Shown: in pieces, positions 1 through 26,878 of the stretch | How positions within the stretch are numbered: position 1 is the first letter of the stretch | How the letters are laid out: every line of letters starts with the position of its first letter | Source of the DNA: a virus | Taxonomy: Duplodnaviria > Heunggongvirae > Uroviricota > Caudoviricetes | Virus record (IMG/VR): IMGVR_UViG_2698536476_000007 | Length of the DNA stretch: 26,878 nt | Reading direction: 5' to 3' (one strand) | Translations under genes and position numbers: made by a program | The notes under the pieces: generated by a model | The model's input: the letters and a program-made list of their open reading frames with translations, nothing else | Told to the model about the DNA's origin: nothing | The model's database searches: none

Positions 1-36
1 CGTGGCTTTCCGCCAACCAATCAGGAGGTGGCAACC

Positions 37-264
37 ATGCTGGGATACCGTTCGGTGAATGCAGCGGTGGAGCATCTTCGCGCACTGGAGAAAAAAGGCG
101 TCATCACGATAAAGCGTGGCGTGGCCCGGGGGATAACTCTTCATACCGCGGTGAAGGACGACGACAGCGAGGCGGTCGGGATTATCCGCGCACTGCTTGC
201 CGGTGAGGAAAACGCCAGGCTGCGTGCAGCCCACTGGTTACATGAGAGGGGCCTGAAAGTATGA
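37..264 (+). CDS. LexA-like winged-HTH DNA-binding protein, possibly 5'-truncated (frame is open from position 1)
   Basis: Motif [33 protein letters not shown] resembles the LexA N-terminal recognition helix and wing ([23 protein letters not shown]...SRGIRL). AGGAGG at 23-28 precedes ATG 37, but the HTH would normally need about 30 more N-terminal residues. Confidence 0.4.
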
Positions 265-650
265 AGCTGATCTTGCCTTTCCCTCCCAGCGTGAACACGT
301 ACTGGCGACACCCCAACAAAGGGGCGTTTGCTGGTAAGAGTCTGATAAGCGCAGCGGGGCGCAAATTCCAGAGCGCGGCGTGCGCAGCAATAGTTGAGCA
401 GTTACGTCGTCTGCCGAAACCAACGTCGGCACCTGCTTCAGTGGAGATCGTGTTGTTTCCTCCGGATAACCGGATCCGCGATCTGGACAACTATAACAAG
501 GCGCTGTTTGACGCCCTGACCCATGCGGGTGTGTGGGAAGACGACAGTCAGGTGAAAAGAATGCTGGTGGAGTGGGGACCGGTTATCCCGAAAGGGAAGG
601 TCGAGATCACTATCAGTAAGTACGAGAAAACGGCGGGTGCAGCCGCCTGA
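261..650 (+). CDS. rusA: Crossover junction endodeoxyribonuclease RusA (Holliday junction resolvase)
   Basis: 129 aa; '[13 protein letters not shown]' and '[28 protein letters not shown]' match the RusA family (LPWPPSNNRYY...RRRDLDN...K..FDALT.AG.W.DD.QV). Start overlaps the upstream stop. Confidence 0.9.
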
Positions 651-669
651 TCAAGAGGAGAAACGAAGT

Positions 670-1479
670 ATGAATAATCTGATGGTCATTGATGGTATTG
701 AAGTTCGTCGTGATGCTTATGGGCGTTACAGCCTGAACGATCTGCATCGCGCAGCAGTAGCATCTGGTGCAAATGCCAGAACCAAGGAGCCGGGAAAGTT
801 TCTTTCCAGCCAACAAACTGTTGAGCTTGTTCATGAATTGACCAACACCCAGAATTTGGGTGTTGACCCGGTGAGTGTGATTCATGGGGGAAATGAACGG
901 GGAACGTATGTCTGCAAGGAACTGGTGTATGCCTATGCAATGTGGATCAGCCCGTCATTCCATCTGAAGGTGATCCGTACTTTCGATATGGTAACCAGCG
1001 CACCGGAAAAATTATCCGGACAGGCTGCTGACAAGATGCAGGCTGGCGTGATCCTGCTGGACTTTATGCGCCGGGAGTTAAACCTGTCTAACTCTTCAGT
1101 GCTTGGTGCCTGTCAGAAACTCCAGGAGGCTGTTGGCTTACCGAATCTGGCACCGCGCTATGCCATTGATGCTCCTGCTGATGCACACGATGGCTCAAGT
1201 CGCCCGACACTGTCACTGAGTGCACTGCTGAAACAGTATGGTATACGCCTGACGGCTAATCAGGCATATCACCAGATGGTGAAACTGGGGATCGTCGAGC
1301 AGCGCGAACGATACAGCCGTACAGCGATTAACAACATCAAAAAATTCTGGTCGCTGACAGCGAAAGGTTGCATGTTCGGCAAGAACATCACCAGTCCCGC
1401 AAATCCGCGCGAGACGCAGCCGCATTTCTTCGAATCCCGATTCCCTGAGCTGTTAAAGCTACTCGATACCGTTCATTGA
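670..1479 (+). CDS. KilA-N domain protein (antirepressor-like)
   Basis: N-terminus MNNLMVIDGIEVRRDAYGRYSLNDLHRAA is KilA-N/APSES-like. AGAGGAG RBS at 654-660 precedes ATG 670; the ORF track's 637 start is a GTG inside rusA. Confidence 0.6.
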   Translation: MNNLMVIDGIEVRRDAYGRYSLNDLHRAAVASGANARTKEPGKFLSSQQTVELVHELTNTQNLGVDPVSVIHGGNERGTYVCKELVYAYAMWISPSFHLKVIRTFDMVTSAPEKLSGQAADKMQAGVILLDFMRRELNLSNSSVLGACQKLQEAVGLPNLAPRYAIDAPADAHDGSSRPTLSLSALLKQYGIRLTANQAYHQMVKLGIVEQRERYSRTAINNIKKFWSLTAKGCMFGKNITSPANPRETQPHFFESRFPELLKLLDTVH

Positions 1480-1480
1480 G

Positions 1481-2476
1481 GTGACCGTGAGAGCACTACT
1501 GACCCCTGAAATTGCCCCGCGTATGGGGATCGTATTGTTCAGGCCAGGTTCAGAGCTGATGCCCCTGTTTATGCAGGGGCGTGTCCTGCTGGAGCCAGAG
1601 CCGGAACGTTATTCATCTTTCGCCAGTGGTGCCGTTCCGGCGGCAACACAACCGCTGGCGGATGATCCTGCCGTTCGGACCGTGTTCCGCAATGAGGCAG
1701 TGATCCGTCGTGCTGGTGGCGTGGAATGTCATGAAAGCTGGTTACTTCGTGAAAAGGGCTGTCAGTGGCCTCATTCTGACTGGCACAGCGAGAACATGAC
1801 CACAATGCGGCACGCTCCGGGAGCAATTCGTCTGTGCTGGCACTGCGATAACCAGCTGCGTGACCAGTTCACGGAACGGCTGGAATCAATGGCAACGGAT
1901 AACTGTGCCCGCTGGGTGTTGTCTGTCGTGCGTCGGGATCTCGGTTTTGATGACAGTCACGTTGTGACAATGCCGGAACTGTGCTGGTGGCTGGTTCGTA
2001 ATGATCTGGCGGATGCCTTACCGGAAAGTGCAGCCCGTAAGGCACTGAGATTACCGAAGCCTGTTGTGCCATCTGTCACCCGGGAAAGTGACCTTGTGCC
2101 TTCGGTTCCTGCCACCAGCATCATCCAGGATAAGGCGAAAAAGGTGCTGGCGCTGAAAGTGGATCCGGAGTCGCCGGAGTCTTTTATGTTACGCCCAAAA
2201 CGTCGCCGCTGGGTTAATGAAAAGTACACGCGCTGGGTTAAGACGCAGCCGTGTGCATGTTGTGGAAAGCCTGCTGATGATCCCCACCATCTGATAGGCC
2301 ACGGTCAGGGGGGAATGGGTACAAAAGCGCATGATCTCTTTGTGTTGCCTTTGTGCAGAAAGCATCACGACGAGCTGCATGCGGATACCGTGGCATTTGA
2401 AGAGAAGTATGGCTCCCAGCTGGAGTTGATATTTCGTTTTATCGATCGTGCGCTGGCAATTGGTGTGCTGGCCTGA
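1481..2476 (+). CDS. DUF968-family phage protein (YdfU-like) with C-terminal HNH-like Cys/His cluster
   Basis: C-terminal 'CACCGKPADDPHHLIGHG...LCRKHHDELH' is the conserved DUF968 Cys/His motif found in nin-region proteins of lambdoid prophages. GTG start; an alternative GTG at 1487 has a better-spaced GAGG. Confidence 0.6.
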   Translation: MTVRALLTPEIAPRMGIVLFRPGSELMPLFMQGRVLLEPEPERYSSFASGAVPAATQPLADDPAVRTVFRNEAVIRRAGGVECHESWLLREKGCQWPHSDWHSENMTTMRHAPGAIRLCWHCDNQLRDQFTERLESMATDNCARWVLSVVRRDLGFDDSHVVTMPELCWWLVRNDLADALPESAARKALRLPKPVVPSVTRESDLVPSVPATSIIQDKAKKVLALKVDPESPESFMLRPKRRRWVNEKYTRWVKTQPCACCGKPADDPHHLIGHGQGGMGTKAHDLFVLPLCRKHHDELHADTVAFEEKYGSQLELIFRFIDRALAIGVLA

Positions 2477-2493
2477 TTTTGTGGAGAAAGTTG

Positions 2494-2850
2494 ATGCGTG
2501 ATATGTATGAAGTAATGGATCGTTGGGGAGCTTGGGCTGCTTCAGACAATAGCGGAGTGGACTGGCAGCCGATAGCGGCTGGTTTCAAGGGACTTTTACC
2601 TCATGGCAAAAAGTCACGGATTCAGTGTGATGATGACGAAGGCATCATGATAGACAGTTGTGTGGCTCGGTTGAGAAGGTATAAACCAGAGGAATATGAG
2701 CTCATCATCGCCCACTTTGTTATCGGTATCTCATTACGCACTATTGCGAAGAAGAGAAAATGCTCTGATGGCACAATTAGGAAGGAACTGCAAACTGCAA
2801 TGGGGTTTGTTGACGGCTGTTTAGCAATGTTAGCTTATAGTATGGCATAA
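2494..2850 (+). CDS. Q: Late-gene antitermination protein Q (phage 82/21-type)
   Basis: 'VMDRWGAWAA...WQPIAAGFKGLLP...SRIQCDDDEG' matches the 82-type Q family (LERWGAWAA...IAAGFKGL...CCDDD). Sits immediately upstream of the lysis cassette. GGAG at 2483-2486 precedes ATG 2494. Confidence 0.75.
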   Translation: MRDMYEVMDRWGAWAASDNSGVDWQPIAAGFKGLLPHGKKSRIQCDDDEGIMIDSCVARLRRYKPEEYELIIAHFVIGISLRTIAKKRKCSDGTIRKELQTAMGFVDGCLAMLAYSMA

Positions 2851-4044
2851 AAAATAAAATAGATTTACTGCCGATTTTTCAAAAAAGACTGGGAACTGTT
2901 TATATCCAACGTAAATAAGGCCTCCATAAAACATGGCTGATGCGAGATATTTAACAGTTCTCATCCTTTTTTTAGCTTTATCAATCAAACCTGTAATGCT
3001 ACTCTTAATACTATCTGCATTATCTTTGATTTCTTTATTTTCTTCAAACTTTAAATACTTATCGAAAGCGGACTCCACTCGAGAACGTAAGTTGTCGAAT
3101 GTTTCATTGAATATCTCAATAGAAATGTAATTGACTTTTTTTATCATCCAAAGTCCTGCGATAATCAATATTGCTTCGGTTGTTTCATTAGCCTTCACTA
3201 AGCCACCAGCAGCTATTAATGCACCGGGAATAGTCAATGCTTTTGTCTGATTAGATGATATGAATTCGTTAATTTTACTCGTGAACTCAAGATTTTTCTC
3301 ATCGAGTTCGTTAAGAATTTTATTTACAGAAAACCTCTTTGTGTAAATCTCATATAGTTCATCATATTTTTTCCTGACGAGTTCAGTAGAGTTAAGCAAG
3401 TCAAAGAAATTGAACGTACCATTTGCTTTAAATACTTCGTTTATGGCTGAGCGTATAACGAGCTTGCGCTCGCTTTTGTGTAAATCATTGATTTTTATTG
3501 TGTCGAGAAGCTCCTTTATAATTTCATATTTAAGAGACGAGTTCGATAAGCGATTAATCTCGCTATATTGTAAAAAATGCGTGAGTTCGACTGTATAACT
3601 TTTGTCTTCATTGGTGAAAAATAAGACAGAGCAGTCACTGTTATGATGATCAGCAATTAATGAAAGGATATCTTTCCACATAAAGAAAATATGGATTTTT
3701 TCGATGCTTTCATTCTTAGAAGTAGGGAGTATTAACGGCGTTCCGATGATATAATTTTTCGGAAGAGCGTTTTGGGTGTTTACTCTAGACCAAAAAGACT
3801 CAACATTCTCATAAATTATAGCGTCATCCCAAGATGAAGCTTGGCGATCTAGCCAAATTTCATTATTTTCGATGCAGGTTGTTGCCTTTTTATAACCTAT
3901 AGATTGTAACAGTCTAATTATTTCAGAACTATTTACAATAACAATGCTTTCTTCAAGACTTATGACAGTGTAGTAGCCCTCAACTCTGCTTGAGGCTCCG
4001 TTAATAATCTGCGCTAATCTTGATAAGTCATCAGCAATTGTCAT
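2830..4044 (-). CDS. Hypothetical protein, 404 aa; soluble N-domain plus C-terminal hydrophobic helices; downstream gene of the AT-rich cargo operon (candidate effector)
   Basis: Uninterrupted 1.2 kb ORF in very AT-rich DNA, where long ORFs are unlikely by chance. Start ATG lies 2 nt after the upstream gene's TAA (translational coupling). Hydrophobic stretches LTIPGALIAAGGLV, AILIIAGLWMI and YLASAMFYGGLIYVGY near the C-terminus. No family recognised. Confidence 0.8.
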   Translation of the reverse strand: MTIADDLSRLAQIINGASSRVEGYYTVISLEESIVIVNSSEIIRLLQSIGYKKATTCIENNEIWLDRQASSWDDAIIYENVESFWSRVNTQNALPKNYIIGTPLILPTSKNESIEKIHIFFMWKDILSLIADHHNSDCSVLFFTNEDKSYTVELTHFLQYSEINRLSNSSLKYEIIKELLDTIKINDLHKSERKLVIRSAINEVFKANGTFNFFDLLNSTELVRKKYDELYEIYTKRFSVNKILNELDEKNLEFTSKINEFISSNQTKALTIPGALIAAGGLVKANETTEAILIIAGLWMIKKVNYISIEIFNETFDNLRSRVESAFDKYLKFEENKEIKDNADSIKSSITGLIDKAKKRMRTVKYLASAMFYGGLIYVGYKQFPVFFEKSAVNLFYFLCHTIS

Positions 4045-4046
4045 TA

Positions 4047-5222
4047 TTAGCTGTCTCTATATCTTTTGAGTTCATCATAATTTGCCTGACTCAATTTTAT
4101 CACAATTTCGCATTTGTTGTCAGTGAGAATTACAGGCTTATTTGACTTTTCGTCTCCAATAGCTCCACGCATTATTTTCAACTTAAAATTATTGTCGTTA
4201 TCTGCCACTTCAATTGTAAGCGCGCTTTCAGCTGCTTTAGGAGTTGGTTCAAATTGAGGGTCAATCTGGAAACCATTAAGATTAACAAAATCGACAAACG
4301 TTCCCTTACATTTGTGTGAATCAGTCAGGCATGAGTCAATTATTTTTGAAATATCCTCTATCTTAACGGACTTATTTCCGTGTTTATCTTTTGATTTTTT
4401 TTCCAGTAAGGATTTAACTTCATTGTCAATAGTATCACGCAGTACACGACCGAGTGAGTTTTTACTAGCAAAAATATCTATAGCACTGAATAATTGCTGA
4501 ATGCTTCTTTTATTGTCCGAATCATGTCGGCAACCTAATGAGTCTTTGAAAAAATCGCTTTTAGATTTACCTTGCAAGAAATGTACATATGAGTCACCCT
4601 TGTTTTCTGGATAACTGGCTTCGAATAAAGTTAAATCGAACATCGCAGCCTGCCGTAAGGCATCGGTATTAATTGGATTTAATCTTGTTGGGGTCAACTT
4701 ATCCGAATCAAAGTCATAGGCGCTTTGTTTATCAACCATTACGATTAGAAGTTTCCCCAAATCCTCTGGTTCGGTAGACTTATAGTGGATGAAAACAACG
4801 CTCCCCCCCTGAAGTTGGGCAACTCTCGATTCGTTATTAGCATTATGTTTAAGCTTCTCTATTATAGCTCTAGATAAATCAATGAATTCATTATTTTTAT
4901 TAATGTATTTTTTTAGGATCGTAGGAATGGATGAAGGGTTGTGATCTGAGTCTAGGAAGTTATGAAATTTGTTTTTTCGGCTAAATTTTTTCTCAATTCT
5001 GGTTATGAATTCAGATGTGACTTCATTTTTTAGATCCCAAACTTCACCTAATCGATAATCAAATGCTCTTGAATCATTTTTTTCAAGATTTGCTGTTACA
5101 GCACCAATAGGAAAGTACGATTGTTTGCCCAGCACTACAACATGAGGCGTGGCACCGCATTTATCGCAAGCTACAGTTGGGTCGTCAAGAACATTGCCAC
5201 ATTCTAAACAAGTTATATCCAT
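4047..5222 (-). CDS. Hypothetical protein, 391 aa; N-terminal CxxC-x10-CxxC zinc ribbon plus NdpA/YejK-like region; upstream gene of the cargo operon (candidate sensor/DNA binder)
   Basis: Long ORF in AT-rich DNA. N-terminus CLECGNVLDDPTVACDKCG. Central 'GGSVVFIHY...LLIVMV...NPINTDALRQAAMFDLTLFE...YVHFLQGKSKSDFF' parallels the NdpA motif series GGFVLFCHY...LLVAVL...DLTEWE...YLTFLKGRVGRKVADFF, as recalled from memory. Confidence 0.8.
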   Translation of the reverse strand: MDITCLECGNVLDDPTVACDKCGATPHVVVLGKQSYFPIGAVTANLEKNDSRAFDYRLGEVWDLKNEVTSEFITRIEKKFSRKNKFHNFLDSDHNPSSIPTILKKYINKNNEFIDLSRAIIEKLKHNANNESRVAQLQGGSVVFIHYKSTEPEDLGKLLIVMVDKQSAYDFDSDKLTPTRLNPINTDALRQAAMFDLTLFEASYPENKGDSYVHFLQGKSKSDFFKDSLGCRHDSDNKRSIQQLFSAIDIFASKNSLGRVLRDTIDNEVKSLLEKKSKDKHGNKSVKIEDISKIIDSCLTDSHKCKGTFVDFVNLNGFQIDPQFEPTPKAAESALTIEVADNDNNFKLKIMRGAIGDEKSNKPVILTDNKCEIVIKLSQANYDELKRYRDS

Positions 5223-5228
5223 TATATA

Positions 5229-5265
5229 TCCCGAATTATAAGAATGAATTTTTATGTGGCTGAAA
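5229..5265 (-). promoter_or_regulatory. Candidate promoter for the cargo operon (perfect TATAAT -10 on the - strand at 5235-5240)
   Basis: The - strand reads ...TTCAGCCACATAAAAATTCATTCT-TATAAT-TCGGGATATATA-ATG. Perfect -10 hexamer in an AT-rich, UP-like context; the -35 is weak (TTCAGC) and the leader is very short. Confidence 0.3.
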
Positions 5266-5341
5266 ATTCTATCAAAACACTAACGCGTACGCAAAAAGTA
5301 TTGTATTGTGTTAAGAGTGGTTACTTCGCCACACAGCTTAA

Positions 5342-5368
5342 ACCCGCCGTCGAGCGGGTTTTGTCGTT
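5342..5368 (+). terminator. Intrinsic terminator hairpin (ACCCGC-cgtcga-GCGGGT + TTTGTCGTTT), possibly tR'-like for a short Q-dependent leader RNA
   Basis: Perfect 6-bp GC-rich stem followed by a T-rich tract on the + strand, between the Q-proximal region and the holin gene. Confidence 0.5.
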
Positions 5369-5513
5369 TCTGGGCCTGGGGATTCGTTGGGCCTAGTCTA
5401 TCCCGCAGTTATCCATTGGCTCGGCTTCTTTGACGTTTCCGCTTCTGATTTGCGGTACATGATGTTTCCTCAATTTGCACCTGCTGTATCAGCGAGGTGA
5501 GAGATAACTACAA

Positions 5514-5840
5514 ATGCCTCATAACCCAAATACTTGGCTGGAGTTGGTCCAGAGCTGGTGGCGTGGAGACACACCGCTGGGCGCAGTGATTATGTCGATC
5601 GTTATGGCTGGCTTGCGCATTGCCTATTTTGGCGGTGGTGGTGGCTGGAAGAGAAAAACGCTCGAGATTTTGCTCTGTGGCGCTCTGACGCTGACCTTTG
5701 CATCCGCGCTTGAGTATGTCGGATGGCCTAAATCGCTTTCTGTTGCCATTGGTGGTGGCGTTGGGTTGATCGGTGTCGATGCTATTCGTGGGGCTGCAAT
5801 GAGAGTAATCGGTAACAAGTTTGGTGGCTCTAAGGAGTAA
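5514..5840 (+). CDS. S: Holin (lambda S-like, class I)
   Basis: 108 aa with hydrophobic helices; 'GAVIMSIVMAGLRIAYFGGGGGWKRKTLEILLCGALTL' resembles lambda S. Directly upstream of the R endolysin. Confidence 0.85.
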   Translation: MPHNPNTWLELVQSWWRGDTPLGAVIMSIVMAGLRIAYFGGGGGWKRKTLEILLCGALTLTFASALEYVGWPKSLSVAIGGGVGLIGVDAIRGAAMRVIGNKFGGSKE

Positions 5841-5843
5841 TTT

Positions 5844-6320
5844 ATGCAGGTACTAAATTCCCAGCGTAAAGCTTTCCTGGATATGGTGGCATGGTCAGAA
5901 GGAACGGATAACGGGCGACAACCGACACGTAACCACGGTTATGACGTTATTGTCGGTGGCGAACTCTTCACTGATTACTCCGATCACCCTCGCAAACTTG
6001 TCACGCTAAACCCGAAACTCAAATCAACAGCTGCAGGCCGTTATCAACTTCTTTCACGTTGGTGGGATGCTTACCGCAAGCAGCTTGGGCTGAAAGACTT
6101 CTCTCCCAGAAGCCAGGACTCAGTGGCATTACAGCAGATTAAAGAGCGTGGCGCTTTACCGATGATTGACCGCGGCGATATTCGTCAGGCAATCGACCGT
6201 TGCAGCAATATCTGGGCTTCACTGCCGGGCGCTGGTTATGGTCAGTTCGAGCATAAGGCTGACAGCCTGATTGCAAAATTCAAAGAAGCGGGCGGAACGG
6301 TCAGAGAGATTGAGGTATGA
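5844..6320 (+). CDS. R: Endolysin, lytic transglycosylase (lambda R)
   Basis: 158 aa, near-identical to lambda R across its length ([79 protein letters not shown]...). Confidence 0.95.
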
Positions 6321-6754
6321 GCAGAGTCACCGCGATTATCTCCGCTCTGGTTATCTGCATCATCGTCTGCCTGTCATGGGCTGTTAATCATTACCGTGAT
6401 AACGCCATGACCTACAAAGAGCAGCGCGATAAAGCCGCATCCATCATCGCTGATATGCAGAAGCGTCAACGTGATGTAGCAGAACTCGACGCCAGATACA
6501 CAAAGGAGCTTGCTGATGCTAACGCGACTATCGAAAGTCTCCGTGCTGATGTTTCTGCTGGTCGTAAGCGCCTGCAAGTCGCCGCCACCTGTGCAAAGTC
6601 AACGACCGGAGCCAGCAGCATGGGCGATGGAGAAAGCCCAAGACTTACAGCAGATGCTGAACTCAATTATTACCGTCTCAGAAGTGGAATCAACAGGATA
6701 ACCGCGCAGGTTAACTACCTGCAGGAATACATCAGGACGCAATGCCTGAAATGA
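6317..6754 (+). CDS. Rz: i-spanin Rz
   Basis: N-terminus [30 protein letters not shown] is essentially identical to lambda Rz; C-terminus 'QCLK'. Confidence 0.9.
6516..6701 (+). CDS. Rz1: o-spanin Rz1 (lipoprotein), embedded in the +1 frame of Rz
   Basis: AAGGAG RBS at 6503-6508 precedes ATG 6516. Signal peptide [20 protein letters not shown] with lipobox Cys, then a proline-rich stretch ([13 protein letters not shown]) as in lambda Rz1. Confidence 0.75.
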
Positions 6755-6789
6755 TCGGGCGATGAAAACCAAAAAAACAGGAGCAATAC

Positions 6790-7065
6790 ATGACTAAGCT
6801 TTATCACCGCATCTCAGCTTTTCTCTCTGGGTGCTGGGCGTTTATCACGTCTATTTCGTTCGTCATCTTTAGTTTCGGTAGCACAGCATGCTCGCTTAGT
6901 CGGGGTCTGTGGCGTGCTATTTCAGCACTAGCGCCGAAATTTTTACCTGAAAAGGTTGTTTGGCGAATTGTAGAGCGAATGTGTAGTGAGAGCGTTCGCG
7001 AGAAGATTAACGTATTTGGACGTCATCCTCGAAATACAGGCGCATTGTGCAGTTCGTTACTGTAG
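6790..7065 (+). CDS. Hypothetical small protein with hydrophobic N-terminal region (moron position downstream of Rz)
   Basis: CAGGAG RBS 8 nt upstream of the ATG; hydrophobic segment AFITSISFVIFSF; followed by a hairpin at 7074-7100. No family recognised. Confidence 0.4.
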   Translation: MTKLYHRISAFLSGCWAFITSISFVIFSFGSTACSLSRGLWRAISALAPKFLPEKVVWRIVERMCSESVREKINVFGRHPRNTGALCSSLL

Positions 7066-7073
7066 TCATTACA

Positions 7074-7100
7074 AAGCCCATCTTTGGGTTTGGTTTGTAA
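7074..7100 (+). terminator. Hairpin with trailing T-rich tract (possible weak terminator) downstream of the 6790-7065 ORF
   Basis: AAGCCCA-tctt-TGGGTTT stem (one G-T wobble) followed by GGTTTGTAATTT. Confidence 0.3.
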
Positions 7101-7183
7101 TTTCGCTGCTGCAATAATCACCAGAAATATGGCATTGTAATTGGTGGTCATATGTCATACCCATCAATTACAAAGGAGCAGAC

Positions 7184-7435
7184 ATGTCATCTACAAAATT
7201 AGTTAAAACTATCCTTTTCCATGGAGATAATAAATATGAAGTTTATGCAACCTCCGAGTACGCTGACGTAGATAGAATCATTCATTACAAGTTACGCTCA
7301 TGTAAAAACACAGATGGTTCAGATGGCAAGTCTGAATCTATATGGGTTGTATATAATCCTGCTGTTCAACTACCGGATGATCTGAACTACAAAAAAGTTA
7401 GCAACATAGCTCCTTATCTTGAAAAGTTACAATAA
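7184..7435 (+). CDS. Hypothetical 83-aa protein; AT-rich moron with its own RBS and terminator
   Basis: AGGAG RBS 6 nt upstream of the ATG; AT-rich codon usage unlike flanking phage genes; intrinsic terminator immediately downstream. No family recognised. Confidence 0.55.
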   Translation: MSSTKLVKTILFHGDNKYEVYATSEYADVDRIIHYKLRSCKNTDGSDGKSESIWVVYNPAVQLPDDLNYKKVSNIAPYLEKLQ

Positions 7436-7457
7436 ACTTCCTTTTCCACATGCTAAA

Positions 7458-7483
7458 AGCCTCGTATTCGCGGGGCTTTTTAT
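7458..7483 (+). terminator. Intrinsic terminator after the 7184-7435 moron
   Basis: GCCTCG-tattcg-CGGGGC stem (one G-T wobble) followed by TTTTTATT. Confidence 0.55.
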
Positions 7484-7493
7484 TGTCATTACA

Positions 7494-7519
7494 AAAGCCA
7501 CTCCCTACAGAGTGGCTTT
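7494..7519. terminator. Perfect 10-bp hairpin (AAGCCACTC-cctaca-GAGTGGCTT); possible opposite-strand or bidirectional terminator partner
   Basis: Perfect inverted repeat; on the - strand the stem is followed by TTTTGTAATG. Confidence 0.3.
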
Positions 7520-7647
7520 GATAATGGTTTATACCCTACACGGGATAACTTAACTGATATCCCTTTTAACGGATAAACGGAGCCAACAATGGCAGAGAAT
7601 GTCGGCATTATGGCAGTTAAATTTGGATAAATCGGAGATTAGTACAT

Positions 7648-7998
7648 ATGCCGCCACGAATCCCGAAAGCCTGCCGTGCTCGAGGTTGCCGTAATACCAC
7701 CACTGACCCGTCAGGCTATTGCGAAAGCCACAAAAGCGAAGGCTGGAAGCAATACAAACCTGGACAATCCCGTCATCAGCGCGGCTACGGTTCGAAGTGG
7801 GACAGTATCCGCGCGCGTGTCCTGAAGCGTGACAAAGGCCTGTGTCAGTTATGTCTGCGTTCTGGTGTGGTGCGTGAGGCGAAAACTGTTGACCACATCA
7901 TCCCTAAAGCGCATGGCGGCACTGATGCTGACAGTAATCTGCAGAGTCTGTGCTGGCCGTGTCATAAGGCGAAGACGGCCCGTGAACGGTTAAAGTGA
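7648..7998 (+). CDS. HNH endonuclease (packaging-associated, upstream of terminase)
   Basis: Cys pairs (CRARGC...C) plus 'VDHIIPKAHGGTDADSNLQSLCWPCHKAK' is the HNH motif; classic HNH-cos-TerS-TerL arrangement of HK97-like phages. Confidence 0.85.
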   Translation: MPPRIPKACRARGCRNTTTDPSGYCESHKSEGWKQYKPGQSRHQRGYGSKWDSIRARVLKRDKGLCQLCLRSGVVREAKTVDHIIPKAHGGTDADSNLQSLCWPCHKAKTARERLK

Positions 7999-8018
7999 TA
8001 ATAATTCTCAACTGTCTG

Positions 8019-8086
8019 AGGGGAGGGGCGGGTCAAATCCCTGTGACCTGACGTCTTCCGGACTGCCCGCCCCATCGTTTTTTTAT
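8019..8086. other. Candidate cos/packaging-initiation region (GC-rich inverted repeat GGGGCGGG...CCCGCCCC followed by a T7 run)
   Basis: Located in the HNH-to-terminase-small intergenic gap where HK97-like phages carry cos. 8-bp perfect inverted repeat separated by 33 bp, then ATCGTTTTTTTAT. Confidence 0.3.
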
Positions 8087-8123
8087 ACCCGCGAAAAATG
8101 AAATTTAACCAGGAGTGCCGCAT

Positions 8124-8618
8124 ATGGCTGGAACGGCGGGGCGTTCCGGGCGTCGCCCCAAGCCAACGGCGCGCAAGGCGCTGGCCGGAAACCCCGGCAA
8201 GCGAGCCCTGAATAAAGATGAACCTGTTTTTACGCCCATCAAAGGTGTTGAGCCACCGGAGTGGTTCGCAGAAGAAAATCTCCCTCTCGCCACGATCATG
8301 TGGCAACTGACAACCAAAGAACTCTGCGGTCAGGGCCTGTTGTGCGTGACTGACCTCGCGGTGCTTGAGCGGTGGTGCGTGGCCTATGAGTTCTGGCGAC
8401 GTGCCGTGAAAAATATTGCCATACAGGGCAACACCATCACCGGTGCAATGGGCGGCAGGGTCAAAAATCCGGAGCTGACCGCCAAAAAAGAACAGGAGTC
8501 CGAGATGAGCAGCACGGGGGCAATGCTCGGACTCGACCCCAGCAGCCGCCAGCGTCTGATTGGCCTGGCGGGGCAGAAGAAAGCCACTAACCCGTTTCTG
8601 AAAATCATCGAGTCATGA
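8124..8618 (+). CDS. Terminase small subunit (P27 family-like)
   Basis: AGGAG RBS at 8111-8115 precedes ATG 8124; basic N-terminus and position immediately upstream of, and overlapping, the large terminase subunit. Confidence 0.8.
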
Positions 8619-10348
8619 GCCGGAAATCTTACCCCAACGTAAATGCTGCCAATCAGTATGCCCGTGATGTTGTGCGCGGAAAGATTGTGGCCTGCCAGTT
8701 TGTGATTCAGGCCTGCCAGCGCCATCTTGATGACCTGATGGCGGAAAAAAGTAAGTCGTTTCGTTACCGCTTCGACAAGGACCTGGCTGAACGGGCCGCC
8801 AAATTTATTCAGCTGTTGCCGCACACCAAGGGTGAGTGGGCATTCAAGAGGATGCCCATCACGCTGGAGCCGTGGCAGCTATTTGTGGTCTGCTGTGCGT
8901 TTGGCTGGGTCAATAAAGGGTCCCGGCTGCGCCGCTTCCGGGAGGTGTATACCGAAATCCCCCGTAAGAACGGCAAATCGGCAATCTCTGCCGGTGTTGC
9001 CCTGTATTGTTTTGCCTGTGATAACGAGTTTGGCGCGGAAGTGTATTCCGGTGCCACGACAGAGAAACAGGCGTGGGAAGTCTTTCGCCCGGCGCGACTG
9101 ATGTGTAAACGCACACCCATGCTGACGGAAGCGTTCGGGATTGAGGTTAACGCCTCAAACATTAATCGTCCGGAGGATGGCGCGCGGTTTGAACCGCTGA
9201 TCGGTAACCCCGGTGATGGTTCATCACCCCACTGTGCGGTGGTGGATGAATATCACGAGCACGCCACCGATGCGCTTTACACCACGATGCTTACCGGGAT
9301 GGGGGCGCGACGTCAGCCACTGATGTGGGCCATTACTACTGCCGGGTACAACATTGAGGGGCCGTGCTACGACAAGCGACGGGAAGTTATCGAGATGCTC
9401 AACGGGTCGGTACCCAACGATGAACTGTTCGGGATCATCTATACCGTTGACGAAGGCGATGACTGGACCGACCCGCAGGTGCTGGAAAAAGCTAACCCGA
9501 ATATTGGCGTGTCGGTTTATCGCGAATTTTTGTTAAGTCAGCAGCAGCGTGCGAAAAATAACGCCCGTCTGGCAAACGTCTTTAAAACAAAACACCTCAA
9601 TATCTGGGTGTCGGCGCGTTCGGCGTATTTCAACCTGGTGAGCTGGCAGAGCTGCGAGGATAAATCACTGACCCTTGAGCAGTTCGAGGGGCAGCCGTGC
9701 ATTCTGGCCTTTGACCTGGCGCGTAAGCTGGATATGAACAGCATGGCGCGACTTTATACCCGCGAGATTGACGGTAAAACGCATTACTACAGTGTGGCTC
9801 CGCGCTTCTGGGTACCGTATGACACGGTGTACAGCGTCGAGAAAAATGAAGATCGCCGGACAGCCGAACGCTTTCAGAAATGGGTGGAAATGGGCGTTCT
9901 GACCGTTACCGATGGTGCGGAGGTGGATTATCGCTACATCCTCGAGGAGGCCAAAGCGGCGAACAAAATCAGCCCGGTCAGTGAGTCACCCATCGACCCC
10001 TTCGGGGCGACCGGGTTGTCACATGACCTTGCTGATGAAGACCTGAATCCCGTCACTATCATTCAGAACTACACCAACATGTCCGACCCGATGAAAGAGC
10101 TGGAAGCGGCAATTGAATCGGGGCGCTTTCATCATGATGGCAATCCCATCATGACCTGGTGTATCGGCAATGTGGTCGGCAAAACCATTCCGGGTAACGA
10201 TGATGTGGTGAAACCCGTCAAAGAGCAGGCGGAAAACAAAATTGACGGTGCAGTTGCGCTGATTATGGCGGTTGGCAGAGCCATGCTGTACGAGAAAGAA
10301 GACACGCTGTCTGACCACATTGAGTCCTATGGGATCCGCTCGCTTTAA
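8615..10348 (+). CDS. Terminase large subunit
   Basis: 577 aa; size and position (ATGA overlap with the small subunit, followed by portal), with acidic/ATPase-like motifs such as '[11 protein letters not shown]'. Confidence 0.9.
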
Positions 10349-10359
10349 CTGAGGTAATT

Positions 10360-10542
10360 ATGATCATGCTGATTCTCGCGCCTCTGGTGGGCGTGCTGGG
10401 GGCGCTTTTGCTGGCGTATGGTGCCTGGCTGATTTATCCCCCGGCGGGGTTTGTTGTTGCCGGGGCGTTGTGCCTGTTCTGGTCGTGGCTGGTAGCGCGA
10501 TATCTCGATCGTACACAGCTGTCTGTTGGTGGAGGTAAATAG
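10360..10542 (+). CDS. Small hypothetical membrane protein (two predicted TM helices)
   Basis: 60 aa, almost entirely hydrophobic ([26 protein letters not shown]...[13 protein letters not shown]); wedged between terminase and portal. Confidence 0.4.
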
Positions 10543-11783
10543 TGTTCTTTTCGGGATTATTTCAACGAAAAAGTGACGCACCGGTGACCACGCCAGCAGA
10601 GCTGGCGGATGCCATCGGGTTGTCCTACGACACCTATACCGGAAAGCAGATCAGCAGTCAGCGGGCCATGCGACTGACGGCGGTTTTTTCCTGCGTCAGA
10701 GTGCTGGCAGAGTCGGTCGGGATGTTGCCCTGCAATCTGTATCACCTGAACGGCAGCCTGAAGCAGAGAGCCACCGGCGAACGTCTGCATAAACTGATCT
10801 CCACGCATCCCAATGGCTATATGACGCCGCAGGAGTTCTGGGAGCTGGTGGTCACCTGTCTGTGCCTGCGGGGAAACTTTTACGCCTACAAAGTGAAAGC
10901 ATTTGGCGAAGTGGCTGAACTGCTGCCCGTCGATCCCGGCTGTGTGGAACCGAAGCTTAACAGTAGCTGGGAGCCGATCTATCAGGTCACATTCCCGGAT
11001 GGCTCCACGGATGTACTGAGCCAGGAGGATATCTGGCATGTGCGCACGCTGACGCTGGACGGACTGGTGGGGCTGAATCCCATCGCCTATGCCCGCGAGG
11101 CAATATCGCTGGCGGCAGCGACCGAAGAGCACGGGGCCAGACTGTTCAGCAATGGCGCGGTGACGTCGGGTGTGTTGCGTACAGAGCAGACGCTGTCAGA
11201 TCAGGCTTATGAGCGCCTGAAGAAAGATTTTGAGGAGCGTCACACCGGGCTTGGCAATGCTCACCGCCCGATGATCCTTGAGATGGGGCTGGACTGGAAG
11301 TCGATGGCGCTGAACGCCGAGGACAGCCAGTTCCTGGAAACCCGCAAGTTTCAGCTTGAAGAAATCTGTCGTCTGTTCCGGGTGCCGTTGCACATGGTGC
11401 AGAACACCGATCGCGCCACCTTCAACAATATCGAAGAGCTGGGGCTGGGATTTATCAACTATTCACTGGTGCCGTATCTGACCCGCATCGAACAGCGGAT
11501 CAACACCGGACTGGTACGAAAAAGTAAGCAGGGCGTTTATTACGCCAAATTTAACGCCGGGGCGTTACTGCGCGGGGATATGAAGTCCCGTTTTGAAGCC
11601 TACGCCACCGGGATCAACTGGGGAATTTACTCTCCCAATGACTGCCGCGACCTGGAAGATATGAATCCGCGTCCCGGTGGTGATGTCTATCTCACACCGA
11701 TGAACATGACCACGAAACCCTCCGATGGCAGTAAAGCCGTTAAGCAGAAGGATAACGCCAATGCAGACGAAACAACGTCTTGA
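10542..11783 (+). CDS. Portal protein (HK97 family)
   Basis: 413 aa following the large terminase; GTG start with GGAGG RBS at 10530-10534; followed by protease and capsid. Confidence 0.85.
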   Translation: MFFSGLFQRKSDAPVTTPAELADAIGLSYDTYTGKQISSQRAMRLTAVFSCVRVLAESVGMLPCNLYHLNGSLKQRATGERLHKLISTHPNGYMTPQEFWELVVTCLCLRGNFYAYKVKAFGEVAELLPVDPGCVEPKLNSSWEPIYQVTFPDGSTDVLSQEDIWHVRTLTLDGLVGLNPIAYAREAISLAAATEEHGARLFSNGAVTSGVLRTEQTLSDQAYERLKKDFEERHTGLGNAHRPMILEMGLDWKSMALNAEDSQFLETRKFQLEEICRLFRVPLHMVQNTDRATFNNIEELGLGFINYSLVPYLTRIEQRINTGLVRKSKQGVYYAKFNAGALLRGDMKSRFEAYATGINWGIYSPNDCRDLEDMNPRPGGDVYLTPMNMTTKPSDGSKAVKQKDNANADETTS

Positions 11784-12411
11784 TGTACCGCTGAGTCTGA
11801 AATCTGTCAGTGACTCCGGTGAGTTTGAAGGGTATGGCTCCGTCTTTGGTGTAAAGGACAGCCACGATGATGTGGTGATGTCCGGGGCATTTGCTGCTTC
11901 CCTGCGGGCGTGGAGTGACAGAAAAGCGTTACCTGCGCTGCTCTGGCAGCACCGCATGGATGAACCCATCGGTGTTTACACCGAAATGAAGGAAGACGAT
12001 GTCGGGCTTTACGTCAGGGGACGGTTGCTTATTGATGATGATCCCCTCGCAAAACGCGCACATGCACACATGAAGGCCGGTTCGTTAACCGGCCTTTCTA
12101 TTGGGTACGTCCTGAAAGACTGGGAATACGACCGGAGCAAAGAAGCCTTTCTGCTGAAAGAAATCGACCTCTGGGAAGTCAGCCTGGTGACGTTCCCGTC
12201 TAACGACGAGGCGCGGATCAGCGACGTCAAGAACGCACTGGCCCGCGGGGAAATCCCCGAACAGAAAAAAATCGAAAGAGTCCTGCGTGATGTCGGACTC
12301 TCCCGTACCCAGGCCAAAGCATTCATGGCCGGGGGCTATGGCGCACTGTCCCTGCGCGACGCTGAGGATGTGGGCTCTGCACTGAATGCACTGAAAAATC
12401 TGAACTTCTAA
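11761..12411 (+). CDS. Prohead maturation protease (HK97 family)
   Basis: Position between portal and capsid, about 216 aa. AAGGA RBS precedes ATG 11761; the track's 11725 start lies deep inside the portal gene. Confidence 0.8.
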   Translation: MQTKQRLDVPLSLKSVSDSGEFEGYGSVFGVKDSHDDVVMSGAFAASLRAWSDRKALPALLWQHRMDEPIGVYTEMKEDDVGLYVRGRLLIDDDPLAKRAHAHMKAGSLTGLSIGYVLKDWEYDRSKEAFLLKEIDLWEVSLVTFPSNDEARISDVKNALARGEIPEQKKIERVLRDVGLSRTQAKAFMAGGYGALSLRDAEDVGSALNALKNLNF

Positions 12412-12425
12412 TCAGGAGAAATACG

Positions 12426-13631
12426 ATGGCGGTTGATATTAAAGATGTCGAACAGGTCGCGCAGGAGCTGCAGCAGAAGTTTGACGACTTCAAAGCAAAG
12501 AACGACAAGCGCGTGGATGCGATTGAGCAGGAAAAAGGCAAGCTTGCCGGGCAGGTGGAAACCCTGAACGGGAAACTCAGCGAGCTGGAAAATCTCAAAA
12601 GCGACCTTGAAAAAGAGCTGCTTGAGCTGAAACGTCCGGCAGGTGGTGCGCAAAATAAACTGGCCACCGAGCATAAAGAGGCGTTTGTGGGCTTCCTGCG
12701 TAAAGGCCGTGAAGACGGTCTGCGCGATCTGGAGCGTAAGGCATTGCAGGTGGGTACCGATGAAGACGGTGGCTACGCCGTGCCGGAAGAACTGGATCGC
12801 AACATTCTTAACCTGCTGAAAGATGAAGTGGTGATGCGTCAGGAAGCCACGGTGATCACCGTTGGCGGTTCCGACTACAAAAAACTGGTGAATCTGGGCG
12901 GTACGGCTTCCGGATGGGTGGGGGAAACGGATACGCGATCCCAGACTGCCACCTCCAGACTGGAGCTGATTGAACCTCTCATGGGGGAAATTTACGGCAA
13001 CCCGCAGGCTACCCAGAAAATGCTGGACGATGCCTTCTTCAACGTGGAGGCCTGGATCAACAGCGAGCTGGCAACCGAATTTGCCGAACAGGAAGAAATT
13101 GCCTTTACCTCAGGCGATGGCACCAAGAAGCCGAAAGGGTTCCTGGCGTATGAATCCACTGATGAAACCGACAAGGTCCGGGCGTTCGGCAAACTTCAGC
13201 ATATTGTATCCGGCGAAGCGACCGCGGTGACCGCAGACGCCATTATCAAACTGATTTACACGCTGCGTAAGGCACACCGCACTGGCGCGAAGTTCATGAT
13301 GAACAACAACAGCCTGTTTGCCATCCGTCTGCTGAAAGACACCGAGGGTAACTATCTGTGGCGTCCTGGGCTGGAACTGGGGCAGCCATCCTCTCTGGCG
13401 GGTTACGGTATCGCTGAAAACGAGCAGATGCCGGATATTGCCGCGGATGCGAAAGCCATTGCATTTGGTAACTTCAAACGGGGTTACACCATCGTTGACC
13501 GTATCGGTACCCGCATTCTTCGCGATCCGTACACCAATAAACCGTTTGTCGGTTTTTATACCACCAAGCGCACCGGCGGCATGCTGGTCGATTCGCAGGC
13601 CATCAAACTGCTGAAGATTGCAGCGGCGTAA
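12426..13631 (+). CDS. Major capsid protein (HK97 fold) with N-terminal coiled-coil delta/scaffold domain
   Basis: 401 aa; N-terminal 100 aa coiled-coil-like (QELQQKFDDFKAKNDKRVDAIEQEKGKLAG...); AGGAG RBS; follows the protease. Confidence 0.9.
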   Translation: MAVDIKDVEQVAQELQQKFDDFKAKNDKRVDAIEQEKGKLAGQVETLNGKLSELENLKSDLEKELLELKRPAGGAQNKLATEHKEAFVGFLRKGREDGLRDLERKALQVGTDEDGGYAVPEELDRNILNLLKDEVVMRQEATVITVGGSDYKKLVNLGGTASGWVGETDTRSQTATSRLELIEPLMGEIYGNPQATQKMLDDAFFNVEAWINSELATEFAEQEEIAFTSGDGTKKPKGFLAYESTDETDKVRAFGKLQHIVSGEATAVTADAIIKLIYTLRKAHRTGAKFMMNNNSLFAIRLLKDTEGNYLWRPGLELGQPSSLAGYGIAENEQMPDIAADAKAIAFGNFKRGYTIVDRIGTRILRDPYTNKPFVGFYTTKRTGGMLVDSQAIKLLKIAAA

Positions 13632-13636
13632 TCACT

Positions 13637-13660
13637 CAGGGGCGCGGAACCGCGCCCCCT
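13637..13660 (+). terminator. GC-rich hairpin after the capsid gene (likely attenuating or partial terminator)
   Basis: GGGGCGCG-gaac-CGCGCCCC perfect 8-bp stem followed by CTGTTCTG (weak U tract). Confidence 0.35.
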
Positions 13661-13680
13661 GTTCTGACGGGTGAAGAATC

Positions 13681-13881
13681 ATGATCCTGAAACAAGATCT
13701 GAAATGGTCACCGGACGGTATGCGTGTTGAGGTCATTCGGGCCGGTGAGTATGACGACGGGGCGCTTCCTGCCCGGGTGCAGGAGATTGCACTTCAGGCC
13801 GGGTTAGCAGAGCGCGGAACCAGTGCAAAAAGCAGTAAAGCGACAAAAGAGAAAAAAGCCACGACCAGTAAAGAGGGCTGA
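13681..13881 (+). CDS. Hypothetical small protein (head module)
   Basis: 66-aa ORF co-directional and tightly packed between the capsid and connector genes; lysine-rich C-terminus. Confidence 0.4.
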   Translation: MILKQDLKWSPDGMRVEVIRAGEYDDGALPARVQEIALQAGLAERGTSAKSSKATKEKKATTSKEG

Positions 13882-13883
13882 GT

Positions 13884-14207
13884 ATGCTTCTGACAATGGA
13901 AGAGATTAAAGCCCAACTCCGGCTGGATGAGGATTTCGATGCTGATGACCGCCATCTGCAACTGCTGGCCTGTGCGGCGCAAAAGCGGACGGAAACGTAT
14001 CTGAACCGGAAGCTCTATGCTCCGGATGAAACCATTCCGGACAGCGATCCGGACGGGCTGCACCTGCCGGATGATATTCGTCTGGGGATGCTGATGCTTA
14101 TCAGCCATTTTTACGAAAATCGCTCGTCGGTTACAGACGTTGAGAAAATGGAGTTGCCAATGAGCTTTAACTGGCTTGTCGGCCCGTACAGGTATTTCCC
14201 GCAATGA
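13884..14207 (+). CDS. Head-tail connector protein (gp6-like)
   Basis: 107 aa; position and size; N-terminus 'LTMEEIKAQLRLDEDFDADD' typical of gp6-like connectors; GAGGG RBS. Confidence 0.7.
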   Translation: MLLTMEEIKAQLRLDEDFDADDRHLQLLACAAQKRTETYLNRKLYAPDETIPDSDPDGLHLPDDIRLGMLMLISHFYENRSSVTDVEKMELPMSFNWLVGPYRYFPQ

Positions 14208-14614
14208 AAATTCGTCAGGCGCAGACCAGCGCAACCTACATTCTGCCGGACCCCGGTGAACTGAATAAACGCGTCCTGATCCGCCAGCGGGTGGATATGC
14301 CCGCGGATAACTTTGGCGTGGAGCCTCAATACCCGGTTACGTTCCGGACATGGGCGAAGGTTATCCAGACCAGTGCCACCACCTGGCAGGAAACCGCGCA
14401 GACCGGGGACGCCATCACCCATTACATCACCATTCGTTACCGCCGGGGGATCACCGCTGATTATGAGGTGGTCTGCGGTGACAGTGTGTACCGGGTGAAA
14501 CGTCAGCGCGATCTGAACGGGGCGCGGCGCTTTCTGCTGCTGGAGTGTACGGAGCTGGGCGAATGTAGGCAGAGTCACGGAGGCAACAATGACGACTTCC
14601 TTTTTGCACGTTGA
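14204..14614 (+). CDS. Head closure / head-tail adaptor protein
   Basis: 136 aa; ATGA overlap with the previous gene; position in the head-completion cluster. Confidence 0.6.
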   Translation: MKIRQAQTSATYILPDPGELNKRVLIRQRVDMPADNFGVEPQYPVTFRTWAKVIQTSATTWQETAQTGDAITHYITIRYRRGITADYEVVCGDSVYRVKRQRDLNGARRFLLLECTELGECRQSHGGNNDDFLFAR

Positions 14615-15095
14615 TTTTCAGCAGCCCGCGGAGATGCGCTTTAACCGCGCCCGTGTCCGGCGGGCGTTTGTCACGATTGGTCAGCGTCATATGCGTGATG
14701 CCCGTCGGCTGGTGATGCGCCGTGCACGGTCGGCACCGGGTGAAAACCCCGGTTATCAGACCGGACGCCAGGCTCGTTCAATTGGTTACATGGTACCCAG
14801 AGCCAGTAAACATCGCCCTGGTTTTATGGCACGTATAGCCCCTAACCAGCGTAATGGAGAGGGAAACCGCCGTATCACCGGTGATTTTTATCCGGCTTTT
14901 TTGTTCTATGGCGTGAGGCGAGGGGCAAAGCGTCGTCGCGGCCATCATCGTGGTGCATCCGGTGGCAGCGGCTGGCGACTGGCTCCACGTAATAACTTCA
15001 TGGTGGAAACTCTTGAAAAGAACCGCAGCTGGACACGCTATTTTCTGGCGCGGGAATTGCGTAAATCACTGAAGCCGGAGCGACGACACAGATGA
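14589..15095 (+). CDS. HK97 gp10-like virion morphogenesis / tail completion protein
   Basis: 168 aa, very basic; GGAGG RBS at 14578-14582; position between head closure and tail genes. Confidence 0.55.
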   Translation: MTTSFLHVDFQQPAEMRFNRARVRRAFVTIGQRHMRDARRLVMRRARSAPGENPGYQTGRQARSIGYMVPRASKHRPGFMARIAPNQRNGEGNRRITGDFYPAFLFYGVRRGAKRRRGHHRGASGGSGWRLAPRNNFMVETLEKNRSWTRYFLARELRKSLKPERRHR

Positions 15096-15652
15096 AACTG
15101 ACGCCTGTTATTGCTGCACTGCGTGCCCGTTGTCCGTATTTTGAAAACCGGGTTGCAGGCGCGGCCCAGTTCAAAAATCTGCCGGAGGTCGGAAAGCTGA
15201 AACTCCCGGCGGCATATGTTGTACCGGGTGATGATTCTCCGGGAGAAAACAAAAGCCAGACCGACTACTGGCAGGAGCTGAAAGAGGGTTTCTCCGTGGT
15301 TGTCATACTGAGTAACGGGCGTGATGAGCGCGGTCAGTTTGCCTCGTATGATGTGGTGGACGATGTCCGGCAGATGCTCTTTAAGGCTCTGCTGGGCTGG
15401 AACCCGGAGGCGTGCGGTAACCCGATTACCTATGACGGCGGCACGCTGCTGGATCTGAATCGTCATGAGCTGATTTATCAGTTCGATTTTTCGGTCATCA
15501 GCGAGCTGACTGAAGACGATACCCGCCAGCAGGATGATCTGAACAGTCTGGATGAACTGCAAACGCTGGCGATTGATGTTGATTATCTCGAGCCCGGTAA
15601 CGGGCCTGACGGCGATATCGAACATCACACCGAAATAACCCTTCCTTCCTGA
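15092..15652 (+). CDS. Putative tail terminator / neck protein
   Basis: 186 aa; ATGA overlap with the previous gene; position immediately upstream of the sheath cluster. Confidence 0.5.
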   Translation: MKLTPVIAALRARCPYFENRVAGAAQFKNLPEVGKLKLPAAYVVPGDDSPGENKSQTDYWQELKEGFSVVVILSNGRDERGQFASYDVVDDVRQMLFKALLGWNPEACGNPITYDGGTLLDLNRHELIYQFDFSVISELTEDDTRQQDDLNSLDELQTLAIDVDYLEPGNGPDGDIEHHTEITLPS

Positions 15653-15660
15653 GGATCCTC

Positions 15661-15831
15661 ATGTTTGTCAAACCTGTTAAAGGGCGGTCAGTGCCTGACC
15701 CTGCCCGCGGCGACCTTTTGCCCGCCGAAGGGCGAAATGTTGACGAGAACAACTACTGGCTGCGCCGTGAAGCAGCGGGTGATATCCGGCGCGTGAATAA
15801 AAAGGTGAACACCGATGACGATAAGCTTTAA
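15661..15831 (+). CDS. Small protein upstream of the sheath (DUF2635-like; below the ORF-track size cutoff)
   Basis: ATG 15661 to TAA 15829-15831, translating MFVKPVKGRSVPDPARGDLLPAEGRNVDENNYWLRREAAGDIRRVNKKVNTDDDKL; overlaps the sheath start; conserved position in Mu-like tail clusters. Confidence 0.45.
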   Translation: MFVKPVKGRSVPDPARGDLLPAEGRNVDENNYWLRREAAGDIRRVNKKVNTDDDKL

Positions 15832-17311
15832 CACCATTCCGTCGAATACGCTGGTTCCGATTTTTTATGCGGAAATGGATAACCAGGCGGCGAATACTGC
15901 ACAGGACAGCGGAGCATCGCTGCTGATTGGTCATGCCAATAACGGTGCAGAGATTGTTGCCAACAGTCTGGTGCTGATGCCATCGGCAGACTATGCACGC
16001 CAGATTTGTGGTGCGGGAAGTCAGCTGGCGCGTATGGTCGAGGCTTATCGCCAGACCGACCCGTTTGGTGAACTGTATGTGATTGCCGTTCCTGAATCCA
16101 CGGGCGCGGCGGCAACAGTTACGCTGACGGTGACCGGCGCGGCAACCGAAACCGGCACGGTGAATGTTTATGTGGGACGTACCCGCGTGCAGGCACCGGT
16201 GACCAACGGCGATAACGTCGCGACGATTGCCAGCAGTATCCAGGATGCCATCAATGCCGTTCCGACCCTGCCGTTTACTGCCTCATCTTCGGCAGGCGTG
16301 GTCACACTGACCGCGCGTCATAAGGGGCTTTGCGGGAATGAAATTCCTGTCAGCCTCAATTACTACGGCTTTGGTGGGGGCGAAGTGCTGCCAGCGGGCG
16401 TACAGATTGCCGTGGCGACGGGTACCGCCGGAACGGGCGCTCCTGTTCTCACCGGCGCGGTGGCTGCAATGGCGGATGAGCCGTTTGATTATATCGGCCT
16501 GCCGTTCAACGACACAGCCTCCGTTAACACGCTGGTGACCGAGATGAACGATACCAGCGGTCGCTGGAGCTATGCGCGTCAGCTGTATGGTCATGTGTAT
16601 ACGGCAAAGATCGGCACGCTGTCAGAACTGGTGACCGCAGGTGACCAGTTTAACCAGCAGCACATTACCCTGGCGGGATACGAAAAAGAGACCCAGACGC
16701 CTGCCGACGAGCTGGCGGCAAGCCGTACCGCCCGCGCAGCGGTGTTTATTCGCAACGATCCGGCACGTCCCACGCAGACCGGTGAGCTGGTGGGTATGCT
16801 GCCTGCGCCGAAGGGGAAACGGTTCACGATGACCGAACAACAGACCCTGCTGTCTCATGGCGTGGCAACGGCGTATGTCGAAAGCGGGGTACTGCGCATT
16901 CAGCGTGATGTCACCACGTACAGGAAAAACGCTTACGGGGTTGCGGATAACAGCTACCTCGACAGTGAGACACTGCATACCAGCGCGTATGTACTGCGCA
17001 AACTGAAATCCGTCATTACCAGTAAGTACGGGCGTCACAAGCTTGCCAGTGACGGTACCCGCTTTGGTCCCGGTCAGGCGATTGTCACCCCGGCGGTGAT
17101 CAAAGGGGAACTGCTGGCAACCTACCGTCAGCTTGAGCGTGCGGGGATCGTGGAAAACTACGAACTGTTTAAGCAGTACCTGGTTGTGGAGCGTGATGCC
17201 AGCGATCCGAACCGCCTGAACACGCTGTTCCCGCCTGACTATGTTAACCAGTTGCGTGTCTTTGCCGTGGTTAACCAGTTCCGTCTTCAGTATTCAGAGG
17301 AGTCTGCATAA
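15815..17311 (+). CDS. Tail sheath protein (Mu gpL-like)
   Basis: 498 aa (Mu L is about 495 aa), followed by a 118-aa tube gene; N-terminus 'FNTIPSNTLVPIFYAEMDN' sheath-like. Confidence 0.85.
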   Translation: MTISFNTIPSNTLVPIFYAEMDNQAANTAQDSGASLLIGHANNGAEIVANSLVLMPSADYARQICGAGSQLARMVEAYRQTDPFGELYVIAVPESTGAAATVTLTVTGAATETGTVNVYVGRTRVQAPVTNGDNVATIASSIQDAINAVPTLPFTASSSAGVVTLTARHKGLCGNEIPVSLNYYGFGGGEVLPAGVQIAVATGTAGTGAPVLTGAVAAMADEPFDYIGLPFNDTASVNTLVTEMNDTSGRWSYARQLYGHVYTAKIGTLSELVTAGDQFNQQHITLAGYEKETQTPADELAASRTARAAVFIRNDPARPTQTGELVGMLPAPKGKRFTMTEQQTLLSHGVATAYVESGVLRIQRDVTTYRKNAYGVADNSYLDSETLHTSAYVLRKLKSVITSKYGRHKLASDGTRFGPGQAIVTPAVIKGELLATYRQLERAGIVENYELFKQYLVVERDASDPNRLNTLFPPDYVNQLRVFAVVNQFRLQYSEESA

Positions 17312-17667
17312 TGGCCCGTATCGGGGGAACCTGTTATTTCAAAATTGACGGTCAGCAGCTATCGCTGACCGGCGGCATTGAGGTGCCCATGAACAGGACG
17401 GTCAATGATGACATCATCGGCCTGGACGGTTCAGTGGACCGCAAGGAAACTCACCGTGCGCCTTATGTCAAAGGGACCTTCAAGGTGCCGAAGAATTTTC
17501 CGGTGAGCAAAATCACCTCGTCTGATGAGATGACCATCACTGCCGAGCTGGCAAACGGTCAGGTCTATGTACTGTCGTCTGCCTGGCTGCACGGCGAAGC
17601 GAACCATAATGCCGAAGAAGGCACGGTCGATCTTGAGTTCCACGGTGAAGAAGGGGATTACCAGTAA
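17311..17667 (+). CDS. Tail tube protein (Mu gpM-like)
   Basis: 118 aa immediately after the sheath with a 1-nt TAATG overlap. Confidence 0.8.
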   Translation: MARIGGTCYFKIDGQQLSLTGGIEVPMNRTVNDDIIGLDGSVDRKETHRAPYVKGTFKVPKNFPVSKITSSDEMTITAELANGQVYVLSSAWLHGEANHNAEEGTVDLEFHGEEGDYQ

Positions 17668-17936
17668 TGAAAGAGCTTGAGTTAAAGAAACCGATTACCG
17701 CTCATGGCGAGACACTCTCCGTACTGGAGTTTGATGAGCCCACCGGGAAAGATGTCCGCGAGCTGGGATATCCCTACCAGATGAATCAGGATGAGTCCGT
17801 CAGACTTCTGGCGCATGTGGTATCGAAATACATCGTGCGGCTGGCGAAAGTGCCGCAAAGCTCTGTCGACCAGATGTCTCCGGCAGACCTGAATGCAGCG
17901 GCGTGGCTTGTGGCCGGTTTTTTCCTCCAGGCCTGA
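17667..17936 (+). CDS. Tail assembly chaperone (short form)
   Basis: 89 aa directly upstream of the tape measure; contains the slippery heptamer T_TTT_TTC at 17918-17924 near its 3' end. Confidence 0.7.
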   Translation: MKELELKKPITAHGETLSVLEFDEPTGKDVRELGYPYQMNQDESVRLLAHVVSKYIVRLAKVPQSSVDQMSPADLNAAAWLVAGFFLQA

Positions 17937-18085
17937 CGGCTGAATACCTCACTGATCGCTTCTTTGACTGCGCCAGTTACTGGCGCATTAATCCCTTCGA
18001 ATTGCTGAATATGCCGATCAGTGAAATTCCCTTGCTGGTCAGTCAGGCAAACAGGATAGAGCAGGAGAAACGCACACATGGCTGA
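17903..18085 (+). CDS. -1 frame extension of the tail assembly chaperone (made as a fusion by programmed frameshifting; fusion spans 17667-18085)
   Basis: The -1 frame is open from the slippery site to 18085; its translation FFPPGLTAEY... continues directly from the zero-frame GFF; it overlaps the tape measure start (18078). Confidence 0.55.
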   Translation: MACGRFFPPGLTAEYLTDRFFDCASYWRINPFELLNMPISEIPLLVSQANRIEQEKRTHG

Positions 18086-19913
18086 ATTTGAGCTTAAGGC
18101 GTTGATCACCGGTGTCGACAGGCTTTCTCCCGCGCTGTCGAAAATGCAAAAGAAAATCCGGGGATTTAAACGCCAGGCGGAAGAAGCGTCACAGGGTGGG
18201 CTGGCGCTTGGTGGCGGACTGGCAGCGGGTCTGACGCTTTCCCTGAAATCTTATGCCGATCAGGAAAACGCCGCCACCGGGCTGAAAGTCGCCATGATGG
18301 ATGCGAACGGCGAGGTTGGAAAGAGCTTTCAGGACATCAATAAACTGGCTATTGGCCTGGGTAACCAGCTACCCGGTACAACGGCTGATTTCCAGAACAT
18401 GATGCAGATGCTGGTGCGTCAGGGGATCCCGGCAGAAAACATTCTTGGTGGTGTGGGTAAAGCGACAGCTTATCTTGCGGTACAACTGAAAAAAACACCG
18501 GAAGCGGCTGCTGAGTTTGCTGCAAAGATGCAGGATGCTACCGGAACGGCGTCAGAAGACATGATGGGGCTGTTCGACACTATCCAGAAGGCGTTTTATC
18601 TGGGCGTTGATGATACCAACATGTTGTCCTTCTTCACTAAAACCAGTTCTGTTCTGAAAATGGTGAATAAGGACGGTCTTCAGGCTGCACAGAGTCTTGC
18701 CCCCATCAGTGTCATGATGGATCAGATGGGGATGAACGGGGAGTCGGCAGGTAATGCCCTGCGAAAAGTTATCCAGTCCGGATTAAGTGTTAAGAAAATC
18801 AGGGACGTCAATAAAATCATGGCCCGCCAGAAACTCGGGGTACAGCTCGATTTTACTGATGGCAAAGGGAGTTTTGGCGGTCTTGATAACATGTTCAGGC
18901 AACTGGCAAAGCTGCGAAAACTGACCGACGTTAAGCGAACCGGTGTACTTAAGGCAATATTTGGTGATGATGCCGAAACCCTTCAGGTGGTCAATGCGCT
19001 GATCGATAAAGGAAAGGATGGCTACGATCAGATCCAGCAGAAGATGAATAAACAGGCCAGCCTGAATAAACGTGTTCAGGCTCAGCTTGGTACGCTGTCC
19101 AACCTGTGGGAGGCAATGACGGGGACCGCAACTAACGGCCTTGCGGCTATTGGCGGCGCATTTTCTGGTGACGCTAAAAATATCACGCAATGGCTGGGGG
19201 AGTTAGGGGAAAAATTCACGAAGTTTGCGGATGAAAATCCCCGGGTTATTCGCGGCGTCGTCGGGCTTGCTGCCGGTCTTGCGATTCTGAAACTGGGATT
19301 GATGGGCGTTGGCGGTGCCATCAGTATTGTCAGCAGGATCATGTCGATGACGCCGATTGGCATGATTGCGACGGCGATAGCCCTCGCTGCGGGATTAATT
19401 ATCACTAACTGGGATGTTGTCGGACCTTATTTTAAGAAACTCTGGGAAACCATTGGTCCTTATTTTGAGACTGGCTGGGAACTTCTTAAGAAGGTTTTTG
19501 CCTGGTCGCCGCTGGGGATGGTGATCAATAACTGGGGACCGGTTGTTAAGTGGTTTCAGGATATGTGGGACAAGCTGAAGCCAATTATTGAGTGGTTTAC
19601 CGACAGTTCCGGTGACACGGTCGATGCCATTAACTCTGCGCAGTGGGGCGCGGGTGCTTATGATGCTTATGGGACGGGAATACCGGCGCGGGGATACACA
19701 CCTTATCCGGCGGTAGATCCGGCTCAGTCAAACAACGCCTCCGATGCCACAGGCCTGAATCCCTTCATGATTAACAAAGCTTCTGCGCCAAAAGTTGATG
19801 GTGAGATCAAGGTCTCTTTTGTGAATTCGCCTCCGGGTATGCGGGTTATGGAAACGCGATCCAGCGGTTTTGATGTCAGCCATGATGTTGGCTATACGCG
19901 CTTTGGCAGGTAA
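18078..19913 (+). CDS. Tail tape measure protein
   Basis: 611 aa, Ala/Gly-rich with hydrophobic stretches, directly after the chaperone frameshift pair. Confidence 0.85.
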   Translation: MAEFELKALITGVDRLSPALSKMQKKIRGFKRQAEEASQGGLALGGGLAAGLTLSLKSYADQENAATGLKVAMMDANGEVGKSFQDINKLAIGLGNQLPGTTADFQNMMQMLVRQGIPAENILGGVGKATAYLAVQLKKTPEAAAEFAAKMQDATGTASEDMMGLFDTIQKAFYLGVDDTNMLSFFTKTSSVLKMVNKDGLQAAQSLAPISVMMDQMGMNGESAGNALRKVIQSGLSVKKIRDVNKIMARQKLGVQLDFTDGKGSFGGLDNMFRQLAKLRKLTDVKRTGVLKAIFGDDAETLQVVNALIDKGKDGYDQIQQKMNKQASLNKRVQAQLGTLSNLWEAMTGTATNGLAAIGGAFSGDAKNITQWLGELGEKFTKFADENPRVIRGVVGLAAGLAILKLGLMGVGGAISIVSRIMSMTPIGMIATAIALAAGLIITNWDVVGPYFKKLWETIGPYFETGWELLKKVFAWSPLGMVINNWGPVVKWFQDMWDKLKPIIEWFTDSSGDTVDAINSAQWGAGAYDAYGTGIPARGYTPYPAVDPAQSNNASDATGLNPFMINKASAPKVDGEIKVSFVNSPPGMRVMETRSSGFDVSHDVGYTRFGR

Positions 19914-19935
19914 TGAAAAATTAATCTGTTAATGA

Positions 19936-19960
19936 GTCCCACTCCGGTGGGATTTTTTAT
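19936..19960 (+). terminator. Intrinsic terminator between the tape measure and gene N
   Basis: TCCCAC-tccg-GTGGGA perfect stem followed by TTTTTTAT. Confidence 0.45.
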
Positions 19961-19973
19961 GTACGGAGTTTAT

Positions 19974-21302
19974 ATGACGTGGAAAGACAGACTTCAGGAC
20001 GCGTCATTTCGCGGTGTGCCGTTTAAGGTTGAAGAAGAAAGTGCGGGAACCGGTCGTCGTGTGGAAACACACGAATACCCGAACCGCGACAAACCCTATA
20101 CCGAAGACCTGGGGAAAATCACTTTCCGCCCGTCCATCACGGCTTATGTGGTGGGAGATGACTGCTTTGACCAGCGCGATCGCCTGATTGACGCGCTGAA
20201 TAAACCCGGTCCCGGCACGCTTGTCCATCCGACTTACGGTGAGCTGAAAGTCTGTGTTGACGGAGAGGTTCGGGTCAGCACATCGAAGAGTGAAGGGCGT
20301 ATTGTCCGCTTTGACCTGAAGTTTGTCGAAGCGGGAGAACTCTCTTACCCCACATCAGGTGCGGCGACGGCGCAGACGCTGATGTCATCCTGTTCTGCAC
20401 TGGATGACTGCATCAGTGACAGTTTCAGTAGTTTCAGTATCGATGGCGTGGCAGATTTTGTGCAGAACGACGTCGTCGGTAATGCCAGCACAATGCTTGG
20501 GTATGTTTCTGATGCGATGAAAGTGGTGGATTCTGCCGTATCGGATGCCGCCAGGCTGTTGCAGGGGGATATCTCGGTACTTCTGCCGCCGCCATCGTCA
20601 GGCAAAAATTTCGTTGAGCAGGTGCAGAAAATGTGGCGTACCGGGAAACGCCTTTATGGTAACGCCAGCGACCTGGTCACCATGATCAAAACGCTTTCCG
20701 GTGTCAGCCTCGGCAGCGATCTGCAACCGCGCGGCGTCTGGAAAACGGACAGTAAAACCACCGCCACGGCTACGCAGCAGCGTAACGTGGTTGCCAGCAC
20801 CCTTCGTACGACCGCAATCAGCGAAGCGGCGTATGCCGTCACCCGATTGCCTGCGCCAACAACTTCCGCGGTGATGCAGAATGCCGCAGTGGGGCAGGCA
20901 ACAACACCTGCGCAGAGCACTGGCTGGCCTTCCGTCACGCATCCGGCACTGAACAATGCACCGGCGGTGAAAAACACAGTTGACCTGCCGACGTGGGAAG
21001 AACTGACTGACATTCGCGACACACTGAATACGGCAATTGATAAGGAGTTGTCCCGTACAACCAGTGATGCGCTGTTTCTGGCGCTGCGCCGGGTGAAAGC
21101 AGATCTGAATGCGGATATCAACACGCGCCTTGAACAGTCTGCACGGATCATTCAGCGCACGCCGGATGAGGTTTTACCCGCGCTGGTGCTGGCGGCGACC
21201 TGGTTTGATAACGCGGCGCGTGACGCGGACATTATCCGGCGTAATGCCATTACGCATCCCGGCTTTGTGCCGGTGATCCCTCTGAAGGTGCCAGTGCAAT
21301 GA
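19974..21302 (+). CDS. DNA circularization protein (Mu gpN-like)
   Basis: N-terminus MTWKDRLQDASFRGVPFKVEEESAGTGRRVETHEYPNRDKPYTEDLG is the conserved Mu N-family N-terminus; GGAG RBS at 19963-19966. The track's 19932 start lies inside the terminator hairpin. Confidence 0.8.
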   Translation: MTWKDRLQDASFRGVPFKVEEESAGTGRRVETHEYPNRDKPYTEDLGKITFRPSITAYVVGDDCFDQRDRLIDALNKPGPGTLVHPTYGELKVCVDGEVRVSTSKSEGRIVRFDLKFVEAGELSYPTSGAATAQTLMSSCSALDDCISDSFSSFSIDGVADFVQNDVVGNASTMLGYVSDAMKVVDSAVSDAARLLQGDISVLLPPPSSGKNFVEQVQKMWRTGKRLYGNASDLVTMIKTLSGVSLGSDLQPRGVWKTDSKTTATATQQRNVVASTLRTTAISEAAYAVTRLPAPTTSAVMQNAAVGQATTPAQSTGWPSVTHPALNNAPAVKNTVDLPTWEELTDIRDTLNTAIDKELSRTTSDALFLALRRVKADLNADINTRLEQSARIIQRTPDEVLPALVLAATWFDNAARDADIIRRNAITHPGFVPVIPLKVPVQ

Positions 21303-22378
21303 ACGATAACGTCACGCTACGGGTAAATGGCCGGGAGTGGAATGGCTGGACATCGGTGCGCATCGGTGCCGGTATTGAACGGCTGGCGCGGGATTTCAGT
21401 GTGGAGATCACTCGCCAGTGGCCGGGAGATGAGGGTATCACCACGCTTCAGCCGCGCATTAAAAACGGTTCAAAAGTGGAAGTGCTGATTGGTGATGAGC
21501 TGGTGATCACCGGCTGGGTGGAGGCGACGCCCGTTCGGTACGATGCCCGTTCGGTCAGCACCGGTATTGCCGGACGTAGTCTGACGGCTGACCTGATTGA
21601 CTGTGCAGCCGAACCGACACAGTTTAACGGACGCTCGCTGGTGCAGATTGCGCAGGCGCTTGCTGCGCCTTTCGGTATTGAGGTGGTGAACAGCGGTGCG
21701 CCGTCGGGTGTTATTCCTGATGTTCAGCCTGATCACGGTGAAACGGTGATCGAGGTAATCAACAAAATACTCGGTCAGCAGCAGGCGCTGGCTTATGACG
21801 ACCCGCACGGCAGGCTGGTGATTGGCGGTATTGGCTCAACGCGGGCACATACCGCGCTGGTACTCGGGGAAAACATCCTTTCCTGCGATACGGAGAAGAG
21901 TATCCGGGAGCGGTTTTCTGTTTACCAGGTGGCGGGGCAGCGTGCCGGAAACGACGATGATTTCGGTGAGGCCACCACAACTGCGCTGCGGGCCCGCACA
22001 GAGGACGCATTTATTGCCCGTTACCGTCCGATGTATATCAGGCAGACAGGGCAGGCTACGGGGGCAGGCTGTATTGCGCGTGCTGACTTTGAAGCCCGAC
22101 AACGGGCGGCGCGGACGGATGAAACCACCTATGTGGTGCAGGGCTGGCGACAGGGTAACGGTACGCTGTGGCAGCCCAACCAGCGGGTGATTGTCTTCGA
22201 TCCGGTCTGTGGTTTCGACAATACCGAACTGCTTGTCTCGGAAGTCACGTTTACTCAGGACCAGAATGGCACCCTGACGGAAATCCGTGTCGGCCCACCT
22301 GATGCTTATCTGCCTGAACCCGAAGCCCCCGGCGCGCGGAAAAAGAAAAAAGCCAGAGTACAGGAGGACCCGTTCTGA
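21299..22378 (+). CDS. Tail/baseplate hub protein (Mu gpP-like)
   Basis: 359 aa; ATGA overlap with N; position between N and the baseplate V-like gene as in Mu. Confidence 0.7.
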   Translation: MNDNVTLRVNGREWNGWTSVRIGAGIERLARDFSVEITRQWPGDEGITTLQPRIKNGSKVEVLIGDELVITGWVEATPVRYDARSVSTGIAGRSLTADLIDCAAEPTQFNGRSLVQIAQALAAPFGIEVVNSGAPSGVIPDVQPDHGETVIEVINKILGQQQALAYDDPHGRLVIGGIGSTRAHTALVLGENILSCDTEKSIRERFSVYQVAGQRAGNDDDFGEATTTALRARTEDAFIARYRPMYIRQTGQATGAGCIARADFEARQRAARTDETTYVVQGWRQGNGTLWQPNQRVIVFDPVCGFDNTELLVSEVTFTQDQNGTLTEIRVGPPDAYLPEPEAPGARKKKKARVQEDPF

Positions 22379-22926
22379 TGAAGGCGATTGAAGCCATGCA
22401 GCGACAACTCCTCGGCCTGATTGGGCGGGCGGTGGTGAAAAGCATCAGTGCCGCCACGAAATGTCAGACCGTGGATGTGTCCCTGATTGCCGGTGAACCC
22501 AAAGCCGGGGTTGAACATCTTGAACCCTACGGTTTTACCGCAAGGGCAAACAGCGGTGCGGAAGCGGTGGTGTTGTTTCCGGATGGTGACCGTTCTCATG
22601 CGGTGGTTGTTACGGTGTCGGACCGGCGCTACCGCCTGAAAGGGCTGCAGACGGGTGAGGTGGCTGTCTATGACGATCAGGGGCAGTCCGTGACGCTGAC
22701 CCGGGAGGGGATCGTGGTGGACGGTGCAGGTAAAACGATCACGTTTCGCAATTCACCTAAAGCACGTTTTGAAATGGACCTGGAAGTGACAGGACAGGTG
22801 AAAGACCTGTGCGACTCCAGCGGCACCACCATGTCAGCGATGCGGCTTGCCTATAACGGGCATCGTCACAGAGAGAACGGTCAGGGCAGTAACACCGACA
22901 AACCTGATAAATCGATGGAGGCATGA
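22378..22926 (+). CDS. Baseplate assembly protein V-like (spike; Mu gp45-like)
   Basis: 182 aa; beta-rich central region and position; TGATG overlap with the previous gene. Confidence 0.65.
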   Translation: MKAIEAMQRQLLGLIGRAVVKSISAATKCQTVDVSLIAGEPKAGVEHLEPYGFTARANSGAEAVVLFPDGDRSHAVVVTVSDRRYRLKGLQTGEVAVYDDQGQSVTLTREGIVVDGAGKTITFRNSPKARFEMDLEVTGQVKDLCDSSGTTMSAMRLAYNGHRHRENGQGSNTDKPDKSMEA

Positions 22927-23351
22927 TGGAACTGTGGCTGACGGTGAACGGTAAACGCACCTGCGCCAGCGCACCGCTGGATCCGCTGACCCGCGCCGTG
23001 GTGATTTCCCTGTTTACCTGGCGGCGGGCGGAGCCTGATGACAACGCCGACGTCCCGATGGGATGGTGGGGGGATACCTGGCCTGCGGTACAGAATGACC
23101 GTTACGGCTCCCGACTGTGGCTGCTTCAGCGCAGCAAACTGACCAATCAGCTGGTGCTGACGGTAAGGGGGTATATCCGCGAATGCCTGCAATGGATGAT
23201 TGATGACGGCGTGGTGTCCCGTATTGATCTGGATATCCACCGCACCGGGATTAATGAACTGGGTAACAGTATCACTCTCTGGCGTCGTGACGGACCGGTA
23301 ATGATTTCTTTTGATGATCTGTGGAGTGCGATAACGCATGGCGGACAGTGA
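22923..23351 (+). CDS. Baseplate protein (Mu gp46-like, lysozyme-fold/GPW-like)
   Basis: 142 aa; position between the V-like and J-like genes. Confidence 0.6.
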   Translation: MMELWLTVNGKRTCASAPLDPLTRAVVISLFTWRRAEPDDNADVPMGWWGDTWPAVQNDRYGSRLWLLQRSKLTNQLVLTVRGYIRECLQWMIDDGVVSRIDLDIHRTGINELGNSITLWRRDGPVMISFDDLWSAITHGGQ

Positions 23352-24396
23352 ATTTCAGCGCCCGACGCTGGCAGAAAATATCAGTATGCTCCGTAACGAT
23401 TTATTCGCCAGGCTGGACGTCAGCGACACGCTCCGGCGCATGGATGAAGACGTGCGGGCAAAGGTGTATGCGGCGGCGCTGCATACGGTTTACGGGTACA
23501 TCGATTATCTGGCAATGAACATGCTGCCTGACCTGTGCGATGAGTCCTGGCTGGCGCGACATGCTGCGATGAAACGGTGTCCGCGCAAGGGGGCCACGGC
23601 TGCCAGCGGGTATATGCGCTGGGAAGGTGTCAGCGATGGCCTGAAGGTGACCGCCGGGAGTGTTATTCAGCGCGATGACCTGGTTCAGTACACGGCAACT
23701 GCCGATGCAACCAGCTCCGGTGGTGTCCTGCGCGTGCCGATCGCCTGCTCAAGTGCAGGCGCGGTCGGTAACGCTGACGACGGTACGTCATTAATCCTGG
23801 TCACGCCGGTTAATGGTCTGCCGTCTTCCGGCGTGGCAGATACCCTGACAGGTGGATTTGATACTGAAGAGCTGGAAACGTGGCGTGCCCGCGTCATTGA
23901 GCGGTATTACTGGACGCCTCAGGGCGGGGCTGACGGGGACTATGTCGTCTGGGCTAAAGAAGTGCCCGGCATTACCCGCGCATGGACATACCGTCACTGG
24001 ATGGGAACGGGAACTGTCGGTGTGATGATTGCCAGCAGTGACCTGATTAATCCCATTCCGGAAGAATCAACGGAAACGGCAGCAAGACAACATATCGGGC
24101 CACTGGCCCCGGTGGCAGGCTCTGATTTGTATGTATTCAGGCCGGTGGCACATACGGTGGATTTTCATATCCGCGTGACGCCGGACACACCGGAAATACG
24201 GGCTGCCATTACCGCGGAGTTGCGTTCGTTCCTGCTGCGTGATGGTTATCCGCAGGGAGAACTGAAGGTATCGCGTATCAGTGAGGCGATTTCCGGTGCG
24301 AACGGGGAATACAGCCATCAGTTGCTTGCACCGGTGGACAATATCTCCATTGCGAAAAACGAACTGGCGGTACTGGGGACGATTTCATGGACGTGA
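23338..24396 (+). CDS. Baseplate J-like protein (Mu gp47-like)
   Basis: 352 aa; size and position in the Mu-like baseplate gene order. Confidence 0.75.
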
Positions 24397-24971
24397 CAAA
24401 CGATGATTACATCCGCCTGTTATCGGCACTGTTGCCGCCCGGTCCGGCGTGGTCAGCCAGCGATCCGGCGATTGCCGGTGCGGCACCGTCATTAACCCGT
24501 GTTCATCAGCGTGCGGATGCCCTGATGCGGGAGCTGGATCCGCGCACCACCACTGAACTGATAAACCGCTGGGAGCGTCTGTGCGGTCTGCCGGATGAAT
24601 GTATTCCGGCGGGAACGCAGACCCTTCGCCAGCGTCAGCAACGGCTGGATGCGAAGGTTAACCTGGCGGGCGGCATCAACGAGGATTTTTATCTTGCACA
24701 GCTTGCTGCCCTGGGCAGACCAGATGCCACCATCACGCGATACGACAAAAGCACGTTCACCTGCTCATCGGCCTGTACTGACGCGGTGAATGCGCCGGAA
24801 TGGCGGTATTACTGGCAGGTCAACATGCCAACCACCACCAACACCACCTGGATGACATGTGGCGATCCCTGTGATTCCGCACTGCGTATCTGGGGTGACA
24901 CCGTTGTCGAGTGTGTGCTTAACAAACTCTGCCCGTCGCATACCTACGTAATTTTTAAATATCCGGAGTAA
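24387..24971 (+). CDS. Tail protein (Mu gp48 / YmfQ-like, DUF2313)
   Basis: 194 aa; N-terminus '[16 protein letters not shown]' typical of YmfQ-like proteins that precede tail-fibre genes in e14/Mu-like clusters. Confidence 0.65.
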
Positions 24972-24974
24972 TCC

Positions 24975-25760
24975 ATGCATCGTATAGACACGAAAACCGC
25001 GCAGAAGGATAAGTTCGGCGCGGGTAAGAACGGTTTTACCCGTGGTAACCCCCAGACTGGCACGCCTGCCACCGATCTGGATGATGACTACTTTGATATG
25101 TTGCAGGAAGAACTCTGCAGCGTGGTGGAGGCATCCGGTGCCAGCCTGGAGAAGGCGCGGCACGACCAGTTGCTTACCGCGCTTCGTGCGCTGCTGTTAA
25201 GCCGCAAGAATCCGTTTGGCGATATCAAATCGGATGGCACGGTGAAAACGGCTCTCGAAAACCTTGGTTTGGGAGAAGGCTCTGCATTACCTGTTGGTGT
25301 GCCTGTTCCATGGCCTTCAGCCACACCGCCAACAGGCTGGCTGAAATGCAACGGTGCGGCATTTTCTGCTGAAGAATACCCGGAACTGGCAAAGGCTTAC
25401 CCGACCAATAAATTGCCTGATTTACGTGGTGAGTTTATTCGTGGCTGGGATGATGAACGTGGTGTGGATAGTGGGCGAACTCTGCTTTCAGCGCAAGGAG
25501 ATGCTATTCGAAACATTACTGGCGGTTTTGGTCAGTTGCGCGTAAACAGCGAAATTAATGCAATTGTCGATGTTCAAAGTGTGAGTGGGGCTTTTTACGG
25601 AGGTACCTCAGTCCGGAATAACATCAATGTATCTATGACATACGCTAATGACCGAAAAATCCGACAAGATGTTCACTTCTCGGCGGCAAATGTTGTTCCA
25701 ACAGCAAATGAAAATCGTCCACGTAACATCGCCTTTAATTATATTGTGAGGGCCGCATGA
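24975..25760 (+). CDS. Tail fibre protein (constant N-terminal part plus variable C-terminal part with tail-collar-like motif)
   Basis: 261 aa; C-terminal '[22 protein letters not shown]...[19 protein letters not shown]' is the phage tail-collar motif; followed by a Tfa gene with ATGA overlap; contains a hix-like site at 25252-25277. Confidence 0.75.
25252..25277. other. Candidate site-specific inversion crossover site (hix/gix/cix-like 26-bp dyad: CTCTCGAAAACC-TT-GGTTTGGGAGAA)
   Basis: Matches the Hin/Gin/Cin/Pin site architecture (12-bp half-sites with AAACC/GGTTT flanking a 2-bp core) and lies inside the tail-fibre gene at the expected constant/variable junction. Confidence 0.5.
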
Positions 25761-26362
25761 TGAATAAAGCTGTATTGAATAGCGAACTCATTGCCATAAA
25801 AGCGGGAGACATTATCATTTATAATTATGATGGTGAAACGCGGGAATATATTTCTACATCAACTGAATATCTCGCTGTCGGCGTCGGTATCCCGGCATGT
25901 TCCTGTTTGGATGCACCAGGTACACATAAAGCTGGTTATGCAATCTGTCGCTCTGTAGATTTAAATTCATGGGAATATGTGCCAGACCATCGCGGTGAAG
26001 TTGTCTATAGTACCGAAACGGGAGATACCAAAGAAATCACAGTTCCGGGTGATTACCCGGAAAATACAACCACTATAGCCCCATTAACGCCATACGATAA
26101 ATGGGATGGTGAGAAATGGGTGACCGATACTGAGGCACAGCATAGCGCCGCAGTAGACGCGGCAGAAGCACAGCGTCAGTCACTGATTGATACTGCAATG
26201 GCTTCCATTAGTCTGATTCAACTGAAATTGCAGGCCGGGCGGAAGCTGATGCAGACAGAAAACACCCGACTTAACGCTGTGCTGGATTACATTGACGCGG
26301 TGACGGCAACAGATACCAGCACCGCGCCGGACGTCATCTGGCCTGAACTGCCGGAGGCGTAG
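25757..26362 (+). CDS. Tail fibre assembly protein (Tfa)
   Basis: 201 aa; conserved Tfa C-terminus '...[24 protein letters not shown]'; ATGA overlap with the tail-fibre gene. Confidence 0.8.
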
Positions 26363-26753
26363 GCCATTCAATATCTGGCGCACCGGAAGTATCGACCAGT
26401 TCCAGTGCGTCCAGATAATCCAGCCACAAATTATATTGCGCCAGTTCCTCACCTTTCAGGCGACCAATCGCCGCTTTACCTGGCCATTGTCTGCTGTTCA
26501 TGTGCTCGTTGGCTTCATTAATAAGTTTTCTTTTTTTCAAATCCGCCAATGCAATAAGGTTTTCTTTTGATAAAGGTGGTTGCTCTGTCAAAACCGGATA
26601 TCCCTCCTGATTGCTGACTATTTTCATGCCATTATCCTGACCATCCAGTAGTAACAGCCATTCATCCGTGGTTATCTCAACAGCATCTGAAGGTGCTTTA
26701 TTTAAATCGGTAAAAAAACCATTTTCTTTTTGTGAATAGAAGTATCTATCCAT
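26334..26753 (-). CDS. Tail fibre assembly protein, alternative copy (Tfa') on the opposite strand
   Basis: 139 aa; shares the conserved C-terminal Tfa motif '[26 protein letters not shown]' with the + strand Tfa; convergent with 3' ends overlapping, as in invertible tail-fibre segments (Mu G, P1 C, e14 P). Confidence 0.8.
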   Translation of the reverse strand: MDRYFYSQKENGFFTDLNKAPSDAVEITTDEWLLLLDGQDNGMKIVSNQEGYPVLTEQPPLSKENLIALADLKKRKLINEANEHMNSRQWPGKAAIGRLKGEELAQYNLWLDYLDALELVDTSGAPDIEWPTPPAVQAR

Positions 26754-26878
26754 TTATTAATCTCCAAAAGCAATGAACCGCCCCGGTTTTCCTGGAGAGT
26801 GTTTTATCTGTGAACTCAGGCTGCCAGATCATCGTTTCTGATGGAAGCATAATAAGCTTTTTCTGCTTCTGCCGGAGG
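26747..26878 (-). CDS. 3' end of an alternative tail-fibre variable segment (Sv'), truncated by the window edge
   Basis: The - strand frame is open from the window edge to TAG at 26747-26749, ending 8 nt into the Tfa' start; orientation and position match the alternative fibre exon of an invertible segment. Translation not independently recognised. Confidence 0.35.

Follow-up and report, generated by a model that had tools for sequence, protein, structure and literature searches.

The AT-rich operon on the minus strand at 2830..5222 of the window, a 26,878-nt stretch of viral (Caudoviricetes) DNA, very probably constitutes the DS-1 anti-phage defence system; we assign a probability of roughly 0.85 to its identity and its defence function jointly. 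The operon comprises two open reading frames (ORFs), both of which begin with ATG and which are separated by 2 nt at the minus-strand junction TAA-TA-ATG:

4047..5222, minus strand: DS-1A (391 aa), nucleoid-associated anti-phage protein with a Zn ribbon and a YejK/NA37 fold (NF053868, Pfam NA37, AF2)
2830..4044, minus strand: DS-1B (404 aa), anti-phage protein and putative membrane effector (NF053869; PHROG 5023; AF2 pLDDT 84.9)

This arrangement had been noticed in a sequence-only reading of the same DNA, and both the ORF list and the junction sequence bear it out. DS-1A scores 451.4 bits against the NCBIfam equivalog NF053868 (DS1_1_antiphage; cut-off 330), with residues 10-377 matching positions 3-369 of 369 in the profile. 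Likewise, DS-1B scores 375.2 bits against the equivalog NF053869 (DS1_2_antiphage; cut-off 315), and the match spans the whole profile. DS-1A is identical in 391/391 residues to WP_000355468.1, and DS-1B is identical to WP_000150292.1 over all 399 residues printed for that protein (Table S8, PMC13092281). These two accessions make up DS-1 (DefensePredictor system 1), which was tested as clone D390 (DeWeirdt, Mahoney & Laub, bioRxiv January 2025, Science 2026, PMC13092281). Furthermore, a genome carrying 100% identical DNA over 2700-5500 is assigned both WP accessions by RefSeq with equal coordinates and lengths, and the D390 transcription unit of 2393 bp has the length of 2830..5222. The published system and this locus therefore share their proteins, unit length, gene order and spacing; they may come from different host strains or contigs.

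The D390 clone, which carries DS-1 on a low-copy plasmid with a 'predicted native promoter region', is active, and the defence result is flagged as replicated (PMC13092281). Reductions in efficiency of plating (EOP), given as -log10 EOP, are 7.6 for Bas1, 2.7 for Bas26, 1.7 for Bas3, 1.7 for T3, 1.0 for T5 and 0.9 for T7, and SECphi27 forms smaller plaques (Table S7, PMC13092281). These seven phages (T7, T3, T5, Bas1, Bas3, Bas26 and SECphi27) account for all positive D390 rows, and T4 and RB69 are absent from them (Table S7, PMC13092281). The earlier guess at an anti-phage function was thus correct, since the identical proteins reduce phage plating.

The same reading had proposed an undescribed module. 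That claim fails because both proteins are identical to those of a named, experimentally validated defence system. The pair is already published, tested and named, so that this locus is a rediscovery and adds no new defence module; DS-1 has been predicted, cloned, shown to defend and entered into NCBI annotation models, and recent RefSeq genomes label its products 'nucleoid-associated anti-phage protein' and 'anti-phage protein'. The case has no discovery value. It has value for calibration, as composition, gene arrangement and position were enough for a reading of raw sequence to single out a true defence system. It also offers starting points for the DS-1 mechanism, namely the coupling of the two genes, the core motif of DS-1B, the partial conservation of YejK residues and the exact boundaries of the cargo.

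Location and conservation of the operon

The locus reveals the prophage context of DS-1, which is the slot between Q and the holin gene. G+C content is 34.9% for 2830..5222 compared with 53.8% elsewhere in the window, and a sliding profile gives 33-38% at ~2800-5200 and 50-59% on either side, in agreement with the initial by-eye estimate of about one-third G+C against flanks of more than 50%. The placement of the operon between Q and the lysis genes likewise holds:

2494..2850, plus strand: antiterminator Q family gene, the left flank, whose last 21 nt overlap the DS-1B 3' end (convergent)
2817..5283, minus strand: AT-rich cargo island of ~2.45 kb spanning the DS-1 genes and their promoter region, delimited by the G+C drop and by breaks in sibling-prophage similarity
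5223..5283, minus strand: operon upstream region with candidate promoters from consensus scans (TATAAT at 5240..5235; TTGATA-16-AAAAAT at 5275..5248)
5284..5513, plus strand: late-region leader ahead of the holin gene, conserved in ACN002 and in part in DLP12 although the cargo there is different
5514..5840: lambda-family holin, the right flank of the island
5844..6320: GH24 endolysin
6317..6754: Rz-like lysis protein

Similarity to the sibling prophage ACN002 ends at ~2816, within the 3' end of the Q gene (the last ~11 codons of which are unlike the sibling's), and starts again at ~5265-5284. In sibling prophages the same slot holds other minus-strand cargo. We conclude that DS-1 is horizontally acquired cargo in a variable Q-to-late-leader slot of an E. 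coli lambdoid/e14-like prophage. Other Q-to-lysis morons of lambdoid prophages (the nmpC/lc porin in DLP12/PA-2 and stx in Stx phages) occupy the same slot and have a foreign base composition, and nmpC also shares the reversed orientation of the DS-1 insert. The role of the cargo differs, being defence here but a porin (nmpC/lc) or a toxin (stx) in those prophages. One sibling prophage carries an uncharacterised three-gene cassette in this slot.

The only non-coding DNA shared with those sibling prophages that have a nearly identical Q gene is 5284..5513, to the right of the insert. For this reason the Q-dependent late promoter probably lies downstream of the cargo, and late transcripts therefore probably bypass DS-1. 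The description of the operon as antisense to the late operon is accordingly right with regard to orientation only. The late leader contains a terminator-like hairpin and T-run at 5340..5370 (RNA fold -13.3 kcal/mol, z -2.3), and it matched no family in Rfam.

A perfect TATAAT is indeed present on the minus strand at 5240..5235, 12 nt ahead of the DS-1A ATG, as the sequence-only reading had pointed out. However, this element carries little weight as a promoter because the AT-rich island alone accounts for 6 of the 11 TATAAT copies in the window, and promoter-like sites show no enrichment (12 compared with 9.4 +/- 2.9 in shuffles).

Horizontally acquired AT-rich DNA in E. coli is commonly silenced by H-NS. 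This tendency, the promoter signal that does not rise above chance and the adjoining lysis cassette, which could hint at a lysis-related role, would all fit an operon that has no native defence role, being either silenced cargo or a prophage accessory for chromatin or lysis timing, with the published phenotype a plasmid artefact. We consider this explanation very improbable. The defence result was replicated with a low-copy clone that retains the native upstream region (PMC13092281), at least 80% of the region is present in 106 of 5426 complete E. coli genomes, and both ORFs are intact and identical across many genomes. Moreover, the pair also occurs outside prophage late regions, near integrases and known defence genes.

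The association of the two genes extends well beyond this prophage. A DS-1A homologue lies directly ahead of a DS-1B homologue on the same strand in 18/18 loci from Gammaproteobacteria and metagenomes, a set that includes two loci with a remote DS-1B (E ~1e-18 to 1e-25 against the family profile). Where gene calls exist, the genes overlap or are separated by at most 18 nt; in the remaining loci the comparison uses stop-to-stop ORFs, which overlap or are no more than 9 nt apart. Both DS-1 equivalog cut-offs are exceeded even by divergent pairs from Pseudomonas, Pseudoalteromonas and Serratia. Known defence genes sit beside the pair in at least two loci, with AbiE and a Septu-like PDC-M01 adjoining it in Pseudoteredinibacter and BstA in Serratia. 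The DS-1B family comprises ~780 clusters at 50% identity. All of the named DS-1B relatives found are gammaproteobacterial except one, on a 2.6-kb metagenome-assembled contig labelled Lactobacillales.

Domain architecture of DS-1A and DS-1B

DS-1A contains three features that are relevant to its possible function:

5157..5210, minus strand: Zn-ribbon codons C5, C8, C19 and C22, read directly in the sequence
4095..5033, minus strand: NA37/YejK domain, residues 64-376 (Pfam PF04245)
4545..4571, minus strand: G218-KSKSDFF-K226 motif, which aligns with the YejK pore-lining DNA-binding loop R173/R176/K177

The initial impression that neither protein matches a recognised phage structural, lysis or regulatory family needs correction for DS-1A, which is a recognisable member of a family, NA37/YejK, and matches Pfam NA37 with 84.5 bits (gathering score 24.6, E 1.2e-23). 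The AF2 model of the protein (pLDDT 86.9, pTM 0.83) has a sole significant fold match in the PDB, E. coli YejK (9be2; Foldseek, E 4.8e-14). Alignment of the DS-1A family profile with E. coli YejK by hhalign gives a probability of 97.9 over 285 columns and spans both YejK domains. YejK is a dimeric, sequence-nonspecific DNA clamp that is said to modulate topoisomerase IV and gyrase, and its pore-lining DNA-binding residues have been defined by mutagenesis (PMC11229321).

DS-1A and E. coli YejK (9be2) have a two-domain fold in common and the basic loop is partly kept, but the two proteins are only ~20% identical and DS-1A has an extra Zn ribbon at its N terminus. Also, DS-1A is operon-coupled to a membrane protein and resides on mobile DNA, whereas yejK is a separate, stand-alone core gene. 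As judged from sequence comparison, DS-1A represents a branch of NA37 that is paralogous to YejK. An assignment as YejK itself was considered and rejected, as the protein fails the equivalog NF001557 (81.4 bits compared with a cut-off of 341).

The YejK cluster R173/R176/K177 corresponds approximately to G218-K226 of DS-1A, where K219, K221 and K226 stand available. In the family alignment, G218, S220 and F225 are invariant and K226 is nearly so. In contrast, YejK residues R276/R280/K284 align with P328/E332/T336 of DS-1A and are not conserved. DNA binding by DS-1A is not assured because only one of the two mutationally defined basic clusters of YejK is partly kept. Pfam, NCBIfam and PDB fold searches revealed no recognisable catalytic domain in this protein.

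The Zn ribbon that had been proposed for the 391-aa protein is real at the sequence level, with the spacing C5-x2-C8-x10-C19-x2-C22, but Pfam zinc-ribbon matches are weak (E 0.07-0.28). A NinF-like HHpred match of 86% has been reported for DS-1A (PMC13092281). Among 43 aligned family members, 21 have the ribbon and the rest an acidic low-complexity tail; AF2 confidence is low in this region (pLDDT 65-70).

For DS-1B, the following parts can be distinguished:

3550..4044, minus strand: N-terminal alpha/beta domain, residues 1-165 (AF2 secondary structure)
3136..3372, minus strand: most conserved core, residues 225-303, with a juxtamembrane helix and a Gly/Ala-rich hydrophobic hairpin
2833..2949, minus strand: C-terminal hydrophobic helices, residues 366-404 (AF2 helical; hydrophobicity kept throughout the family, tail beyond variable)

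Residues 1-165 have a net charge of -9 (family median -7) and a pI of ~4.5-5.2; this domain is mildly acidic and gives no obvious sign of DNA mimicry. Of the invariant and nearly invariant columns in a 41-sequence alignment, the majority fall within the core, which consists of the juxtamembrane helix (KKYDELYEIYTKRFSVNK...TSKINE) and the two hairpin arms (QTKALTIPGALIAAGGLVK / AILIIAGLWMI), the hydropathy of both arms being kept across the family. The C-terminal hydrophobic helices expected for the 404-aa protein are present. Segments 268-284, 289-303 and 366-383 are all helical in the AF2 model; they are short or moderate in hydropathy, and their membrane placement is a prediction from hydropathy and AF2. 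Overall, a cytoplasmic part of ~265 residues would lead into the conserved helix and hairpin, after which come an amphipathic helix and, at the C terminus, a hydrophobic one. DS-1B has no significant relative in the PDB by sequence or by fold. Alpha-pore-forming toxins (ClyA/AhlB/MakA) and CorA-type channels were considered as models for DS-1B and rejected, there being no significant structural similarity.

Possible modes of action

An abortive-infection mechanism based on release from the nucleoid, modelled by analogy on type II PANGU, offers a tentative account of DS-1 to which we would give slightly less than even odds. In uninfected cells, DS-1A dimers would ride on chromosomal DNA. When a phage degrades or displaces the host chromosome, DS-1A would be set free and could then bind the N-terminal domain of membrane-anchored DS-1B. 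Binding might switch the conserved DS-1B hairpin to a membrane-damaging state, and the damage would stop the infected cell ahead of progeny formation. The coupling of a DNA-binding protein to a membrane protein, as first read from the sequence, does fit the sensor-plus-membrane-effector logic proposed for abortive infection by nucleoid proteins; the abortive reading of DS-1 itself is drawn from this analogy.

T7 degrades host DNA, and the T7, T5 and T1-like phages restricted by DS-1 are host-DNA degraders, which we count in favour of the nucleoid-release mechanism. Degradation of host DNA by T1 and T5 is stated in the preprint on type II PANGU (Li et al., April 2026, bioRxiv 10.64898/2026.04.06.716658). 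This system pairs a YejK-like nucleoid-associated protein (NAP), Pag2A, with a transmembrane effector, Pag2B, and in the proposed model the NAP leaves the degraded chromosome and activates the effector (10.64898/2026.04.06.716658). Specifically, the N-terminal acidic domain of the effector binds the NAP with a KD of 19 nM, a NAP-GFP fusion exits the nucleoid upon infection, both genes are needed and neither is toxic alone, and infection dynamics look abortive (10.64898/2026.04.06.716658).

Compared by description only, type II PANGU and DS-1 have the same layout, with a YejK-like gene first and a partner of ~400 aa with C-terminal membrane helices second. Type II PANGU is recognised by an NA37 NAP in an operon, and DS-1A has an NA37 score of 84.5 bits and a YejK fold. 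It is further recognised by a partner with C-terminal transmembrane segments within 40 bp; DS-1B lies 2 nt away and has hydrophobic helices of moderate hydropathy in 268-383. Both systems are found in E. coli and both are co-localised with defence genes.

A direct block that spares the cell is an unlikely alternative, wherein DS-1A would clamp incoming or replicating phage DNA or perturb the action of topoisomerases on it, while DS-1B tethers or positions the clamp at the inner membrane, the site of phage DNA entry. The nonspecific clamping of DNA by YejK and its supposed modulation of topoisomerase IV and gyrase (PMC11229321) are in keeping with such interference, and the Zn ribbon could provide a nucleic-acid or protein contact. 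In addition, the complete block of Bas1 (EOP 10^-7.6) resembles exclusion more than leaky abortive infection, and the targets T5, T7 and T1-like phages inject linear DNA, with no effect recorded on T4. However, most other restricted phages are reduced just 10- to 500-fold and form small plaques, a pattern typical of abortive systems. The juxtamembrane helix and hairpin of DS-1B, which are more strongly conserved than anything else in the system, resemble an effector and not a passive anchor, and type II PANGU, with its matching architecture, behaves as an abortive-infection system.

The roles of the two proteins could conceivably be reversed, which we regard as quite improbable. DS-1B would then be the sensor of something that happens at the membrane or in the periplasm, for instance DNA injection or holin/spanin action, and DS-1A, once released or activated, would be an effector that clamps and condenses DNA and halts replication and transcription. 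DS-1A is more conserved than DS-1B (56% compared with 40-42%, and 42% compared with 31-33%), as effectors often are. The DS-1B tails past the last hydrophobic helix are highly variable, and one homologue carries an SH3-domain annotation, which would suit a surface exposed to many different phage signals. Yet the conserved core of DS-1B is the membrane hairpin and not this tail, and no catalytic domain is recognisable in DS-1A. Type I PANGU (the NAP Pag1A with the GRel toxSAS Pag1B) also argues against reversal, as sensing and activation have been demonstrated for its NAP, with the partner as the toxin. There the YejK-like clamp is released from degraded DNA and binds the acidic domain of its partner, as the nucleoid-release mechanism envisages for DS-1A, although the type I effector, an alarmone synthetase, is soluble instead of membrane-bound and has no similarity to DS-1B.

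Several differences set DS-1 apart from type II PANGU. The type II partner has a strongly acidic DNA-mimic (DMK) domain; the N-terminal domain of DS-1B is likewise net acidic, but only modestly so (-9 over 165 aa). A Zn ribbon is unmentioned in the type II preprint and has no role in that model, and half of the DS-1A family lacks it. Type II PANGU spans phyla (10.64898/2026.04.06.716658), while the named DS-1B relatives are almost wholly gammaproteobacterial. PANGU-Ecu blocks T4 but fails to stop T1 and T5, whereas for DS-1 no effect on T4 or RB69 is recorded and its targets include T5, T3, T7 and the T1-like Bas1 and Bas3; this comparison is drawn from the literature, and expression conditions differ between the studies. 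Nearly opposite spectra under different conditions weaken the notion that the two are the same system, but not the notion that DS-1 works like type II PANGU. Possibly, though we find this doubtful, DS-1 represents a distinct branch of nucleoid-protein immunity and not simply type II PANGU. In such a branch, a YejK-like clamp with a Zn ribbon, or elsewhere an acidic tail, would respond to a cue of T7/T5/T1-type phages and not of T4 and would control a membrane effector with a conserved helix-plus-hairpin core that resembles no solved structure, and the Q-to-late-leader slot would be an exchangeable site for defence cargo.

Identity of the AT-rich insert

The sequence-only reading had described two minus-strand ORFs, separated by TAA-TA-ATG and located between Q and the lysis genes in AT-rich DNA. 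The ORF list and the junction sequence confirm both ORFs, and the flanking genes agree with that reading:

2494..2850, plus strand: antiterminator Q gene (left flank)
2830..4044, minus strand: ORF with ATG start for the 404-aa protein (DS-1B)
4047..5222, minus strand: ORF with ATG start for the 391-aa protein (DS-1A)
5514..5840: lambda-family holin gene (right flank)
Right flank, together with the holin gene: GH24 endolysin gene and Rz-like gene

The interval 2830..5222 has a G+C content of 34.9%, compared with 53.8% for the remainder of the window, and a sliding profile falls to 33-38% at approximately 2800-5200 and exceeds 50% on either side. This remainder is a prophage late region that encodes a P27-type terminase, an HK97-type head and a contractile e14/Mu-like tail; a search of the whole window with Rfam returned no RNA families. 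A perfect TATAAT is indeed present on the minus strand (5240..5235), 12 nt 5′ of the ATG of the 391-aa ORF. However, we rejected it as promoter evidence because six of the 11 TATAAT copies in the window reside in the AT-rich island, where the motif is common. Promoter-like matches occur at chance level (12 versus 9.4 +/- 2.9).

Both proteins exceed the cut-offs of NCBIfam equivalog models for components of the anti-phage system DS-1. Specifically, the 391-aa protein scores 451 bits against NF053868 ('DS1_1_antiphage, nucleoid-associated anti-phage protein'; cut-off 330), and the 404-aa protein scores 375 bits against NF053869 ('DS1_2_antiphage'; cut-off 315). The supplementary tables of the 'DefensePredictor' paper (DeWeirdt, Mahoney and Laub; bioRxiv January 2025; Science 2026, PMC13092281) place the DS-1 transcription unit, D390, on NZ_RRVY01000002.1 (220602..222994, 2393 bp), with the proteins WP_000355468.1 (391 aa) and WP_000150292.1 (404 aa). 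The length of this unit is exactly that of 2830..5222, and the window translations match the published DS-1A sequence in full and all 399 printed residues of DS-1B. In E. coli 2015C-3163, which is 100% identical in DNA across window positions 2700-5500, the genes at matching coordinates carry the same two RefSeq accessions. In newer RefSeq annotations, DS-1A appears as 'nucleoid-associated anti-phage protein' and DS-1B as 'anti-phage protein'.

Judged by sequence, the two-gene insert is DS-1, and its proteins are identical to those of a validated clone. Little is therefore new as a finding: the suggestion that the module was undescribed was wrong, DS-1 having been known beforehand, and the anti-phage function proposed for it was right in kind. 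Neither protein matched PADLOC-DB 2.0 (2023), but this library predates DS-1, so its null result is not a sign of novelty, and older tools lacking a DS-1 model would call the pair novel.

Differences from the window were observed in two E. coli genomes (locus coordinates in parentheses). In 2015C-3163 (NZ_CP027219.1, L010 1006..2219), the DUF968 gene, whose window copy (1481..2476) is intact, is disrupted by an IS3-family element directly ahead of Q; the prophage is otherwise identical. In O103 WL1467 (NZ_CP193491.1, L007 5529..6524), the annotated DS-1A gene is approximately 60 codons short of the window copy and the region has one extra nt, which suggests a frameshift that would cost the protein its Zn ribbon and the beginning of its NA37 domain.

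Architecture of DS-1A and DS-1B

DS-1A begins with a zinc ribbon (CxxC-x10-CxxC, residues 5-22) that is followed by an NA37/YejK domain (Pfam E 1.2e-23). Its AlphaFold2 model (pLDDT 86.9, pTM 0.83) is confident except for the ribbon, and the sole significant PDB neighbor is E. coli YejK (9be2; Foldseek E 4.8e-14). This relationship is also detected by sequence (phmmer 1.2e-9) and with the DS-1A family profile (probability 97.9, 20% identity). DS-1A is not YejK itself, as its 81 bits fall below the YejK equivalog cut-off of 341, and yejK exists separately as a core gene.

YejK dimers form a DNA clamp whose pore is basic, and mutation of either R173/R176/K177 or R276/R280/K284 impairs its DNA binding (PMC11229321). 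The first cluster aligns with a conserved DS-1A motif, G218-KSKSDFF-K226, in which lysines are available, whereas the second, aligned with P328/E332/T336, is not conserved. Given the predicted clamp fold and the partial retention of only one cluster, DNA binding by DS-1A is plausible but not guaranteed. The earlier description of a Zn-ribbon/DNA-binding-like protein thus holds for the ribbon motif, with DNA binding a plausible property of the modeled fold.

The ribbon occurs in 21 of the 43 aligned DS-1A relatives and is one of two mutually exclusive forms of an N-terminal extension of approximately 35 residues (window 5120-5222) that YejK lacks. The 21 ribbon proteins derive from Enterobacterales and two metagenome sequences, and a Pseudoalteromonas homologue likewise has this form. 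Other relatives (from Pseudomonas and others) carry a strongly acidic, low-complexity tail instead, and DS-1A proteins of two more distant pairs (L024, L025) have neither extension.

Searches for DS-1B returned no Pfam family and no PDB sequence relative. Its AlphaFold2 model is confident (pLDDT 84.9), and the following features are predicted:

Residues 1-165: alpha/beta domain (model)
Residues 166-265: helical region, then long helices to the C-terminus (model)
Within residues 225-303: juxtamembrane helix, KKYDELYEIYTKRFSVNK...TSKINE
Within residues 225-303, after the juxtamembrane helix: Gly/Ala-rich hydrophobic hairpin, QTKALTIPGALIAAGGLVK, loop, then AILIIAGLWMI
Residues 366-383: further hydrophobic helix

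Conservation in the DS-1B family peaks at residues 225-303, and hydropathy is kept across the family in all three hydrophobic segments. These segments bear out the C-terminal hydrophobic helices noted previously, for which a membrane role is putative. A SLATT-like or holin-like identity received no Pfam support at E < 1. The N-terminal domain is consistently but mildly acidic, with a net charge of -9 here and a family median of -7.

Published phenotype and a possible mode of action

In the published experiments, each unit, including its native upstream region, was carried on a low-copy plasmid in MG1655 and challenged with 24 phages (PMC13092281). The -log10 efficiency of plating values for D390 were 7.6 for Bas1, 2.7 for Bas26, 1.7 for Bas3, 1.7 for T3, 1.0 for T5 and 0.9 for T7, and only smaller plaques were recorded for SECphi27; Table S7 contains no D390 rows beyond these seven phages. 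It is very improbable that this phenotype, which is flagged as replicated, is a plasmid-expression artefact of genes with no native function. The main text cites DS-1 only as an example of 'a YejK nucleoid-associated domain' newly tied to defense, and gives no mechanism for it.

A possible mechanism is offered by the PANGU systems, each of which couples a YejK-like protein, PagA, to an effector, PagB (Li et al., April 2026 preprint, 10.64898/2026.04.06.716658). In type I systems, PagA is reported to bind long DNA non-specifically; it departs the nucleoid when T4 degrades the chromosome, and then binds an acidic DNA-mimic domain of the toxSAS effector, thereby activating it; a PagA mutant unable to bind DNA is toxic when PagB is present. 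In type II systems, a nucleoid-associated protein (NAP) is partnered by a transmembrane protein whose N-terminal domain is acidic and whose transmembrane region is C-terminal. The E. coli type II example (PANGU-Ecu) is reported to require both genes, neither of which is toxic by itself; its infection dynamics appear abortive, a NAP-GFP fusion relocalizes on infection, and the N-terminal domain on its own binds the NAP with a KD of 19 nM. The preprint states that the activation route of the type II membrane effector is unknown, and it does not cite DS-1 (10.64898/2026.04.06.716658).

Because DS-1 matches the two-part architecture that the preprint describes for type II PANGU, we take the latter as the best available model, with a probability of roughly 45%. 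By this analogy, the DS-1A clamp would sit on host DNA in uninfected cells. Loss of host DNA would free DS-1A to bind the N-terminal domain of DS-1B, whereupon the conserved DS-1B hairpin would damage the membrane. T7 degrades host DNA. T1 and T5 do so as well (10.64898/2026.04.06.716658), and the phages restricted by DS-1 therefore fit a trigger of this kind.

Several features count against the type II model. The spectra are nearly inverse, in that PANGU-Ecu is active against T4 and not against T1 or T5, whereas DS-1 acts on T5 and T1-like phages with no recorded effect on T4, although expression conditions differ between the two studies. DS-1B is only mildly acidic, DS-1A lacks one of YejK's two DNA-binding clusters, and the Zn ribbon of DS-1A has no place in the PANGU model. 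Among rival mechanisms, we consider a membrane-tethered DS-1A clamp that directly excludes incoming DNA unlikely; a reversal of the sensor and effector roles between DS-1A and DS-1B is more doubtful still.

Distribution of the pair and its slot in the prophage

We examined 18 loci: four with divergent homologues retrieved by exact look-up (Serratia, Pseudoalteromonas, Pseudoteredinibacter and P. aeruginosa), 12 from a scan with one genome per species, and two distant members from a full profile search. A DS-1A homologue lies directly 5′ of a DS-1B homologue on the same strand in all 18, with the genes overlapping or a few nt apart, and the pair is a unit outside this prophage also. One Photorhabdus locus holds a degraded copy. 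Divergent pairs still score above both NCBIfam equivalog cut-offs. By profile search, the DS-1B family comprises 779 clusters at 50% identity with E <= 1e-3 (69 with E <= 1e-30), more than a word-seeded search suggested, and named members are all gammaproteobacterial except for one 2.6-kb MAG contig labeled Lactobacillales.

Other defense contexts were also found: the Pseudoteredinibacter pair adjoins AbiE and the Septu-like PDC-M01, and the Serratia pair adjoins BstA. The P. aeruginosa pair (L005/L006, 5001..7422) directly adjoins a filamentous prophage of the Pf type, recognized by Zot and DUF2523 genes, a mobile context unlike the lambdoid slot of E. coli, and integrases are also among the neighbors of the pair outside the E. 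coli prophage. At least 80% of the region is present in 106 of 5426 complete E. coli genomes. DS-1B has no match in 50,697 isolated phage genomes (tblastn, INPHARED), though PHROG matches are strong, and only six plasmid records match. DS-1 thus seems to spread through prophages and islands, and no copy was found in the sequenced phages searched.

A sibling prophage in E. coli ACN002, nearly identical to the window in its Q gene and late leader, delimits the cargo. Its similarity to the window stops at approximately 2816, eleven codons from the 3′ end of Q, and picks up again at approximately 5265-5284, so the cargo spans about 2817..5283. The last approximately 11 Q codons and the stop (window 2817-2850) differ between the siblings and are supplied by the cargo side. 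Q and DS-1B are convergent, their 3′ ends overlap by 21 nt, and no terminator-like site was found between them. The equivalent slot carries other genes elsewhere, such as the nmpC porin gene in the Q-to-late-leader slot of the K-12 prophage DLP12. The relevant features are:

ACN002 (NZ_CP007491.1, L008 1623..3350), minus strand: three-gene cassette, unrelated to DS-1, encoding proteins of 204 aa, 114 aa and 249 aa (TIGR04255-family)
Window 5284..5513: conserved right segment, with a hairpin and T-run at 5340..5370 (-13.3 kcal/mol, z -2.3)

From its position in the slot, the ACN002 cassette is a candidate uncharacterized cargo or defense cassette; it has no PADLOC 2023 match and no NCBIfam defense name.

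The segment of approximately 80 nt at 5284-5370 (plus strand), which ends in the hairpin and T-run, is about 90% conserved in roughly half of complete E. coli genomes, and in DLP12 it lies approximately 120 nt upstream of essD. It has no Rfam family and is probably part of a Q-dependent late leader or terminator. Since the target site of a Q protein must travel with Q, the late promoter most likely resides in 5284..5513. It would then be back-to-back with the DS-1 promoter region, and DS-1 would be spared antisense transcription from the late promoter. The module had been described as antisense to the late operon, which is correct for its minus-strand orientation but would not extend to late transcripts crossing it. 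No pR′ was identified by motif, and the conserved leader and hairpin are the only features that can be stated.

A second, smaller AT-rich islet (window 6800-7600, GC 37-44%) separates the Rz-like lysis gene from an HNH endonuclease gene and contains an 83-aa hypothetical ORF (7184..7435, plus strand; WP_000099430.1) that lacks an NCBIfam match. The ACN002 prophage has a GrlR-family regulator at this position, and the islet therefore looks like another exchangeable moron slot.

Follow-up and report, generated by a model that had tools for sequence, protein, structure and literature searches.

Locus and prophage setting

By sequence, the window (the whole stretch of 26,878 nucleotides analyzed here) is a lambdoid prophage of E. 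coli O103:H2. Its positions 1900-6000 match NZ_CP031908.1 (1290490-1294590) at 100% identity, and 80% or more of this 4.1-kb region is present in 99 complete E. coli genomes. The features of the region, with the evidence for each, are as follows:

2494-2850, + strand: antiterminator Q gene, 118 aa (Pfam PF06530; distant relative of phage 21 Q; annotated by PGAP as an "antiterminator Q family protein")
2805-2850, + strand: cargo-linked 3' end of Q (DNA comparison with locus L037, co-variation of tail and cargo, GC content)
2830-2850, both strands: tail-to-tail coding overlap (sequence, open reading frame list and PGAP), of differing length among relatives
2830-4044, - strand: second gene of DS-1, DS1_2 (DS-1B), 404 aa (NCBIfam NF053869; identical to WP_000150292.1)
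4047-5222, - strand: first gene of DS-1, DS1_1, 391 aa, a YejK/NA37-like nucleoid-associated anti-phage protein (NF053868, Pfam NA37)
5248-5275, - strand: candidate promoter of the DS-1 operon, TTGATA-16-AAAAAT (9/12 in a consensus scan; at the right edge of the cassette)
5280-5339, + strand: candidate late promoter PR' and Q-loading region (conservation and position; candidate -10 hexamer TATTGT at 5304-5309)
5340-5371, + strand: intrinsic terminator, candidate tR' (terminator scan; 8-bp stem with 5 GC pairs and a U-rich tail)
5514-5840, + strand: lambda-type holin S, the first late (lysis) gene (Pfam PF05106, E 5.7e-25; PGAP)

The Q protein matched Pfam PF06530 over profile positions 1-115 of 118 (E 3.2e-47; 159.8 bits against a gathering score of 26). 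Its match to phage 21 Q (PDB 6p18, 6jnx) is weak (E 1.3e-3; residues 8-86 against 20-99), and the proteins differ in size, with 118 aa here and 162 aa in phage 21 Q. Translation likely starts at ATG 2494, with GGAG 9 nt upstream, rather than at TTG 2479. A terminator-like hairpin with a T-run is present on the + strand at 2452-2472, 20 nt ahead of the Q start and overlapping the DUF968 gene at its end, which suggests that Q expression may need read-through or antitermination of early transcripts.

Copies of the region in other genomes are not always intact. In E. coli O103 strain WL1467 (locus L001), the match to window positions 1900-6000 exceeds the query by one base, and the annotated YejK-like gene (3829-4824 of that locus) is shorter than its counterpart in the window, this copy being damaged. 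IS3, IS1 or IS5 insertions lie in or adjoin the region in other genomes (matches H34-H41 and H58).

Identity of the minus-strand operon

Sequence comparison identified the minus-strand operon next to Q as DS-1, a known and experimentally validated defense system. The 404-aa protein scored 375.2 bits against the NF053869 DS1_2_antiphage equivalog (cut-off, 315), and the 391-aa protein, which has a Cys-rich stretch at its N-terminus, scored 451.4 bits against the NF053868 DS1_1 equivalog (cut-off, 330) and matched Pfam NA37 with an E value of 1.2e-23. The latter protein also has the same length and C-terminus as WP_000355468.1. In the DefensePredictor supplement, WP_000150292.1 and WP_000355468.1 constitute system D390, that is, DS-1, which was cloned in MG1655 and is marked as replicated (PMC13092281); anti-phage protection by the cloned pair was reported there (DefensePredictor; Science 2026; PMC13092281). 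The cassette in the window agrees with this reference in its two genes and their order, without differences in the cassette itself. DS1_1 precedes DS1_2 on the minus strand at a distance of 2 nt, and this order is kept in all homologous loci compared. PADLOC (2023), the library of which is older than DS-1, returned no match for either cassette protein. The DS-1 system and the presence of cargo downstream of Q as a theme are already known; the junction with Q is not discussed in the DS-1 papers and tables consulted (PMC13092281). What is new here concerns the base-pair limits of the cassette, the Q tails supplied by the cargo (in more than 20 combinations) and the terminator-less DS-1 cassette as opposed to its insulated sisters.

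An imperfect inverted repeat of 92 nt (A7...U7) occupies 2881-2972, in the 3' part of the DS-1B coding sequence; the + strand RNA of this stretch folds at -30.2 kcal/mol (z, -4.2). The repeat was considered as a terminator of Q read-through and rejected, as its conservation extends only to close relatives (L034, L088) and has vanished at 70-75% identity.

Geometry and reality of the overlap

Q (2494-2850, +) and the 404-aa open reading frame (2830-4044, -) overlap tail to tail by 21 bp at 2830-2850, according to both the sequence and the open reading frame list. The Q protein ends in GCLAMLAYSMA, with its TAA stop at 2848-2850, and the 404-aa protein ends in FYFLCHTIS, with its stop being the reverse complement of 2830-2832. 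The codons of both genes are in register across the overlap, such that the TAA stop of Q is the antisense of a Leu TTA codon in the 404-aa frame, whereas the TAA stop of the latter is the antisense of the TTA codon of Q Leu113 (2830-2832). The convergent 21-bp overlap that the earlier note had described from the letters and an open reading frame list was thus confirmed by the sequence, the open reading frame list and the PGAP annotation of the matching locus. In the identical locus L001, PGAP places Q at 2095-2451 (+) and the anti-phage protein at 2431-3645 (-), which is the same overlap. As the junction recurs at 98.6-100% identity in 105 of 5,426 complete E. coli genomes and also in 31 IMG/VR contigs, it is inherited and is not a sequencing artefact. 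Convergent genes that are fused without a spacer each read on to the first stop in the antisense frame of the other. Here, the first stop in the opposing antisense frame comes after 6 codons, and the length of the overlap is statistically unremarkable.

An accident of open reading frame calling, in which one protein really ends earlier or the 404-aa frame is merely extended into Q, is a very improbable source of the overlap. The NCBIfam DS1_2 profile does end at residue 378 of 404, and the 404-aa and 407-aa forms of the protein are separated only by a change that is synonymous in Q, both of which would fit such an accident. However, the stops are fixed by the sequence, with no earlier in-frame stop; the alignment of homologues of 404-431 aa, including those outside Q contexts, stops no more than a few residues short of the end; and Q reaches position 115 of 118 in the PF06530 profile. 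The normal length of DS-1B is approximately 404-407 aa, and the protein has 406 aa in P0021, where its 3' end does not adjoin Q. A Q C-terminus shared with related phages, combined with an earlier end of the cassette gene in homologues, had been named as the pattern that would speak for an accidental extension; this pattern was not seen, and the Q tail instead co-varies with the cargo.

Boundaries of the cassette and the cargo-linked tail of Q

The left boundary of the cassette was resolved by locus L037, which carries a different cargo. L037 has no mismatch to the window over 2336-2804 (469 bp), has 6 mismatches over 2805-2831 (78% identity), where it still encodes GFV(D/E)GC, and shows no homology from 2832 onward, i.e., at the stop codon of DS-1B. 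For other Q alleles in E. coli genomes, alignment to the window ends at 2808-2821. On the right side, homology resumes sharply at CTAACGCGTACGC (approximately 5280), and this edge is identical in at least 11 cargo classes. From these comparisons, the cassette-specific DNA is placed at approximately 2832-5279; the GC content of 2832-5279 is 0.346, as against 0.47-0.49 in the flanks. The suggestion in the earlier note that the overlap may simply mark the insertion junction holds, since cassette-specific DNA starts at 2832, in the stop codon of the 404-aa gene; alignment with a relative lacking the cassette, which had been proposed as a check and for which L037 served, places the boundary at this same position. 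The companion statement that the cassette abuts or slightly invades Q was right about the abutting, with zero spacer, and wrong about the direction, as it is the tail of Q that reads cassette DNA. These comparisons provide base-pair limits (approximately 2832-5279) for a validated defense system in its natural prophage setting.

The 3' end of Q is accordingly composite in its DNA. The diverged homologous stretch at 2805-2831 encodes GFVDGCLAM, and the cassette-specific stretch at 2832-2850 encodes the residues AYSMA and the stop; GC content is 0.37 over 2805-2850 and 0.47 in the Q body. On this sequence evidence, conserved Q ends at Leu113, and its last five codons and stop are cassette DNA, antisense to the end of DS-1B. 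Among the loci encoding a PF06530-type Q, at least 20 Q tails were found, each tied to one cargo length. The tails that follow the conserved GF(V/I/L)(D/E)G motif include CLAMLAYSMA, VVSILV, VLSML and VLRMV, and further examples are CLSFFIYYNDLSSM, ITSVIACK, CICLIEF and CISILFW. The identity of the Q body to that of the window ranges from 82 to 100% within the DS-1 class and is 99% in one non-DS-1 locus (L037); thus, Q-body identity does not track the cargo class, whereas the Q tail does. The last 5-15 residues of this Q family are in effect supplied by the adjacent cargo, and Q therefore tolerates arbitrary hydrophobic tails.

The right edge, which is extremely sharp and the same in many cargo classes, could also be expected of a self-mobile element, similar to a transposon or an integron cassette, that inserts site-specifically into the end of Q. 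Nevertheless, we give this explanation hardly any weight. The cassette lacks a transposase or integrase, with no such domain detected in it by Pfam or NCBIfam, and it has no terminal repeats at 2832 and 5279: a search for terminal inverted or direct repeats pairing these two positions found none. The left edge is graded, a recent crossover having occurred at 2805 and homology being lost at 2832, which fits homologous recombination within Q.

Cargo slot between Q and the conserved element

To place DS-1 among other cargoes, 80 viral contigs encoding the Q family of the window served as the sample. All cargoes of this Q family lie on the minus strand, convergent on Q, and in most classes the cargo ends 3-40 bp after the Q stop. 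The segments from Q to the conserved element at 5280-5371 in loci L002, L005, L007, L037, L038, L048, L056, L058, L061 and L074 contain diverse low-GC minus-strand cassettes. Matches of the slot cargoes in PADLOC include PDC-M53A, PDC-S33 and relatives of NsnA/PD-T4-2_A, all of them established or candidate defense families. The PDC-S33 (RelA/SpoT-like) cargo adjoins a 369-aa protein of no assigned family, and several cassettes pair a soluble protein of approximately 300 aa with a multi-pass membrane protein of approximately 180 aa, with no family match. The interval from Q to its probable late promoter thus serves as a slot for many minus-strand two-gene operons, most of which are unclassified, making it a good place to look for new defense systems.

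Comparable arrangements are found in well-known phages. In DLP12 of K-12, the nmpC porin gene lies on the minus strand between quuD and essD, followed by the same conserved element and terminator. In phage Stx2a_1447, a minus-strand two-gene cassette is situated between Q and the element, upstream of a methylase gene, a tRNA gene and stx2; stx itself is carried on the late strand at a position downstream of this element, whereas the cassettes lie upstream, on the opposite strand and convergent with Q. The orf49/orf50 pair of SfII (PDC-M53A-like in PADLOC) is a low-GC minus-strand two-gene operon with the same Q family and the same right junction. Sister cassettes of the SfII type end 3-40 bp past the Q stop, usually with a strong hairpin, whereas DS-1 overlaps Q; compared with the cargo slots of DLP12 and the Stx phage, DS-1 has neither a spacer nor a terminator after Q. 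The literature on quuD/essD regulation yielded nothing relevant, and the slot between Q and the late promoter is not described in the Tai paper.

The hairpins differ markedly between DS-1 and its sisters. Approximately 15 of the 21 other cargo classes have a strong GC hairpin right after Q (-11 to -20 kcal/mol) flanked by A and T runs, and these hairpins look like bidirectional terminators, as judged from their sequences. The best local hairpin at the DS-1 junction reaches only -4.5 to -5.9 kcal/mol, and a terminator scan found no intrinsic terminator between the Q and DS-1B stops.

After the lysis genes of the window, a second low-GC dip (0.36-0.38) is present at 7050-7650. It contains an 83-aa open reading frame (7184-7435, annotated as hypothetical) that may be another cargo gene.

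The conserved element at 5280-5371

The unit at 5280-5371 consists of an A-rich stretch, CTAACGCGTACGCAAAAA, a hexamer (TATTGT here) that keeps T-A-N3-T in all variants, and a conserved stretch of approximately 30 nt followed by the intrinsic terminator. The terminator hairpin and its U-run are kept across genera, with differing sequence. The element is present after the cargo in all classes and genera examined, among them DLP12, the Stx2a phage, Raoultella, Pseudescherichia and Yersinia. It occurs in approximately 2,640 of 5,426 complete E. coli genomes, including K-12 (in DLP12, upstream of essD), and across five genera, and is the sole non-coding sequence conserved with this Q family irrespective of cargo, lysis-gene type and genus. 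In the Stx2a phage, it occupies the place of the annotated post-Q terminator of SfV, which has a different Q type. An Rfam scan of 2300-5700 gave only a chance snoRNA match (E 0.28). At the adjacent right edge of the cassette, where the candidate DS-1 promoter lies, TTGnnA-like hexamers are found at the equivalent site in most other cargo classes.

Conservation and position make it reasonably likely that this unit comprises the late promoter, the Q-loading site (qut) and tR' of the PF06530-type Q. By analogy with phage 21 Q, loading would be expected at a late promoter closely trailed by a terminator. The TGAGCA repeat of the Q21 QBE is absent from 5280-5339 on inspection. If the unit is indeed PR'/tR', DS-1 would separate Q from its site of action and would not be crossed by late transcripts.

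Variation of the overlap among relatives

The length of the overlap varies among DS-1 relatives. It is 21 bp in E. coli, in a Klebsiella relative (70% identity) and in L090; 30 bp in L034, L035 and L088, where Q Leu113 is encoded by CTT instead of TTA and the DS-1 protein has 407 aa and ends in ISKHC; 33 bp in L095 (75% identity), where the Q stop is shifted; and 37 bp in L097, a Yersinia relative of 35% identity. The 30-bp form occurs in Raoultella, and the 404-aa and 407-aa forms of DS-1B differ only by a change synonymous in Q. The 40%-identical Pseudescherichia relative has no overlap, with a 20-bp gap and a hairpin instead. Its locus (L094, Pseudescherichia vulneris, 1920-5263) combines the DS-1-like pair of 40% identity and a HicAB toxin-antitoxin in one Q-to-holin slot.

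Overlap length depends only on point changes in the stop and Leu codons. The DS-1B residues encoded in the overlap vary (LCHTIS, LCQAIT, LYHILN, LSEIKW), and the remaining protein is 70-90% identical. This drift in length and the poor conservation of the residues involved make the coding overlap look like a by-product. Klebsiella and Raoultella prophages whose backbones differ have kept the zero-spacer arrangement itself at 70-87% protein identity, and its persistence down to 70% identity, together with the Yersinia overlap, could reflect selection instead of inertia.

Origin of the overlap and possible regulatory coupling

Taken with the boundary data, the most probable reading, in our view, is that the overlap represents an ordinary junction, at the left end of a cargo module that can be exchanged, and that the coding overlap is a by-product without a dedicated function. 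Conserved Q sequence ends at the TTA codon of Leu113, the reverse complement of which serves as the DS-1B stop; beyond it, the Q frame takes its final AYSMA codons and its stop from the antisense of the end of DS-1B. In the proposed model, recombination that uses the conserved Q body to the left and the conserved element to the right would swap one module for another, and the sharp edges of the cassettes may then be set by selection that keeps both Q and the late promoter functional. The overlap would persist since genes fused without a spacer are not easily separated again, and its persistence alone is no proof of selection. As a consequence that need not have been selected, DS-1 transcripts would enter Q in antisense until stopped by Rho, and early rightward Q transcripts would continue in antisense into DS-1.

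Antisense transcription across Q, from which the earlier note had derived a possible coupling by transcriptional interference or antisense RNA, is plausible because no terminator hairpin separates Q from DS-1. The RNA antisense to Q has a C/G ratio of 2.0-3.5, within the top 1-5% of the window, a composition that Rho prefers, so it is plausible from sequence that DS-1 transcripts extend into Q and that Rho ends them there. No unusual structure was seen in the minus-strand RNA over 2700-2860 (z, +1.15). In lambda, paQ is a CII-activated antisense promoter that lowers Q function (PMC2327240). RNA antisense to Q in the lysogenic state could, in a similar manner, lower Q expression here; however, paQ is a dedicated CII-activated promoter inside Q, whereas the candidate here is read-through from a defense operon promoter 2.4 kb away. 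The lack of a terminator makes such an effect more conceivable for DS-1 than for its insulated sisters, but no feature of the sequence demands it, and the junction is not conserved as a tuned element would be. If antisense Q RNA is made, the locus would represent a simple natural case of a defense cassette wired into the lysis-lysogeny circuit.

A stronger version of this idea is that the terminator-less overlap is a selected coupling, in which antisense RNA damps leaky Q expression, and with it late-gene expression, in the lysogen and transcriptional collision silences DS-1 on induction. The arrangement has several properties that would suit such a device: there is no terminator-like hairpin between Q and DS-1B, unlike in most sister cassettes; no intrinsic terminator is found on the minus strand past DS-1B until 647-632; paQ of lambda provides a precedent (PMC2327240); and the zero-spacer architecture has been kept at 70-87% identity in Klebsiella and Raoultella on different backbones. 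We nonetheless consider selected coupling unlikely. In both genes the overlap belongs to the least conserved sequence, and it drifts in length; in the 40%-identical DS-1 relative, a 20-bp gap and a hairpin take its place; the C-rich, G-poor composition of the RNA antisense to Q means that Rho may end the transcript early; and DS-1 works when cloned outside the prophage. More doubtful still is the specific scenario, drawn by analogy with paQ, in which DS-1 shed an insulating terminator, such that its transcripts would act as a paQ-like brake in the lysogen and induction would shut DS-1 off, sparing the prophage from its own abortive-infection system.

Follow-up and report, generated by a model that had tools for sequence, protein, structure and literature searches.

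In the PANGU defence systems, a YejK-like protein sitting on the host chromosome signals the destruction of that chromosome by phage nucleases: in the proposed model, this nucleoid-associated protein (NAP) comes off the degraded DNA and activates a membrane effector, leading to abortive infection (bioRxiv 10.64898/2026.04.06.716658, April 2026). Type II PANGU consists of the NAP Pag2A and the membrane effector Pag2B. Both genes are needed and the outcome is abortive infection; once a cell is infected, the NAP departs from the nucleoid, and it binds a domain of the effector with nanomolar affinity (KD 19 nM). The cryo-EM and biochemistry of that preprint concern type I only, where the N-terminal residue K6 of the NAP touches the effector, and PANGU operons were reported beside defence genes including Gabija.

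A second system, DS-1 (proteins DS-1A and DS-1B; working id D390), was described in the DefensePredictor study (Science 2026, PMC13092281; bioRxiv 2025.01.08.631726). The pair was cloned, together with its native promoter region, into a low-copy plasmid and, in a replicated assay, defended E. coli against T1-like, T5-like and T7-like phages. Table S7 of that study reports reduced plating for Bas1 (about 10^7.6-fold), Bas26, Bas3, T3, T5 and T7, the effect on T5 and T7 being about 10-fold; the phages hit are thus T1-like (Bas1, Bas3), T5-like (T5, Bas26) and T7-like (T3, T7). T4 was part of the panel, yet the table contains no T4 entry for DS-1. The accessible parts of the paper list the 'YejK nucleoid-associated domain' among the domains newly validated in defence. 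We found no published mechanism for DS-1 itself, and these parts of PMC13092281 give none.

We analysed a window of 26,878 nucleotides of tailed-phage DNA, in which the gene at 4047-5222 (minus strand) encodes a 391-residue nucleoid-associated anti-phage protein with a predicted N-terminal zinc ribbon and a YejK/NA37 domain. The reading frame opens with ATG and has no other start codon upstream in frame. Its product is identical to DS-1A (WP_000355468.1) at 391/391 residues, passes the NCBIfam model NF053868 (DS1_1_antiphage; 451.4 bits, cut-off 330) and belongs to PHROG 3767. The gene of its effector partner, the 404-residue DS-1B, lies at 2830-4044 (minus strand) and begins 2 nt past the DS-1A stop codon, with the junction TAA-TA-ATG. 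The DS-1B protein is 100% identical to WP_000150292.1, agrees with the 399 residues given in the table of PMC13092281, passes NF053869 (DS1_2_antiphage; 375.2 bits, cut-off 315) and belongs to PHROG 5023. Cassette length (2393 bp, here and in PMC13092281), gene order and protein sequences are all those of the published system, with no difference at the protein level. The published source is the E. coli contig NZ_RRVY01000002.1, whereas in the window the neighbours of the pair are Q and the holin gene of a lambdoid prophage, a setting that goes unmentioned in the accessible parts of PMC13092281. By its sequence, the gene is that of DS-1A, which supplies the YejK/NdpA-family half of the two-gene anti-phage system DS-1. 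Both products are named as anti-phage proteins in the newest RefSeq annotation, and NCBIfam equivalog models exist for both. PADLOC-DB v2.0.0 matched neither DS-1A nor DS-1B, which says nothing against a defence role because this library dates from 2023 and predates the description of DS-1. The initial annotation, made from the letters alone, had seen in this fusion in phage cargo an unusual candidate sensor of invading DNA. The observation is correct and already known, and if 'unusual' is taken to mean new, the word does not apply: the same protein pair had been tested and named.

The YejK/NdpA (NA37) fold occupies 4077-5117 (minus strand; codons of DS-1A residues 36-382), as delimited by Pfam, HHpred, and an AlphaFold2 (AF2) model searched with Foldseek. 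Pfam PF04245 (NA37) matches residues 64-376 with 84.5 bits (cut-off 24.6, E = 1.2e-23) and positions 27-318 of the 325 in the model, and HHpred places the YejK region at residues 42-382 with probability 1 (Table S5 of PMC13092281). The sole phmmer match of DS-1A in the PDB is E. coli YejK 9be2 (E = 1.2e-9), and this is also the only significant Foldseek match in the PDB of the AF2 model (pLDDT 85.8, pTM 0.80), with E = 1.9e-14, probability 1.0 and 360 aligned columns. The global TM-score of the model against 9be2 is 0.43-0.49, a low value that probably results from a differing domain orientation. The initial annotation had named a series of NdpA/YejK motifs at about residues 150-240. The motifs pair as it proposed in the phmmer alignment to 9be2 (GGSVVFIHY with GGFVLFCHY, DLTLFE with DLTEWE, YVHFLQG..KSKSDFF with YLTFLKGRVGRKVADFF), and the resemblance is real but was drawn too narrowly, since the homology extends over about residues 36-382. 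Among homologues, the alignment shows conservation of the motifs IEKKFxRKNKFH, LLIVMVDK, DALRQAA and SDFFKxxLGC. DS-1A scores 81.4 bits with the NCBIfam YejK equivalog NF001557, for which the cut-off is 341; judged from these profiles, it is a member of the YejK family and not a YejK orthologue.

Pfam returned only noise for DS-1B (SWIB, CdvA, UPF0184, E > 0.09), and its organization was read from the AF2 model and from family alignments. A soluble alpha/beta N-terminal domain (3400-4044, minus strand; residues 1-215) is modelled with a pLDDT of about 90 and, by analogy with the DMK domain of Pag2B, is a candidate docking ('DNA-mimic') domain for DS-1A. Its net charge of -7 and pI of 5.3 make it moderately acidic, which is ordinary for a cytoplasmic protein; the domain is negative in all 42 DS-1B homologues (-1 to -19, mean -8.2, pI 5.2). 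It is followed by a long helix and a hydrophobic helical hairpin (ALTIPGALIAAGGLV / EAILIIAGLWMI; 3121-3387, minus strand; residues 220-308), where the alignment shows the strongest conservation in DS-1B, with family-averaged hydropathy peaks at residues 269-285 and 288-308. A C-terminal hydrophobic helix (LASAMFYGGLIYVGY; 2893-2955, minus strand; residues 364-384) keeps its hydropathy across the family. The AF2 helices run over residues 220-269, 271-284, 288-331 and 337-383, and the C-terminal part has a net positive charge. The three family-conserved hydrophobic helices (269-285, 288-308 and 364-384) are short and moderate, with Kyte-Doolittle maxima of about 1.5-1.7. Foldseek found nothing significant for the DS-1B model in the PDB (best E-value 0.3). 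The alpha-pore-forming toxins AhlB, MakA, SmhB and ClyA recur among its non-significant matches. A CorA-like or ClyA-like architecture is a lead only.

The architecture of the pair resembles that of type II PANGU, and by this analogy the two systems may share a mechanism. In the uninfected cell, the host chromosome would hold DS-1A non-specifically, away from DS-1B. Degradation of the chromosome by the phage would free DS-1A, which could then bind the acidic N-terminal domain of DS-1B. Binding would switch on the C-terminal hydrophobic helices of the effector, damaging the membrane and stopping the infected cell by abortive infection. The early stages of infection by T5 and T7 include breakdown of the host DNA. 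As a whole, the explanation of DS-1 as a moron-borne pair acting by PANGU-like release from a damaged host chromosome onto a membrane effector is in our judgment the probable one.

The tight coupling of the two genes, which are 2 nt apart here and overlap in most homologues, would also suit the reverse logic of toxin-antitoxin systems. DS-1A would then keep DS-1B inactive, and infection would remove or titrate it, either by host shut-off and turnover or by sequestration on abundant phage DNA, thereby freeing a membrane toxin. Many membrane effectors of abortive infection are indeed kept in check by a partner, and the nanomolar binding between NAP and effector in type II PANGU could be read in this way. 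However, the PANGU-Ecu genes are singly non-toxic and both are required for defence. Furthermore, in type I a NAP unable to bind DNA made the pair toxic, implying that the free NAP activates the effector rather than inhibiting it (bioRxiv 10.64898/2026.04.06.716658). Control of DS-1B by inhibition is thus unlikely, and activation by a released DS-1A is the reading that we retain.

Preceding the YejK fold, DS-1A carries a four-Cys zinc-ribbon-like motif, CxxC-x10-CxxC (5157-5210, minus strand; codons of residues 5-22), with cysteines at residues 5, 8, 19 and 22. Residues 1-40 are acidic (pI 4.35). All Pfam zinc-ribbon models were sub-threshold on DS-1A: Zn_Ribbon_1 with 13.4 bits against 25 (E = 0.07), DZR with 12.6 against a gathering score of 27.3, and Zn_ribbon_3 with 11.2 against 27. 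Since no Pfam gathering score was reached, the case for a ribbon is made from cysteine conservation. The accessible parts of PMC13092281 hold a single line on the subject, an HHpred assignment of the N-terminus to NinF/Zn_Beta_Ribbon at 86% in the supplementary Table S5. The signature was present in 48 of 88 full-length homologues, in 29 distinct versions in which just the four cysteines are invariant and all 14 other positions vary. The zinc-ribbon signature and the conservation of its cysteines, which the initial annotation had made a touchstone of this reading, both stand. The CxxC-x10-CxxC spacing is also present in distant marine homologues, and a CxxC...CxC variant is found in Pantoea, Phytobacter, Morganella and Proteus. 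Other clades have an acidic tail in place of the ribbon, or no extension at all, and across the family the net charge of the N-terminal extension ranges from 0 to -10 and is never positive. In the AF2 model, the ribbon region forms short paired strands of low confidence, and a flexible linker joins this appendage to the rest of the protein. The four-Cys ribbon thus appears to be a conserved yet dispensable accessory of DS-1A's clade, with zinc binding predicted from sequence.

These properties bear on what DS-1A might sense. Protection by 10^7-fold against Bas1 and by about 10-fold against T5 and T7 has no obvious explanation in a generic trigger by genome damage. DS-1A, with its zinc ribbon, might instead recognise incoming or replicating phage DNA, or its structure or modification state, and activate DS-1B in response. 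The selectivity of DS-1 (10^7.6-fold for Bas1, no T4 entry) suits such a phage-specific cue better than damage to the host genome, and DNA binding by the YejK family, shown for Pag1A, is in its favour. Yet, the DNA binding of Pag1A is sequence-independent and requires fragments of >200 bp, and Pag2A occupies the host nucleoid in uninfected cells but departs from it during infection (bioRxiv 10.64898/2026.04.06.716658). The ribbon and its replacements are acidic or neutral and some clades lack an extension, a poor fit to a DNA-reading module. We thus hold direct sensing of phage DNA to be rather improbable, if slightly less so than toxin-antitoxin-like control. As for the ribbon itself, a function as an extra DNA-binding element is unlikely, because the extension is acidic or neutral family-wide and is lost in whole clades; its acidity makes modulation of protein-protein contacts, or competition with DNA, the likelier role. 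The initial annotation was right to place the gene in phage defence, but its sensor of invading DNA is not what published work on the class points to, in which PANGU YejK-like proteins watch the host chromosome.

The N-terminal appendage could tentatively be seen as a cis-acting regulator: as a DNA mimic or latch within the same molecule, it would vie with DNA, or with the acidic domain of the effector, for the binding face of the NAP. It would so set the threshold of the trigger, and possibly the phage spectrum. We consider this doubtful; it is compatible with an appendage that is never basic, with the flexible linker, and with the contact between K6 of the NAP and the effector in type I cryo-EM. 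The idea of a regulatory appendage is addressed neither in the accessible parts of the DefensePredictor paper nor in those of the PANGU preprint. In Enterobacterales and several marine clades the appendage is an acidic four-Cys ribbon; in its place, members of the Pseudomonas clade have a disordered tail, likewise acidic.

The DS-1 pair forms a moron, a cargo cassette carried by a lambdoid prophage, as its description as phage cargo in the initial annotation had anticipated. The cassette has low GC; it is flanked on one side by the Q antiterminator gene and on the other by the holin/lysis genes, and its transcription runs opposite to theirs. The upstream region (5223-5290, minus strand) contains sigma-70-like hexamers, found by consensus scan and direct reading (TTGATA-16-AAAAAT at 5275-5248 and TATAAT at 5240-5235), and is presumed from these motifs to be the cassette's own promoter; the published construct carried the native promoter region and was active (PMC13092281). 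In 21 of 21 genome loci with a continuing contig, a DS-1B homologue lies directly downstream of the NAP gene. Two further loci, found starting from the DS-1B side, bring the adjacency, with the same gene order, to 23/23 checkable loci. The paired genes mostly overlap or are <=17 nt apart, and this strict pairing spans Gammaproteobacteria and one Betaproteobacterium (Vogesella). Distant DS-1 homologues adjoin genes for BrxR, AbiEii and Gabija-like proteins. No match to the cassette came up when 50,697 phage records were searched by megablast, and tblastn found only standalone NdpA-like genes of ~20% identity, in F116-like Pseudomonas phages.

The position of the cassette next to Q and the lysis genes, together with these standalone phage genes, could suggest that the native role of the pair is not defence: a nucleoid protein and a membrane protein might serve the prophage in lysogeny, silencing or lysis timing, the plasmid phenotype being incidental. 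Against this stand the protection of up to 10^7-fold, obtained in a heterologous setting from the native promoter region and replicated (PMC13092281), the location of distant homologues in defence islands and not in prophages, and the foreign GC and opposite orientation typical of a moron. We find a role other than defence highly improbable.

The DS-1A case provides a calibration point for the genome scan: a reader of raw sequence recognised the fusion of a zinc ribbon with YejK in prophage cargo and guessed defence, and the identical pair has since been validated. Nucleoid proteins as sentinels of chromosome integrity are a topical subject, but one already published for DS-1A's class. What we add is the invariance of the cysteines, the replacement or loss of the ribbon between clades, the never-basic appendage, and the adjacency of the two genes.

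Among known proteins, E. coli YejK/NdpA (9be2; PF04245) shares its fold and motifs with DS-1A over about 340 residues, at ~18% identity. It is a standalone chromosomal gene, whereas DS-1A is prophage-borne and in an operon with an effector. Nothing in the aligned part of 9be2 corresponds to the N-terminal four-Cys ribbon, and YejK has no room for the 35-residue extension, because residue 64 of DS-1A aligns to residue 34 of YejK, in a chain of 338 residues. Type I PANGU (Pag1A with the GRel toxSAS Pag1B) has in common with DS-1 a YejK-like sensor which, in the proposed logic, comes off the nucleoid and binds an acidic DNA-mimic domain of the effector, but Pag1B is an alarmone synthetase and not a membrane protein. 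Type II PANGU, like DS-1, is a two-gene operon with the YejK-like NAP gene first and a non-NAP effector second. In its effector, an acidic domain lies at the N-terminus and a transmembrane domain at the C-terminus; DS-1B has a moderately acidic N-domain and C-terminal helices of moderate hydrophobicity. One example comes from E. coli, and loci related to DS-1 also adjoin Gabija and other defence genes. The text of the PANGU preprint makes no mention of zinc, ribbon, DS-1 or DefensePredictor, and our likening of DS-1 to PANGU-Ecu is by architecture and description, not by sequence. The two also differ in their assays: PANGU-Ecu was assayed on T4 under IPTG and blocked it, whereas DS-1 acts on T1-, T5- and T7-like phages and has no entry for T4.

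The window is a lambdoid prophage with a GC content of about 55%. Its genes include those for RusA, KilA-N, a DUF968 protein and antiterminator Q, followed by holin, lysozyme and spanin, an HNH endonuclease, terminase, portal, and an HK97-type protease and capsid. The stretch flanked by Q (2479-2850, +) and the holin gene (5514-5840, +) has only 34-39% GC. The existence of a 391-aa minus-strand ORF in this low-GC stretch (4047-5222), starting at its furthest-upstream in-frame start codon, indicates that the gene flagged in the initial annotation, which we call DS-1A, is real. Sigma-70-like hexamers lie upstream of it, and a 2-nt spacer (the junction reads TAA-TA-ATG) separates it from the gene of its 404-aa partner DS-1B (2830-4044, -).

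Other features of the region were observed. Q (stop at 2848-2850) and DS-1B (stop at 2830-2832) overlap convergently at their 3' ends over 21 bp (2830-2850), and the final seven Q codons therefore overlap the end of DS-1B. A strong, terminator-like hairpin, AAACCCGC...GCGGGTTT with a T-run after it (5340-5361, +), separates the cassette from the holin gene. It may be a tR'-type terminator of the late leader, which would place the insertion point of the cassette between Q and the late promoter region that depends on Q. A second GC dip (0.43-0.44, positions 6500-8000), between the lysis genes and the HNH and terminase genes, contains small ORFs, including 7184-7435 (+), annotated as hypothetical, and 6790-7065 (+), which has no annotation in the RefSeq record; it may be another cargo slot. 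At the right end (25000-26878) GC content is 0.47-0.49, and a 139-aa ORF (26334-26753, -) opposes the direction of the tail genes.

The cassette is an already known and named system, DS-1. Both proteins pass NCBIfam equivalog models, DS1_1_antiphage ('nucleoid-associated anti-phage protein') for DS-1A (451 against 330 bits) and DS1_2_antiphage for DS-1B (375 against 315 bits), and the newest PGAP labels of the two genes are 'nucleoid-associated anti-phage protein' and 'anti-phage protein'. These model names derive from the DefensePredictor study (Science 2026, PMC13092281; bioRxiv January 2025), whose supplementary tables define DS-1 (D390 is its working id) by the proteins WP_000355468.1 and WP_000150292.1, encoded at 220602-222994 of E. 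coli NZ_RRVY01000002.1. The published segment and our cassette (2830-5222) are equal in length, 2393 bp. DS-1A agrees with WP_000355468.1, as printed in that study, at each of its 391 residues, and DS-1B is identical to the RefSeq-annotated WP_000150292.1.

The defence role guessed from sequence is thus borne out, because the identical pair is anti-phage (Table S7, PMC13092281). Carried on a low-copy plasmid, DS-1 was active from its native promoter region, with -log10(EOP) values of 7.6 for Bas1, 2.7 for Bas26, 1.7 for both Bas3 and T3, 1.0 for T5, 0.9 for T7 and about 0 for SECphi27, where the effect was limited to small plaques. Bas01-Bas13 belong to the T1-like Drexlerviridae, Bas26 to the T5-like Markadamsvirinae. 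PMC13092281 proposes no mechanism for the system. Its main text lists the 'YejK nucleoid-associated domain' among newly defence-validated domains, and its HHpred table assigns residues 42-382 of DS-1A to YejK/NA37 (probability 1) and residues 3-26 to a NinF-type zinc beta-ribbon (86%), so that both halves of the initial observation were already on record there.

Our analyses agree on the relationship of DS-1A to NdpA/YejK. Residues 64-376 score 84.5 bits in Pfam NA37 (PF04245), whose gathering score is 24.6, and the one entry returned by phmmer among all PDB sequences is E. coli YejK (9be2, E = 1.2e-9), in an alignment that pairs the motifs named in the initial annotation. An AlphaFold2 model built from 51 homologues (pLDDT 85.8, pTM 0.80, low confidence in residues 1-35 only) has 9be2 as its sole significant Foldseek match in the PDB (E = 1.9e-14, probability 1.0, 360 aligned columns). 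The homology proposed for residues 150-240 therefore stands, and its restriction to them does not, since it covers essentially all of the protein beyond residue 36. With 81 bits, below the 341-bit cut-off of the NCBIfam YejK equivalog, DS-1A is classed by sequence as a member of the YejK family, not a YejK orthologue. Separately, F116-like Pseudomonas phages (H66, LKA5, phiC725A, F116, Epa33, E220 and Atpa001; matches H28-H39) encode an NdpA/YejK-like protein of about 20% identity, according to the annotation under the match.

The zinc ribbon is an aspect of DS-1A treated neither in PMC13092281, beyond the HHpred line, nor in the preprint on PANGU systems (bioRxiv, April 2026, 10.64898/2026.04.06.716658). 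The motif CxxC-x10-CxxC is present as first described (Cys 5, 8, 19 and 22) and recurs in 48 of 88 full-length homologues. Its cysteines are conserved: across 29 distinct versions they are the only invariant positions, the other 14 showing 2-10 residue types each. The same or nearly the same spacing occurs in Marinospirillum, Aliidiomarina, Thalassotalea, Halioglobus and the distant loci L024 and L025, and a CxxC...CxC variant in Pantoea, Phytobacter, Morganella and Proteus. Some clades do without the ribbon. A Vibrio/Pseudoalteromonas/Marinomonas clade lacks any N-terminal extension, and a Pseudomonas/Stutzerimonas clade (P0091-P0118; L004-L006, L008-L010) has in its place an apparently disordered tail of 20-40 residues, rich in Asp and Glu (up to 11 acidic and 0-3 basic residues). 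What is conserved in the appendage therefore seems to be its negative charge, not the ribbon fold. Across the alignment, net charges of the extension lie between 0 and -10 (mean -4.1), with no positive value, which argues against an auxiliary DNA-binding role. It is unlikely that the ribbon reads DNA, and we favour, speculatively, protein contact or competition with DNA. In the type I PANGU cryo-EM structure, residue K6 of the nucleoid-associated protein (NAP) forms a salt bridge with the effector (10.64898/2026.04.06.716658), which, read speculatively, places the NAP N-terminus near the relevant interface.

The two genes travel together. Among 22 genome loci encoding a DS-1A relative, all 21 in which the contig continues have a DS-1B homologue directly downstream on the same strand. 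The loci come from Enterobacterales, Pseudomonas, Stutzerimonas, Oceanimonas, Marinomonas, Pseudoalteromonas, Thalassotalea, Aliidiomarina, Halioglobus and Vogesella, and the pairs mostly overlap or lie at most 17 nt apart. Starting instead from two distant DS-1B homologues (24-30% identity), an NA37 gene overlaps the effector start in both. One pair, on a 2.6-kb contig (L003, JAATEZ010000277.1), has a NAP 48% identical to DS-1A without the Cys motif at its predicted start; the contig is binned as a 'Lactobacillales bacterium' MAG, and since all remaining relatives are from Proteobacteria, mis-binning seems a likelier explanation than a Firmicute host.

Of 5426 complete E. coli genomes, 106 contain the cassette, every copy with at least 99% identity, and 99 of the 106 keep the Q-cassette-holin arrangement. 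Some natural copies appear inactivated: in O103 WL1467 (L001, NZ_CP193491.1) a 1-bp insertion near codon 331 (about window position 4232) shortens the DS-1A C-terminus, the gene being annotated as a 996-bp CDS, and in strain S1-ZIM-01-A the region matching 2400-5900 is in two pieces, with an IS1 transposase annotated under the match. The homologous pair of Pseudescherichia vulneris adjoins a DUF968 gene, the same prophage slot, and another (L017) lies beside an integrase. In Pseudomonas sp. NUPR-001 (L004), the pair is accompanied by an AAA_15/21 ATPase and, about 3.5 kb away, by a T7-type single-subunit RNA polymerase gene (1-2370, -; Pfam RNA_pol and RPOL_N), suggesting an unusual mobile element or phage-derived island. 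The distant pairs of L025 and L024 are in defence islands, the former beside a Gabija-like OLD-TOPRIM ATPase, a UvrD helicase and a BrxR/WYL regulator (771-2492 and 1-771 (-), 7705-8565 (-)), the latter beside an AAA_21/AAA_15 ATPase and AbiEii (6617-8323 and 9578 onward).

DS-1B belongs to a sizeable family: when 1.84 billion cluster representatives were searched with a profile, 772 relatives scored E <= 1e-3, and 364 scored E <= 1e-10. Its model (pLDDT 86) has three parts: an alpha/beta domain that reaches from residue 1 to about residue 215, a long helix, and a helical hairpin followed by more long helices up to the C-terminus. In each of the 42 aligned homologues the N-domain carries a negative net charge (mean -8.2, pI 5.2); the C-terminal part carries a positive one. 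The best-conserved block is 226-284 (KYDELYE..FSVNK..TSKINE..TKALTIPGALIAxG), and family-averaged hydropathy reveals three hydrophobic helices (269-285, 288-308, 364-384) of only moderate hydrophobicity. Structure searches with DS-1B returned no significant match, only sub-threshold generic bundles and CorA-like or alpha-pore-forming-toxin-like folds. Residues 220-331 recurrently showed a weak, non-significant likeness to the hydrophobic-hairpin 'head' of the ClyA family (AhlB, MakA, SmhB, ClyA) and to CorA-type channels; if true, this resemblance would hint at the way DS-1B attacks the membrane.

PANGU systems provide a published mechanism for this class of proteins. At rest, their YejK-like NAP (PagA) sits on the chromosome through non-specific binding; once phage nucleases break down the host genome, freed PagA binds and activates the effector PagB through an acidic 'DNA-mimicking' domain, leading to abortive infection (10.64898/2026.04.06.716658). 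The effectors of type I are GRel alarmone synthetases; those of type II (Pag2B) combine an acidic domain at the N-terminus with a transmembrane domain at the C-terminus. In a type II system from E. coli, both genes were required and each alone was non-toxic; T4 infection moved Pag2A-GFP off the nucleoid, and Pag2A bound the Pag2B N-domain with a KD of 19 nM, the subsequent activation of Pag2B being left unexplained (10.64898/2026.04.06.716658). The text of this preprint mentions neither DS-1, DefensePredictor nor zinc.

By analogy with this related system, it is fairly probable that DS-1 uses a PANGU-type mechanism. The defence role first attributed to DS-1A holds, but its cue is more likely to be loss of host chromosome integrity than the invading DNA first proposed. 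T5 and T7 break down host DNA, and a spectrum of T5-, T7- and T1-like phages therefore fits such a trigger. The missing T4 entry for DS-1 in Table S7 and the extreme effect on Bas1 caution against treating the analogy as proof (PMC13092281). DS-1 is likened to type II PANGU by architecture, not sequence: with 'DNA mimic' and 'TM' features as tentative candidates, the layout of DS-1B is consistent with that of Pag2B.

Follow-up and report, generated by a model that had tools for sequence, protein, structure and literature searches.

The direct repeat that flanks a gene for an 83-amino-acid protein in this tailed-phage genome is formed by the left (5') arms of two stem-loops from one conserved family of 36-40-nt elements. 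We found that the family element keeps its base-paired fold on the plus (late-transcript) strand and that, judging by the sequences on either side, it is a mosaic joint around which left and right flanks have been reassorted. We conclude that the stem-loop is probably a recombination joint and an RNA signal.

The flanking repeats are arms of two different stem-loops

The first-pass annotation of this DNA had described a direct repeat, with a hairpin at each copy, on either side of an AT-rich ORF and its terminator. All of these features are present (Table 1). The left repeat, GTCATTACAAAGCC, occupies 7065-7078 and thus starts one base to the left of the position first given (about 7066); its first base, a G, is the final base of the TAG stop codon of the 91-aa ORF. 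The right repeat, GTCATTACAAAAGCC, occupies 7485-7499, and the repeat search set the spacing at 420 nt. Stable stem-loops were found at both copies, at 7068-7101 and 7486-7527, with the ORF and the terminator between them. Throughout the window, which is the whole 26.9-kb stretch analysed (26,878 nt), the 11-mer GTCATTACAAA occurs only at 7065 and 7485, on either strand and even with one mismatch allowed.

Table 1. Features of the repeat locus and its surroundings, in window coordinates.
Feature	Position	Strand	Basis or remark
91-aa ORF, phrog_34701, upstream cassette	6790..7065	+	TAG stop at 7063-7065 overlaps first base of repeat
Hairpin copy 1 (A'), subtype A with altered 3' arm	7065..7102	+	folding, covariance model, comparison with HK140 and cM8a
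TGCAATAAT, extended -10-like, putative moron promoter	7110..7118	+	read from sequence; conserved in cM8a
83-aa AT-rich ORF, moron cargo, phrog_16949	7184..7435	+	ORF list, PHROG match
Moron's own terminator, canonical intrinsic type, AAAAGCCTCGTATTCGCGGGGCTTTT followed by TATTG	7455..7480	+	terminator scan
Hairpin copy 2, intact subtype B	7485..7527	+	inverted-repeat search, folding, covariance model
Conserved leader	7528..7598	+	sequence matches stop at 7598
HNH endonuclease gene	7648..7998	+	start of packaging module, right of variable slot
Terminase small subunit gene	8115-8618	+	packaging module
Terminase large subunit gene	8615-10348	+	packaging module

Copy 2 is an intact member of subtype B. 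Positions 7486-7503 pair with 7510-7527 (-20.5 kcal/mol, z = -5.6), forming a lower stem CAUUA/UAAUG, an internal loop CA/GA and an upper stem of 10 bp (AAAGCCACUC/GAGUGGCUUU) closed by the loop CCUACA. Scored against a covariance model made from other phages, it reached 50.4 bits (E = 6e-13). Copy 1 pairs 7068-7080 with 7085-7101 (-17.2 kcal/mol, z = -4.1), with an outer stem ATTACAAA/TTTGTAAT and an inner stem CCCA/TGGG, and scored 10.1 bits (E = 1.9) against the same model. Its 5' arm, GTCATTACAAAGCCCATCT, is that of subtype A; the 3' arm has been changed to TTGGGTTTGGTTTGTAAT and folds nonetheless. In phage HK140 the same 91-aa ORF is followed by an intact hairpin, and the first 19 nt of copy 1 are identical to those of that hairpin; an intact hairpin A comes after this ORF in two further phage loci as well (L032 and L081). 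The 91-aa protein had no match in PADLOC or Pfam, and its PHROG has no assigned function. The left junction of the 83-aa gene, which we refer to as the moron, falls within the 3' arm of copy 1, and we take copy 1 to be a subtype A hairpin with a 3' arm that was rebuilt at the joint with the moron.

The repeats themselves are identical over 11+3 nt only, and an 11-mer repeated within 500 nt is, taken alone, weak evidence: by our own estimate about three such pairs are expected by chance in a window of ~27 kb, and at least two near-matches to the repeat word appeared in 8 of 100 shuffles. The idea that the pair arose by chance within AT-rich intergenic sequence is nevertheless already refuted, and we regard it as scarcely credible, given the score of copy 2 against the family model, the synteny of copy 1 with the intact copies that share its first 19 nt, and the occurrence of homologous copies by the hundreds at the same genomic position. 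Homology provides the strong evidence for the repeat pair.

Two smaller features were recorded in the same region. The heptamer ATTACAA, considered as a candidate protein site, occurs at 7068, 7094 (minus strand), 7136 (minus strand), 7167 and 7488, and an inverted repeat at 7135-7173, ahead of the 83-aa ORF, has z = -1.7.

The family is maintained as a plus-strand structure

Members of the family have in common a lower stem of 5 bp, the internal loop CA/GA and an upper stem of 9-10 bp, and they fall into three subtypes, A, B and C. All nine upper-stem pairs were formed in 62 of 138 unique matches to the outer-arm pattern, versus 0.13% after shuffling. Across 44 distinct sequences, 96% of the cells were paired and nine of ten upper-stem pairs varied on both sides, a level that none of 500 shuffles reached and that compares with at most 48% in slid registers. 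Sequence is conserved in the outer arms and in the CA/GA loop and the inner stem covaries freely, although the examples with divergent stems came from a pattern with fixed outer arms, such that outer-arm conservation is partly a matter of ascertainment; only subtype C was recovered independently of that pattern. In subtype C the lower stem covaries too (A-U to G-C) and the CA/GA loop is retained. One variant (L009) has its internal loop closed, with TC in place of CA.

The substitutions also distinguish the strands. We counted 91 G·U or U·G wobbles versus five A·C or C·A mismatches, and on the opposite strand the wobbles become mismatches. Tetraloops of the form C(UNCG)G make up 12 of the 48 unique tetraloops. 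The covarying stems, the U·G wobbles on one strand only and the UNCG loops suggest that the conserved object is an RNA structure of the plus strand.

Searches against Rfam release 15 with permissive E-values, over 6300-8200 and 7440-7660, brought no family to its gathering threshold (best scores of 15-22 bits against thresholds of 37-100); the hits were noise of the kind that generic hairpins produce. The isrJ family, on the minus strand, was dropped at 15-18.5 bits against a threshold of 37, with the wobbles favouring the plus strand. A minus-strand terminator was likewise set aside: subtype A would have C·A mismatches there, the model scores 16-20 bits on that strand versus 50-60, and the window holds no leftward gene to the right.

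The hairpin marks an accessory slot between lysis and packaging genes

In enterobacterial temperate phages the family lies in a slot for accessory genes, with the lysis genes for holin, lysozyme and Rz on one side and the packaging genes on the other. A stem-loop was present downstream of Rz in 75 of 80 phage loci that share this Rz gene, with subtypes arranged as AC in 28, C in 13, B in 12, AB in 11, A in 11 and none in 5; many of these loci are closely related, with Rz identities of 94% or more, and the counts are not independent events. Every stem-loop was on the plus, late-transcript strand. Among phage records, 184 carried subtype A and 38 subtype B (32 of the latter nearly full length), and subtype A was found in 1361 of 5426 complete E. 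coli genomes, always as unannotated intergenic DNA. The family also occurs in prophages of other Enterobacterales genera, where 26 of 36 hairpins begin within 7 nt of a stop codon. Weak BLAST matches in Pectobacterium, Vibrio, Lactobacillus and others (E of at least 0.2), and pattern matches beyond the Enterobacterales, lacked the fold and were treated as chance. A literature search with the arm sequences returned unrelated primers only, and one on boundary sequences and on morons and terminators gave context but no account of this element.

The genes next to the hairpin vary. It is found 3' of at least 13 unrelated ORFs or C-termini, often 1-3 nt past the stop codon, and at a further site it lies between a tail-tube gene and a DUF6246 gene. 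The cargo of the hotspot includes KilA-N, Rha, GIY-YIG, Gp49-family and anti-CRISPR-annotated genes together with unknown morons. The last hairpin is invariably followed by the conserved leader. In P22-like phages this leader comprises the region upstream of the hkbM/DUF2560 gene together with the first 9-10 nt of the gene itself, and it contains two small palindromes, TTATACCC-N5-GGGATAA and TATCC-N8-GGATA. In the window, homology to other phages ends where the HNH module starts, at 7598.

We found 21 clusters of left flanks versus 8 of right flanks, with seven four-gamete violations, a pattern that marks the element as a mosaic joint and points to crossovers at the hairpin. Because the right flanks are far less diverse, the hairpin may be a 5' element of the downstream leader rather than of the upstream cargo. 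The first-pass annotation had placed the motif at cassette boundaries and had asked whether related phages show the corresponding indel; both points are borne out. Empty and filled states both exist: one phage locus (L037) has a single hairpin and no cargo, and HK140, L047, L081, L032 and the window have two hairpins enclosing differing cargo.

The repeat was not made by insertion of the 83-aa gene

The moron differs from its surroundings in composition (35-37% GC versus ~52% in the flanks). Its product had no match in Pfam or PADLOC, and its PHROG has no assigned function. Of the 5426 E. coli genomes, 17 carry the gene; it was absent from the phage records, and its DNA occurs at one place per genome. 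Four contexts of the moron or its homologues were found, and in three of them a hairpin A directly precedes it: the window, strain cM8a/L298 and a locus with a 63% homologue (L301).

The annotation had read the repeat as a duplicated or attachment motif created by, or used in, moron insertion. Such an origin, whether as a target-site duplication or as the attachment site of a site-specific or transpositional event, would account for a direct repeat of 11+3 nt bracketing a low-GC ORF and for the existence of single-copy empty sites. It is, however, already contradicted, and we consider it very improbable. Insertion would leave identical repeats, but one copy is of subtype A and the other of subtype B; their stems and loops differ, and they agree in the conserved 5' arm only. 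The single copy at the empty site is a full hairpin, and many phages without the moron carry one or the other subtype. The moron of cM8a is flanked by the left copy alone, with no adjoining copy on the right. The segment encodes one protein, of 83 aa, and no recombinase or transposase, and the moron's single location per genome also speaks against this origin. The flanking repeat in the window should not be taken to mark the 83-aa gene as a mobile element. Of the interpretation first placed on the locus, the boundary position and the indels stand, the origin by insertion falls, and the suggestion of a pair of insulating terminators is half right, as set out below.

The canonical hairpins lack the U-tract of an intrinsic terminator

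Both hairpins are stable, GC-containing stem-loops of at least five pairs in the direction of transcription. The U-tract is missing: copy 2 and the canonical forms of A and B continue with (T)TGATAATG. Our terminator scan, which demands at least five T in the eight positions after the stem, called only two of the hairpins at the locus, the altered copy 1 (at 7074-7091) and the moron's own terminator, leaving copy 2 uncalled. The moron's terminator is strong, lies 5 nt upstream of hairpin B and is of a recurrent GCCTCGC..GCGGGGCTTTTT type, with similar examples in HK75, cM8a, SfI and L300. Upstream of the ORF, TGCAATAAT could, from its sequence, be the moron's own promoter; it is part of the moron and not of the repeated motif. 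A consensus promoter scan yielded nothing credible for the moron or beside the hairpins and did not call TGCAATAAT.

These observations bear on the possibility that the hairpins are ordinary insulating terminators, with the moron expressed independently, their similarity due to common descent and no part played in recombination. The stability and orientation of both hairpins, the terminator-like call for copy 1 and the label 'terminator' that subtype B carries in phage Ayreon are consistent with such a role, as are the unexplained terminators within the late operon reported for the P22-like phage L (PMC8022706). We nonetheless consider it unlikely. The canonical forms of A and B run into GAUAAUG rather than a U-tract. 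Because a strong canonical terminator directly precedes hairpin B, a purely terminating role there would be redundant. In addition, the element has conserved outer arms and a CA/GA loop together with a freely covarying inner stem, of which a plain terminator needs neither, and the reassortment of flanks is concentrated exactly at the element.

Proposed role of the element

We favour a model in which the element is an intercistronic RNA hairpin that doubles as a homology patch for cassette exchange, and we hold this to be somewhat better than an even bet. At the RNA level it would act as an intercistronic 3'-end hairpin. In the lysogen it could serve as a leaky terminator on transcripts that are not antiterminated; on the Q-antiterminated late transcript it could be a barrier that affects stability or processing. 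The upper stem could form alone where transcription stops, with the lower stem and CA/GA loop forming only on read-through.

At the DNA level, the 36-40-bp hairpin, together with the leader of 70 nt next to it, may act as a homology patch for adding, swapping or deleting cassettes. Red-beta has a minimal efficient processing segment (MEPS) of 23-27 bp, and RecA one of 31-34 bp (PMC3945230). Because hairpin and leader are common to otherwise different phages and exceed the Red-beta-type minimum, they could serve in this way. The 83-aa moron, with its promoter-like -10 element and its own strong terminator, may have been installed by such an exchange, with the left crossover within hairpin A and the right one at the junction of the terminator and hairpin B.

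The element might instead act as DNA, as a protein-binding site or as a single-stranded hairpin for a structure-specific recombinase or nuclease that actively moves cassettes, in the manner of integron attC or the ends of IS200/IS605 elements. The conserved outer arms and 2x2 internal loop resemble a recognition feature, strict strand bias and tolerance of G·T would fit one DNA strand too, cargo genes sit right against the element, much like the genes of a cassette array, and iteron-like palindromes adjoin it. On the other hand, no conserved recombinase or HUH gene lies alongside, and the neighbours vary from locus to locus; attC core sites (GTTRRRY) are absent; UNCG tetraloops are an RNA-specific stabiliser; and the same hairpin also occurs amid essential tail genes, a place where mobile cassettes are hardly to be expected. 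We judge a DNA-level role improbable. Equally speculative is a stronger version, in which the hairpin is a dedicated signal whose lower stem and CA/GA loop are read by a specific factor and the junction is an integron-like array that actively captures and exchanges genes. That factor would then be a host or phage RNA-processing enzyme or a structure-specific single-stranded-DNA recombinase or nuclease, and the cargo actively exchanged at the lysis-to-packaging junction would include some anti-CRISPR-annotated genes. The intercistronic hairpin with a second use as a homology patch remains the reading that we prefer.

Comparison with known systems

One close parallel is with the PeSL (promoter-early stem-loop) cassettes of T4-type phages, which combine a strong sigma-70 promoter with a stem-loop for which efficient termination has been shown (Arbiol et al. 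2010, PMC2839356; PMC4122927). Like PeSLs, the hairpins described here are short conserved stem-loop motifs that recur around the variable small ORFs of hyperplastic regions, where non-essential ORFs abound. For both elements, the insertions, deletions and replacements that set related phages apart end at the motifs, which for PeSLs has been attributed to recombination between motifs. Unlike PeSLs, the present element has no U-tract and no promoter (none was called in or beside either hairpin), has a conserved lower stem with a CA/GA internal loop, and occurs in temperate lambdoid, P22-like and HK97-like phages.

A second parallel is with the linker or boundary sequences that reportedly lie at the junctions of lambdoid modules, as in the modular theory of Susskind and Botstein and the 2001 study of HK620 by Clark and colleagues. 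These too are short conserved sequences between unrelated modules, lie at mosaic joints and are proposed crossover points; the present element differs in being a structured, covarying and strand-biased hairpin, beyond a conserved stretch. In the part of the Sf6 record that we examined, the only boundary sequence, bsq7, lies within gene 63 (Rz; L002 1070-1117), and the Sf6 hairpins, at ~1591-1630 and ~2255-2296 of the same locus, coincide with no annotated feature.

The late operon of phages L and P22 contains intrinsic terminators for which partial termination or the blocking of spurious transcription has been proposed (PMC8022706). Like these, our hairpins lie inside a Q/gp23-antiterminated late operon; in contrast, their canonical copies have no U-tract and their outer-arm sequence is conserved across genera. 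In lambda, tI/sib forms a terminator-like upper hairpin that is extended by further pairing only on read-through, creating a possible processing site. The two-tier design of our element is similar by analogy only, with a stem of just ~17-18 bp-equivalents.

Integron attC sites resemble the element in being strand-specific imperfect inverted repeats directly after each cassette ORF, with an inner part that keeps structure over sequence. Here, in contrast, there are no R''/R' core sites, IntI or attI, arrays reach at most 2-3 elements, and the outer arms are conserved in sequence: the hairpin ends read CATTAC...GATAATG, as against RYYYAAC ... GTTRRRY in attC. No integrase adjoins the arrays in the annotated regions examined.

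The origin of phage mosaicism has been debated between conserved linker sequences and random illegitimate joins followed by selection. The element is a clear example, and a widespread one, of a conserved sequence that is short and structured and lies where the parts of an accessory hotspot are joined. The family can be used as a marker for prophage cargo slots and as a testable substrate for cassette exchange by Red, Erf or RecT, and it offers Rfam-type curation a candidate for a new cis-acting RNA motif.

Two copies of a common phage hairpin flank the moron

The window represents an E. coli prophage of the lambdoid, HK97 type; over the 1.8 kb searched (6317-8115), it matches E. coli strain 2015C-3163 with 100% identity. 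The slot between its lysis and packaging genes holds an 83-aa ORF in which GC falls to 35-37% (Table). The first-pass annotation had described a direct repeat on either side of this moron, each copy followed by a stem-loop. We found this description to be accurate, apart from a first coordinate that was off by one base, and both repeats form the 5' arms of hairpins. As that annotation had suggested, we searched for further copies: over both strands of the whole window, the 11-mer GTCATTACAAA occurs only at these two sites.

In relatives, the repeated word is part of a longer imperfect palindrome. A covariance model built from 25 diverse copies describes a lower stem of 5 bp and an upper stem of 9-10 bp, separated by a 2x2 internal loop (CA/GA) and capped by a loop of 4-6 nt. 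Against this model, copy 2 (subtype B) scored 50.4 bits (E = 6e-13) and copy 1 only 10.1 bits (E = 1.9); no other site in the window scored. Given its low score, we regard copy 1 as a degenerate member of the family. Phage HK140 carries the same 91-aa ORF followed by an intact subtype A hairpin, GTCATTACAAAGCCCATCTACGGGTGGGCTTGATAATG; the first 19 nt of copy 1 are identical to this hairpin, and its 3' arm reads TTGGGTTTGGTTTGTAAT where the intact form has ACGGGTGGGCTTGATAATG, with folding retained. Two more of the ATTACAA/TTGTAAT heptamers found in the hairpin arms lie in an inverted repeat of 13 nt (TTGTAATTGGTGG/CCATCAATTACAA) just ahead of the ribosome-binding site used by the 83-aa ORF; the fold of this repeat is not significant (z = -1.7).

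Upstream of the lysis genes, two large leftward ORFs may together form an accessory insert at the Q-to-lysis junction. The 391-aa product matches the NA37/NdpA nucleoid-associated protein family (PF04245, 1e-23), and the 404-aa product had no match in Pfam or PADLOC.

Positions of features in the window and in compared phage or prophage loci
Feature	Position	Remarks
DUF968/HNHc-type gene	1481-2476	
Two leftward ORFs	2830-5222	minus strand
Holin	5514-5840	
Lysozyme	5844-6320	
Rz	6317-6754	
91-aa ORF	6790-7065	upstream of the repeat region
Repeat, copy 1	7065-7078	GTCATTACAAAGCC
Hairpin, copy 1 (A')	7068-7101	-17.2 kcal/mol, z = -4.1
Moron DNA	7102-7484	
Candidate extended -10	7110-7118	TGCAATAAT
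Inverted repeat	7135-7173	
83-aa AT-rich ORF	7184-7435	
Terminator of 83-aa ORF	7455-7480	GCCTCGC type
Repeat, copy 2	7485-7499	GTCATTACAAAAGCC
Hairpin, copy 2 (B)	7486-7527	-20.5 kcal/mol, z = -5.6
hkbM/DUF2560 leader remnant	7528-7598	
Palindrome 1	7529-7548	TTATACCC-N5-GGGATAA
Palindrome 2	7558-7575	TATCC-N8-GGATA
DUF2560/hkbM gene start	7589-7599	ATGGCAGAGA
31-aa orphan ORF	7599-7694	as listed, another frame
HNH endonuclease gene	7648-7998	
Terminase small subunit	8115-8618	
Terminase large subunit	8615-10348	
L051 (HK140), spacer	5788-5945	158 nt, AAACCGGAATTTATTC...GGTGGCGGACTGATGGAAAGACATC
L009, subtype B variant	6171-6210	CATTATCAAAGCC...GGCTTTGATAATG
L287 (phage Huey), two slot genes	680-1836	hairpin after each
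L003, terminator	1471-1499	GCCTCGC type
L004, terminator	~2205-2232	GCCTCGC type
L005, terminators	~170-200, 1855-1885	GCCTCGC type
L300, terminator	~1766-1800	GCCTCGC type

The hairpin family is widespread and lies on one strand

BLAST with the subtype A 38-mer retrieved 184 phage records (P22-like, HK97-like, ES18 and Stx phages), and the subtype B 42-mer (copy 2) retrieved 38, of which 32 matched nearly full length. Of 5426 complete E. coli genomes, 1361 contain subtype A, at 1-4 sites per genome and always in unannotated DNA; phage Sf6 has one copy 3' of gene 65 and another 3' of gene 66. The covariance model revealed a third subtype, C (TATTGCAGAGACCATTCAATGAGTGGTCTCGACAATG). Among 80 IMG/VR loci whose Rz is at least 94% identical to that of the window, 75 carry one or more hairpins in the ~2.9 kb that follow Rz, arranged as A-C (28), C (13), B (12), A-B (11) or A (11); five have none. 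Every match in these loci lies on the late-transcription strand, minus-strand matches being low-scoring shadows of the same palindromes only. One subtype B variant (L009), in which the internal loop is closed, is a perfect palindrome whose strands score equally (34.5 and 33.2 bits).

We also scanned IMG/VR with a pattern in which only the outer arms are fixed (CATTACAAA N16-28 TGATAATG), and one genome per GTDB species with a slightly longer form. Fully paired copies in GTDB are almost all from Enterobacterales (Enterobacter, Leclercia, Kluyvera, Pantoea, Serratia, Xenorhabdus, Morganella, Siccibacter and others), and the few in other MAGs lie on E. coli-phage sequence. Five short MAG contigs labelled Bacillota, Collinsella or Nanosynbacter (L263, L276, L270, L225, L227), with hairpin and flanks identical to E. 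coli lambdoid phages, most likely reflect binning contamination rather than an element outside Enterobacterales.

Covariation favours a plus-strand structure

Among 138 unique pattern matches, the upper stem is paired at 9 of 9 positions in 62 and at 8 of 9 in 11, compared with 9 of 9 in 0.13% of shuffled controls; the distribution is bimodal, setting real copies apart from chance matches. The real copies, of which the divergent ones were retrieved with fixed outer arms and many come from loci related by descent, have at least 26 different upper stems (GCCCATC/GGTGGGC, AGCCACTC/GAGTGGCT, GGGCGGT/ACTGCCC, GGGTGCT/AGTGCCC, GCGTCTC/GGGACGC and TGGTCC/GAGCCA, for example). In 44 distinct model-aligned sequences, 96% of cells are paired and 9 of 10 upper-stem pairs have changed on both sides; none of 500 shuffles reached the observed pairing and covariation values, and pairing falls to 26-48% in slid registers. 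Subtype C, which the covariance model detected and the outer-arm pattern did not, shows compensatory A-U to G-C changes in the lower stem and in the first upper pair, with the CA/GA loop unchanged. Upper stems contain 91 U·G/G·U wobbles versus 5 A·C/C·A mismatches; on the opposite strand, each wobble would become an A·C mismatch. Subtype B runs through the path C-G, U·G, U-A (ACTC/GAGT, ATTC/GAGT, ATTC/GAAT), and C(UNCG)G accounts for 12 of 48 unique tetraloops. Together, the pairing, covariation, one-sided wobbles and UNCG tetraloops favour selection on an RNA, or at least a plus-strand, structure.

The moron probably used pre-existing hairpins

Downstream of the same 91-aa ORF we found at least four states. 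Locus L037 has a single hairpin A and then the leader, with no cargo; L047 and HK140 have A, a 158-nt spacer, C and the leader; L081 has A, the spacer, a small ORF with terminator, B and the leader; L032 has A, a Gp49-family gene, B and the leader; and the window has A', the 83-aa gene with terminator, B and the leader. The empty-site polymorphism for which the first-pass annotation had proposed to compare related prophages is therefore present. Its idea that the duplicated motif was created or used by moron insertion stands only in part: because the flanking copies belong to different subtypes that exist without the moron, insertion did not create them but probably used them. The repeat is ordinary in origin, being two copies of a common phage hairpin. 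The spacer is conserved: it recurs in ~40 Rz-anchored loci between hairpin A and hairpin C or slot-2 cargo, exists in three sequence variants, and contains no convincing ORF.

The moron DNA is present in 17 of 5426 E. coli genomes, 16 copies being in the window's context, and had no match in phage records. Strain cM8a (93% identical), like L298, has it 3' of a different ORF and 5' of a KilA-N gene. The moron's left junction there is again hairpin A, intact through GGGCTTG and followed by TAATTTCG; the right junction falls directly past the moron's own terminator, with no adjoining hairpin. In L301, a 63%-identical homologue directly follows an intact hairpin A (59.6 bits); beyond the homologue come a terminator, TTATTG and then a hairpin of degenerate form, CCATTACAA...GTAATGG. 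L300, with a 71% homologue, has no hairpin on the left side. The cassette or its homologues are thus joined at the 3' edge of hairpin A in three of four contexts. Judged by its sequence, the cassette would comprise a short leader, in which TGCAATAAT is a candidate extended -10 look-alike, the ORF and a GCCTCGC..GCGGGGCTTTTT terminator.

This recurrent terminator type, GCCTCGC-N4-GCGGGGCTTTTT(T)AT, constitutes another class of sequence shared between junctions of the region, besides the hairpin: it closes different cassettes (after Rz, after the 83-aa gene, before HNH in SfI), and in several loci precedes a homologous ~150-nt leader ahead of KilA-N or BRO-N genes.

Hairpins mark gene ends and mosaic joints

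In Rz-anchored loci, at least 13 unrelated ORF C-termini precede the hairpin, including KilA-N and Rha-type genes, Sf6 gene 65 and gene 66 types and the 91-aa ORF, and the hairpin very often starts 2 nt past the stop codon. In the GTDB scan, 26 of 36 copies begin within 7 nt of a same-strand ORF stop. One context recurs outside the lysis region. There, the hairpin lies 1-5 nt past the stop of a tail-tube gene (Phage_tail_2/Big_2, Ig-like domain), and a further 3-14 nt separate it from the ribosome-binding site of a DUF6246 gene; its outer arms are the same throughout, and its inner stem differs from genus to genus (L214, L226, L238, L255, L157, L094; L223, Xenorhabdus; L260, Morganella; L266, Serratia; L286 and L267, Pantoea; L279, Siccibacter). 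In phage Huey, two genes of the slot carry an anti-CRISPR annotation: hairpin A lies 10 nt past the first, and hairpin B overlaps the stop of the second, which appears to be of the Sf6 gene 66/Gp49-family type.

Clustering the flanks of 116 copies separated 21 types on the left but only 8 on the right. In seven cases, a pair of left types has at least two right types in common; these four-gamete violations indicate exchange at or within the element.

Subtypes B and C in 71 of 72 copies, and subtype A sometimes, run directly into GCTTATACCCTACACGGGATAAC... or a closely similar sequence, which in P22-like phages is the leader ahead of hkbM/DUF2560. In the window, the leader runs ten bases into the gene, keeping its start; homology to P22-like phages ends at 7598, where the HNH-terminase module is joined, leaving an orphan ORF. 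Directly 3' of the hairpin are two tandem palindromes of the form TTATCCCC-N4-8-GGGGATAA, also seen in L146, L177, L282, L230, L284, L209, L099 and L172. Their half-sites are conserved across genera while spacers and downstream genes vary. Since half-site variants are uncompensated, the palindromes look like a putative protein-binding DNA site rather than RNA stems. They are reminiscent of the lambda O-protein iterons (ATCCCTC-N5-GAGGGAT).

Proposed role and relation to known elements

Our results show an element, located at gene ends and mosaic joints, whose structure is conserved on the plus strand. As to its molecular function, we infer that it acts as an intercistronic RNA hairpin. The first-pass annotation had also offered a pair of insulating terminators. 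A canonical intrinsic terminator was rejected because the tail is GAUAAUG, copy 2 was not called by the terminator scan, and hairpin B lies directly 3' of a strong terminator. An attC site and a target-site duplication were likewise rejected, as defining features of each were sought and not found. The hairpin would fit better as a terminator that is weak or conditional, or as a barrier affecting stability or processing, and such a role would also agree with the site after the highly expressed tail-tube gene.

In lambda tI/sib, a terminator-like upper hairpin is extended by further pairing only with read-through. By analogy, the two-tier shape suggests similar logic: the upper stem would form by itself where transcription stops, and the lower stem and loop only on read-through. 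Terminators within the late operon of phage L have been noted, their role being unknown (PMC8022706).

Rad52-like phage recombinases drive exchange between short diverged homologies, and minimal efficient pairing segments are 23-27 bp for Red-beta and 31-34 bp for RecA (PMC3945230). The hairpin (36-40 bp) and leader (~70 bp) exceed both lengths and could therefore serve in recombination.

No Rfam 15 family reaches its gathering score for the hairpin, the arm sequences have no phage-context occurrence in the searchable literature, GenBank records leave the element unannotated except for one 'terminator' label in phage Ayreon, and the Sf6 boundary feature bsq7 lies elsewhere. On the basis of these comparisons, we file the hairpin as a previously undescribed family. 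This family proved of greater interest than the original finding suggested: it is widespread, structured, strand-specific and unannotated, and it occupies the joints of an accessory-gene hotspot. We place it among phage regulatory stem-loops that double as recombination linkers; of the concepts already described, the PeSL of T4-type phages comes closest (PMC2839356).

Follow-up and report, generated by a model that had tools for sequence, protein, structure and literature searches.

What does a short, AT-rich gene do between the lysis and packaging genes of a prophage, and from which transcript would it be translated? The question arises from an ORF in a 26,878-nt stretch of DNA, referred to hereafter as the window, that belongs to an E. 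coli prophage. This prophage combines lysis genes of lambda type with packaging and head genes of HK97 type and has a sheathed tail. Read from the translation, the coding sequence on the plus strand specifies a protein of 83 residues, and the small ORF with an AGGAG ribosome-binding site described in the first-pass annotation was confirmed (Table 1). The claim that its composition is AT-rich and unlike that of its neighbours also held. The GC content of the ORF is 0.34 (GC3 0.27), compared with 0.47-0.59 for the neighbouring genes, among which holin, lysozyme, Rz, HNH, TerS and TerL span 0.51-0.59, and 0.52 for the whole window. Its place between the lysis and packaging modules, with Rz/orf91 on one side and the HNH and terminase genes on the other, was borne out by the PGAP annotation of an identical locus and by Pfam. 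Several O103:H2 STEC genomes match positions 7100-7500 of the window at 100% identity, and E. coli 042 matches them at 99.8%; PGAP names the product 'hypothetical protein'.

Table 1. Features of the locus, numbered from the first nucleotide of the window.
Feature	Position	Strand	Basis or remark
DS-1 defence pair, same prophage	2830-5222	opposite to ORF	between Q and holin gene
Lysis genes upstream of ORF	holin 5514, lysozyme 5844, Rz 6317-6754		PGAP of identical locus, Pfam
5' boundary hairpin	7066..7101	+	inverted repeat I12, direct repeat D3
Predicted leader hairpin	7129..7190	+	MFE -17.5 kcal/mol, z = -2.3
Extended -10-like motif TGGCATTGT (TGn + CATTGT; A at -11, T at -7)	7130..7138	+	hypothetical promoter element
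Shine-Dalgarno AGGAG	7174..7178	+	read from sequence; 5 nt upstream of ATG
CDS, 83 aa (WP_000099430.1, PHROG 16949)	7184..7435	+	translation, PGAP, profile searches, AF2, dN/dS
Intrinsic terminator	stem 7455-7480, T-run to 7484	+	terminator scan and folding
3' boundary hairpin CATTACAAAAGCCACTC / GAGTGGCTTTGATAATG	7485..7527	+	inverted repeat I1; 17-nt arms, 88% complementary
Packaging genes downstream of ORF	HNH 7648-7998, TerS, TerL 8615-10348		PGAP of identical locus, Pfam

As excerpted in PMC2629481, the criteria for a moron (Juhala/Hendrix 2000) are absence between the same flanking genes in relatives, deviant composition, a promoter, a factor-independent terminator and expression from the prophage. 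The borders of the cassette bear on the first of these. The ORF evidently sits in a cassette between two copies of a junction hairpin, the upstream one degenerate. The upstream hairpin has outer arms ATTACAAA / TTTGTAAT and inner arms GCCCA / TGGGT, and is a degenerate copy of the CATTACAAAGCC...GGCTTGATAATG junction element of other lambdoid phages, which is also present in HK140 and in the homologous loci L007, L023, L034 and L036. The downstream hairpin is conserved in many lambdoid phages. The sequence CATTACAA occurs only three times in the window, each time within 7067-7494. HK140 shares orf91 and the downstream flank and carries other DNA in between, with no ORF. At the Ayreon junction the ORF is absent as well, and the sequence reads GTCATTACAAA, 11 nt, then an identical terminator and downstream hairpin. 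Compared with these close relatives, the cassette is extra DNA.

The intrinsic terminator of the first-pass annotation (7458-7483) was placed essentially correctly, but it proved not to be specific to the gene, since it also stands at empty sites. It has 11 pairs, 5 of them G-C, and a loop of 4, followed by TTTTTATT (MFE -14.7 kcal/mol). The terminator/hairpin sequence at the Ayreon junction was annotated as a terminator by the authors of that genome, and 103 phage records match part of positions 7050-7650, the matches listed lying almost entirely within 7458-7598. Because the terminator is present in phages without the ORF, it is as much a part of the junction as of the gene. In most homologues a hairpin and T-run follow 10-35 nt past the stop codon, with several unrelated stem sequences; at two loci (L038 and L039) a hairpin follows the stop with no clear T-run.

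The ORF had also been proposed to form an autonomous transcription unit, and that claim was not borne out in this form. A two-hexamer sigma-70 scan of the plus strand upstream of the ORF found no promoter in the window and none meeting the criteria in the two remnant loci described below, and the terminator, as shown above, is common property of the junction. The label 'moron' is nevertheless largely justified. What stands is extra DNA of deviant GC content that is mobile and has a terminator downstream; what does not is a proven promoter and a terminator of its own. Like the lambdoid morons HK97 gp15 and lambda bor and lom, the cassette is additional DNA between conserved late-operon genes, with deviant base composition, a terminator downstream and no evident role in morphogenesis or lysis. 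It differs from them in that its promoter is not demonstrable, its terminator is shared with empty sites, its family is uncharacterised and a conserved leader occludes its start codon. To our knowledge, no start-codon-occluding leader has been described for any moron.

Of 5,426 complete E. coli genomes, 17 carried the gene, as did 22 IMG/VR contigs, and tblastn against 50,697 deposited phage genomes returned no encoded match. Carriers include pathogenic lineages (O103:H2 STEC, EAEC 042) together with animal, environmental and commensal isolates. In phage-like loci with informative flanks the gene always follows holin/endolysin/Rz, precedes the packaging genes and lies on the late strand. The backbones around it combine a lambda-type holin with an HK97-type terminase (the window, L025-L033), or are Stx-phage-like with NanS-p, Bro-N and KilA-N (L007-L011), P22-like with an M15 endolysin and Terminase_6C (L003), or equipped with a lambda GpA-type terminase (L039); three differing Salmonella arrangements (L043-L045) carry an identical protein. 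These contexts have no neighbour gene in common. The gene, to judge from these contexts, moves between differing lambdoid prophage backbones. Homologues have a GC content of 0.34-0.44 against 0.41-0.55 for their own loci, and the Hafnia copies (L036, L037) equal their locus at about 0.41.

Two kinds of locus are of particular use in what follows. In L025 the lysozyme, HNH, TerS and TerL are 90-97% identical to those of the window (HNH/TerS/TerL 95-97%), but the allele of the 83-residue gene is only 45% identical. Near-identical flanks around so different an allele indicate that divergent alleles are exchanged within one backbone. The other kind is chromosomal remnants. In Hafnia alvei, adjoining host genes, the gene is accompanied by a truncated integrase, a TIR-domain protein and an AAA protein, and in Kosakonia its companions are a SieA-family protein, a glycosyltransferase and an integrase fragment. 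Phage structural genes are absent from the Hafnia and Kosakonia islands; the gene copies are intact and the leader is kept.

This leader is a new finding and the most interesting and most testable element of the locus. Nucleotide conservation extends over about 65 nt upstream of the ATG, though the proteins of these homologues share only 40-47% identity. In the predicted fold of the window copy, stem P1 pairs positions 7129-7135 (AUGGCAU) with 7184-7190 (AUGUCAU, comprising the start codon and the 4 nt after it), and stem P2 pairs 7136-7147 with 7161-7172 below an apical loop at 7148-7160. AGGAG is unpaired in this copy, in the internal loop between P2 and P1; in most relatives P2 pairs the Shine-Dalgarno sequence itself. 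Identical architecture was predicted for 19 of the 21 related leaders folded (13/14, 5/5 and 2/2 by batch). Compensatory variants occur in P2 (UUUCCUU/AAGGAAA, UCUCCUU/AAGGAGA and AUUUCUCU/GGAGAAAU) and in the apical stem P3 (GGGUAU/AUACCC, GGGCAC/GUGCC and GGCGCA/UGCGCC). Where leaders could not be aligned, the AUG is paired all the same, by different sequences: UUGUCAU/AUGACAA in L034 (DNA TTGTCAT/ATGACAA), GCCAUAUAU/AUAUAUGGC in L025 (DNA GCCATATAT/ATATATGGC) and CCAUGAUU/AAUCAUGG in L038 (DNA CCATGATT/AATCATGG). Since the G.U pairs fit the plus strand only, the leader hairpin is an RNA feature.

Formal counts were made on the named structure with slid-partner controls, a covariance-model alignment of 14 sequences and 500 shuffles. 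The fraction of cells paired was 84% in a plain MAFFT alignment and 85% in the covariance-model alignment, compared with 38-51% in the slid controls of the former and 38-52% over all slid controls. Eight of the 20 pairs had changed on both sides, a number reached by 8 of 500 shuffles; double changes were found in 18 cells, which none of the 500 shuffles reached. The covariation score was 0.302, against 0.246 for shuffled alignments (1 of 500 reached the observed value) and 0.09-0.14 for slid partners, and all of these shuffle statistics overstate significance, since the leader sequences are related. Compared with other starts in the window, the leaders are unusually structured. The MFE z-score over -62..+12 averaged -3.06 for 14 family leaders and +0.18 for the starts of 33 other genes in the window (Mann-Whitney p = 1.3e-7), and the AUG was fully paired with an upstream partner in 12 of the 14 leaders and 5 of the 33 controls.

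RNAalifold gave no consensus structure on the plain MAFFT alignment, because the register of P2 differs between lineages. A scan of 6500-8000 against Rfam yielded best scores far below the gathering scores. The accessibility of the start region in the window (-70..+30) was 0.48, the average of other genes, which weighs against occlusion in this copy. When the 5' arm was removed in silico, accessibility rose from 0.12-0.25 to 0.52-0.66 in L022, L024, L036 and L039, and the start region was not opened in the L027 group. A leader peptide beginning at the upstream ATGGCA was considered and discarded; it would be 2-3 codons long in the window and in L024, and the L027 group has no ATG at this place. 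On the comparative evidence, a conserved long hairpin evidently engages the start codon in pairing, and in most relatives the Shine-Dalgarno sequence too. Such a hairpin suggests translation from a single kind of transcript.

A candidate for the origin of a second transcript lies within the hairpin itself. The extended -10-like motif TGGCATTGT is located in the 5' arm, with a predicted start near 7145; the two-hexamer scan did not pick it up. TGnCAYnnT is found at the aligned position in 14 of 14 leaders; among its first six bases only the 'n' varies, and five sequences retain the T of TG with a changed pairing partner. The predicted start, 7 nt downstream of the motif, is a conserved G at the base of P3, the apical hairpin. 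The -10-like hexamer (CATTGT) is weak, and its conservation is also accounted for by pairing with the AUG. A sigma-54 reading of the motif (TGGCAC-N5-TTGC) was rejected, since it lacks the GC at -12 and the L027 group does not conserve the GG.

These features can be joined in a model of expression, which we offer tentatively and consider possible, short of probable. During lytic growth, Q-antiterminated read-through RNA from the lysis genes would hold both arms of the hairpin and be poorly translated. A weak extended -10-type promoter, TGnCAYnnT, in the 5' arm would initiate a short mRNA at the foot of the apical hairpin. This RNA would be free of the occluding anti-AUG/anti-SD arm, would carry a stabilising 5' stem-loop and would end at the junction terminator; it could be translated in the lysogen. 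The late RNA would then be silent, and the protein would be made in lysogens from the short internal message. Because the gene is kept in loci that have no late promoter, a local promoter would be required there if the gene is expressed.

In phage T4, the genes e, soc and I-TevI reportedly have a proximal promoter within a hairpin and are not translated from read-through RNA. The two arrangements are alike in that upstream sequence sequesters the start region and that a promoter-like element lies in the 5' arm. The timing, however, would be reversed. Here it is the long RNA that is late, and the short RNA would be made in the lysogen or constitutively, and the element is a weak putative sigma-70 extended -10-like motif instead of a T4 late promoter.

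The main rival to the two-transcript model is a late-expressed accessory protein (an anti-defence factor, a host take-over factor or a modulator of lysis or packaging) made only from Q-antiterminated RNA, with a leader that tunes translation or is an RNase III site separating or activating the message. The gene always shares the orientation of the late operon and has Rz and the packaging genes as its direct neighbours, a consensus promoter was found neither in the window nor in the two remnant loci, and Q-modified polymerase would read through the terminator. The stack of P1 and P2 (with or without P3) amounts to ~19-22 bp interrupted by internal loops, matching phage RNase III substrates in size, and the fast divergence of the C-terminus described below would also suit an anti-defence arms race. 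However, intact gene and leader persist in the Hafnia and Kosakonia islands without Q, a late promoter or structural genes, and the gene is dispensable, as its occurrence in 17 of 5,426 E. coli genomes and in 0 of 50,697 phage genomes attests. Anti-defence genes, moreover, are usually early genes. We regard an exclusively late role as somewhat unlikely.

What the protein itself might do was approached through its relatives. A single-sequence search of 5.8 billion proteins gave 5 clusters, and a profile search of 1.84 billion representatives gave 9 proteins at E <= 0.001, of which 7 are credible family members; the long profile matches P0011 and P0013 are tandem-repeat translations and were dropped as relatives. 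A second profile search brought the family to 29 clusters of 53-91 residues. All sources that name an organism are Enterobacterales (E. coli/Shigella, Salmonella, Hafnia, Kosakonia and Huaxiibacter). The first-pass annotation had named lack of conservation in related prophages as a ground for doubting the ORF; homologues are in fact conserved down to 35-40% identity. In an alignment of 27 sequences, L6, T9, K17, E19, I33, Y35 and N74 are invariant and Y21, R31 and W54 nearly so.

Pairwise dN/dS was 0.04-0.24 for pairs with informative dS, and the ORF as a whole is under purifying selection. The closest pairs behave differently along the protein. Their changes concentrate in residues 55-83, and the first 54 codons are almost unchanged; within residues 55-83 there were 10 non-synonymous and 3 synonymous changes between the window and L007, and 7 and 0, respectively, between L023 and L003. 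The dN/dS of the C-terminal third is about 1 in these pairs. This pattern points clearly to a strongly conserved N-terminal sheet and a fast-diverging C-terminal third. By these measures the ORF is evidently a real, conserved gene of a small family of Enterobacterales prophages.

AlphaFold2 with a deep alignment returned a confident model (pLDDT 89.6, pTM 0.77). The modelled strands span residues 5-12, 16-22, 28-40 and 51-58, and residues 72-82 form a helix. The protein is hydrophilic, with a GRAVY of -0.55, and has a pI of 6.7; no membrane segment or signal peptide was found in its 83 residues. It is accordingly modelled as a soluble protein of four beta strands and a C-terminal helix. The protein had been said to match nothing recognisable, which agrees with our searches. 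Neither Pfam, NCBIfam and PADLOC nor a sequence-profile search of the PDB gave a match, a Foldseek comparison of the model with BFVD reached a best E-value of 0.2, and the sole match in PHROGs was phrog_16949, a family of unknown function. Defence models from PADLOC-DB and NCBIfam returned nothing for the ORF at E <= 1; in the NCBIfam scan the DS-1 proteins of the same prophage scored strongly. WP_000099430.1 was not among the entries in the available part of the DefensePredictor supplement, and WP_000099430 and phrog_16949 were not mentioned in the literature searched. The homology and structure searches proposed at the outset thus ended with 29 clusters and a confident model, and with no named family or fold. 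The protein would accordingly represent an uncharacterised new family, with a predicted fold that had no match in the searches made.

A role on the side of the lysogen in phage conflict is suggested by the small soluble protein with its conserved polar sheet face, the fast-changing C-terminus, the allele swaps, the remnant neighbours and the leader. The neighbours SieA and TIR in the remnants lean towards lysogen-side protection rather than anti-defence. The presence of the DS-1 pair at another moron site of the same prophage was counted in the same direction; DS-1 is a two-gene system with a validated defence phenotype (PMC13092281). In the lysogen, the 83-residue product may be a small binding protein that protects the cell or the prophage, by superinfection exclusion or another anti-phage activity. 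Its variable C-terminal third would set specificity, and low translation on the late RNA would spare the phage's own development. As a whole, a junction cassette with a transcript-selective leader and a lysogen-protective binding protein is the best explanation we can offer, and it too is held with less than even confidence. The sharpest form of this reading is that the leader mutes the late RNA while the short mRNA yields a single-protein exclusion or anti-phage factor of new fold whose C-terminus sets the target; taken in all its parts, we think this unlikely. If true, a leader-silenced cassette of this kind would not have been described before for lambdoid morons.

A protective function is not the only one open to a lysogen-expressed protein. 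It might instead be a lysogenic-conversion factor, a small regulator-binding protein that alters host physiology or virulence and has no part in phage-phage conflict. The lambda morons bor and lom influence the fitness of the host, the pathogenic lineages O103:H2 STEC and EAEC 042 carry the gene, and chromosomal remnants keep it. Against conversion, the gene is also carried by animal, environmental and commensal isolates and by Hafnia and Kosakonia, in the remnants it stands beside genes of phage conflict (SieA, a glycosyltransferase and a TIR-domain protein), and 45% identical alleles on near-identical backbones form a pattern typical of conflict genes. We consider conversion distinctly improbable.

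The leader invites two further readings. An RNA thermometer would free the start region at the body temperature of the host. Like ROSE and fourU elements, the leader pairs the Shine-Dalgarno sequence and AUG within an imperfect hairpin that contains G.U pairs and internal loops, but the predicted MFE of the leaders is -15 to -24 kcal/mol at 42 C and still -12 to -20 at 50 C, and known thermometers are far less stable than this. By predicted MFE this is not a hairpin of marginal stability, and a thermometer, which we judge very unlikely, was rejected. The other reading is a toxin like those of type I toxin-antitoxin systems, whose mRNAs also carry leaders that sequester the Shine-Dalgarno sequence. 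The leader here does occlude the start region, and antisense promoter-like matches lie inside the ORF (7306-7277 in the window and 6077-6050 in L036). These matches are at non-homologous positions and within chance expectation, however, the leader is without an Rfam match, and the product is 83 residues long, hydrophilic (GRAVY as above), predicted to form a beta-sheet and free of membrane segments; a toxin is more improbable still. That the ORF is spurious, a non-coding AT-rich filler, has in its favour the lack of a known domain and is refuted by identity of 35-40% with invariant residues, dN/dS well below 1, the confident AlphaFold2 model and the PHROG family, which leave it a negligible chance.

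It is chiefly through morons that temperate phages carry fitness and defence genes, and the question of how the late programme of a phage is shielded from the product of its own moron is rarely addressed. If it holds, a transcript-selective leader would be a simple, testable answer to this problem of self-interference, and could be used as a signature for cargo that late operons contain and lysogens express. With its compact, confidently modelled domain, conserved face and variable tail, the protein is a candidate for a new small phage-conflict protein that lends itself to study. Should all of this fail, the ORF is one further hypothetical gene of a prophage.

Prophage defences located in or near late operons that must spare their own phage are exemplified by Tab (PMC10884400) and Tha (PMC11087260). 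The cassette resembles them as a small single gene, borne by a prophage near late or structural modules, with potential for self-interference on induction. It differs in showing no sequence or fold similarity to them, its defence role is putative, and self-sparing is proposed to be translational, through the leader, and not the work of an inhibitor protein. The closest comparison in location is with DS-1 in the same prophage. Both are AT-rich morons at junctions of the late region; DS-1 differs in comprising two genes on the opposite strand with validated defence, and its proteins are unrelated to the 83-residue protein.

The 83-aa cassette is bracketed by two copies of a recurring hairpin at the lysis-packaging junction (see table). 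The pattern is (C)CATTACAA-[variable inner stem]-TTGATAATGG, and it was also present in five comparison loci (L001, which is phage HK140, L023, L034, L036 and L041), where the sequence of the inner stem varied among phages while its complementarity was kept. Only three copies of CATTACAA occurred in the 26.9-kb window; all were inside 7067-7494 and one fell within the 83-aa ORF, at the conserved IHYK codons. A role as a recombination linker or as an RNA element is possible for the junction hairpin.

Features of the prophage and comparison loci
Sequence	Feature	Coordinates	Strand	Remarks
Window	AT-rich gene pair, 404 aa + 391 aa	2830-5222	-	GC about 0.32-0.38
Window	91-aa ORF immediately 3' of Rz	6790-7065	+	phrog_34701 match, 7.6e-54
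Window	Recurring junction hairpin, two copies flanking cassette	7066-7101 and 7485-7527
Window	Antisense promoter-like match inside 83-aa ORF, towards leader	7306-7277	-	9/12
Window	13-codon ORF, ATGGCAGAG...TAA	7589-7630	+
L036	Antisense promoter-like match inside ORF, towards leader	6077-6050	-	10/12
L025 (IMGVR_UViG_2617270964_000016)	Allele of 83-aa gene	6001-6249

Between both boundary hairpins, the same slot in HK140 holds a different insert of roughly 220 bp (2541-2760). Read by eye only, its minus strand has an apparent GGAGG with a hydrophobic ORF of very few codons after it, and the insert might be another kind of cassette, for example one for a small toxin-like peptide. Lysozyme, HNH, TerS and TerL of the viral record L025 were 90-97% identical to those of the window, whereas its allele of the 83-aa gene was just 45% identical and its leader sequence unrelated. 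This is one backbone in which the allele of the 83-aa gene has been replaced. In Hafnia alvei (L036 and L037) and Kosakonia sp. (L038) the gene, located at 6001, and its leader were intact. These copies sit in short islands that lack phage structural genes, with integrase fragments, a TIR-domain protein with YuaX, an AAA_31 protein, a SieA-family protein and a glycosyltransferase as neighbours. The antisense promoter-like matches of the window and L036 are at non-homologous positions, and their number is no more than chance predicts for AT-rich DNA.

The 91-aa ORF that follows Rz is annotated in HK140 as HK140_069, was not called by PGAP in the E. coli genomes, and has a hydrophobic stretch of about 24 residues close to its N-terminus (AFLSGCWAFITSISFVIFSFGSTA). 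The 13-codon ORF shares its RBS and first three codons with HK140_070, which corresponds to the Sf6 gene 66/67 (DUF2560) region. This short ORF appears to be the truncated 5' part of an HK140_070-type gene, a remnant at the join to the HNH/terminase module.

The AT-rich pair in the same prophage is flanked by the Q antiterminator gene (2479-2850) and the holin gene, and it matched the NCBIfam anti-phage models DS1_2 and DS1_1 (2.7e-112 and 2.1e-135, respectively). The PGAP accessions at the identical locus are WP_000150292.1 and WP_000355468.1, which the DefensePredictor paper lists as the DS-1 pair (PMC13092281). PADLOC v2.0 (2023) did not recognise the pair.

In E. coli 2015C-3163 (L002), an IS3-family element at 2907-4120 splits the DUF968 gene of an otherwise identical prophage. 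The DUF968 ORF of the window is intact (331 aa, 1481-2476), and the window therefore derives from a prophage copy without the insertion.

Follow-up and report, generated by a model that had tools for sequence, protein, structure and literature searches.

In this prophage, the 125-nt gap that separates the genes for an HNH endonuclease and the small terminase subunit (positions 7999-8123) is very probably the cos region of a temperate phage of the SfV/SfI type, with a 10-nt cohesive end, as judged from its sequence and that of its relatives. By its genomic context, its identical cohesive end and its homologous HNH and TerL proteins, the site is assigned to the SfV/SfI cos family. The cos site of prophages of this type has already been characterised, and in that respect the finding itself is known and ordinary. 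All coordinates refer to the window, that is, the whole stretch of 26,878 nt that was analysed. The gap is flanked by the packaging machinery that is expected at such a site, as predicted from Pfam matches, with an HNH protein on one side and, on the other, a P27-family TerS and a TerL that carries a nuclease domain:

7648-7998, plus strand: HNH endonuclease gene, 116 aa, Pfam PF01844 (E=1e-16), TGA stop codon at 7996-7998.
8124-8618, plus strand: small terminase subunit gene (TerS, P27 family), Pfam PF05119 Terminase_4 (E=4e-20).
8615-10348, plus strand: large terminase subunit gene (TerL) with ATPase and nuclease domains, Pfam PF03354 and PF20441.

Direct reading of the sequence agrees with the first-pass annotation on the limits of the gap, which had been set at the HNH stop (7998) and the terS start (8124). 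The terS gene starts with the ATG at 8124, preceded by a Shine-Dalgarno sequence (AGGAG) at 8111-8115. Pfam matches place the gap upstream of terL and of portal, S78 protease and HK97-fold capsid genes; further Pfam-assigned open reading frames downstream of terL lie at 10542-11783, 11725-12411 and 12426-13631. The translated HNH protein carries a zinc-ribbon motif (CxxxxC...CxxH) at its N-terminus, ahead of the HNH domain, and is 38% identical to gp74 of phage HK97 (BLASTP, E=5e-11) and 35% identical over 115 aa to the HNH nickase of Bacillus phage gamma (E=6e-17). The TerS is 98-99% identical to the TerS of SfII and SfV, and the TerL shares 28% identity with the N-terminal part of HK97 gp2 (BLASTP, E=8e-11). 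The annotation had started from the premise that an HNH endonuclease sits next to the terminase in HK97-like phages and is needed for cos cleavage, and published work bears it out: the HNH gene adjoins the terminase genes in such phages, and gp74 stimulates the TerL-dependent cleavage of HK97 cos (PMC9410871, PMC11331095).

Sequence identity to relatives whose ends have been mapped shows where the cohesive end lies and what its sequence is:

8064-8073, plus strand: cohesive end TGCCCGCCCC, a 10-nt overhang that is probably 3'-protruding, identical to the SfI end.

Both termini of SfI virion DNA have been sequenced directly by run-off, revealing a 10-nt gap relative to the prophage, 5'-TGCCCGCCCC-3', from which the authors concluded that SfI uses a cos packaging mechanism, as 'postulated' for SfV (PMC3636060). 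An identical cos is common to SfI, SfII, SfIV and SfV (PMC3851460). When positions 7600-8700 were compared with phage genomes by megablast, SfV, SfIV, SfI and SfII matched at 97.5-98% over the part that each record covers; identity to several E. coli myophages was 93-97.5%. These four phages have the gene order of the window (HNH, gap, P27 TerS, TerL) and identical boxes on either side of the cohesive end, and they depart from it by one or two substitutions in the gap; over 8019-8126 there are two differences from SfI (8041 and 8074) and one from SfV. Differences from the SfI/SfV family are possible in the region upstream of the G-rich box described below and elsewhere in the prophage. The GenBank record of SfI ends at the equivalent of 8073 (...GGACTGCCCGCCCC) and restarts at 8074. 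The end mapped in SfI thus falls inside the interval of about 8019-8086 to which the cohesive-end site had been narrowed beforehand. What counts against this mapping is that the SfV record was opened at 8057, 7 nt upstream of the SfI-mapped end; the SfIV record opens at the same position, and that of SfII at 7999, all within the gap. We infer 3' polarity for the SfV/SfI lineage since both SfI run-offs show the gap (recessed template 5' ends), a reading that is our own. By analogy with SfI, HK97 and phiE125/phi644-2, virions of the present prophage would have unique ends with 10-nt 3' overhangs.

The surroundings of the cohesive end were compared in increasingly large samples. A first sample consisted of HNH-to-terS gaps from distant phages whose TerS belongs to this family (33-88% amino-acid identity). 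A scan of species-dereplicated bacterial genomes with a four-sequence TerS alignment then gave 80 loci, from Enterobacterales, Pseudomonas, Comamonas, Caballeronia and Burkholderia, and the window, these 80 loci and five phage loci were reduced to 63 representatives (<85% identity). When anchored on a single motif, the 85 unique sequences stack without gaps. The anchor was the motif CCGCGAAA, and its exact occurrence in 62 of the 63 representatives is therefore an inflated count; the flanking columns (ACC, AAATT) are independent of it. A separate polymorphism profile was built from 78 near-identical relatives (99-100%) found by a TerS-protein search of viral contigs. Among the representatives, the conserved columns are 8020-8037, 8060-8067, 8079-8086, 8087-8097 and 8101-8105, and between the boxes the sequence is free while the length is fixed. 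The elements are, from upstream to downstream:

8020-8037, plus strand: G-box GGGGAGGGGCGGGTCAAA, conserved, containing the left arm of an inverted repeat.
8038-8059, no strand: spacer from the G-box to the nick motif, of low information content and fixed length.
8062-8065, plus strand: ACTG, an instance of AC(C/T)G, at the junction of duplex and overhang, in register in relatives.
8078-8084, plus strand: run of seven T within a conserved T-tract (+5 to +11 from the cut), of high information content.
8087-8105, plus strand: ACCCGCGAAAAATGAAATT box, predicted TerS binding site (+14 to +32 from the cut), the most conserved element.

In the information profile of the 63 representatives, the first element appears as a G-rich box followed by TC(A/G)AA (8020-8037), and in 53 of the 63, G occupies at least 10 of the 13 positions 8020-8032. 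The second is GGAC(C/T)GCC at 8060-8067, strongest at A8062, C8063 and G8065, with AC[CT]G exactly in register in 53/63. At least five T within 8078-8086 are found in 59/63, and downstream of this tract come a near-invariant ACCCGCGAAA at 8087-8097 and AAATT at 8101-8105. The distance from the G-box to ACYG is 29-30 bp in 42 of the 45 loci in which it could be scored; in the window the G-box lies 30 bp upstream of the proposed bottom-strand nick, about three helical turns away. Polymorphism among the 78 near-identical relatives is found mostly upstream of the G-box and in the spacer, which varies even at this close range, and 8060-8126 is almost invariant. Searches of the 26.9-kb window, which does not include the remainder of the prophage, gave a single occurrence of the G-box pattern and a single one of the TerS-box pattern. 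Located on the packaged (right-end) side of the cut, the G-box has the position of a cosQ and is predicted to act as a conserved cos subsite.

The conserved boxes also account for the pattern that had first been described in the gap, a GC-rich inverted repeat followed by a run of seven T. The pattern itself is present, with GGGGAGGGGCGGG at 8020-8032, CCCGCCCC at 8066-8073 and ATCGTTTTTTTAT at 8074-8086, in which the T7 run occupies 8078-8084. A perfect 8-bp inverted repeat, GGGGCGGG/CCCGCCCC (8025-8032 and 8066-8073), has 33 nt between its arms, and its right arm is included in the cohesive end. The first-pass annotation was thus right about the pattern, while the repeat does not stand as a functional unit, its complementarity being lost in relatives, and the T7 run belongs to the conserved T-tract at +5 to +11 rather than to the tail of a terminator. 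A perfect inverted repeat of at least 8 bp occurs in 8.9% of 2000 dinucleotide-preserving shuffles of the gap and in 47 of 446 real 125-nt windows of this sequence. Within loci, the mean longest match between the arms is 4.84 bp, compared with 4.88 bp in permuted pairings (P = 0.69, 63 representatives), and the 8-bp complement of the window is the maximum in this set, in which 4-5 bp is typical. Since the arms are conserved separately and do not covary within loci, the complementarity is incidental, and the inverted repeat is a by-product of two separately conserved boxes, not itself a signal. As the repeat is within chance expectation, the significance of the feature rests on the comparative and experimental evidence instead.

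Two readings give the repeat a function of its own. According to the first, it would be a recognition element that defines cos, as a hairpin, a cruciform or half-sites for a dimeric protein. Both arms do lie inside conserved boxes, and in many loci there is a loose complementarity between the G-box and the C-rich cohesive end (GG.GGGTC / GAC..CC), but pairing within loci does not exceed that of permuted loci, the window has the largest complement of all 63 representatives, a repeat of this length arises by chance in about 9% of shuffles, and the DNA fold of the gap (z = -1.55) is matched by 17 of 200 shuffles. With both the shuffle test and the test of within- versus between-locus complementarity negative, the repeat was rejected as a selected feature, and we consider a recognition role of this kind highly unlikely. 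According to the second reading, the repeat and T7 would form a Rho-independent terminator that ends the lysis/HNH transcript ahead of the terminase operon. An 8-bp G+C stem does lie 4 nt upstream of T7, and the predicted RNA structure pairs the arms. The loop of 33 nt is nevertheless far from the 3-8 nt of a terminator, the T-run begins only after four intervening bases (ATCG), where a U-run directly behind the stem would be expected, and the RNA fold is not stable above background, being no stabler than that of shuffled sequences (z = -0.75). A terminator scan called nothing in the gap, yet recognised a canonical hairpin at 7455-7480, and the pairing of the stem is not kept in relatives, yet the T-tract is kept in 59/63. 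On the scan and the folds the terminator was rejected, and such a function is extremely improbable. A structured RNA was likewise rejected: an Rfam scan of 7400-8300 gave no match in the gap and none of relevance, only a chance miRNA match outside the gap at 21.8 bits, against a gathering score of 100.

The annotation had proposed a comparison with the cos sequences of HK97-like phages, and when this was carried out the mapped ends of HK97 and phiE125/phi644-2 came to lie at the place that corresponds to the SfI-type end. HK97 has a 10-nt 3' overhang (PMC9410871), and its record ends ...GGGCAGGGGGGGGGATCAAATC-N-GAC|CGCCGCCAAA. Following the G-run, (A/G)TCAAATC begins exactly 42 nt before the right end of HK97, as it does in the window (8032-8073). 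Like the window, HK97 has the HNH gene upstream and terS downstream of cos, homologous HNH and TerL proteins, an AC|CG junction, a GC-rich overhang of 10 nt, and CCCG with an A/T-tract about 15-30 bp downstream of the cut. Unlike the window, it is without the ACCCGCGAAA box, the distance from the HNH gene to cos is about 320 nt instead of about 65, and gp74 is without the N-terminal zinc ribbon (PMC3592412).

The HK97 system also suggests a role for the most conserved box. HK97 TerS binds 15 bp at +15 to +29 downstream of the cut, where it reads a G and the A-tract next to it; the motor is stalled with cos placed in the TerL nuclease (PMC11331095). The same interval of the window, CCCGCGAAAAATGAA, falls within the most conserved box and resembles the HK97 site, CTAACCCGATTTTTT, in its type of composition. 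The window TerS has no BLASTP similarity to HK97 gp1, which is without a Pfam match, or to the TerS of Bacillus phage gamma; because the proteins show no detectable similarity, the analogy with the HK97 TerS site is one of position, not of homology. From its position and conservation, 8087-8105 is probably the TerS site.

A closer match to the TerS is found in Burkholderia phages. The DNA of phi644-2 and phiE125 ends in 3' extensions of ten bases, the right end reading 5'-CGCCCGCTTC-3' (PMC2920897), and in one Burkholderia locus of the stack (L174) CGCCCGCTTC fills columns 8064-8073, directly after GAC. phiE125, phi1026b and phi644-2 share with the window a P27-family TerS (about 50% identity) and an adjacent HNH gene, and have the G-box, the GAC|CG junction, the T-tract and a CCCGCGAAAT box in the same columns. 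They differ in the sequence of the overhang, in a G-box offset of 1 nt, in being siphoviruses and in having a host from a different phylum class. A further comparison concerns Bacillus phages gamma and Wbeta. The cos of gamma is annotated in GenBank, where the record ends ...GGGTAGGGGCGGGTCGAAAAAC-N-GTAC|CGCCGCCCC. A G-box (GGGTAGGGGCGGGTCGAAA), the distance from G-box to AC and a TAC|CG junction are common to these phages and the window, and the gamma HNH nickase, N.phiGamma, shares the zinc ribbon of the window HNH protein along with 35% identity. The differences are a 9-nt overhang, the lack of a CCGCGAAA box and the Gram-positive host. The overhang of the gamma-like phage Fah is 3'-extended according to a review (PMC4113786), in conflict with newer Wbeta/gamma-type isolates, for which PhageTerm gives a 5' overhang (PMC8878798). 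In HK97 and gamma alike, the distance from G-box to cut is that of the window.

The cos of phage lambda (cosQ-cosN-cosB) has 12-nt 5' overhangs, Nu1 R-sites and an IHF site, and no HNH protein is involved. Its cosN is partly two-fold symmetric, and both strands are cut by gpA. The window resembles lambda in its tripartite logic, with an upstream element on the packaged side, a nick site, and a downstream site for the small terminase beside the terminase genes. In contrast to lambda, the window has an adjoining HNH gene, an overhang of 10 nt that appears to be 3', and an asymmetric cosN, direct reading revealing no dyad symmetry around 8064-8073. A lambda-type cos is therefore not what the gap contains.

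The asymmetry of cosN fits the action of two different nucleases, and the identity of the junction suggests which strand each of them may cut. In a biochemical study, the purified terminase-adjacent HNH enzymes of phage gamma and relatives nicked DNA strand-specifically at CG|GT (AC^CG), with CA|GT as a star site (PMC3592412). For a 3' overhang at 8064-8073, the bottom-strand junction is 5'-...GGGGCGGGCA|GTCC-3', which is CA|GT in the window; CG|GT occupies the equivalent junction in most relatives and in HK97, phiE125 and gamma. In the 63 representatives AC(C/T)G is the best-conserved part of cosN, and the top-strand cut site at 8073/8074 is poorly conserved. In the mechanism that we propose, the P27-family TerS would bind the ACCCGCGAAAAATGAAATT box and position TerL, as HK97 TerS bound at +15 to +29 does. 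The adjacent HNH protein would then nick the bottom strand at CA|GT, and TerL would nick the top strand 10 nt downstream. The resulting cuts in concatemeric DNA, at 8073/8074 in the top strand and 8063/8064 in the bottom strand, would leave 10-nt 3' overhangs, and packaging would run to the right, so that terS, terL and the head genes are the first to enter.

The bottom-strand nick is given to the HNH protein because the sequence at which HNH enzymes have been shown to nick matches the junction motif, and this division of labour, with TerL as the top-strand nickase, is somewhat favoured by analogy. It has to be weighed against the behaviour of other HNH proteins in vitro, where HK97 gp74, which lacks the zinc ribbon of the specific nickases, is reported as a non-specific nuclease (PMC3592412) and the lactococcal HrdP of phage sk1 shows no specificity (PMC12967558). 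These same observations favour a scheme in which TerL makes both nicks, the HNH protein is only an allosteric or structural stimulator, and AC(C/T)G is a determinant for TerL or TerS. gp74 would then be what it was reported to be, a stimulator of TerL-dependent cleavage with no specificity of its own (PMC9410871, PMC3592412), and the structural study of HK97, which left the strand division between TerL and gp74 open, includes the alternative that TerL cuts one strand, translocates and cuts the second (PMC11331095). Cleavage by TerL alone is nevertheless rather unlikely in our judgement, though to be taken seriously: homologous HNH nickases linked to terminases have a measured nick specificity identical to the junction motif, it is the motif and not the top-strand cut site that is well conserved in cosN, and the window HNH protein has the zinc-ribbon architecture of the specific gamma enzyme together with 35% identity to it.

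The conservation of G-box and junction spans SfV-like phages, HK97, and phages of Pseudomonas and Burkholderia as well as Bacillus phage gamma. It is conceivable, though we hold it only tentatively, that HNH-dependent cos sites from Proteobacteria to Firmicutes share one fixed architecture, with a G-box 29-30 bp upstream of the junction AC(C/T)G, a motif that coincides with the CG|GT specificity of the HNH nickases, and this may serve as a testable lead only. The G-box seems to track the HNH/TerL pair, since it is present with dissimilar TerS proteins (HK97, gamma) and absent upstream of terS in three Firmicute phages (L178-L180) with a P27 TerS and no adjacent HNH gene, a small sample that is only suggestive. 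If the architecture is general, HNH would make the bottom-strand nick and TerL the top-strand nick, which lies 9-10 nt farther downstream and is weakly conserved. This would answer why HNH-dependent phages need a second nuclease, and the G-box would be a cosQ-like subsite that goes with the HNH/TerL pair rather than with the TerS family. The rigid spacing of G-box, AC(C/T)G and TerS box across phyla offers a concrete test of the strand assignment in HNH-dependent packaging, which recent papers still treat as open (PMC11331095; PMC12967558). Neither the cross-phylum architecture nor the coincidence of junction and HNH specificity was found in the searchable literature, whose reach excludes key subscription papers, and literal searches with the G-box, TerS-box and overhang sequences returned no phage paper beyond those cited here, which is weak evidence that the architecture has not been described.

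For the annotation of this prophage, the comparison provides an exact cos coordinate, with the sticky end at 8064-8073 and base 1 of the left end at 8074. Such a coordinate helps to predict virion chromosomes, cos-mediated transduction and hijacking by satellites, and the same locus is present in 1183 of 5426 complete E. coli genomes. Many prophages are cryptic, the window holds no proof of inducibility, and prophages of this kind are found in 22% of complete E. coli genomes; the present one might accordingly be a relic, either defective or packaging by headful, in which the sequence no longer serves as cos. This is very unlikely, as the HNH, TerS, TerL, portal, protease and capsid open reading frames are all intact and give full-length matches to Pfam, the 78 close relatives show no variation in the cos boxes while neighbouring non-coding positions vary, and SfI, SfII, SfIV and SfV, which have the same cos, are viable phages.

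A further element lies at the upstream edge of the gap:

7996-8010, no strand: Fur-box-like palindrome TGATAATAATTCTCA (7-1-7), overlapping the HNH stop codon, a facultative upstream element.

The palindrome has 13/14 matches to TGATAATnATTATCA, and its equivalent in HK97 is TGAGAATGAATCGCA. At a similar offset, at least 10/14 palindrome matches occur in 21 of the 63 representative loci, as against 1.4% of control segments.

The window comes from a temperate, SfV-like myophage and represents its late region, with genes in the order lysis, HNH endonuclease, cos, terminase, HK97-type head module and contractile tail. Among 5426 complete E. coli genomes, 1183 carry the segment running from the HNH gene through cos to the small-subunit terminase gene (terS), and in most of them the identity is 95-99%. 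Three further features lie in and around this segment:

7455-7480, strong hairpin resembling a terminator, with a stem of 11 bp, a loop of 4 nt and a T-run, directly after the ORF at 7184-7435
7996-8010, palindrome TGATAATAATTCTCA, in overlap with the stop codon of the HNH gene
8154-8160, further copy of the hexamer GGGGCG/CGCCCC

The hairpin is placed between the ORFs of the lysis region and the HNH gene. The palindrome matches the 7-1-7 Fur-box consensus TGATAATnATTATCA at 13 of 14 positions, and TGAGAATnATTCTCA-like palindromes occur 15-30 nt upstream of the G-box, the G-rich conserved cos box, in about one-third of the 63 diverged loci vs 1.4% of control segments. HK97 carries a similar palindrome, TGAGAATGAATCGCA. 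The element at 7996-8010 could be a site for a host factor or a phage protein and form part of cos.

The hexamer is present in four copies of alternating orientation within 8025-8160 (8025, 8068, 8137 and 8154), and the cohesive end and the first terS codons share a 12-nt inverted match (8068-8079 and 8132-8143, 83%). This recurrence may merely reflect the Gly/Arg-rich N-terminus of TerS.

Several relatives depart from the layout of the window. In the region equivalent to 8050-8075, three loci of a Pseudomonas subgroup of the phage D14E type (L091, L138 and L139) have GACGGGGGGA in the overhang columns and GACCG ~9 nt further upstream, with both the G-box and the CCCGCGAAA box retained, and this subgroup may be cut at a variant position or have an overhang of another length. 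The loci from Xenorhabdus, Photorhabdus, Providencia and Morganella (L113-L135) contain ~70 nt extra, with the consensus ...TTTCACTGTTTTTGAGCACGGGAGGTGCTG..., between the TerS box, the predicted TerS site, and the terS start codon, whereas only 18 nt separate the two in the window. In Vibrio phage Her (L090), whose TerS is 49% identical, only ~6 nt lie between the HNH stop codon and the start of terS, leaving no room for an intergenic cos region, and cos must be located elsewhere in this lineage.

For the Wbetavirus cohesive end, CGCCGCCCC, the polarity given in the literature is conflicting: that of phage Fah is described as 3'-extended (PMC4113786), whereas PhageTerm assigned a 5' overhang to J5a, F16Ba and z1a (PMC8878798). 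The GenBank record of Bacillus phage gamma (L176/L177) includes the overhang at both ends.

Follow-up and report, generated by a model that had tools for sequence, protein, structure and literature searches.

A probable programmed -1 ribosomal frameshift in the tail assembly chaperone gene of SfV-type prophages

Comparative sequence analysis points to a programmed -1 ribosomal frameshift as the likely means by which the tail assembly chaperone gene of an SfV-type prophage yields two proteins. A slip of one base at the heptamer T_TTT_TTC would produce a long chaperone of 139 aa beside the short one of 89 aa. That a recoding event yielding the 139-aa protein exists is highly probable and, given that it occurs, it is quite probably ribosomal. 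The earlier note on this DNA had proposed a -1 frameshift in the tail chaperone, and this proposal is backed by gene order, by purifying selection, by the fact that half of the relatives could not start the extension independently, by deep conservation and by kinship with gpE of phage P2.

The window, meaning the whole stretch of 26,878 nucleotides that was analysed, represents a prophage of the SfV/SfI/SfII type. It shares 97-98% identity over at least 17 kb with those phages of Shigella and E. coli, and coordinate 1 of SfII corresponds approximately to window position 7999.

Gene order and the candidate slip site

The tail module of the window is Mu-like by its Pfam content, with genes for the sheath, tube, chaperone and tape measure followed by those for a DNA circulation protein, a gpP-like hub and a gp45-like spike. 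The sheath gene (15815-17311, assigned by Pfam) precedes the tail tube gene (118 aa, plus strand, 17311-17667; PF10618 Tail_tube, E 2.4e-33), which lies directly 5' of the chaperone. The short chaperone is encoded in frame 0 by an ORF of 89 aa on the plus strand (17667-17936, TGA at 17934-17936). It matches PF10109 (Phage_TAC_7) with 60.3 bits against a cut-off of 25, and the match reaches as far as the slip site, at residue 86 of 89. The tape measure gene (611 aa, plus strand, 18078-19913; PF10145, E 1.3e-26) follows. NCBIfam holds no model for the short or the long chaperone form, a PDB sequence search returned only spurious matches to light-harvesting proteins, and a single-sequence AlphaFold model of the 139-aa form was set aside as too poor to interpret (pLDDT 46.5).

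The 3' end of the chaperone ORF reads ...GCC GGT TTT TTC CTC CAG GCC TGA, with GGT to TGA at 17916-17936. The slippery heptamer lies on the plus strand at 17918-17924 (frame-0 codons GG-T TTT TTC) in the register X_XXY_YYZ, so that TTT and TTC are frame-0 codons, 12 nt before the chaperone stop. The earlier note had placed this heptamer in register with the 89-aa ORF and had described the -1 frame as open from there to 18085, continuing from the frame-0 residues GFF. The coordinates and frames of the heptamer are correct in the sequence, and translation confirmed the open frame, which closes with TGA at 18083-18085. The first codon after a -1 slip is CCT at 17924, and the extension (plus strand, 17924-18085, 53 codons and the stop) translates as PPGLTAEYLTDRFFDCASYWRINPFELLNMPISEIPLLVSQANRIEQEKRTHG. 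The long form of 139 aa thus corresponds to join(17667..17924, 17924..18085). Stops in the -1 frame, the last of which (17894-17896) is found in three sequences, together with the frame-0 stop confine the frame change to 17897-17936. Within this interval the heptamer is the sole X_XXY_YYZ motif.

In the proposed mechanism, most ribosomes would read GGT TTT TTC CTC CAG GCC and stop at TGA 17934-17936 to give the short form. A minority would slip back one base, with the two tRNA-Phe on UUU (P site) and UUC (A site) re-pairing with UUU UUU, and would then read CCT CCA GGC... in the -1 frame to the distal TGA. The resulting long form would consist of the same 86 N-terminal residues followed by a 53-residue C-terminal module. 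If the two forms work as in lambda G/GT and P2 E/E+E', the short one would coat the tape measure protein, and the rare long one would use its extra module to bring in the tube protein. Both forms would act as assembly factors needed at a fixed ratio set by the slip frequency. From the sequences we infer the production of the fusion protein, the ribosomal nature of the slip, its frequency and the roles of both forms.

The distal end of the extension meets the tape measure gene. The ATG of that gene (18078) and the stop of the -1 frame share the sequence ATGGCTGA, an overlap that is unchanged in four diverged sequences. Stop and start overlap or adjoin in every lineage, at distances of -5 to +8 nt elsewhere and with an 8-nt overlap in P2. 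The Shine-Dalgarno sequence AGGAG of the tape measure gene (plus strand, 18063-18067) lies inside the extension, 10 nt 5' of the ATG, and is purine-rich in relatives. The overlap of stop and start and the embedded Shine-Dalgarno sequence suggest that translation of the long form may be coupled to that of the tape measure protein. No conserved ORF on the other strand overlaps the extension.

Conservation of the motif and coding of the extension

The slip motif is of a kind that is common in this DNA. The window holds 45 copies of TTTTTT, where shuffles hold 22 +/- 7, and the plus-strand ORFs of at least 80 aa hold 22 in-register X_XXY_YYZ heptamers. The motif alone is therefore not beyond chance, and the case rests on comparative evidence. 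The heptamer is significant through its position, 12 nt before the stop and between the tube and tape measure genes, through the long -1 ORF that runs to the tape measure start, and through its conservation. The same abundance of T6 runs and heptamers would fit a reading in which nothing is expressed, 17937-18077 being an untranslated spacer and the heptamer a chance T run, and most annotations (SfV, SfI, SfII, EPP-1, AH07 and RefSeq E. coli) do leave the gap empty. This reading is hard to reconcile with the substitution pattern of the extension and is considered extremely unlikely.

The substitution pattern was obtained from 14 distinct sequences with 72-100% nucleotide identity, aligned without gaps and drawn from Escherichia, Shigella, Edwardsiella, Pantoea, Citrobacter, Kluyvera, Buttiauxella, Scandinavium and Atlantibacter. 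Upstream of the heptamer, column entropy is highest at the third positions of frame 0 (1.15 vs 0.35 and 0.21); between 17937 and 18077 it is highest at the third positions of the -1 frame (0.92 vs 0.43 and 0.23). For the extension, Nei-Gojobori dN/dS lies at 0.02-0.29 when read in the -1 frame and at 0.8-3.5 when read in either of the other frames, and the -1-frame range matches that of the chaperone body in frame 0 (0.06-0.14). The -1 frame is the sole frame free of stops in all 14 sequences, and its stop falls in the identical column in each of them. The extension is under protein-coding purifying selection in the -1 frame. The three-base periodicity, the low dN/dS and the preserved ORF length and stop position argue against an untranslated spacer, as does the recognisable homology of the extension across more distant lineages.

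The codons GGT TTT TTC are invariant in 14/14 sequences. This includes the synonymous sites of GGT and TTT; the Ala codon before them occurs with each of the four bases in third position. The synonymous sites of GGT and TTT precede the slip and are hence free of any constraint from dual coding.

A rival reading takes the -1 ORF as an independent gene of 60 aa that starts with GTG at 17903. Such a gene is annotated in one record (vB_EcoM-689R6, ON470584.1, 9199-9381), and PHROG 32181, a family of unknown function, matches the extension with E 3e-41. A potential start codon (GTG, ATG or TTG) is present at 17903 in 7 of the 14 sequences. The other seven have CTG there, and in these the first start lies past part or all of the conserved FDCASYWRINP block and would leave a product of 22-45 aa. 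The codon at 17903 is made up of the wobble base of an Ala/Gly codon and the TG of a conserved Trp codon, and no Shine-Dalgarno sequence precedes it. Upstream of the heptamer, moreover, the -1 frame shows no coding constraint (dN/dS 1.9-4.0). An independent gene is thus given very little credence, and the comparison indicates that the 60-aa gene of vB_EcoM-689R6 (window 17903-18085) and PHROG 32181 would be mis-calls of the frameshift extension.

An unbiased count of the frameshift site took in all 97 SfV-type loci retrieved by protein similarity. The exact motif GGT TTT TTC is present in 94 of them. The three altered loci are IMG/VR prophage contigs (L042, L073 and L079; position ~1450-1460). 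Two loci read GGG TTT TTC, in which a synonymous change has removed the T at the X position, and L042 reads GGG TTT TTT, which keeps the T6 run one base out of register. These loci may be decaying prophages or natural variants of lower efficiency. A scan of viral contigs yielded near-identical loci only and was used for conservation counts alone.

Several sequences retrieved along the way stand apart from these counts. Six database proteins in which the two frames are fused (P0001-P0006) were rejected as natural fusions, as they carry scattered indels typical of error-prone assemblies. A locus assigned to Omnitrophota (L018) proved to be a spurious pattern match with in-frame stops. On a contig of Edwardsiella hoshinae NBRC 105699 (L007), the fused chaperone sequence is 100% identical to that of the window, although E. 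coli and Shigella are the usual hosts of this element; the prophage may recently have been transferred horizontally, or the assembly may be mixed.

The site is also preserved at much greater distances. Relatives with 31-44% identity in the chaperone protein also carry a heptamer on a T run, at the equivalent site and with its register unchanged. The heptamer is T_TTT_TTT in SfIV, phiP27, ST64B and YeP1; T_TTT_TTC in Burkholderia phage BgVeeders33, the Pseudomonas tailocin DVM-2008 and a Haematospirillum plasmid-prophage; and T_TTT_TTG in Pseudomonas phage PG1 and Bordetella phage PBb002. The -1 extensions of these relatives end within the distances from the tape measure start given above, and they align across lineages with ~16-33% identity and a core motif A-x-[FY]-W-[RK]-x-[ND]-P-x-E. 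The codon before TTT encodes G, S, P, D, R or N, and its third base is always T. In the GC-rich lineages, TTT makes up 4-25% of Phe codons and third-position T about 10%. Since both are rare there, NNT-TTT-TTN is kept in these lineages by selection at the nucleotide level. The contrasting case is Paraburkholderia phage IPK (L104, an UNVERIFIED record, 1140-1194), which encodes GFF as GGC TTC TTC and in which the -1 frame is closed at this point. Here too the extension lies in the -1 frame, but ribosomes could enter it only over a 10-nt interval beside the stop, within GAG GGC GCG TAA, which suggests a different shift site (G_GGC type) or a sequencing error.

Ribosomal slip, polymerase slippage and stimulators

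The heptamer U_UUU_UUC is among those reported to be frameshift-prone in E. coli, and it lets both tRNA-Phe re-pair perfectly in the -1 frame. In an E. coli reporter, UUUUUUC gave 0.12% frameshifting without a stimulator and 7.6% with the IS3 pseudoknot; the corresponding values were 0.33% and 10.2% for UUUUUUU, and 0.12% and 0.77% for UUUUUUG. The earlier note had pointed to RNA structure downstream of 17924 as a check on the proposal, and this check brought no conserved stimulator to light within 45 nt: across 13 lineages, the downstream 45 nt fold no better than shuffles (z -1.65 to +1.74). At the usual stimulator spacing, only a weak hairpin of 3-4 bp was found, and it is not conserved. 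The sequence upstream of the heptamer is variable and holds no conserved Shine-Dalgarno-like element, and Rfam gave no relevant match. The arrangement of dnaX and IS3-type sites, with a hairpin or pseudoknot 5-9 nt from the heptamer and/or a Shine-Dalgarno-like element 6-17 nt upstream, is thus not the one seen here. Given the low efficiency of the bare motif and the lack of a recognisable stimulator, slipping at this site could be very inefficient. RNA stimulators have been reported absent in P2, as have strong ones in lambda, and their absence here is consistent with those systems.

A level of a few percent, as reported for the long forms of lambda and P2, would need an unrecognised stimulator, either a nascent peptide or a distant hairpin. 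This is judged unlikely. If it were true, one candidate would be the conserved hydrophobic nascent peptide ending ...V-A-G-F-F. The other, limited to the SfV subgroup, would be an invariant hairpin that acts from a distance.

The hairpin in question is a perfect inverted repeat of 8 bp on the plus strand at 17969-17987, 45 nt downstream of the heptamer and inside the extension. It reads UGCGCCAG-YUA-CUGGCGCA as RNA and TGCGCCAG-YTA-CTGGCGCA as DNA. In 49 distinct segments its stem never varies, not even at four synonymous third positions; the loop and the flanking synonymous sites vary. The hairpin is absent from SfIV-type and more distant lineages. It is probably not a classical frameshift stimulator, as it lies too far from the heptamer. 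It sits in a stretch that most ribosomes would leave untranslated, and it could be a separate regulator of tape measure translation or of mRNA stability.

How might the 139-aa protein arise other than by a ribosomal slip? The only serious rival is transcriptional slippage, in which RNA polymerase would add one U in the T6 run and some mRNAs would encode the 139-aa protein by standard translation. The motif type by itself would be compatible with this process. A homopolymeric run of T6 or T7 is present at the site in every lineage, L042 retains its T6 run outside the canonical register, and the bare ribosomal efficiency of the motif is low. The efficient bacterial cases of slippage, however, have been reported at about nine A or T, or at shorter motifs with an adjacent nascent-RNA hairpin, and the run here is 6-7 nt. 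An upstream hairpin is neither significant nor conserved (16 lineages, z -1.3 to +1.0), and a terminator-like hairpin followed by a T run at 17904-17923 was rejected, being at chance level and not conserved. In all lineages where a T-run site was identified, its first T is exactly the third base of the codon before TTT, the least that a tandem tRNA slip needs. The run never exceeds seven T, although the Z position is free to be T. The homologous site of P2 has also been described as a translational frameshift. Polymerase slippage is disfavoured on these grounds and is regarded as quite improbable, which leaves the ribosomal slip at T_TTT_TTC as the preferred reading.

Related systems, annotation and other heptamers

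The closest known system is that of phage P2. In its FETUD tail operon, a -1 frameshift at T_TTT_TTG adds the product E+E' (142 aa) to the shorter E (91 aa). P2 gpE and the window chaperone both fall into PF10109, with 47.8 and 60.3 bits respectively, and the P2 domain match likewise ends at its slip site (residue 85 of 91, compared with 86 of 89). The two heptamers are alike, with T6 and one further base in the same register, and differ in the last base (G in P2, C in the window). The products are of similar size, 91/142 aa in P2 against 89/139 aa in the window. In both cases the gene lies between tube and tape measure genes of a contractile-tail phage, and the extension runs 8 nt into the tape measure gene (gene T of P2, 19857 vs 19850; window, 18085 vs 18078). 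The frame-0 tail after the slip is six codons long in P2 and three in the window. The rest of the window tail module is Mu/SfV-like and not P2-like.

Kinship between the two extensions is suggested at the profile level only. An hhalign comparison of a profile of 12 extensions with P2 E' gave a probability of 84% (E 7e-6, 35 columns). The window extension gave no match to the Pfam model of P2 E', PF06528 (Phage_P2_GpE), at E up to 10, and its Bordetella relative gave a weak one (E 0.064). BLASTP of the whole protein against P2 was not significant (E 0.56).

In lambda, gpG and gpGT occupy the same genomic position as the window chaperone, and there too a short abundant form is accompanied by a rare long one at a site that has no strong stimulator. 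The lambda proteins share no detectable sequence similarity with the window, the heptamer is G_GGA_AAG and the tail is non-contractile. A role of the extension in binding the tube protein would be transferred from lambda to the window by analogy alone.

The surrounding tail module most closely resembles that of phage Mu, with homologues of its sheath, tube, DNA circulation protein, gpP and gp45, and Mu is the closest module overall. Mu gp41 is encoded at the same position before the tape measure gene and has a weak PF10109 match (24.7 bits). It is a protein of 144 aa assigned to PF23746 (Gp41_Mu); the window protein has no PF23746 match and matches PF10109 only. The extension of Mu lies in the +1/-2 frame after GGGGGCGA, and a -2 frameshift has been reported for gp41, a protein that is not resolved in recent structures of the Mu tail. 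A shift of the Mu type finds no open frame in the window, where the +1 frame is closed within a few codons by stops from 17941 onward. The window element is best described as a chaperone of the P2 gpE family in a Mu-like tail module, and it would work like P2 E/E+E' and lambda G/GT.

G/GT-type frameshifts in tail assembly chaperones were reportedly set out as a class by Xu, Hendrix and Duda in 2004. Four characters of the G/GT type are found at the window locus: the position between tube and tape measure genes, an overlapping ORF for which half of the 14 sequences have no usable start, an in-register slippery sequence and conservation despite divergence. A further character of the class is a fusion protein made at a low, fixed ratio, with both forms necessary for tail assembly and neither present in the virion.

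Among 5,426 complete E. coli genomes, 1,086 carry the locus. The records examined in detail, namely those of SfV, SfII, EPP-1, AH07, 689R6 and one RefSeq E. coli record, have no frameshift annotation, and the feature names in SfI and other sampled RefSeq E. coli records suggest that none is annotated there either. The records examined lack the long form and either leave a gap of 141 nt or call the spurious 60-aa gene. A description of the site for the SfV group was not found in the full-text literature; the survey by Xu et al. from 2004 lay outside the scope of this search, and an earlier prediction is possible. The genome-wide screen of conserved heptamers by Sharma et al. (2014) reported five prophage clusters, none of which is this chaperone family. 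Frameshifting of this kind is textbook knowledge, and the slip site is of the P2 type; the locus is a new, or at least unannotated, example.

The main value of the proposed site would be the correction of annotation in E. coli, in the Shigella serotype-converting phages SfV, SfI and SfII, and in related phages and tailocins. The SfV-type chaperone emerges as a relative of P2 gpE. Mu-like tail modules would then differ in how they recode at this position, with at least two solutions: -1 on a T run here and -2 in Mu. For the engineering of these tails and tailocins, both predicted products and their ratio would have to be kept.

Two further heptamers in the window were noted in passing. A second in-register T_TTT_TTG lies at 14897-14903 inside an ORF of 168 aa (14589-15095); 29 codons are open in its -1 frame, and it is probably due to chance. 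At 14195-14207, T_TTC_CCG occurs 6 nt before the stop of the ORF 13884-14207, and its -1 frame runs into the next gene (14204-14614). This arrangement looks like an ordinary ATGA overlap of start and stop, not recoding.

Follow-up and report, generated by a model that had tools for sequence, protein, structure and literature searches.

A crossover site of the e14 P-segment type in an EHEC-type prophage, very probably orphaned by an IS629 deletion of its partner and of pinE

Invertible fibre segments of e14, Mu and P1

DNA invertases of the Hin/Gin class are serine recombinases that make a 2-bp staggered cut and rotate the DNA through 180°, in a reaction that involves a Fis-bound enhancer. The e14 P-segment switch, which is reportedly to be credited to Plasterk and van de Putte (1985) and whose crossover sites we take to be those named pixL and pixR, was already known in the 1980s, with further experimental work in 2014 and 2025; the locus described here is a decayed remnant of it. 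Both orientations of the e14 segment coexist in clonal K-12 cultures, as seen by read mapping and PCR (PMC4272514). Inversion of the 1,797-bp segment was mapped to the repeats TTGGTTTGGGAGAAGG and CCTTCTCCCAAACCAA, and PinE, PinQ and PinR all invert it, the latter two being encoded in other cryptic K-12 prophages; the K-12 protein 'StfE2' is reported to block adsorption of T2 (PMC12529663). The gene order of the K-12 segment (stfP/ycfK, tfaP, tfaE, stfE, pinE) is that of the intact relatives of our locus, and its inverted partner site, TTCTCCCAAACCAACGTTTATGAAAA, lies just upstream of pinE (L004 5606–5631, L004 being the K-12 e14 region). In the K-12 annotation of e14 the segment stands the other way round, with StfP as the joined tip.

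The G segment of Mu shares the architecture of this locus, with a constant fibre part (Sc), a crossover site, a variable part (Sv) and U, then U' and Sv' on the opposite strand, a second site, and then the invertase. It differs in scale, the Mu fibre having 504 aa with the site about 170 codons in, and the G segment spanning about 3 kb rather than the roughly 1.85 kb found here. The C segment of P1 (with Cin and cixL/cixR, and to which the Min system of p15B is related) is larger still at 4.2 kb in a fibre gene of about 988 codons, and its invertase lies on the other side relative to the direction of the fibre gene.

The locus that we analysed lies in a 26,878-nucleotide stretch of virus DNA (IMG/VR record IMGVR_UViG_2698536476_000007), which we call the window. 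The window represents the late and morphogenesis region of an e14-like, full-length prophage, with ymfL, a Q antiterminator, lysis, terminase, ymfR, portal, capsid, sheath, tube, baseplate and ymfQ genes; the baseplate genes upstream of the fibre gene are Mu-like (homologues of gp44–48). The constant part of the fibre, ymfQ and the baseplate J remnant of K-12 e14 are homologous to the window at 98% identity, but K-12 e14 is without 12.66 kb of head and tail genes that the window contains. Window positions 9212–10947 and 23609–25279 are adjacent in K-12 (L004 2136/2137), and positions 10948–23608, from mid-portal to mid-baseplate-J, are missing there. This prophage type, shown undeleted in the window, has given rise to K-12 e14 by a clean deletion, and the loss of these 12.66 kb accounts for the beeE and jayE fragments. 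The window also carries two opposite-strand cargo genes (2830–4044 and 4047–5222, both on the minus strand), located between the Q antiterminator and the holin, which is where Stx phages have their stx genes. In the PGAP annotation the products are a hypothetical protein (404 aa) and a 'nucleoid-associated protein' (391 aa), and neither gene matched any defence model in a PADLOC scan.

The crossover site and the fibre genes around it

The site occupies positions 25252–25277 on the plus strand and its 26 bp can be read directly as CTCTCGAAAACCTTGGTTTGGGAGAA, consisting of a left half, CTCTCGAAAACC, a TT core at 25264–25265, and a right half, GGTTTGGGAGAA; taken as an inverted repeat around the core, the two 12-bp halves agree at 9 of 12 positions. 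It lies within a 261-aa tail-fibre gene (24975–25760, plus strand; from the list of open reading frames, and annotated by PGAP as 'phage tail protein'), covering codons 93–101 with the core in codon 97. An earlier reading made from the sequence only had described just such a 26-bp dyad with AAACC/GGTTT arms and a 2-bp core about 95 codons into this gene, and both the dyad and its placement hold. It had also proposed that constant and variable parts meet here, and this too is borne out: collinear homology of the window to K-12 stfP stops at 25279, and homology to the fibre modules of other phages starts at about 25253–25264, at the site. The constant part therefore runs from 24975 to about 25265 and the joined variable part from about 25266 to 25760, both on the plus strand. 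Since homology to many phages (P2-like, Klebsiella and Salmonella phages) begins within 25253–25264, the site also marks a boundary of horizontal module exchange.

A palindrome in a coding sequence could be a coincidence with no history of recombination, and the bare motif AAACCNNGGTTT does not speak against this, as the window holds 2 matches with at most 1 mismatch where 1.1 are expected, which is not above chance. That motif is too short for significance alone, and we used the full 26-bp consensus TTNTCNNAAACCNNGGTTTNNGANAA in its place. Scanned with up to 3 mismatches, the consensus gives a single match in the window (with 1 mismatch) against 0.01 expected. The site is moreover identical at 26 of 26 positions to the experimentally used site in K-12 e14 stfP (ycfK; L004 3779–3804), and the 16-mer TTGGTTTGGGAGAAGG, one of the two repeats to which e14 inversion was mapped, is found at window 25264–25279, overlapping the site. 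Together with a natural inversion whose breakpoints fall exactly at the site (see below), the consensus scan and the e14 identity refute a chance dyad, to which we assign virtually no probability. The dyad is the fibre-proximal crossover site of the Pin/Gin/Cin class at the Sc/Sv junction, of the e14 P-segment type.

Reading in each case from the constant part into the segment, the partner site of e14 and of the intact relative CH4790 (TTTTCATAAACG TT GGTTTGGGAGAA) matches the window site at 21 of 26 positions, cixL of P1 (CAATCCTAAACC TT GGTTTAAGAGAA; curated P1 record) at 20 of 26, and gix of Mu (TTATCCAAAACC TC GGTTTACAGGAA; curated Mu record) at 18 of 26. The P1 site has the same TT core as the window site, whereas the core of the Mu site is TC; the features common to the Mu and window sites are those of AAACC-NN-GGTTT. 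A further relative of the site is present in the stf gene of HK97, where a lone pix-like site, CTCGCACAAACC-TT-GGTTTGGGAGAA (in full CTCGCACAAACCTTGGTTTGGGAGAA, at L008 2501–2526, corresponding to about 19702–19727 of NC_002167.1), stands where the shared variable module and hence the homology to the window variable part begins, with neither a partner nor an invertase. The HK97 site is degenerate (2 consensus mismatches) and belongs to a siphovirus stf with a single tfa, whereas the window site is intact and a second tfa is present. Orphan sites are therefore a known kind of fossil at module junctions, as illustrated by this lone degenerate site without an invertase.

The variable part joined in the window contains a Collar domain (Pfam PF07484, residues 108–155 of the 261-aa fibre), and the arrangement of constant part, collar tip and TfaE gives an intact 261-aa fibre reading frame. 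Two convergent tail-fibre assembly (Tfa) genes follow, as the earlier reading had recognised, and both encode Caudo_TAP proteins. The first, a 201-aa chaperone of tfaE type (25757–26362, plus strand; Pfam Caudo_TAP, E = 3.2e-30; tfaE according to PGAP), serves the joined variable part. The second, of 139 aa (26334–26753, minus strand; Caudo_TAP, E = 3.4e-25), is the chaperone of the alternative variable part and lies in the orientation that is not expressed; in strain ACN002, where the segment is flipped, it comes after the fused fibre gene. The joined tip is a mosaic relative to K-12 stfE, with the first 195 bp or so after the site 94.9% identical before the sequences diverge; the following stretch of about 260 bp (25454–25715) has no blastn match to K-12 stfE, after which identity to K-12 is 87.7% over the last part of the fibre gene and tfaE.

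Intact relatives and natural inversion of the segment

The E. coli strain CH4790 (locus L002) is 98.2% identical to the window and carries the full cassette, in the order ymfQ, fibre gene (constant part, site, and variable part with the collar domain), tfaE, the convergent 139-aa Tfa gene, and then Sv', a 132-aa minus-strand reading frame with a Gp53-like C-terminal domain. The partner site follows at 8206–8231 of L002, with pinE 55 bp further on, and the distance from core to core is 1,853 bp. The partner site is identical in K-12 and CH4790, and it is present in all of the intact relatives L002, L003, L004, L010 and L012. The encoded PinE has Resolvase (PF00239) and HTH_7 (PF02796) domains, and its residues 1–182 align end to end with the Mu Gin structure 3uj3 (E = 4.5e-93). 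A stretch at the 5' end of pinE is identical to the annotated P1 Cin enhancer, which lies inside the 5' end of cin, at 57 of 72 positions and is a candidate counterpart of it; this stretch is absent from the window and from the corresponding region of E. coli O103:H2 PV16-126 (L001), having been lost together with pinE. The layout that had been proposed by analogy with the Mu G, P1 C and e14 P segments thus exists in these relatives, which carry the partner site and pinE as predicted.

Comparison of CH4790 with ACN002 (L003) reveals the segment in both orientations. The two strains share one prophage, its DNA 99.8–99.9% identical and its flanking protein accessions the same, but in ACN002 the segment between the sites is flipped, so that ymfQ is followed by a 216-aa fibre combining the constant part with Sv' (a Gp53-like tip), and then by the 139-aa Tfa gene. 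The breakpoints of the flip lie within a shared 20 bp around the core, and either way round the reading frame continues, as ...E N L G L G E... or as ...I N V G L G E... A survey of 5,426 complete E. coli genomes places the window-type tip directly after the constant part in 561 of them and the alternative tip there in 644. From the L002/L003 flip and these counts we conclude that the site belongs to a real, naturally flipping host-range switch. Both orientations are observed for the prophage type (L002 versus L003, and 561 versus 644 genomes) and not for the genome of the window; of the earlier proposal of an invertible host-range segment, the part that concerns the prophage type stands on the strength of this flip, and the part that would have the switch active in this genome does not.

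In the intact relatives, a Pin serine invertase would pair the fibre-proximal site with the inverted partner adjoining pinE, cut both at the central TT and rotate the segment of about 1.85 kb. The constant 97 N-terminal codons would then be fused in frame either to the collar-domain tip, served by TfaE, or to the Gp53-like tip with its own Tfa, and the flip may in this way switch receptor specificity. Between the relatives' alternative tip and the StfP tip of K-12, identity is only about 35%.

An IS629-type element at the window edge and the probable loss of the switch

The collinearity of the window with the intact relatives ends at 26774, which corresponds to L002 7875. What is left of Sv' is an 18-nt relic on the minus strand (26757–26774) comprising its last five codons (IAFGD) and the stop, collinear with CH4790, where the end of the Sv' reading frame, ...WIAFGD*, matches it. 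The remainder of the window (26775–26878, minus strand) is the end of an IS629-type element of the IS3 family, with its terminal inverted repeat, (T)GAACCGCCCCGG..., and the last 20 transposase codons. The element begins at 26774/26775, and five codons separate this boundary from the end of the second fibre reading frame. The minus-strand reading frame at the edge had been taken for the end of a second fibre-like gene; it is instead the C-terminus of the IS629-type transposase, as positions 26816–26878 encode the last 20 residues of an IS3-family transposase (translation PPAEAEKAYYASIRNDDLAA), whose C-terminus reads ...AEKAYYASIRNDDLAA. PGAP annotates an IS3-family transposase here as a frameshifted CDS, and the transposase has Pfam matches to rve/HTH_21. 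The element is about 1,310 bp long with ends TGAACCGCCCCGG... and ...CCGGGGCGGTTCA, and is 99.6% identical to an element annotated as IS629 by its depositors; in length, inverted repeats, programmed frameshift and rve domain it is of the IS629 type.

The sequence beyond the window edge can be followed in near-identical assemblies. Window positions 15900–26878, including the IS junction, are 100% identical to PV16-126, the nearest of the complete genomes, and there are 3 mismatches in the left 16 kb, so that the window comes from a near-identical genome, not provably PV16-126 itself. In PV16-126 the element is flanked by the equivalents of L002 7875 and L002 10719, and the 2,843 bp between these are missing, namely nearly all of Sv', the partner site, pinE, two small reading frames, and the 3' end of a gene for a TrlF-family AAA-like ATPase. 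The ATPase gene is cut from 917 aa to 739 aa, although it is still annotated as a CDS (L001 12182–14401), and it is followed by another IS copy (L001 14426–15734); both features lie beyond the window. The same order of IS, truncated ATPase gene and IS is found in L011 (GCA_000936125.1), where a 96-bp tandem repeat of the IS end at the junction (L011 7801–8001) is probably an assembly artefact at the repeat. Two further assemblies encoding the exact fibre protein, L013 and L014, share the exact junction, and both end inside the element. This fibre protein is mostly found on contigs of 20–50 kb (295 of 354 index blocks), several of which stop in the IS as the window does; the window, too, is probably a contig of a draft assembly, broken at the repeated IS629.

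A simple insertion of an IS629-type element, with its TG...CA terminal inverted repeats and two-ORF transposase, is marked by a target duplication of 3–4 bp. A CTT(T) duplication of the normal kind flanks the second copy, on the far side of the ATPase gene, whereas the copy at the window edge has a junction without one (GCAA / IS / CTGA, as seen in PV16-126), which fits an adjacent deletion. IS629 commonly causes adjacent deletions in EHEC genomes. Like such deletions in EHEC prophages, this one is abutted by the element on a flank that lacks a target duplication, and its only particular point is the removal of an invertase switch. A deletion by homologous recombination between the two IS copies flanking the ATPase gene is unlikely, because the copies lie in inverted orientation, share 94.8% identity, and enclose DNA that remains collinear with the intact relative.

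The sequence-only reading had expected the partner site and an invertase gene beyond position 26878, and one explanation is accordingly that the segment still inverts, with the partner and a pin/gin-like invertase just past the edge, perhaps in a version where the IS has simply inserted into Sv'. In all intact relatives the partner and pinE do lie no more than about 1.1 kb from where collinearity with the window stops, and the prophage of L012, with 1 mismatch in 7,800 bp, is intact. After a simple insertion the rest of the cassette would lie 1.3 kb further on in the true source. However, the window edge is an IS629 end abutting the fifth codon from the end of Sv', and in PV16-126 and L011, the two assemblies in which the sequence past this junction is resolved, the element is followed by the truncated TrlF gene, with no target duplication and no partner site or Resolvase gene within 9 kb. 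No second consensus site was found in the window, in the 9 kb rightward in PV16-126, or in L005, and no serine invertase (Resolvase plus HTH_7) is annotated in the window equivalent or the 9 kb rightward of it in PV16-126; L011 likewise has no invertase gene. The absence of both from the 9 kb to the right is the outcome that the sequence-only reading had itself named as refuting an active switch. Nor would the alternative fibre tip survive a simple insertion, and we regard an active switch as improbable.

Our preferred interpretation is that an IS629-type element with an adjacent deletion of 2.84 kb has removed almost all of Sv', the partner site, pinE, the two small reading frames and the 3' end of the TrlF gene, freezing the segment in the collar/TfaE orientation and leaving the remaining site as coding sequence only. 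This deletion most probably extends to the window's own genome, judging from the near-identical assemblies, the window itself ending inside the IS. With no partner site, the segment at 25266–26774 cannot invert, no matter which invertases are present in the cell, and the prophage is locked into a fibre with the collar tip and TfaE, so that a single orientation is predicted for the source strain; the second, 139-aa Tfa gene is a stranded gene. K-12 retains pinE and the partner site, both of which are replaced by IS629 in the window. Since L012 retains both with only 1 mismatch in 7.8 kb, the loss is recent and lineage-specific. We therefore consider it very probable that this is an orphaned e14-type site, its partner and pinE deleted by IS629 and the switch locked, in an EHEC-type e14-like myovirus prophage.

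A different possibility is that the orphan site is still live in trans, with the Pin invertases of other prophages pairing it with pix-like sites in other fibre genes; if so, large inversions between prophages or swapping of fibre tips between them could follow. PinQ and PinR of other cryptic K-12 prophages do invert the e14 segment (PMC12529663), the orphan site is itself intact, and related sites are present in the fibre genes of unrelated phages, including the P2-like pro483 and HK97. Against this, there is no partner site within the 38 kb examined, and a 200-bp query spanning the junction matched one place only in PV16-126, with no such rearrangement seen. Invertases of the Hin/Gin class need a specific synapse with a Fis-bound enhancer in cis on a supercoiled domain, and act poorly over long distances, which also counts against action in trans. 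We consider such recognition of the orphan site very unlikely, and think just as little of the related idea that the IS629 deletion was selected for one host range, with loss of the pinE-proximal chimeric reading frame. That reading frame is the positional counterpart of the anti-T2 protein 'StfE2' of K-12. We rejected an equation of the deleted 132-aa reading frame with 'StfE2' because the variable parts are only about 35% identical, and the two are counterparts at the level of position and domain only.

The locked switch adds little new biology, as the system is already known as the e14 P segment, and its interest in that respect is low. It does document how a host-range switch was lost very recently, in association with IS629, from an otherwise complete-looking prophage of an EHEC lineage. 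A perfect crossover site in a fibre gene is no proof of an active switch, as both HK97 and this prophage carry orphan sites, and host-range prediction for this prophage, together with the automatic annotation of phase-variable loci, should allow for a switch that has been lost.

Follow-up and report, generated by a model that had tools for sequence, protein, structure and literature searches.

The G segment of phage Mu (Gin), the C segment of phage P1 (Cin) and the Hin segment of Salmonella are serine-invertase systems, and sites of the Gin/Cin/Hin type are 26 bp long and share an AAACC-NN-GGTTT core. The locus analysed here resembles the Mu G and P1 C segments in its design, a serine-invertase switch between two C-termini of a tail fibre, each with a chaperone of the Tfa family. 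It differs from them in that its fibres are short (261 or 217 aa) and that the invertase and the second site have been lost.

A further described system is the P segment of the cryptic prophage e14 in Escherichia coli K-12, in which ymfQ, stfP and tfaP lie in this order on one strand and tfaE, the pseudogene stfE and pinE lie beyond them. Its repeat, TTGGTTTGGGAGAAGG, was reported by Kirigo et al. (2025, PMC12529663), and inversion of the P segment is brought about by PinE, PinQ and PinR in trans (PMC12529663); the same publication refers, citing earlier work, to cross-complementation by PinE. It further reports that the ‘StfE2’ ORF blocks adsorption of phage T2 in K-12 and that ‘StfP2’ offers a degree of protection from T2 and Bas69 (Kirigo et al. 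2025, PMC12529663). For the Tfa chaperones, PMC9608196 describes, with reference to the structure of the phage Mu Tfa, a modular build in which a variable N-terminal domain binds the fibre tip and a conserved C-terminal helical domain drives trimerisation.

The window, i.e. the whole stretch of viral DNA that was analysed, comprises 26,878 nucleotides (IMG/VR record IMGVR_UViG_2698536476_000007). Very probably its right end represents the right half of an e14-type Pin-invertible segment that was disabled by an IS629-associated deletion, which would have locked the fibre. The biology is ordinary and already known, and beyond correct annotation the importance of the locus is small; it provides a clear case of IS629 eroding prophage functions in enterohaemorrhagic E. 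coli.

The fibre gene and its two chaperone genes

The tail-fibre gene is located on the + strand (24975..25760; 261 aa; ORF listing of 22000-26878) and is named ‘phage tail protein’ in RefSeq. Its constant N-terminal part (aa 1 to ~98) meets, at the crossover site, a variable C-terminal part of the StfE type, which carries a Collar domain (PF07484, aa 108-155, E = 7e-16 in Pfam); this StfE-tip form corresponds to the ‘StfP2’ of Kirigo et al. (2025). The fibre gene is followed on the same strand by Tfa, a TfaE-type tail-fibre assembly chaperone of 201 aa (25757..26362; ORF listing, PF02413), for which RefSeq uses the name tfaE and the second ATG (25760) as start. The StfE-type fibre together with TfaE is predicted to be the orientation expressed here, and Tfa is the predicted cognate chaperone of the StfE-type tip, a specificity suggested by its family and by the literature.

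A second chaperone gene, the TfaP-type Tfa' of 139 aa, is located on the - strand (26334..26753; ORF listing, PF02413) and converges on Tfa, the 3' ends of the two genes overlapping by 29 bp (26334..26362, from the ORF coordinates; sequence TCATCTGGCCTGAACTGCCGGAGGCGTAG). Both proteins match the Caudo_TAP model (PF02413) far above its gathering cut-off of 22.1 bits (Tfa and Tfa': E = 3e-30 and 3e-25, 105.4 and 89.1 bits, respectively), and both show the variable N-terminal part and the conserved C-terminal module of this family. In pairwise BLASTP the alignment was confined to 65 C-terminal residues (35% identity, E = 9e-9), a stretch containing LDYIDA or LDYLDA followed by DTS.APD..WP, and the N-terminal parts stayed unaligned. 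This pattern of unlike N-termini and like C-termini fits the modular architecture given in PMC9608196. PDB sequence searches with Tfa and Tfa' returned no match at E ≤ 0.01.

The preliminary description of this DNA had reported two convergent paralogous Tfa genes with overlapping 3' ends, a common C-terminal motif and different N-terminal parts; judged from the sequences this half of it is correct and well above chance, and the pair is genuine and ordinary, RefSeq already having it annotated. The alignment of the two C-termini at the DNA level, which it had proposed, gave 55% identity over the 22 codons of the common motif and a best local match of 22 nt, and no recombinogenic inverted repeat was found between the C-termini in this DNA alignment. 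Because the DNA similarity is negligible, the paralogy is old and visible at the protein level only.

A comparison with stfP, tfaP, tfaE and stfE of e14 had likewise been proposed. The window and the e14 P segment agree in the gene order downstream of ymfQ, in the constant/variable design of the fibre and in the crossover core TTGGTTTGGGAGAAGG, and tfaP and tfaE converge with an equal 29-bp overlap (e14 locus L005, 5518-5546). Tfa is 90% identical to TfaE over 200 aa, and Tfa' is 53% identical to TfaP, its C-terminal half being far better conserved than its N-terminal half, while residues 96-261 of the window fibre are 60% identical to the product of the stfE pseudogene. The orientation in K-12 is, however, the opposite one, since the window has the StfE-type tip and TfaE in the expressed position. 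Furthermore, e14 is a remnant, whereas the prophage here has a full morphogenesis module, and in the latter IS629 has taken the place of the silent exon, of the right site and of pinE.

The right edge of the window and the deletion in PV16-126

Upstream of Tfa' the - strand had been noted to stay open to the window edge, and this stretch had been read as an alternative fibre exon truncated at the edge. One - strand frame does lack stops between 26877 and 26752 (42 codons), but it is a chance frame and no gene: it is neither the frame of the fibre exon nor that of the transposase, and the chance that a random frame stays open over 42 codons is ~13%, estimated as (61/64)^42. The fibre-exon frame (stop TAA, 26759-26757) is interrupted within the IS by a stop, the 16th codon counted from the edge, and the third - strand frame encodes the C-terminus of the IS629 OrfB transposase (...PPAEAEKAYYASIRNDDLAA, stop at 26816), whose last 20 codons and stop are contained in the window (26816-26878).

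As seen from the frame and from the alignment with strain 2196, the gp53-like fibre exon is reduced to its last five codons (IAFGD) and the TAA stop (26757..26774, - strand). The alignment with the strain 2196 locus (L002) stops at 26774, 18 nt upstream of the exon stop, and it is at this position that the terminal inverted repeat TGAACCGCCCCGG starts, the junction between the remnant side and the element reading ...CCAAAAGCAATGAACCGCCCCGG.... From there to its edge the window consists of 105 terminal bp of IS629 (IS3 family; 26774..26878, - strand), and the claim of a cut-off exon does not survive. In the flanking sequence, which was obtained as the preliminary description had recommended, the - strand upstream of Tfa' is the IS629 transposase gene, a result that contradicts the earlier reading on its own terms. 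For genome scans the lesson is that, where a known module lies near the edge of a window, an adjacent frame that stays open up to that edge may belong to the terminus of an insertion sequence.

The GGAG ribosome-binding site of Tfa' is intact and located 8 nt upstream of the ATG, inside the 18-nt exon remnant. Tfa' starts 21 nt downstream of the IS629 end (26754-26775), on the same strand as the transposase, and read-through transcription from IS629 could in principle lead to its expression. A weak hairpin followed by a T-run is present in the IS629 terminal repeat (26788-26776), and a search of 24800-26878 for terminators and promoters yielded nothing relevant above the shuffle expectation.

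The full element in PV16-126 (locus L001, 9875-11184) is 1310 bp long with TGAACCGCCCCGG ends, its imperfect terminal inverted repeats matching at 22/25 positions. OrfA contains an HTH_Tnp_1 domain and OrfB an rve domain (DDE transposase), and RefSeq annotates an IS3-family transposase with programmed frameshift adjoining Tfa' in PV16-126. Along its full length the element has 99.6% identity with a copy that carries the name IS629 in JQ347801.1 (phage JLK-2012), and it shares with IS629 the length of 1310 bp, the terminal repeats, the orfA/orfB frameshift and the rve transposase. A 3-bp target-site duplication is absent from the copy beside Tfa', which has the flanks CAA and CTG (the element standing between GCAA and CTGA); this is expected because the copy sits at a deletion breakpoint. 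A second IS629-like copy located 2.2 kb further is 5.3% divergent (69/1310 positions), inverted and bordered by a clean CTT/CTT 3-bp duplication. IS629 activity has been reported in strain PV16-126, e.g. degrading the LEE integrase (PMC12831630).

Positions 24900-26878 were compared by megablast with 5,426 complete E. coli genomes. A single 100% full-length match was obtained, NZ_AP038987.1 from the O103:H2 strain PV16-126, and all other good matches stop at query position 1875, i.e. at window position 26774. The Tfa'/IS629 junction hence occurs in 1/5,426 complete genomes and therefore reflects a recent, strain- or sublineage-specific event; it is seen in one assembly, probably the source of the window itself, which was closed with ONT and Illumina reads (PMC12831630).

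The annotated flank in PV16-126 (L001) consists of Tfa', an IS3 transposase, a truncated TrlF and a second IS3. Strain 2196, which upstream of the breakpoint is 98.2% identical to the prophage region here, displays the intact order of fibre, TfaE, Tfa', gp53-like exon, pinE, two small ORFs and full-length TrlF (L002). Relative to strain 2196, 2,846 bp (L002 7875-10720) are missing from PV16-126, the 1310-bp IS629 stands in their place, and both flanks are collinear. The deleted stretch comprises the gp53-like exon except its last 5 codons, the right crossover site, pinE, the two small ORFs and the last 441 nt of TrlF. In strain 2196 the silent alternative exon is free-standing on the - strand (L002 7858-8256, 132 aa; RefSeq ‘gp53-like domain-containing protein’) and contains a Gp53-like_C domain, and PinE contains Resolvase and HTH_7 domains (Pfam). 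An IS-adjacent deletion and a recombination between two directly oriented IS copies both fit the sequences at the breakpoint, and either may have been the mechanism. Small IS629 deletions in enterohaemorrhagic E. coli likewise have a full-length 1310-bp IS629 at the breakpoint and no target duplication, and compared with them nothing in the case here is unusual.

The exon of strain 2196 (L002 7858-8256) is the counterpart of the ‘StfE2’ ORF and was deleted here by the IS629 event. TrlF is an ATPase of the TrlF family, and its gene belongs to the Ppl type of anti-phage defence (PADLOC Ppl, E = 5e-157, full length); it is intact with 917 aa in strain 2196 (L002 10280-13033) and cut to 739/917 aa in PV16-126 (L001 11182-13401, 4.3 kb right of the window), where the truncated gene lies between two inverted IS629-like copies. 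An inversion of the TrlF segment via these two inverted copies was considered and rejected, the orientation of TrlF being equal to that in the intact relative. One event would thus have abolished a host-range switch and truncated a Ppl-type anti-phage gene.

Crossover sites, invertase and the two orientations

The left crossover site of the Pin/Gin/Hin type, 26 bp long (CTCTCGAAAACCTTGGTTTGGGAGAA), is located within the fibre gene at 25252..25277, where it encodes ..ENLGLGE... It is the single match of a crossover-site search in the window allowing ≤3 mismatches, with 0 matches expected by chance. In strain 2196 a 20-nt, 95% inverted repeat has arms that are 1.8 kb apart, one in the fibre gene and one at the silent exon's 5' end; the two sites are CTCGAAAACCTTGGTTTGGGAGAAGG and its partner CATAAACGTTGGTTTGGGAGAAGC, and these repeats as well as the left site of the window contain the e14 P-segment repeat TTGGTTTGGGAGAAGG.

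Two inverted crossover sites are present in the intact relatives strain 2196 (L002) and ACN002 (L004), whereas only the left one of the two ~26-bp sites is found in the window, the right one falling within the 2,846-bp deletion. A serine invertase gene (Resolvase and HTH_7 domains) is absent from the PV16-126 locus; pinE is present in strain 2196, ACN002 and K-12. Two alternative in-frame C-terminal exons are not found in the window either, the StfE-type exon being intact and the other one reduced to 5 codons, and the two convergent Tfa genes inside the segment are both retained. The locus is therefore a decayed copy of a textbook system, missing three of its defining features, namely the second site, the invertase and the second exon. 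The mirror half of an invertible segment, which the preliminary description had placed at the right edge, is not there in this genome, which has lost pinE and the right crossover site.

In-silico inversion of the 1,853-bp segment of strain 2196 produced an in-frame 217-aa fibre ending in ...AYWIAFGD and a stop, directly before the start of Tfa' (MDRYFYSQ), and both fibre fusions are in frame in the relatives. The predicted inverted junction is found with 100% identity in strain ACN002, in which the whole segment is inverted. The Tfa, Tfa' and PinE proteins are identical between 2196 and ACN002 despite the opposite orientations (Tfa' being WP_000376429.1 in both strains). Among related genomes, the orientation junction of the window type occurs in 513 genomes and the inverted type in 16. 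The suggestion that each orientation pairs a fibre tip with its own chaperone thus agrees with the intact relatives (2196 versus ACN002) and does not extend to the genome here, where the second orientation is predicted to be impossible.

In the intact element, the serine invertase PinE would recombine the two inverted 26-bp sites. The first site lies within the fibre gene; the second is found where the silent fibre exon, which has the opposite orientation, has its 5' end. The resulting inversion of ~1.85 kb would exchange the tip and the chaperone that follow the late promoter and the constant N-terminus of the fibre, so that the tips would alternate between a Collar/StfE-type and a gp53-like/StfP-type and the chaperones between a TfaE-type and a TfaP-type. 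Both chaperones would possess a common C-terminal oligomerisation module and different N-terminal fibre-binding domains. We infer the inversion mechanism and the chaperone specificity from the protein family and the literature. The IS629-associated deletion of 2,846 bp would then have left a single IS629 and an irreversibly locked switch, with the StfE-type tip and TfaE expressed and Tfa' orphaned.

The switch is considered locked because the partner site is lost; the loss of pinE alone would be insufficient, as Pin-family invertases can act in trans. With the left crossover site alone the fibre is therefore expected to be frozen in the StfE-tip/TfaE form, and Tfa' would be an orphan because its cognate fibre tip was deleted. 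The anatomy of the locus accordingly predicts that inversion is impossible here.

Alternative readings and the prophage context

The junction could be an artefact of assembly in which reads of different IS629 copies were misjoined, the real locus being intact or otherwise arranged. Its uniqueness among 5,426 genomes and the 13 places in the PV16-126 record that match the query (mostly presumed IS copies) would be in line with this, IS copies being classic sites of misassembly. We nevertheless regard a misjoin as very unlikely, although the least improbable of the alternatives, because the genome was closed with long ONT and Illumina reads (PMC12831630), a 1.3-kb IS is easily spanned by reads >2 kb, and both IS629 flanks are collinear with the intact relative, as a real deletion would give. 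The exon upstream of Tfa' might also be intact and cut by the window edge only, which would make the segment complete in the genome. The one - strand frame that is open to the edge and the presence of such an exon at that position in the intact relatives agree with this; yet the exon homology ends at 26774 with IS629 sequence beyond, the exon frame has a stop in the IS, and the next genes in the flank are the IS629 transposase and the truncated TrlF, with no exon and no pinE, which leaves this reading extremely improbable. Lowest of all we rate the probability of a simple IS629 insertion into the exon, with the remainder of the exon, the right site and pinE lying beyond the IS and inversion still possible. 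The usual IS629 insertion gives a 3-bp duplication, as in the neighbouring copy, but none borders the copy in question, and past it the sequence resumes inside TrlF, 2,846 bp further in the intact relative.

The favoured explanation remains an e14-type segment that was disabled by an IS629-associated deletion. That this IS629 event was selected rather than neutral, a locked fibre and a free Tfa' expressed by read-through and acquiring a new role being the advantage, is also very unlikely, less so than a complete exon at the edge and more so than a misjoin; if true, Tfa' might have taken on a different function, for example interfering with phages that enter the cell.

The window probably derives from a prophage with a contractile tail, integrated at or beside the tRNA-Thr gene (thrW) of E. 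coli O103:H2. In the O103:H2 reference strain 12009 (NC_013353.1, 294202-294742) ~130 bp that contain no prophage separate tRNA-Thr from a LysR pseudogene, after which comes paoD, and in PV16-126 the prophage and its flanking IS copies adjoin the same LysR pseudogene as in 12009. Because the 12009 locus is empty beside this same pseudogene, integration at or beside thrW is probable and the prophage is evidently not present in all O103:H2 lineages. Strain 12009 was also considered as the undeleted ancestor and rejected, its thrW-LysR pseudogene locus being empty.

Matches to sequenced phages at 88-93% identity were found with Salmonella MET_P1_103_31, Escherichia 500465-1 and many Klebsiella phages. 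These matches start exactly at the crossover site (25253-25261) and stop in the middle of Tfa' (26513-26522), and a cassette made up of the tip, of TfaE and of the C-terminal, conserved half of Tfa' thus moves between phages that are otherwise unrelated. In Tfa' it is the N-terminal half that varies along with its own tip.

Two - strand cargo genes (2830-4044 and 4047-5222) lie between the Q antiterminator and the holin, in a moron-like position. One of the cargo proteins (404 aa) has no Pfam or PADLOC match; the other (391 aa) is a homologue of the nucleoid-associated protein NA37 (PF04245, E = 1e-23).
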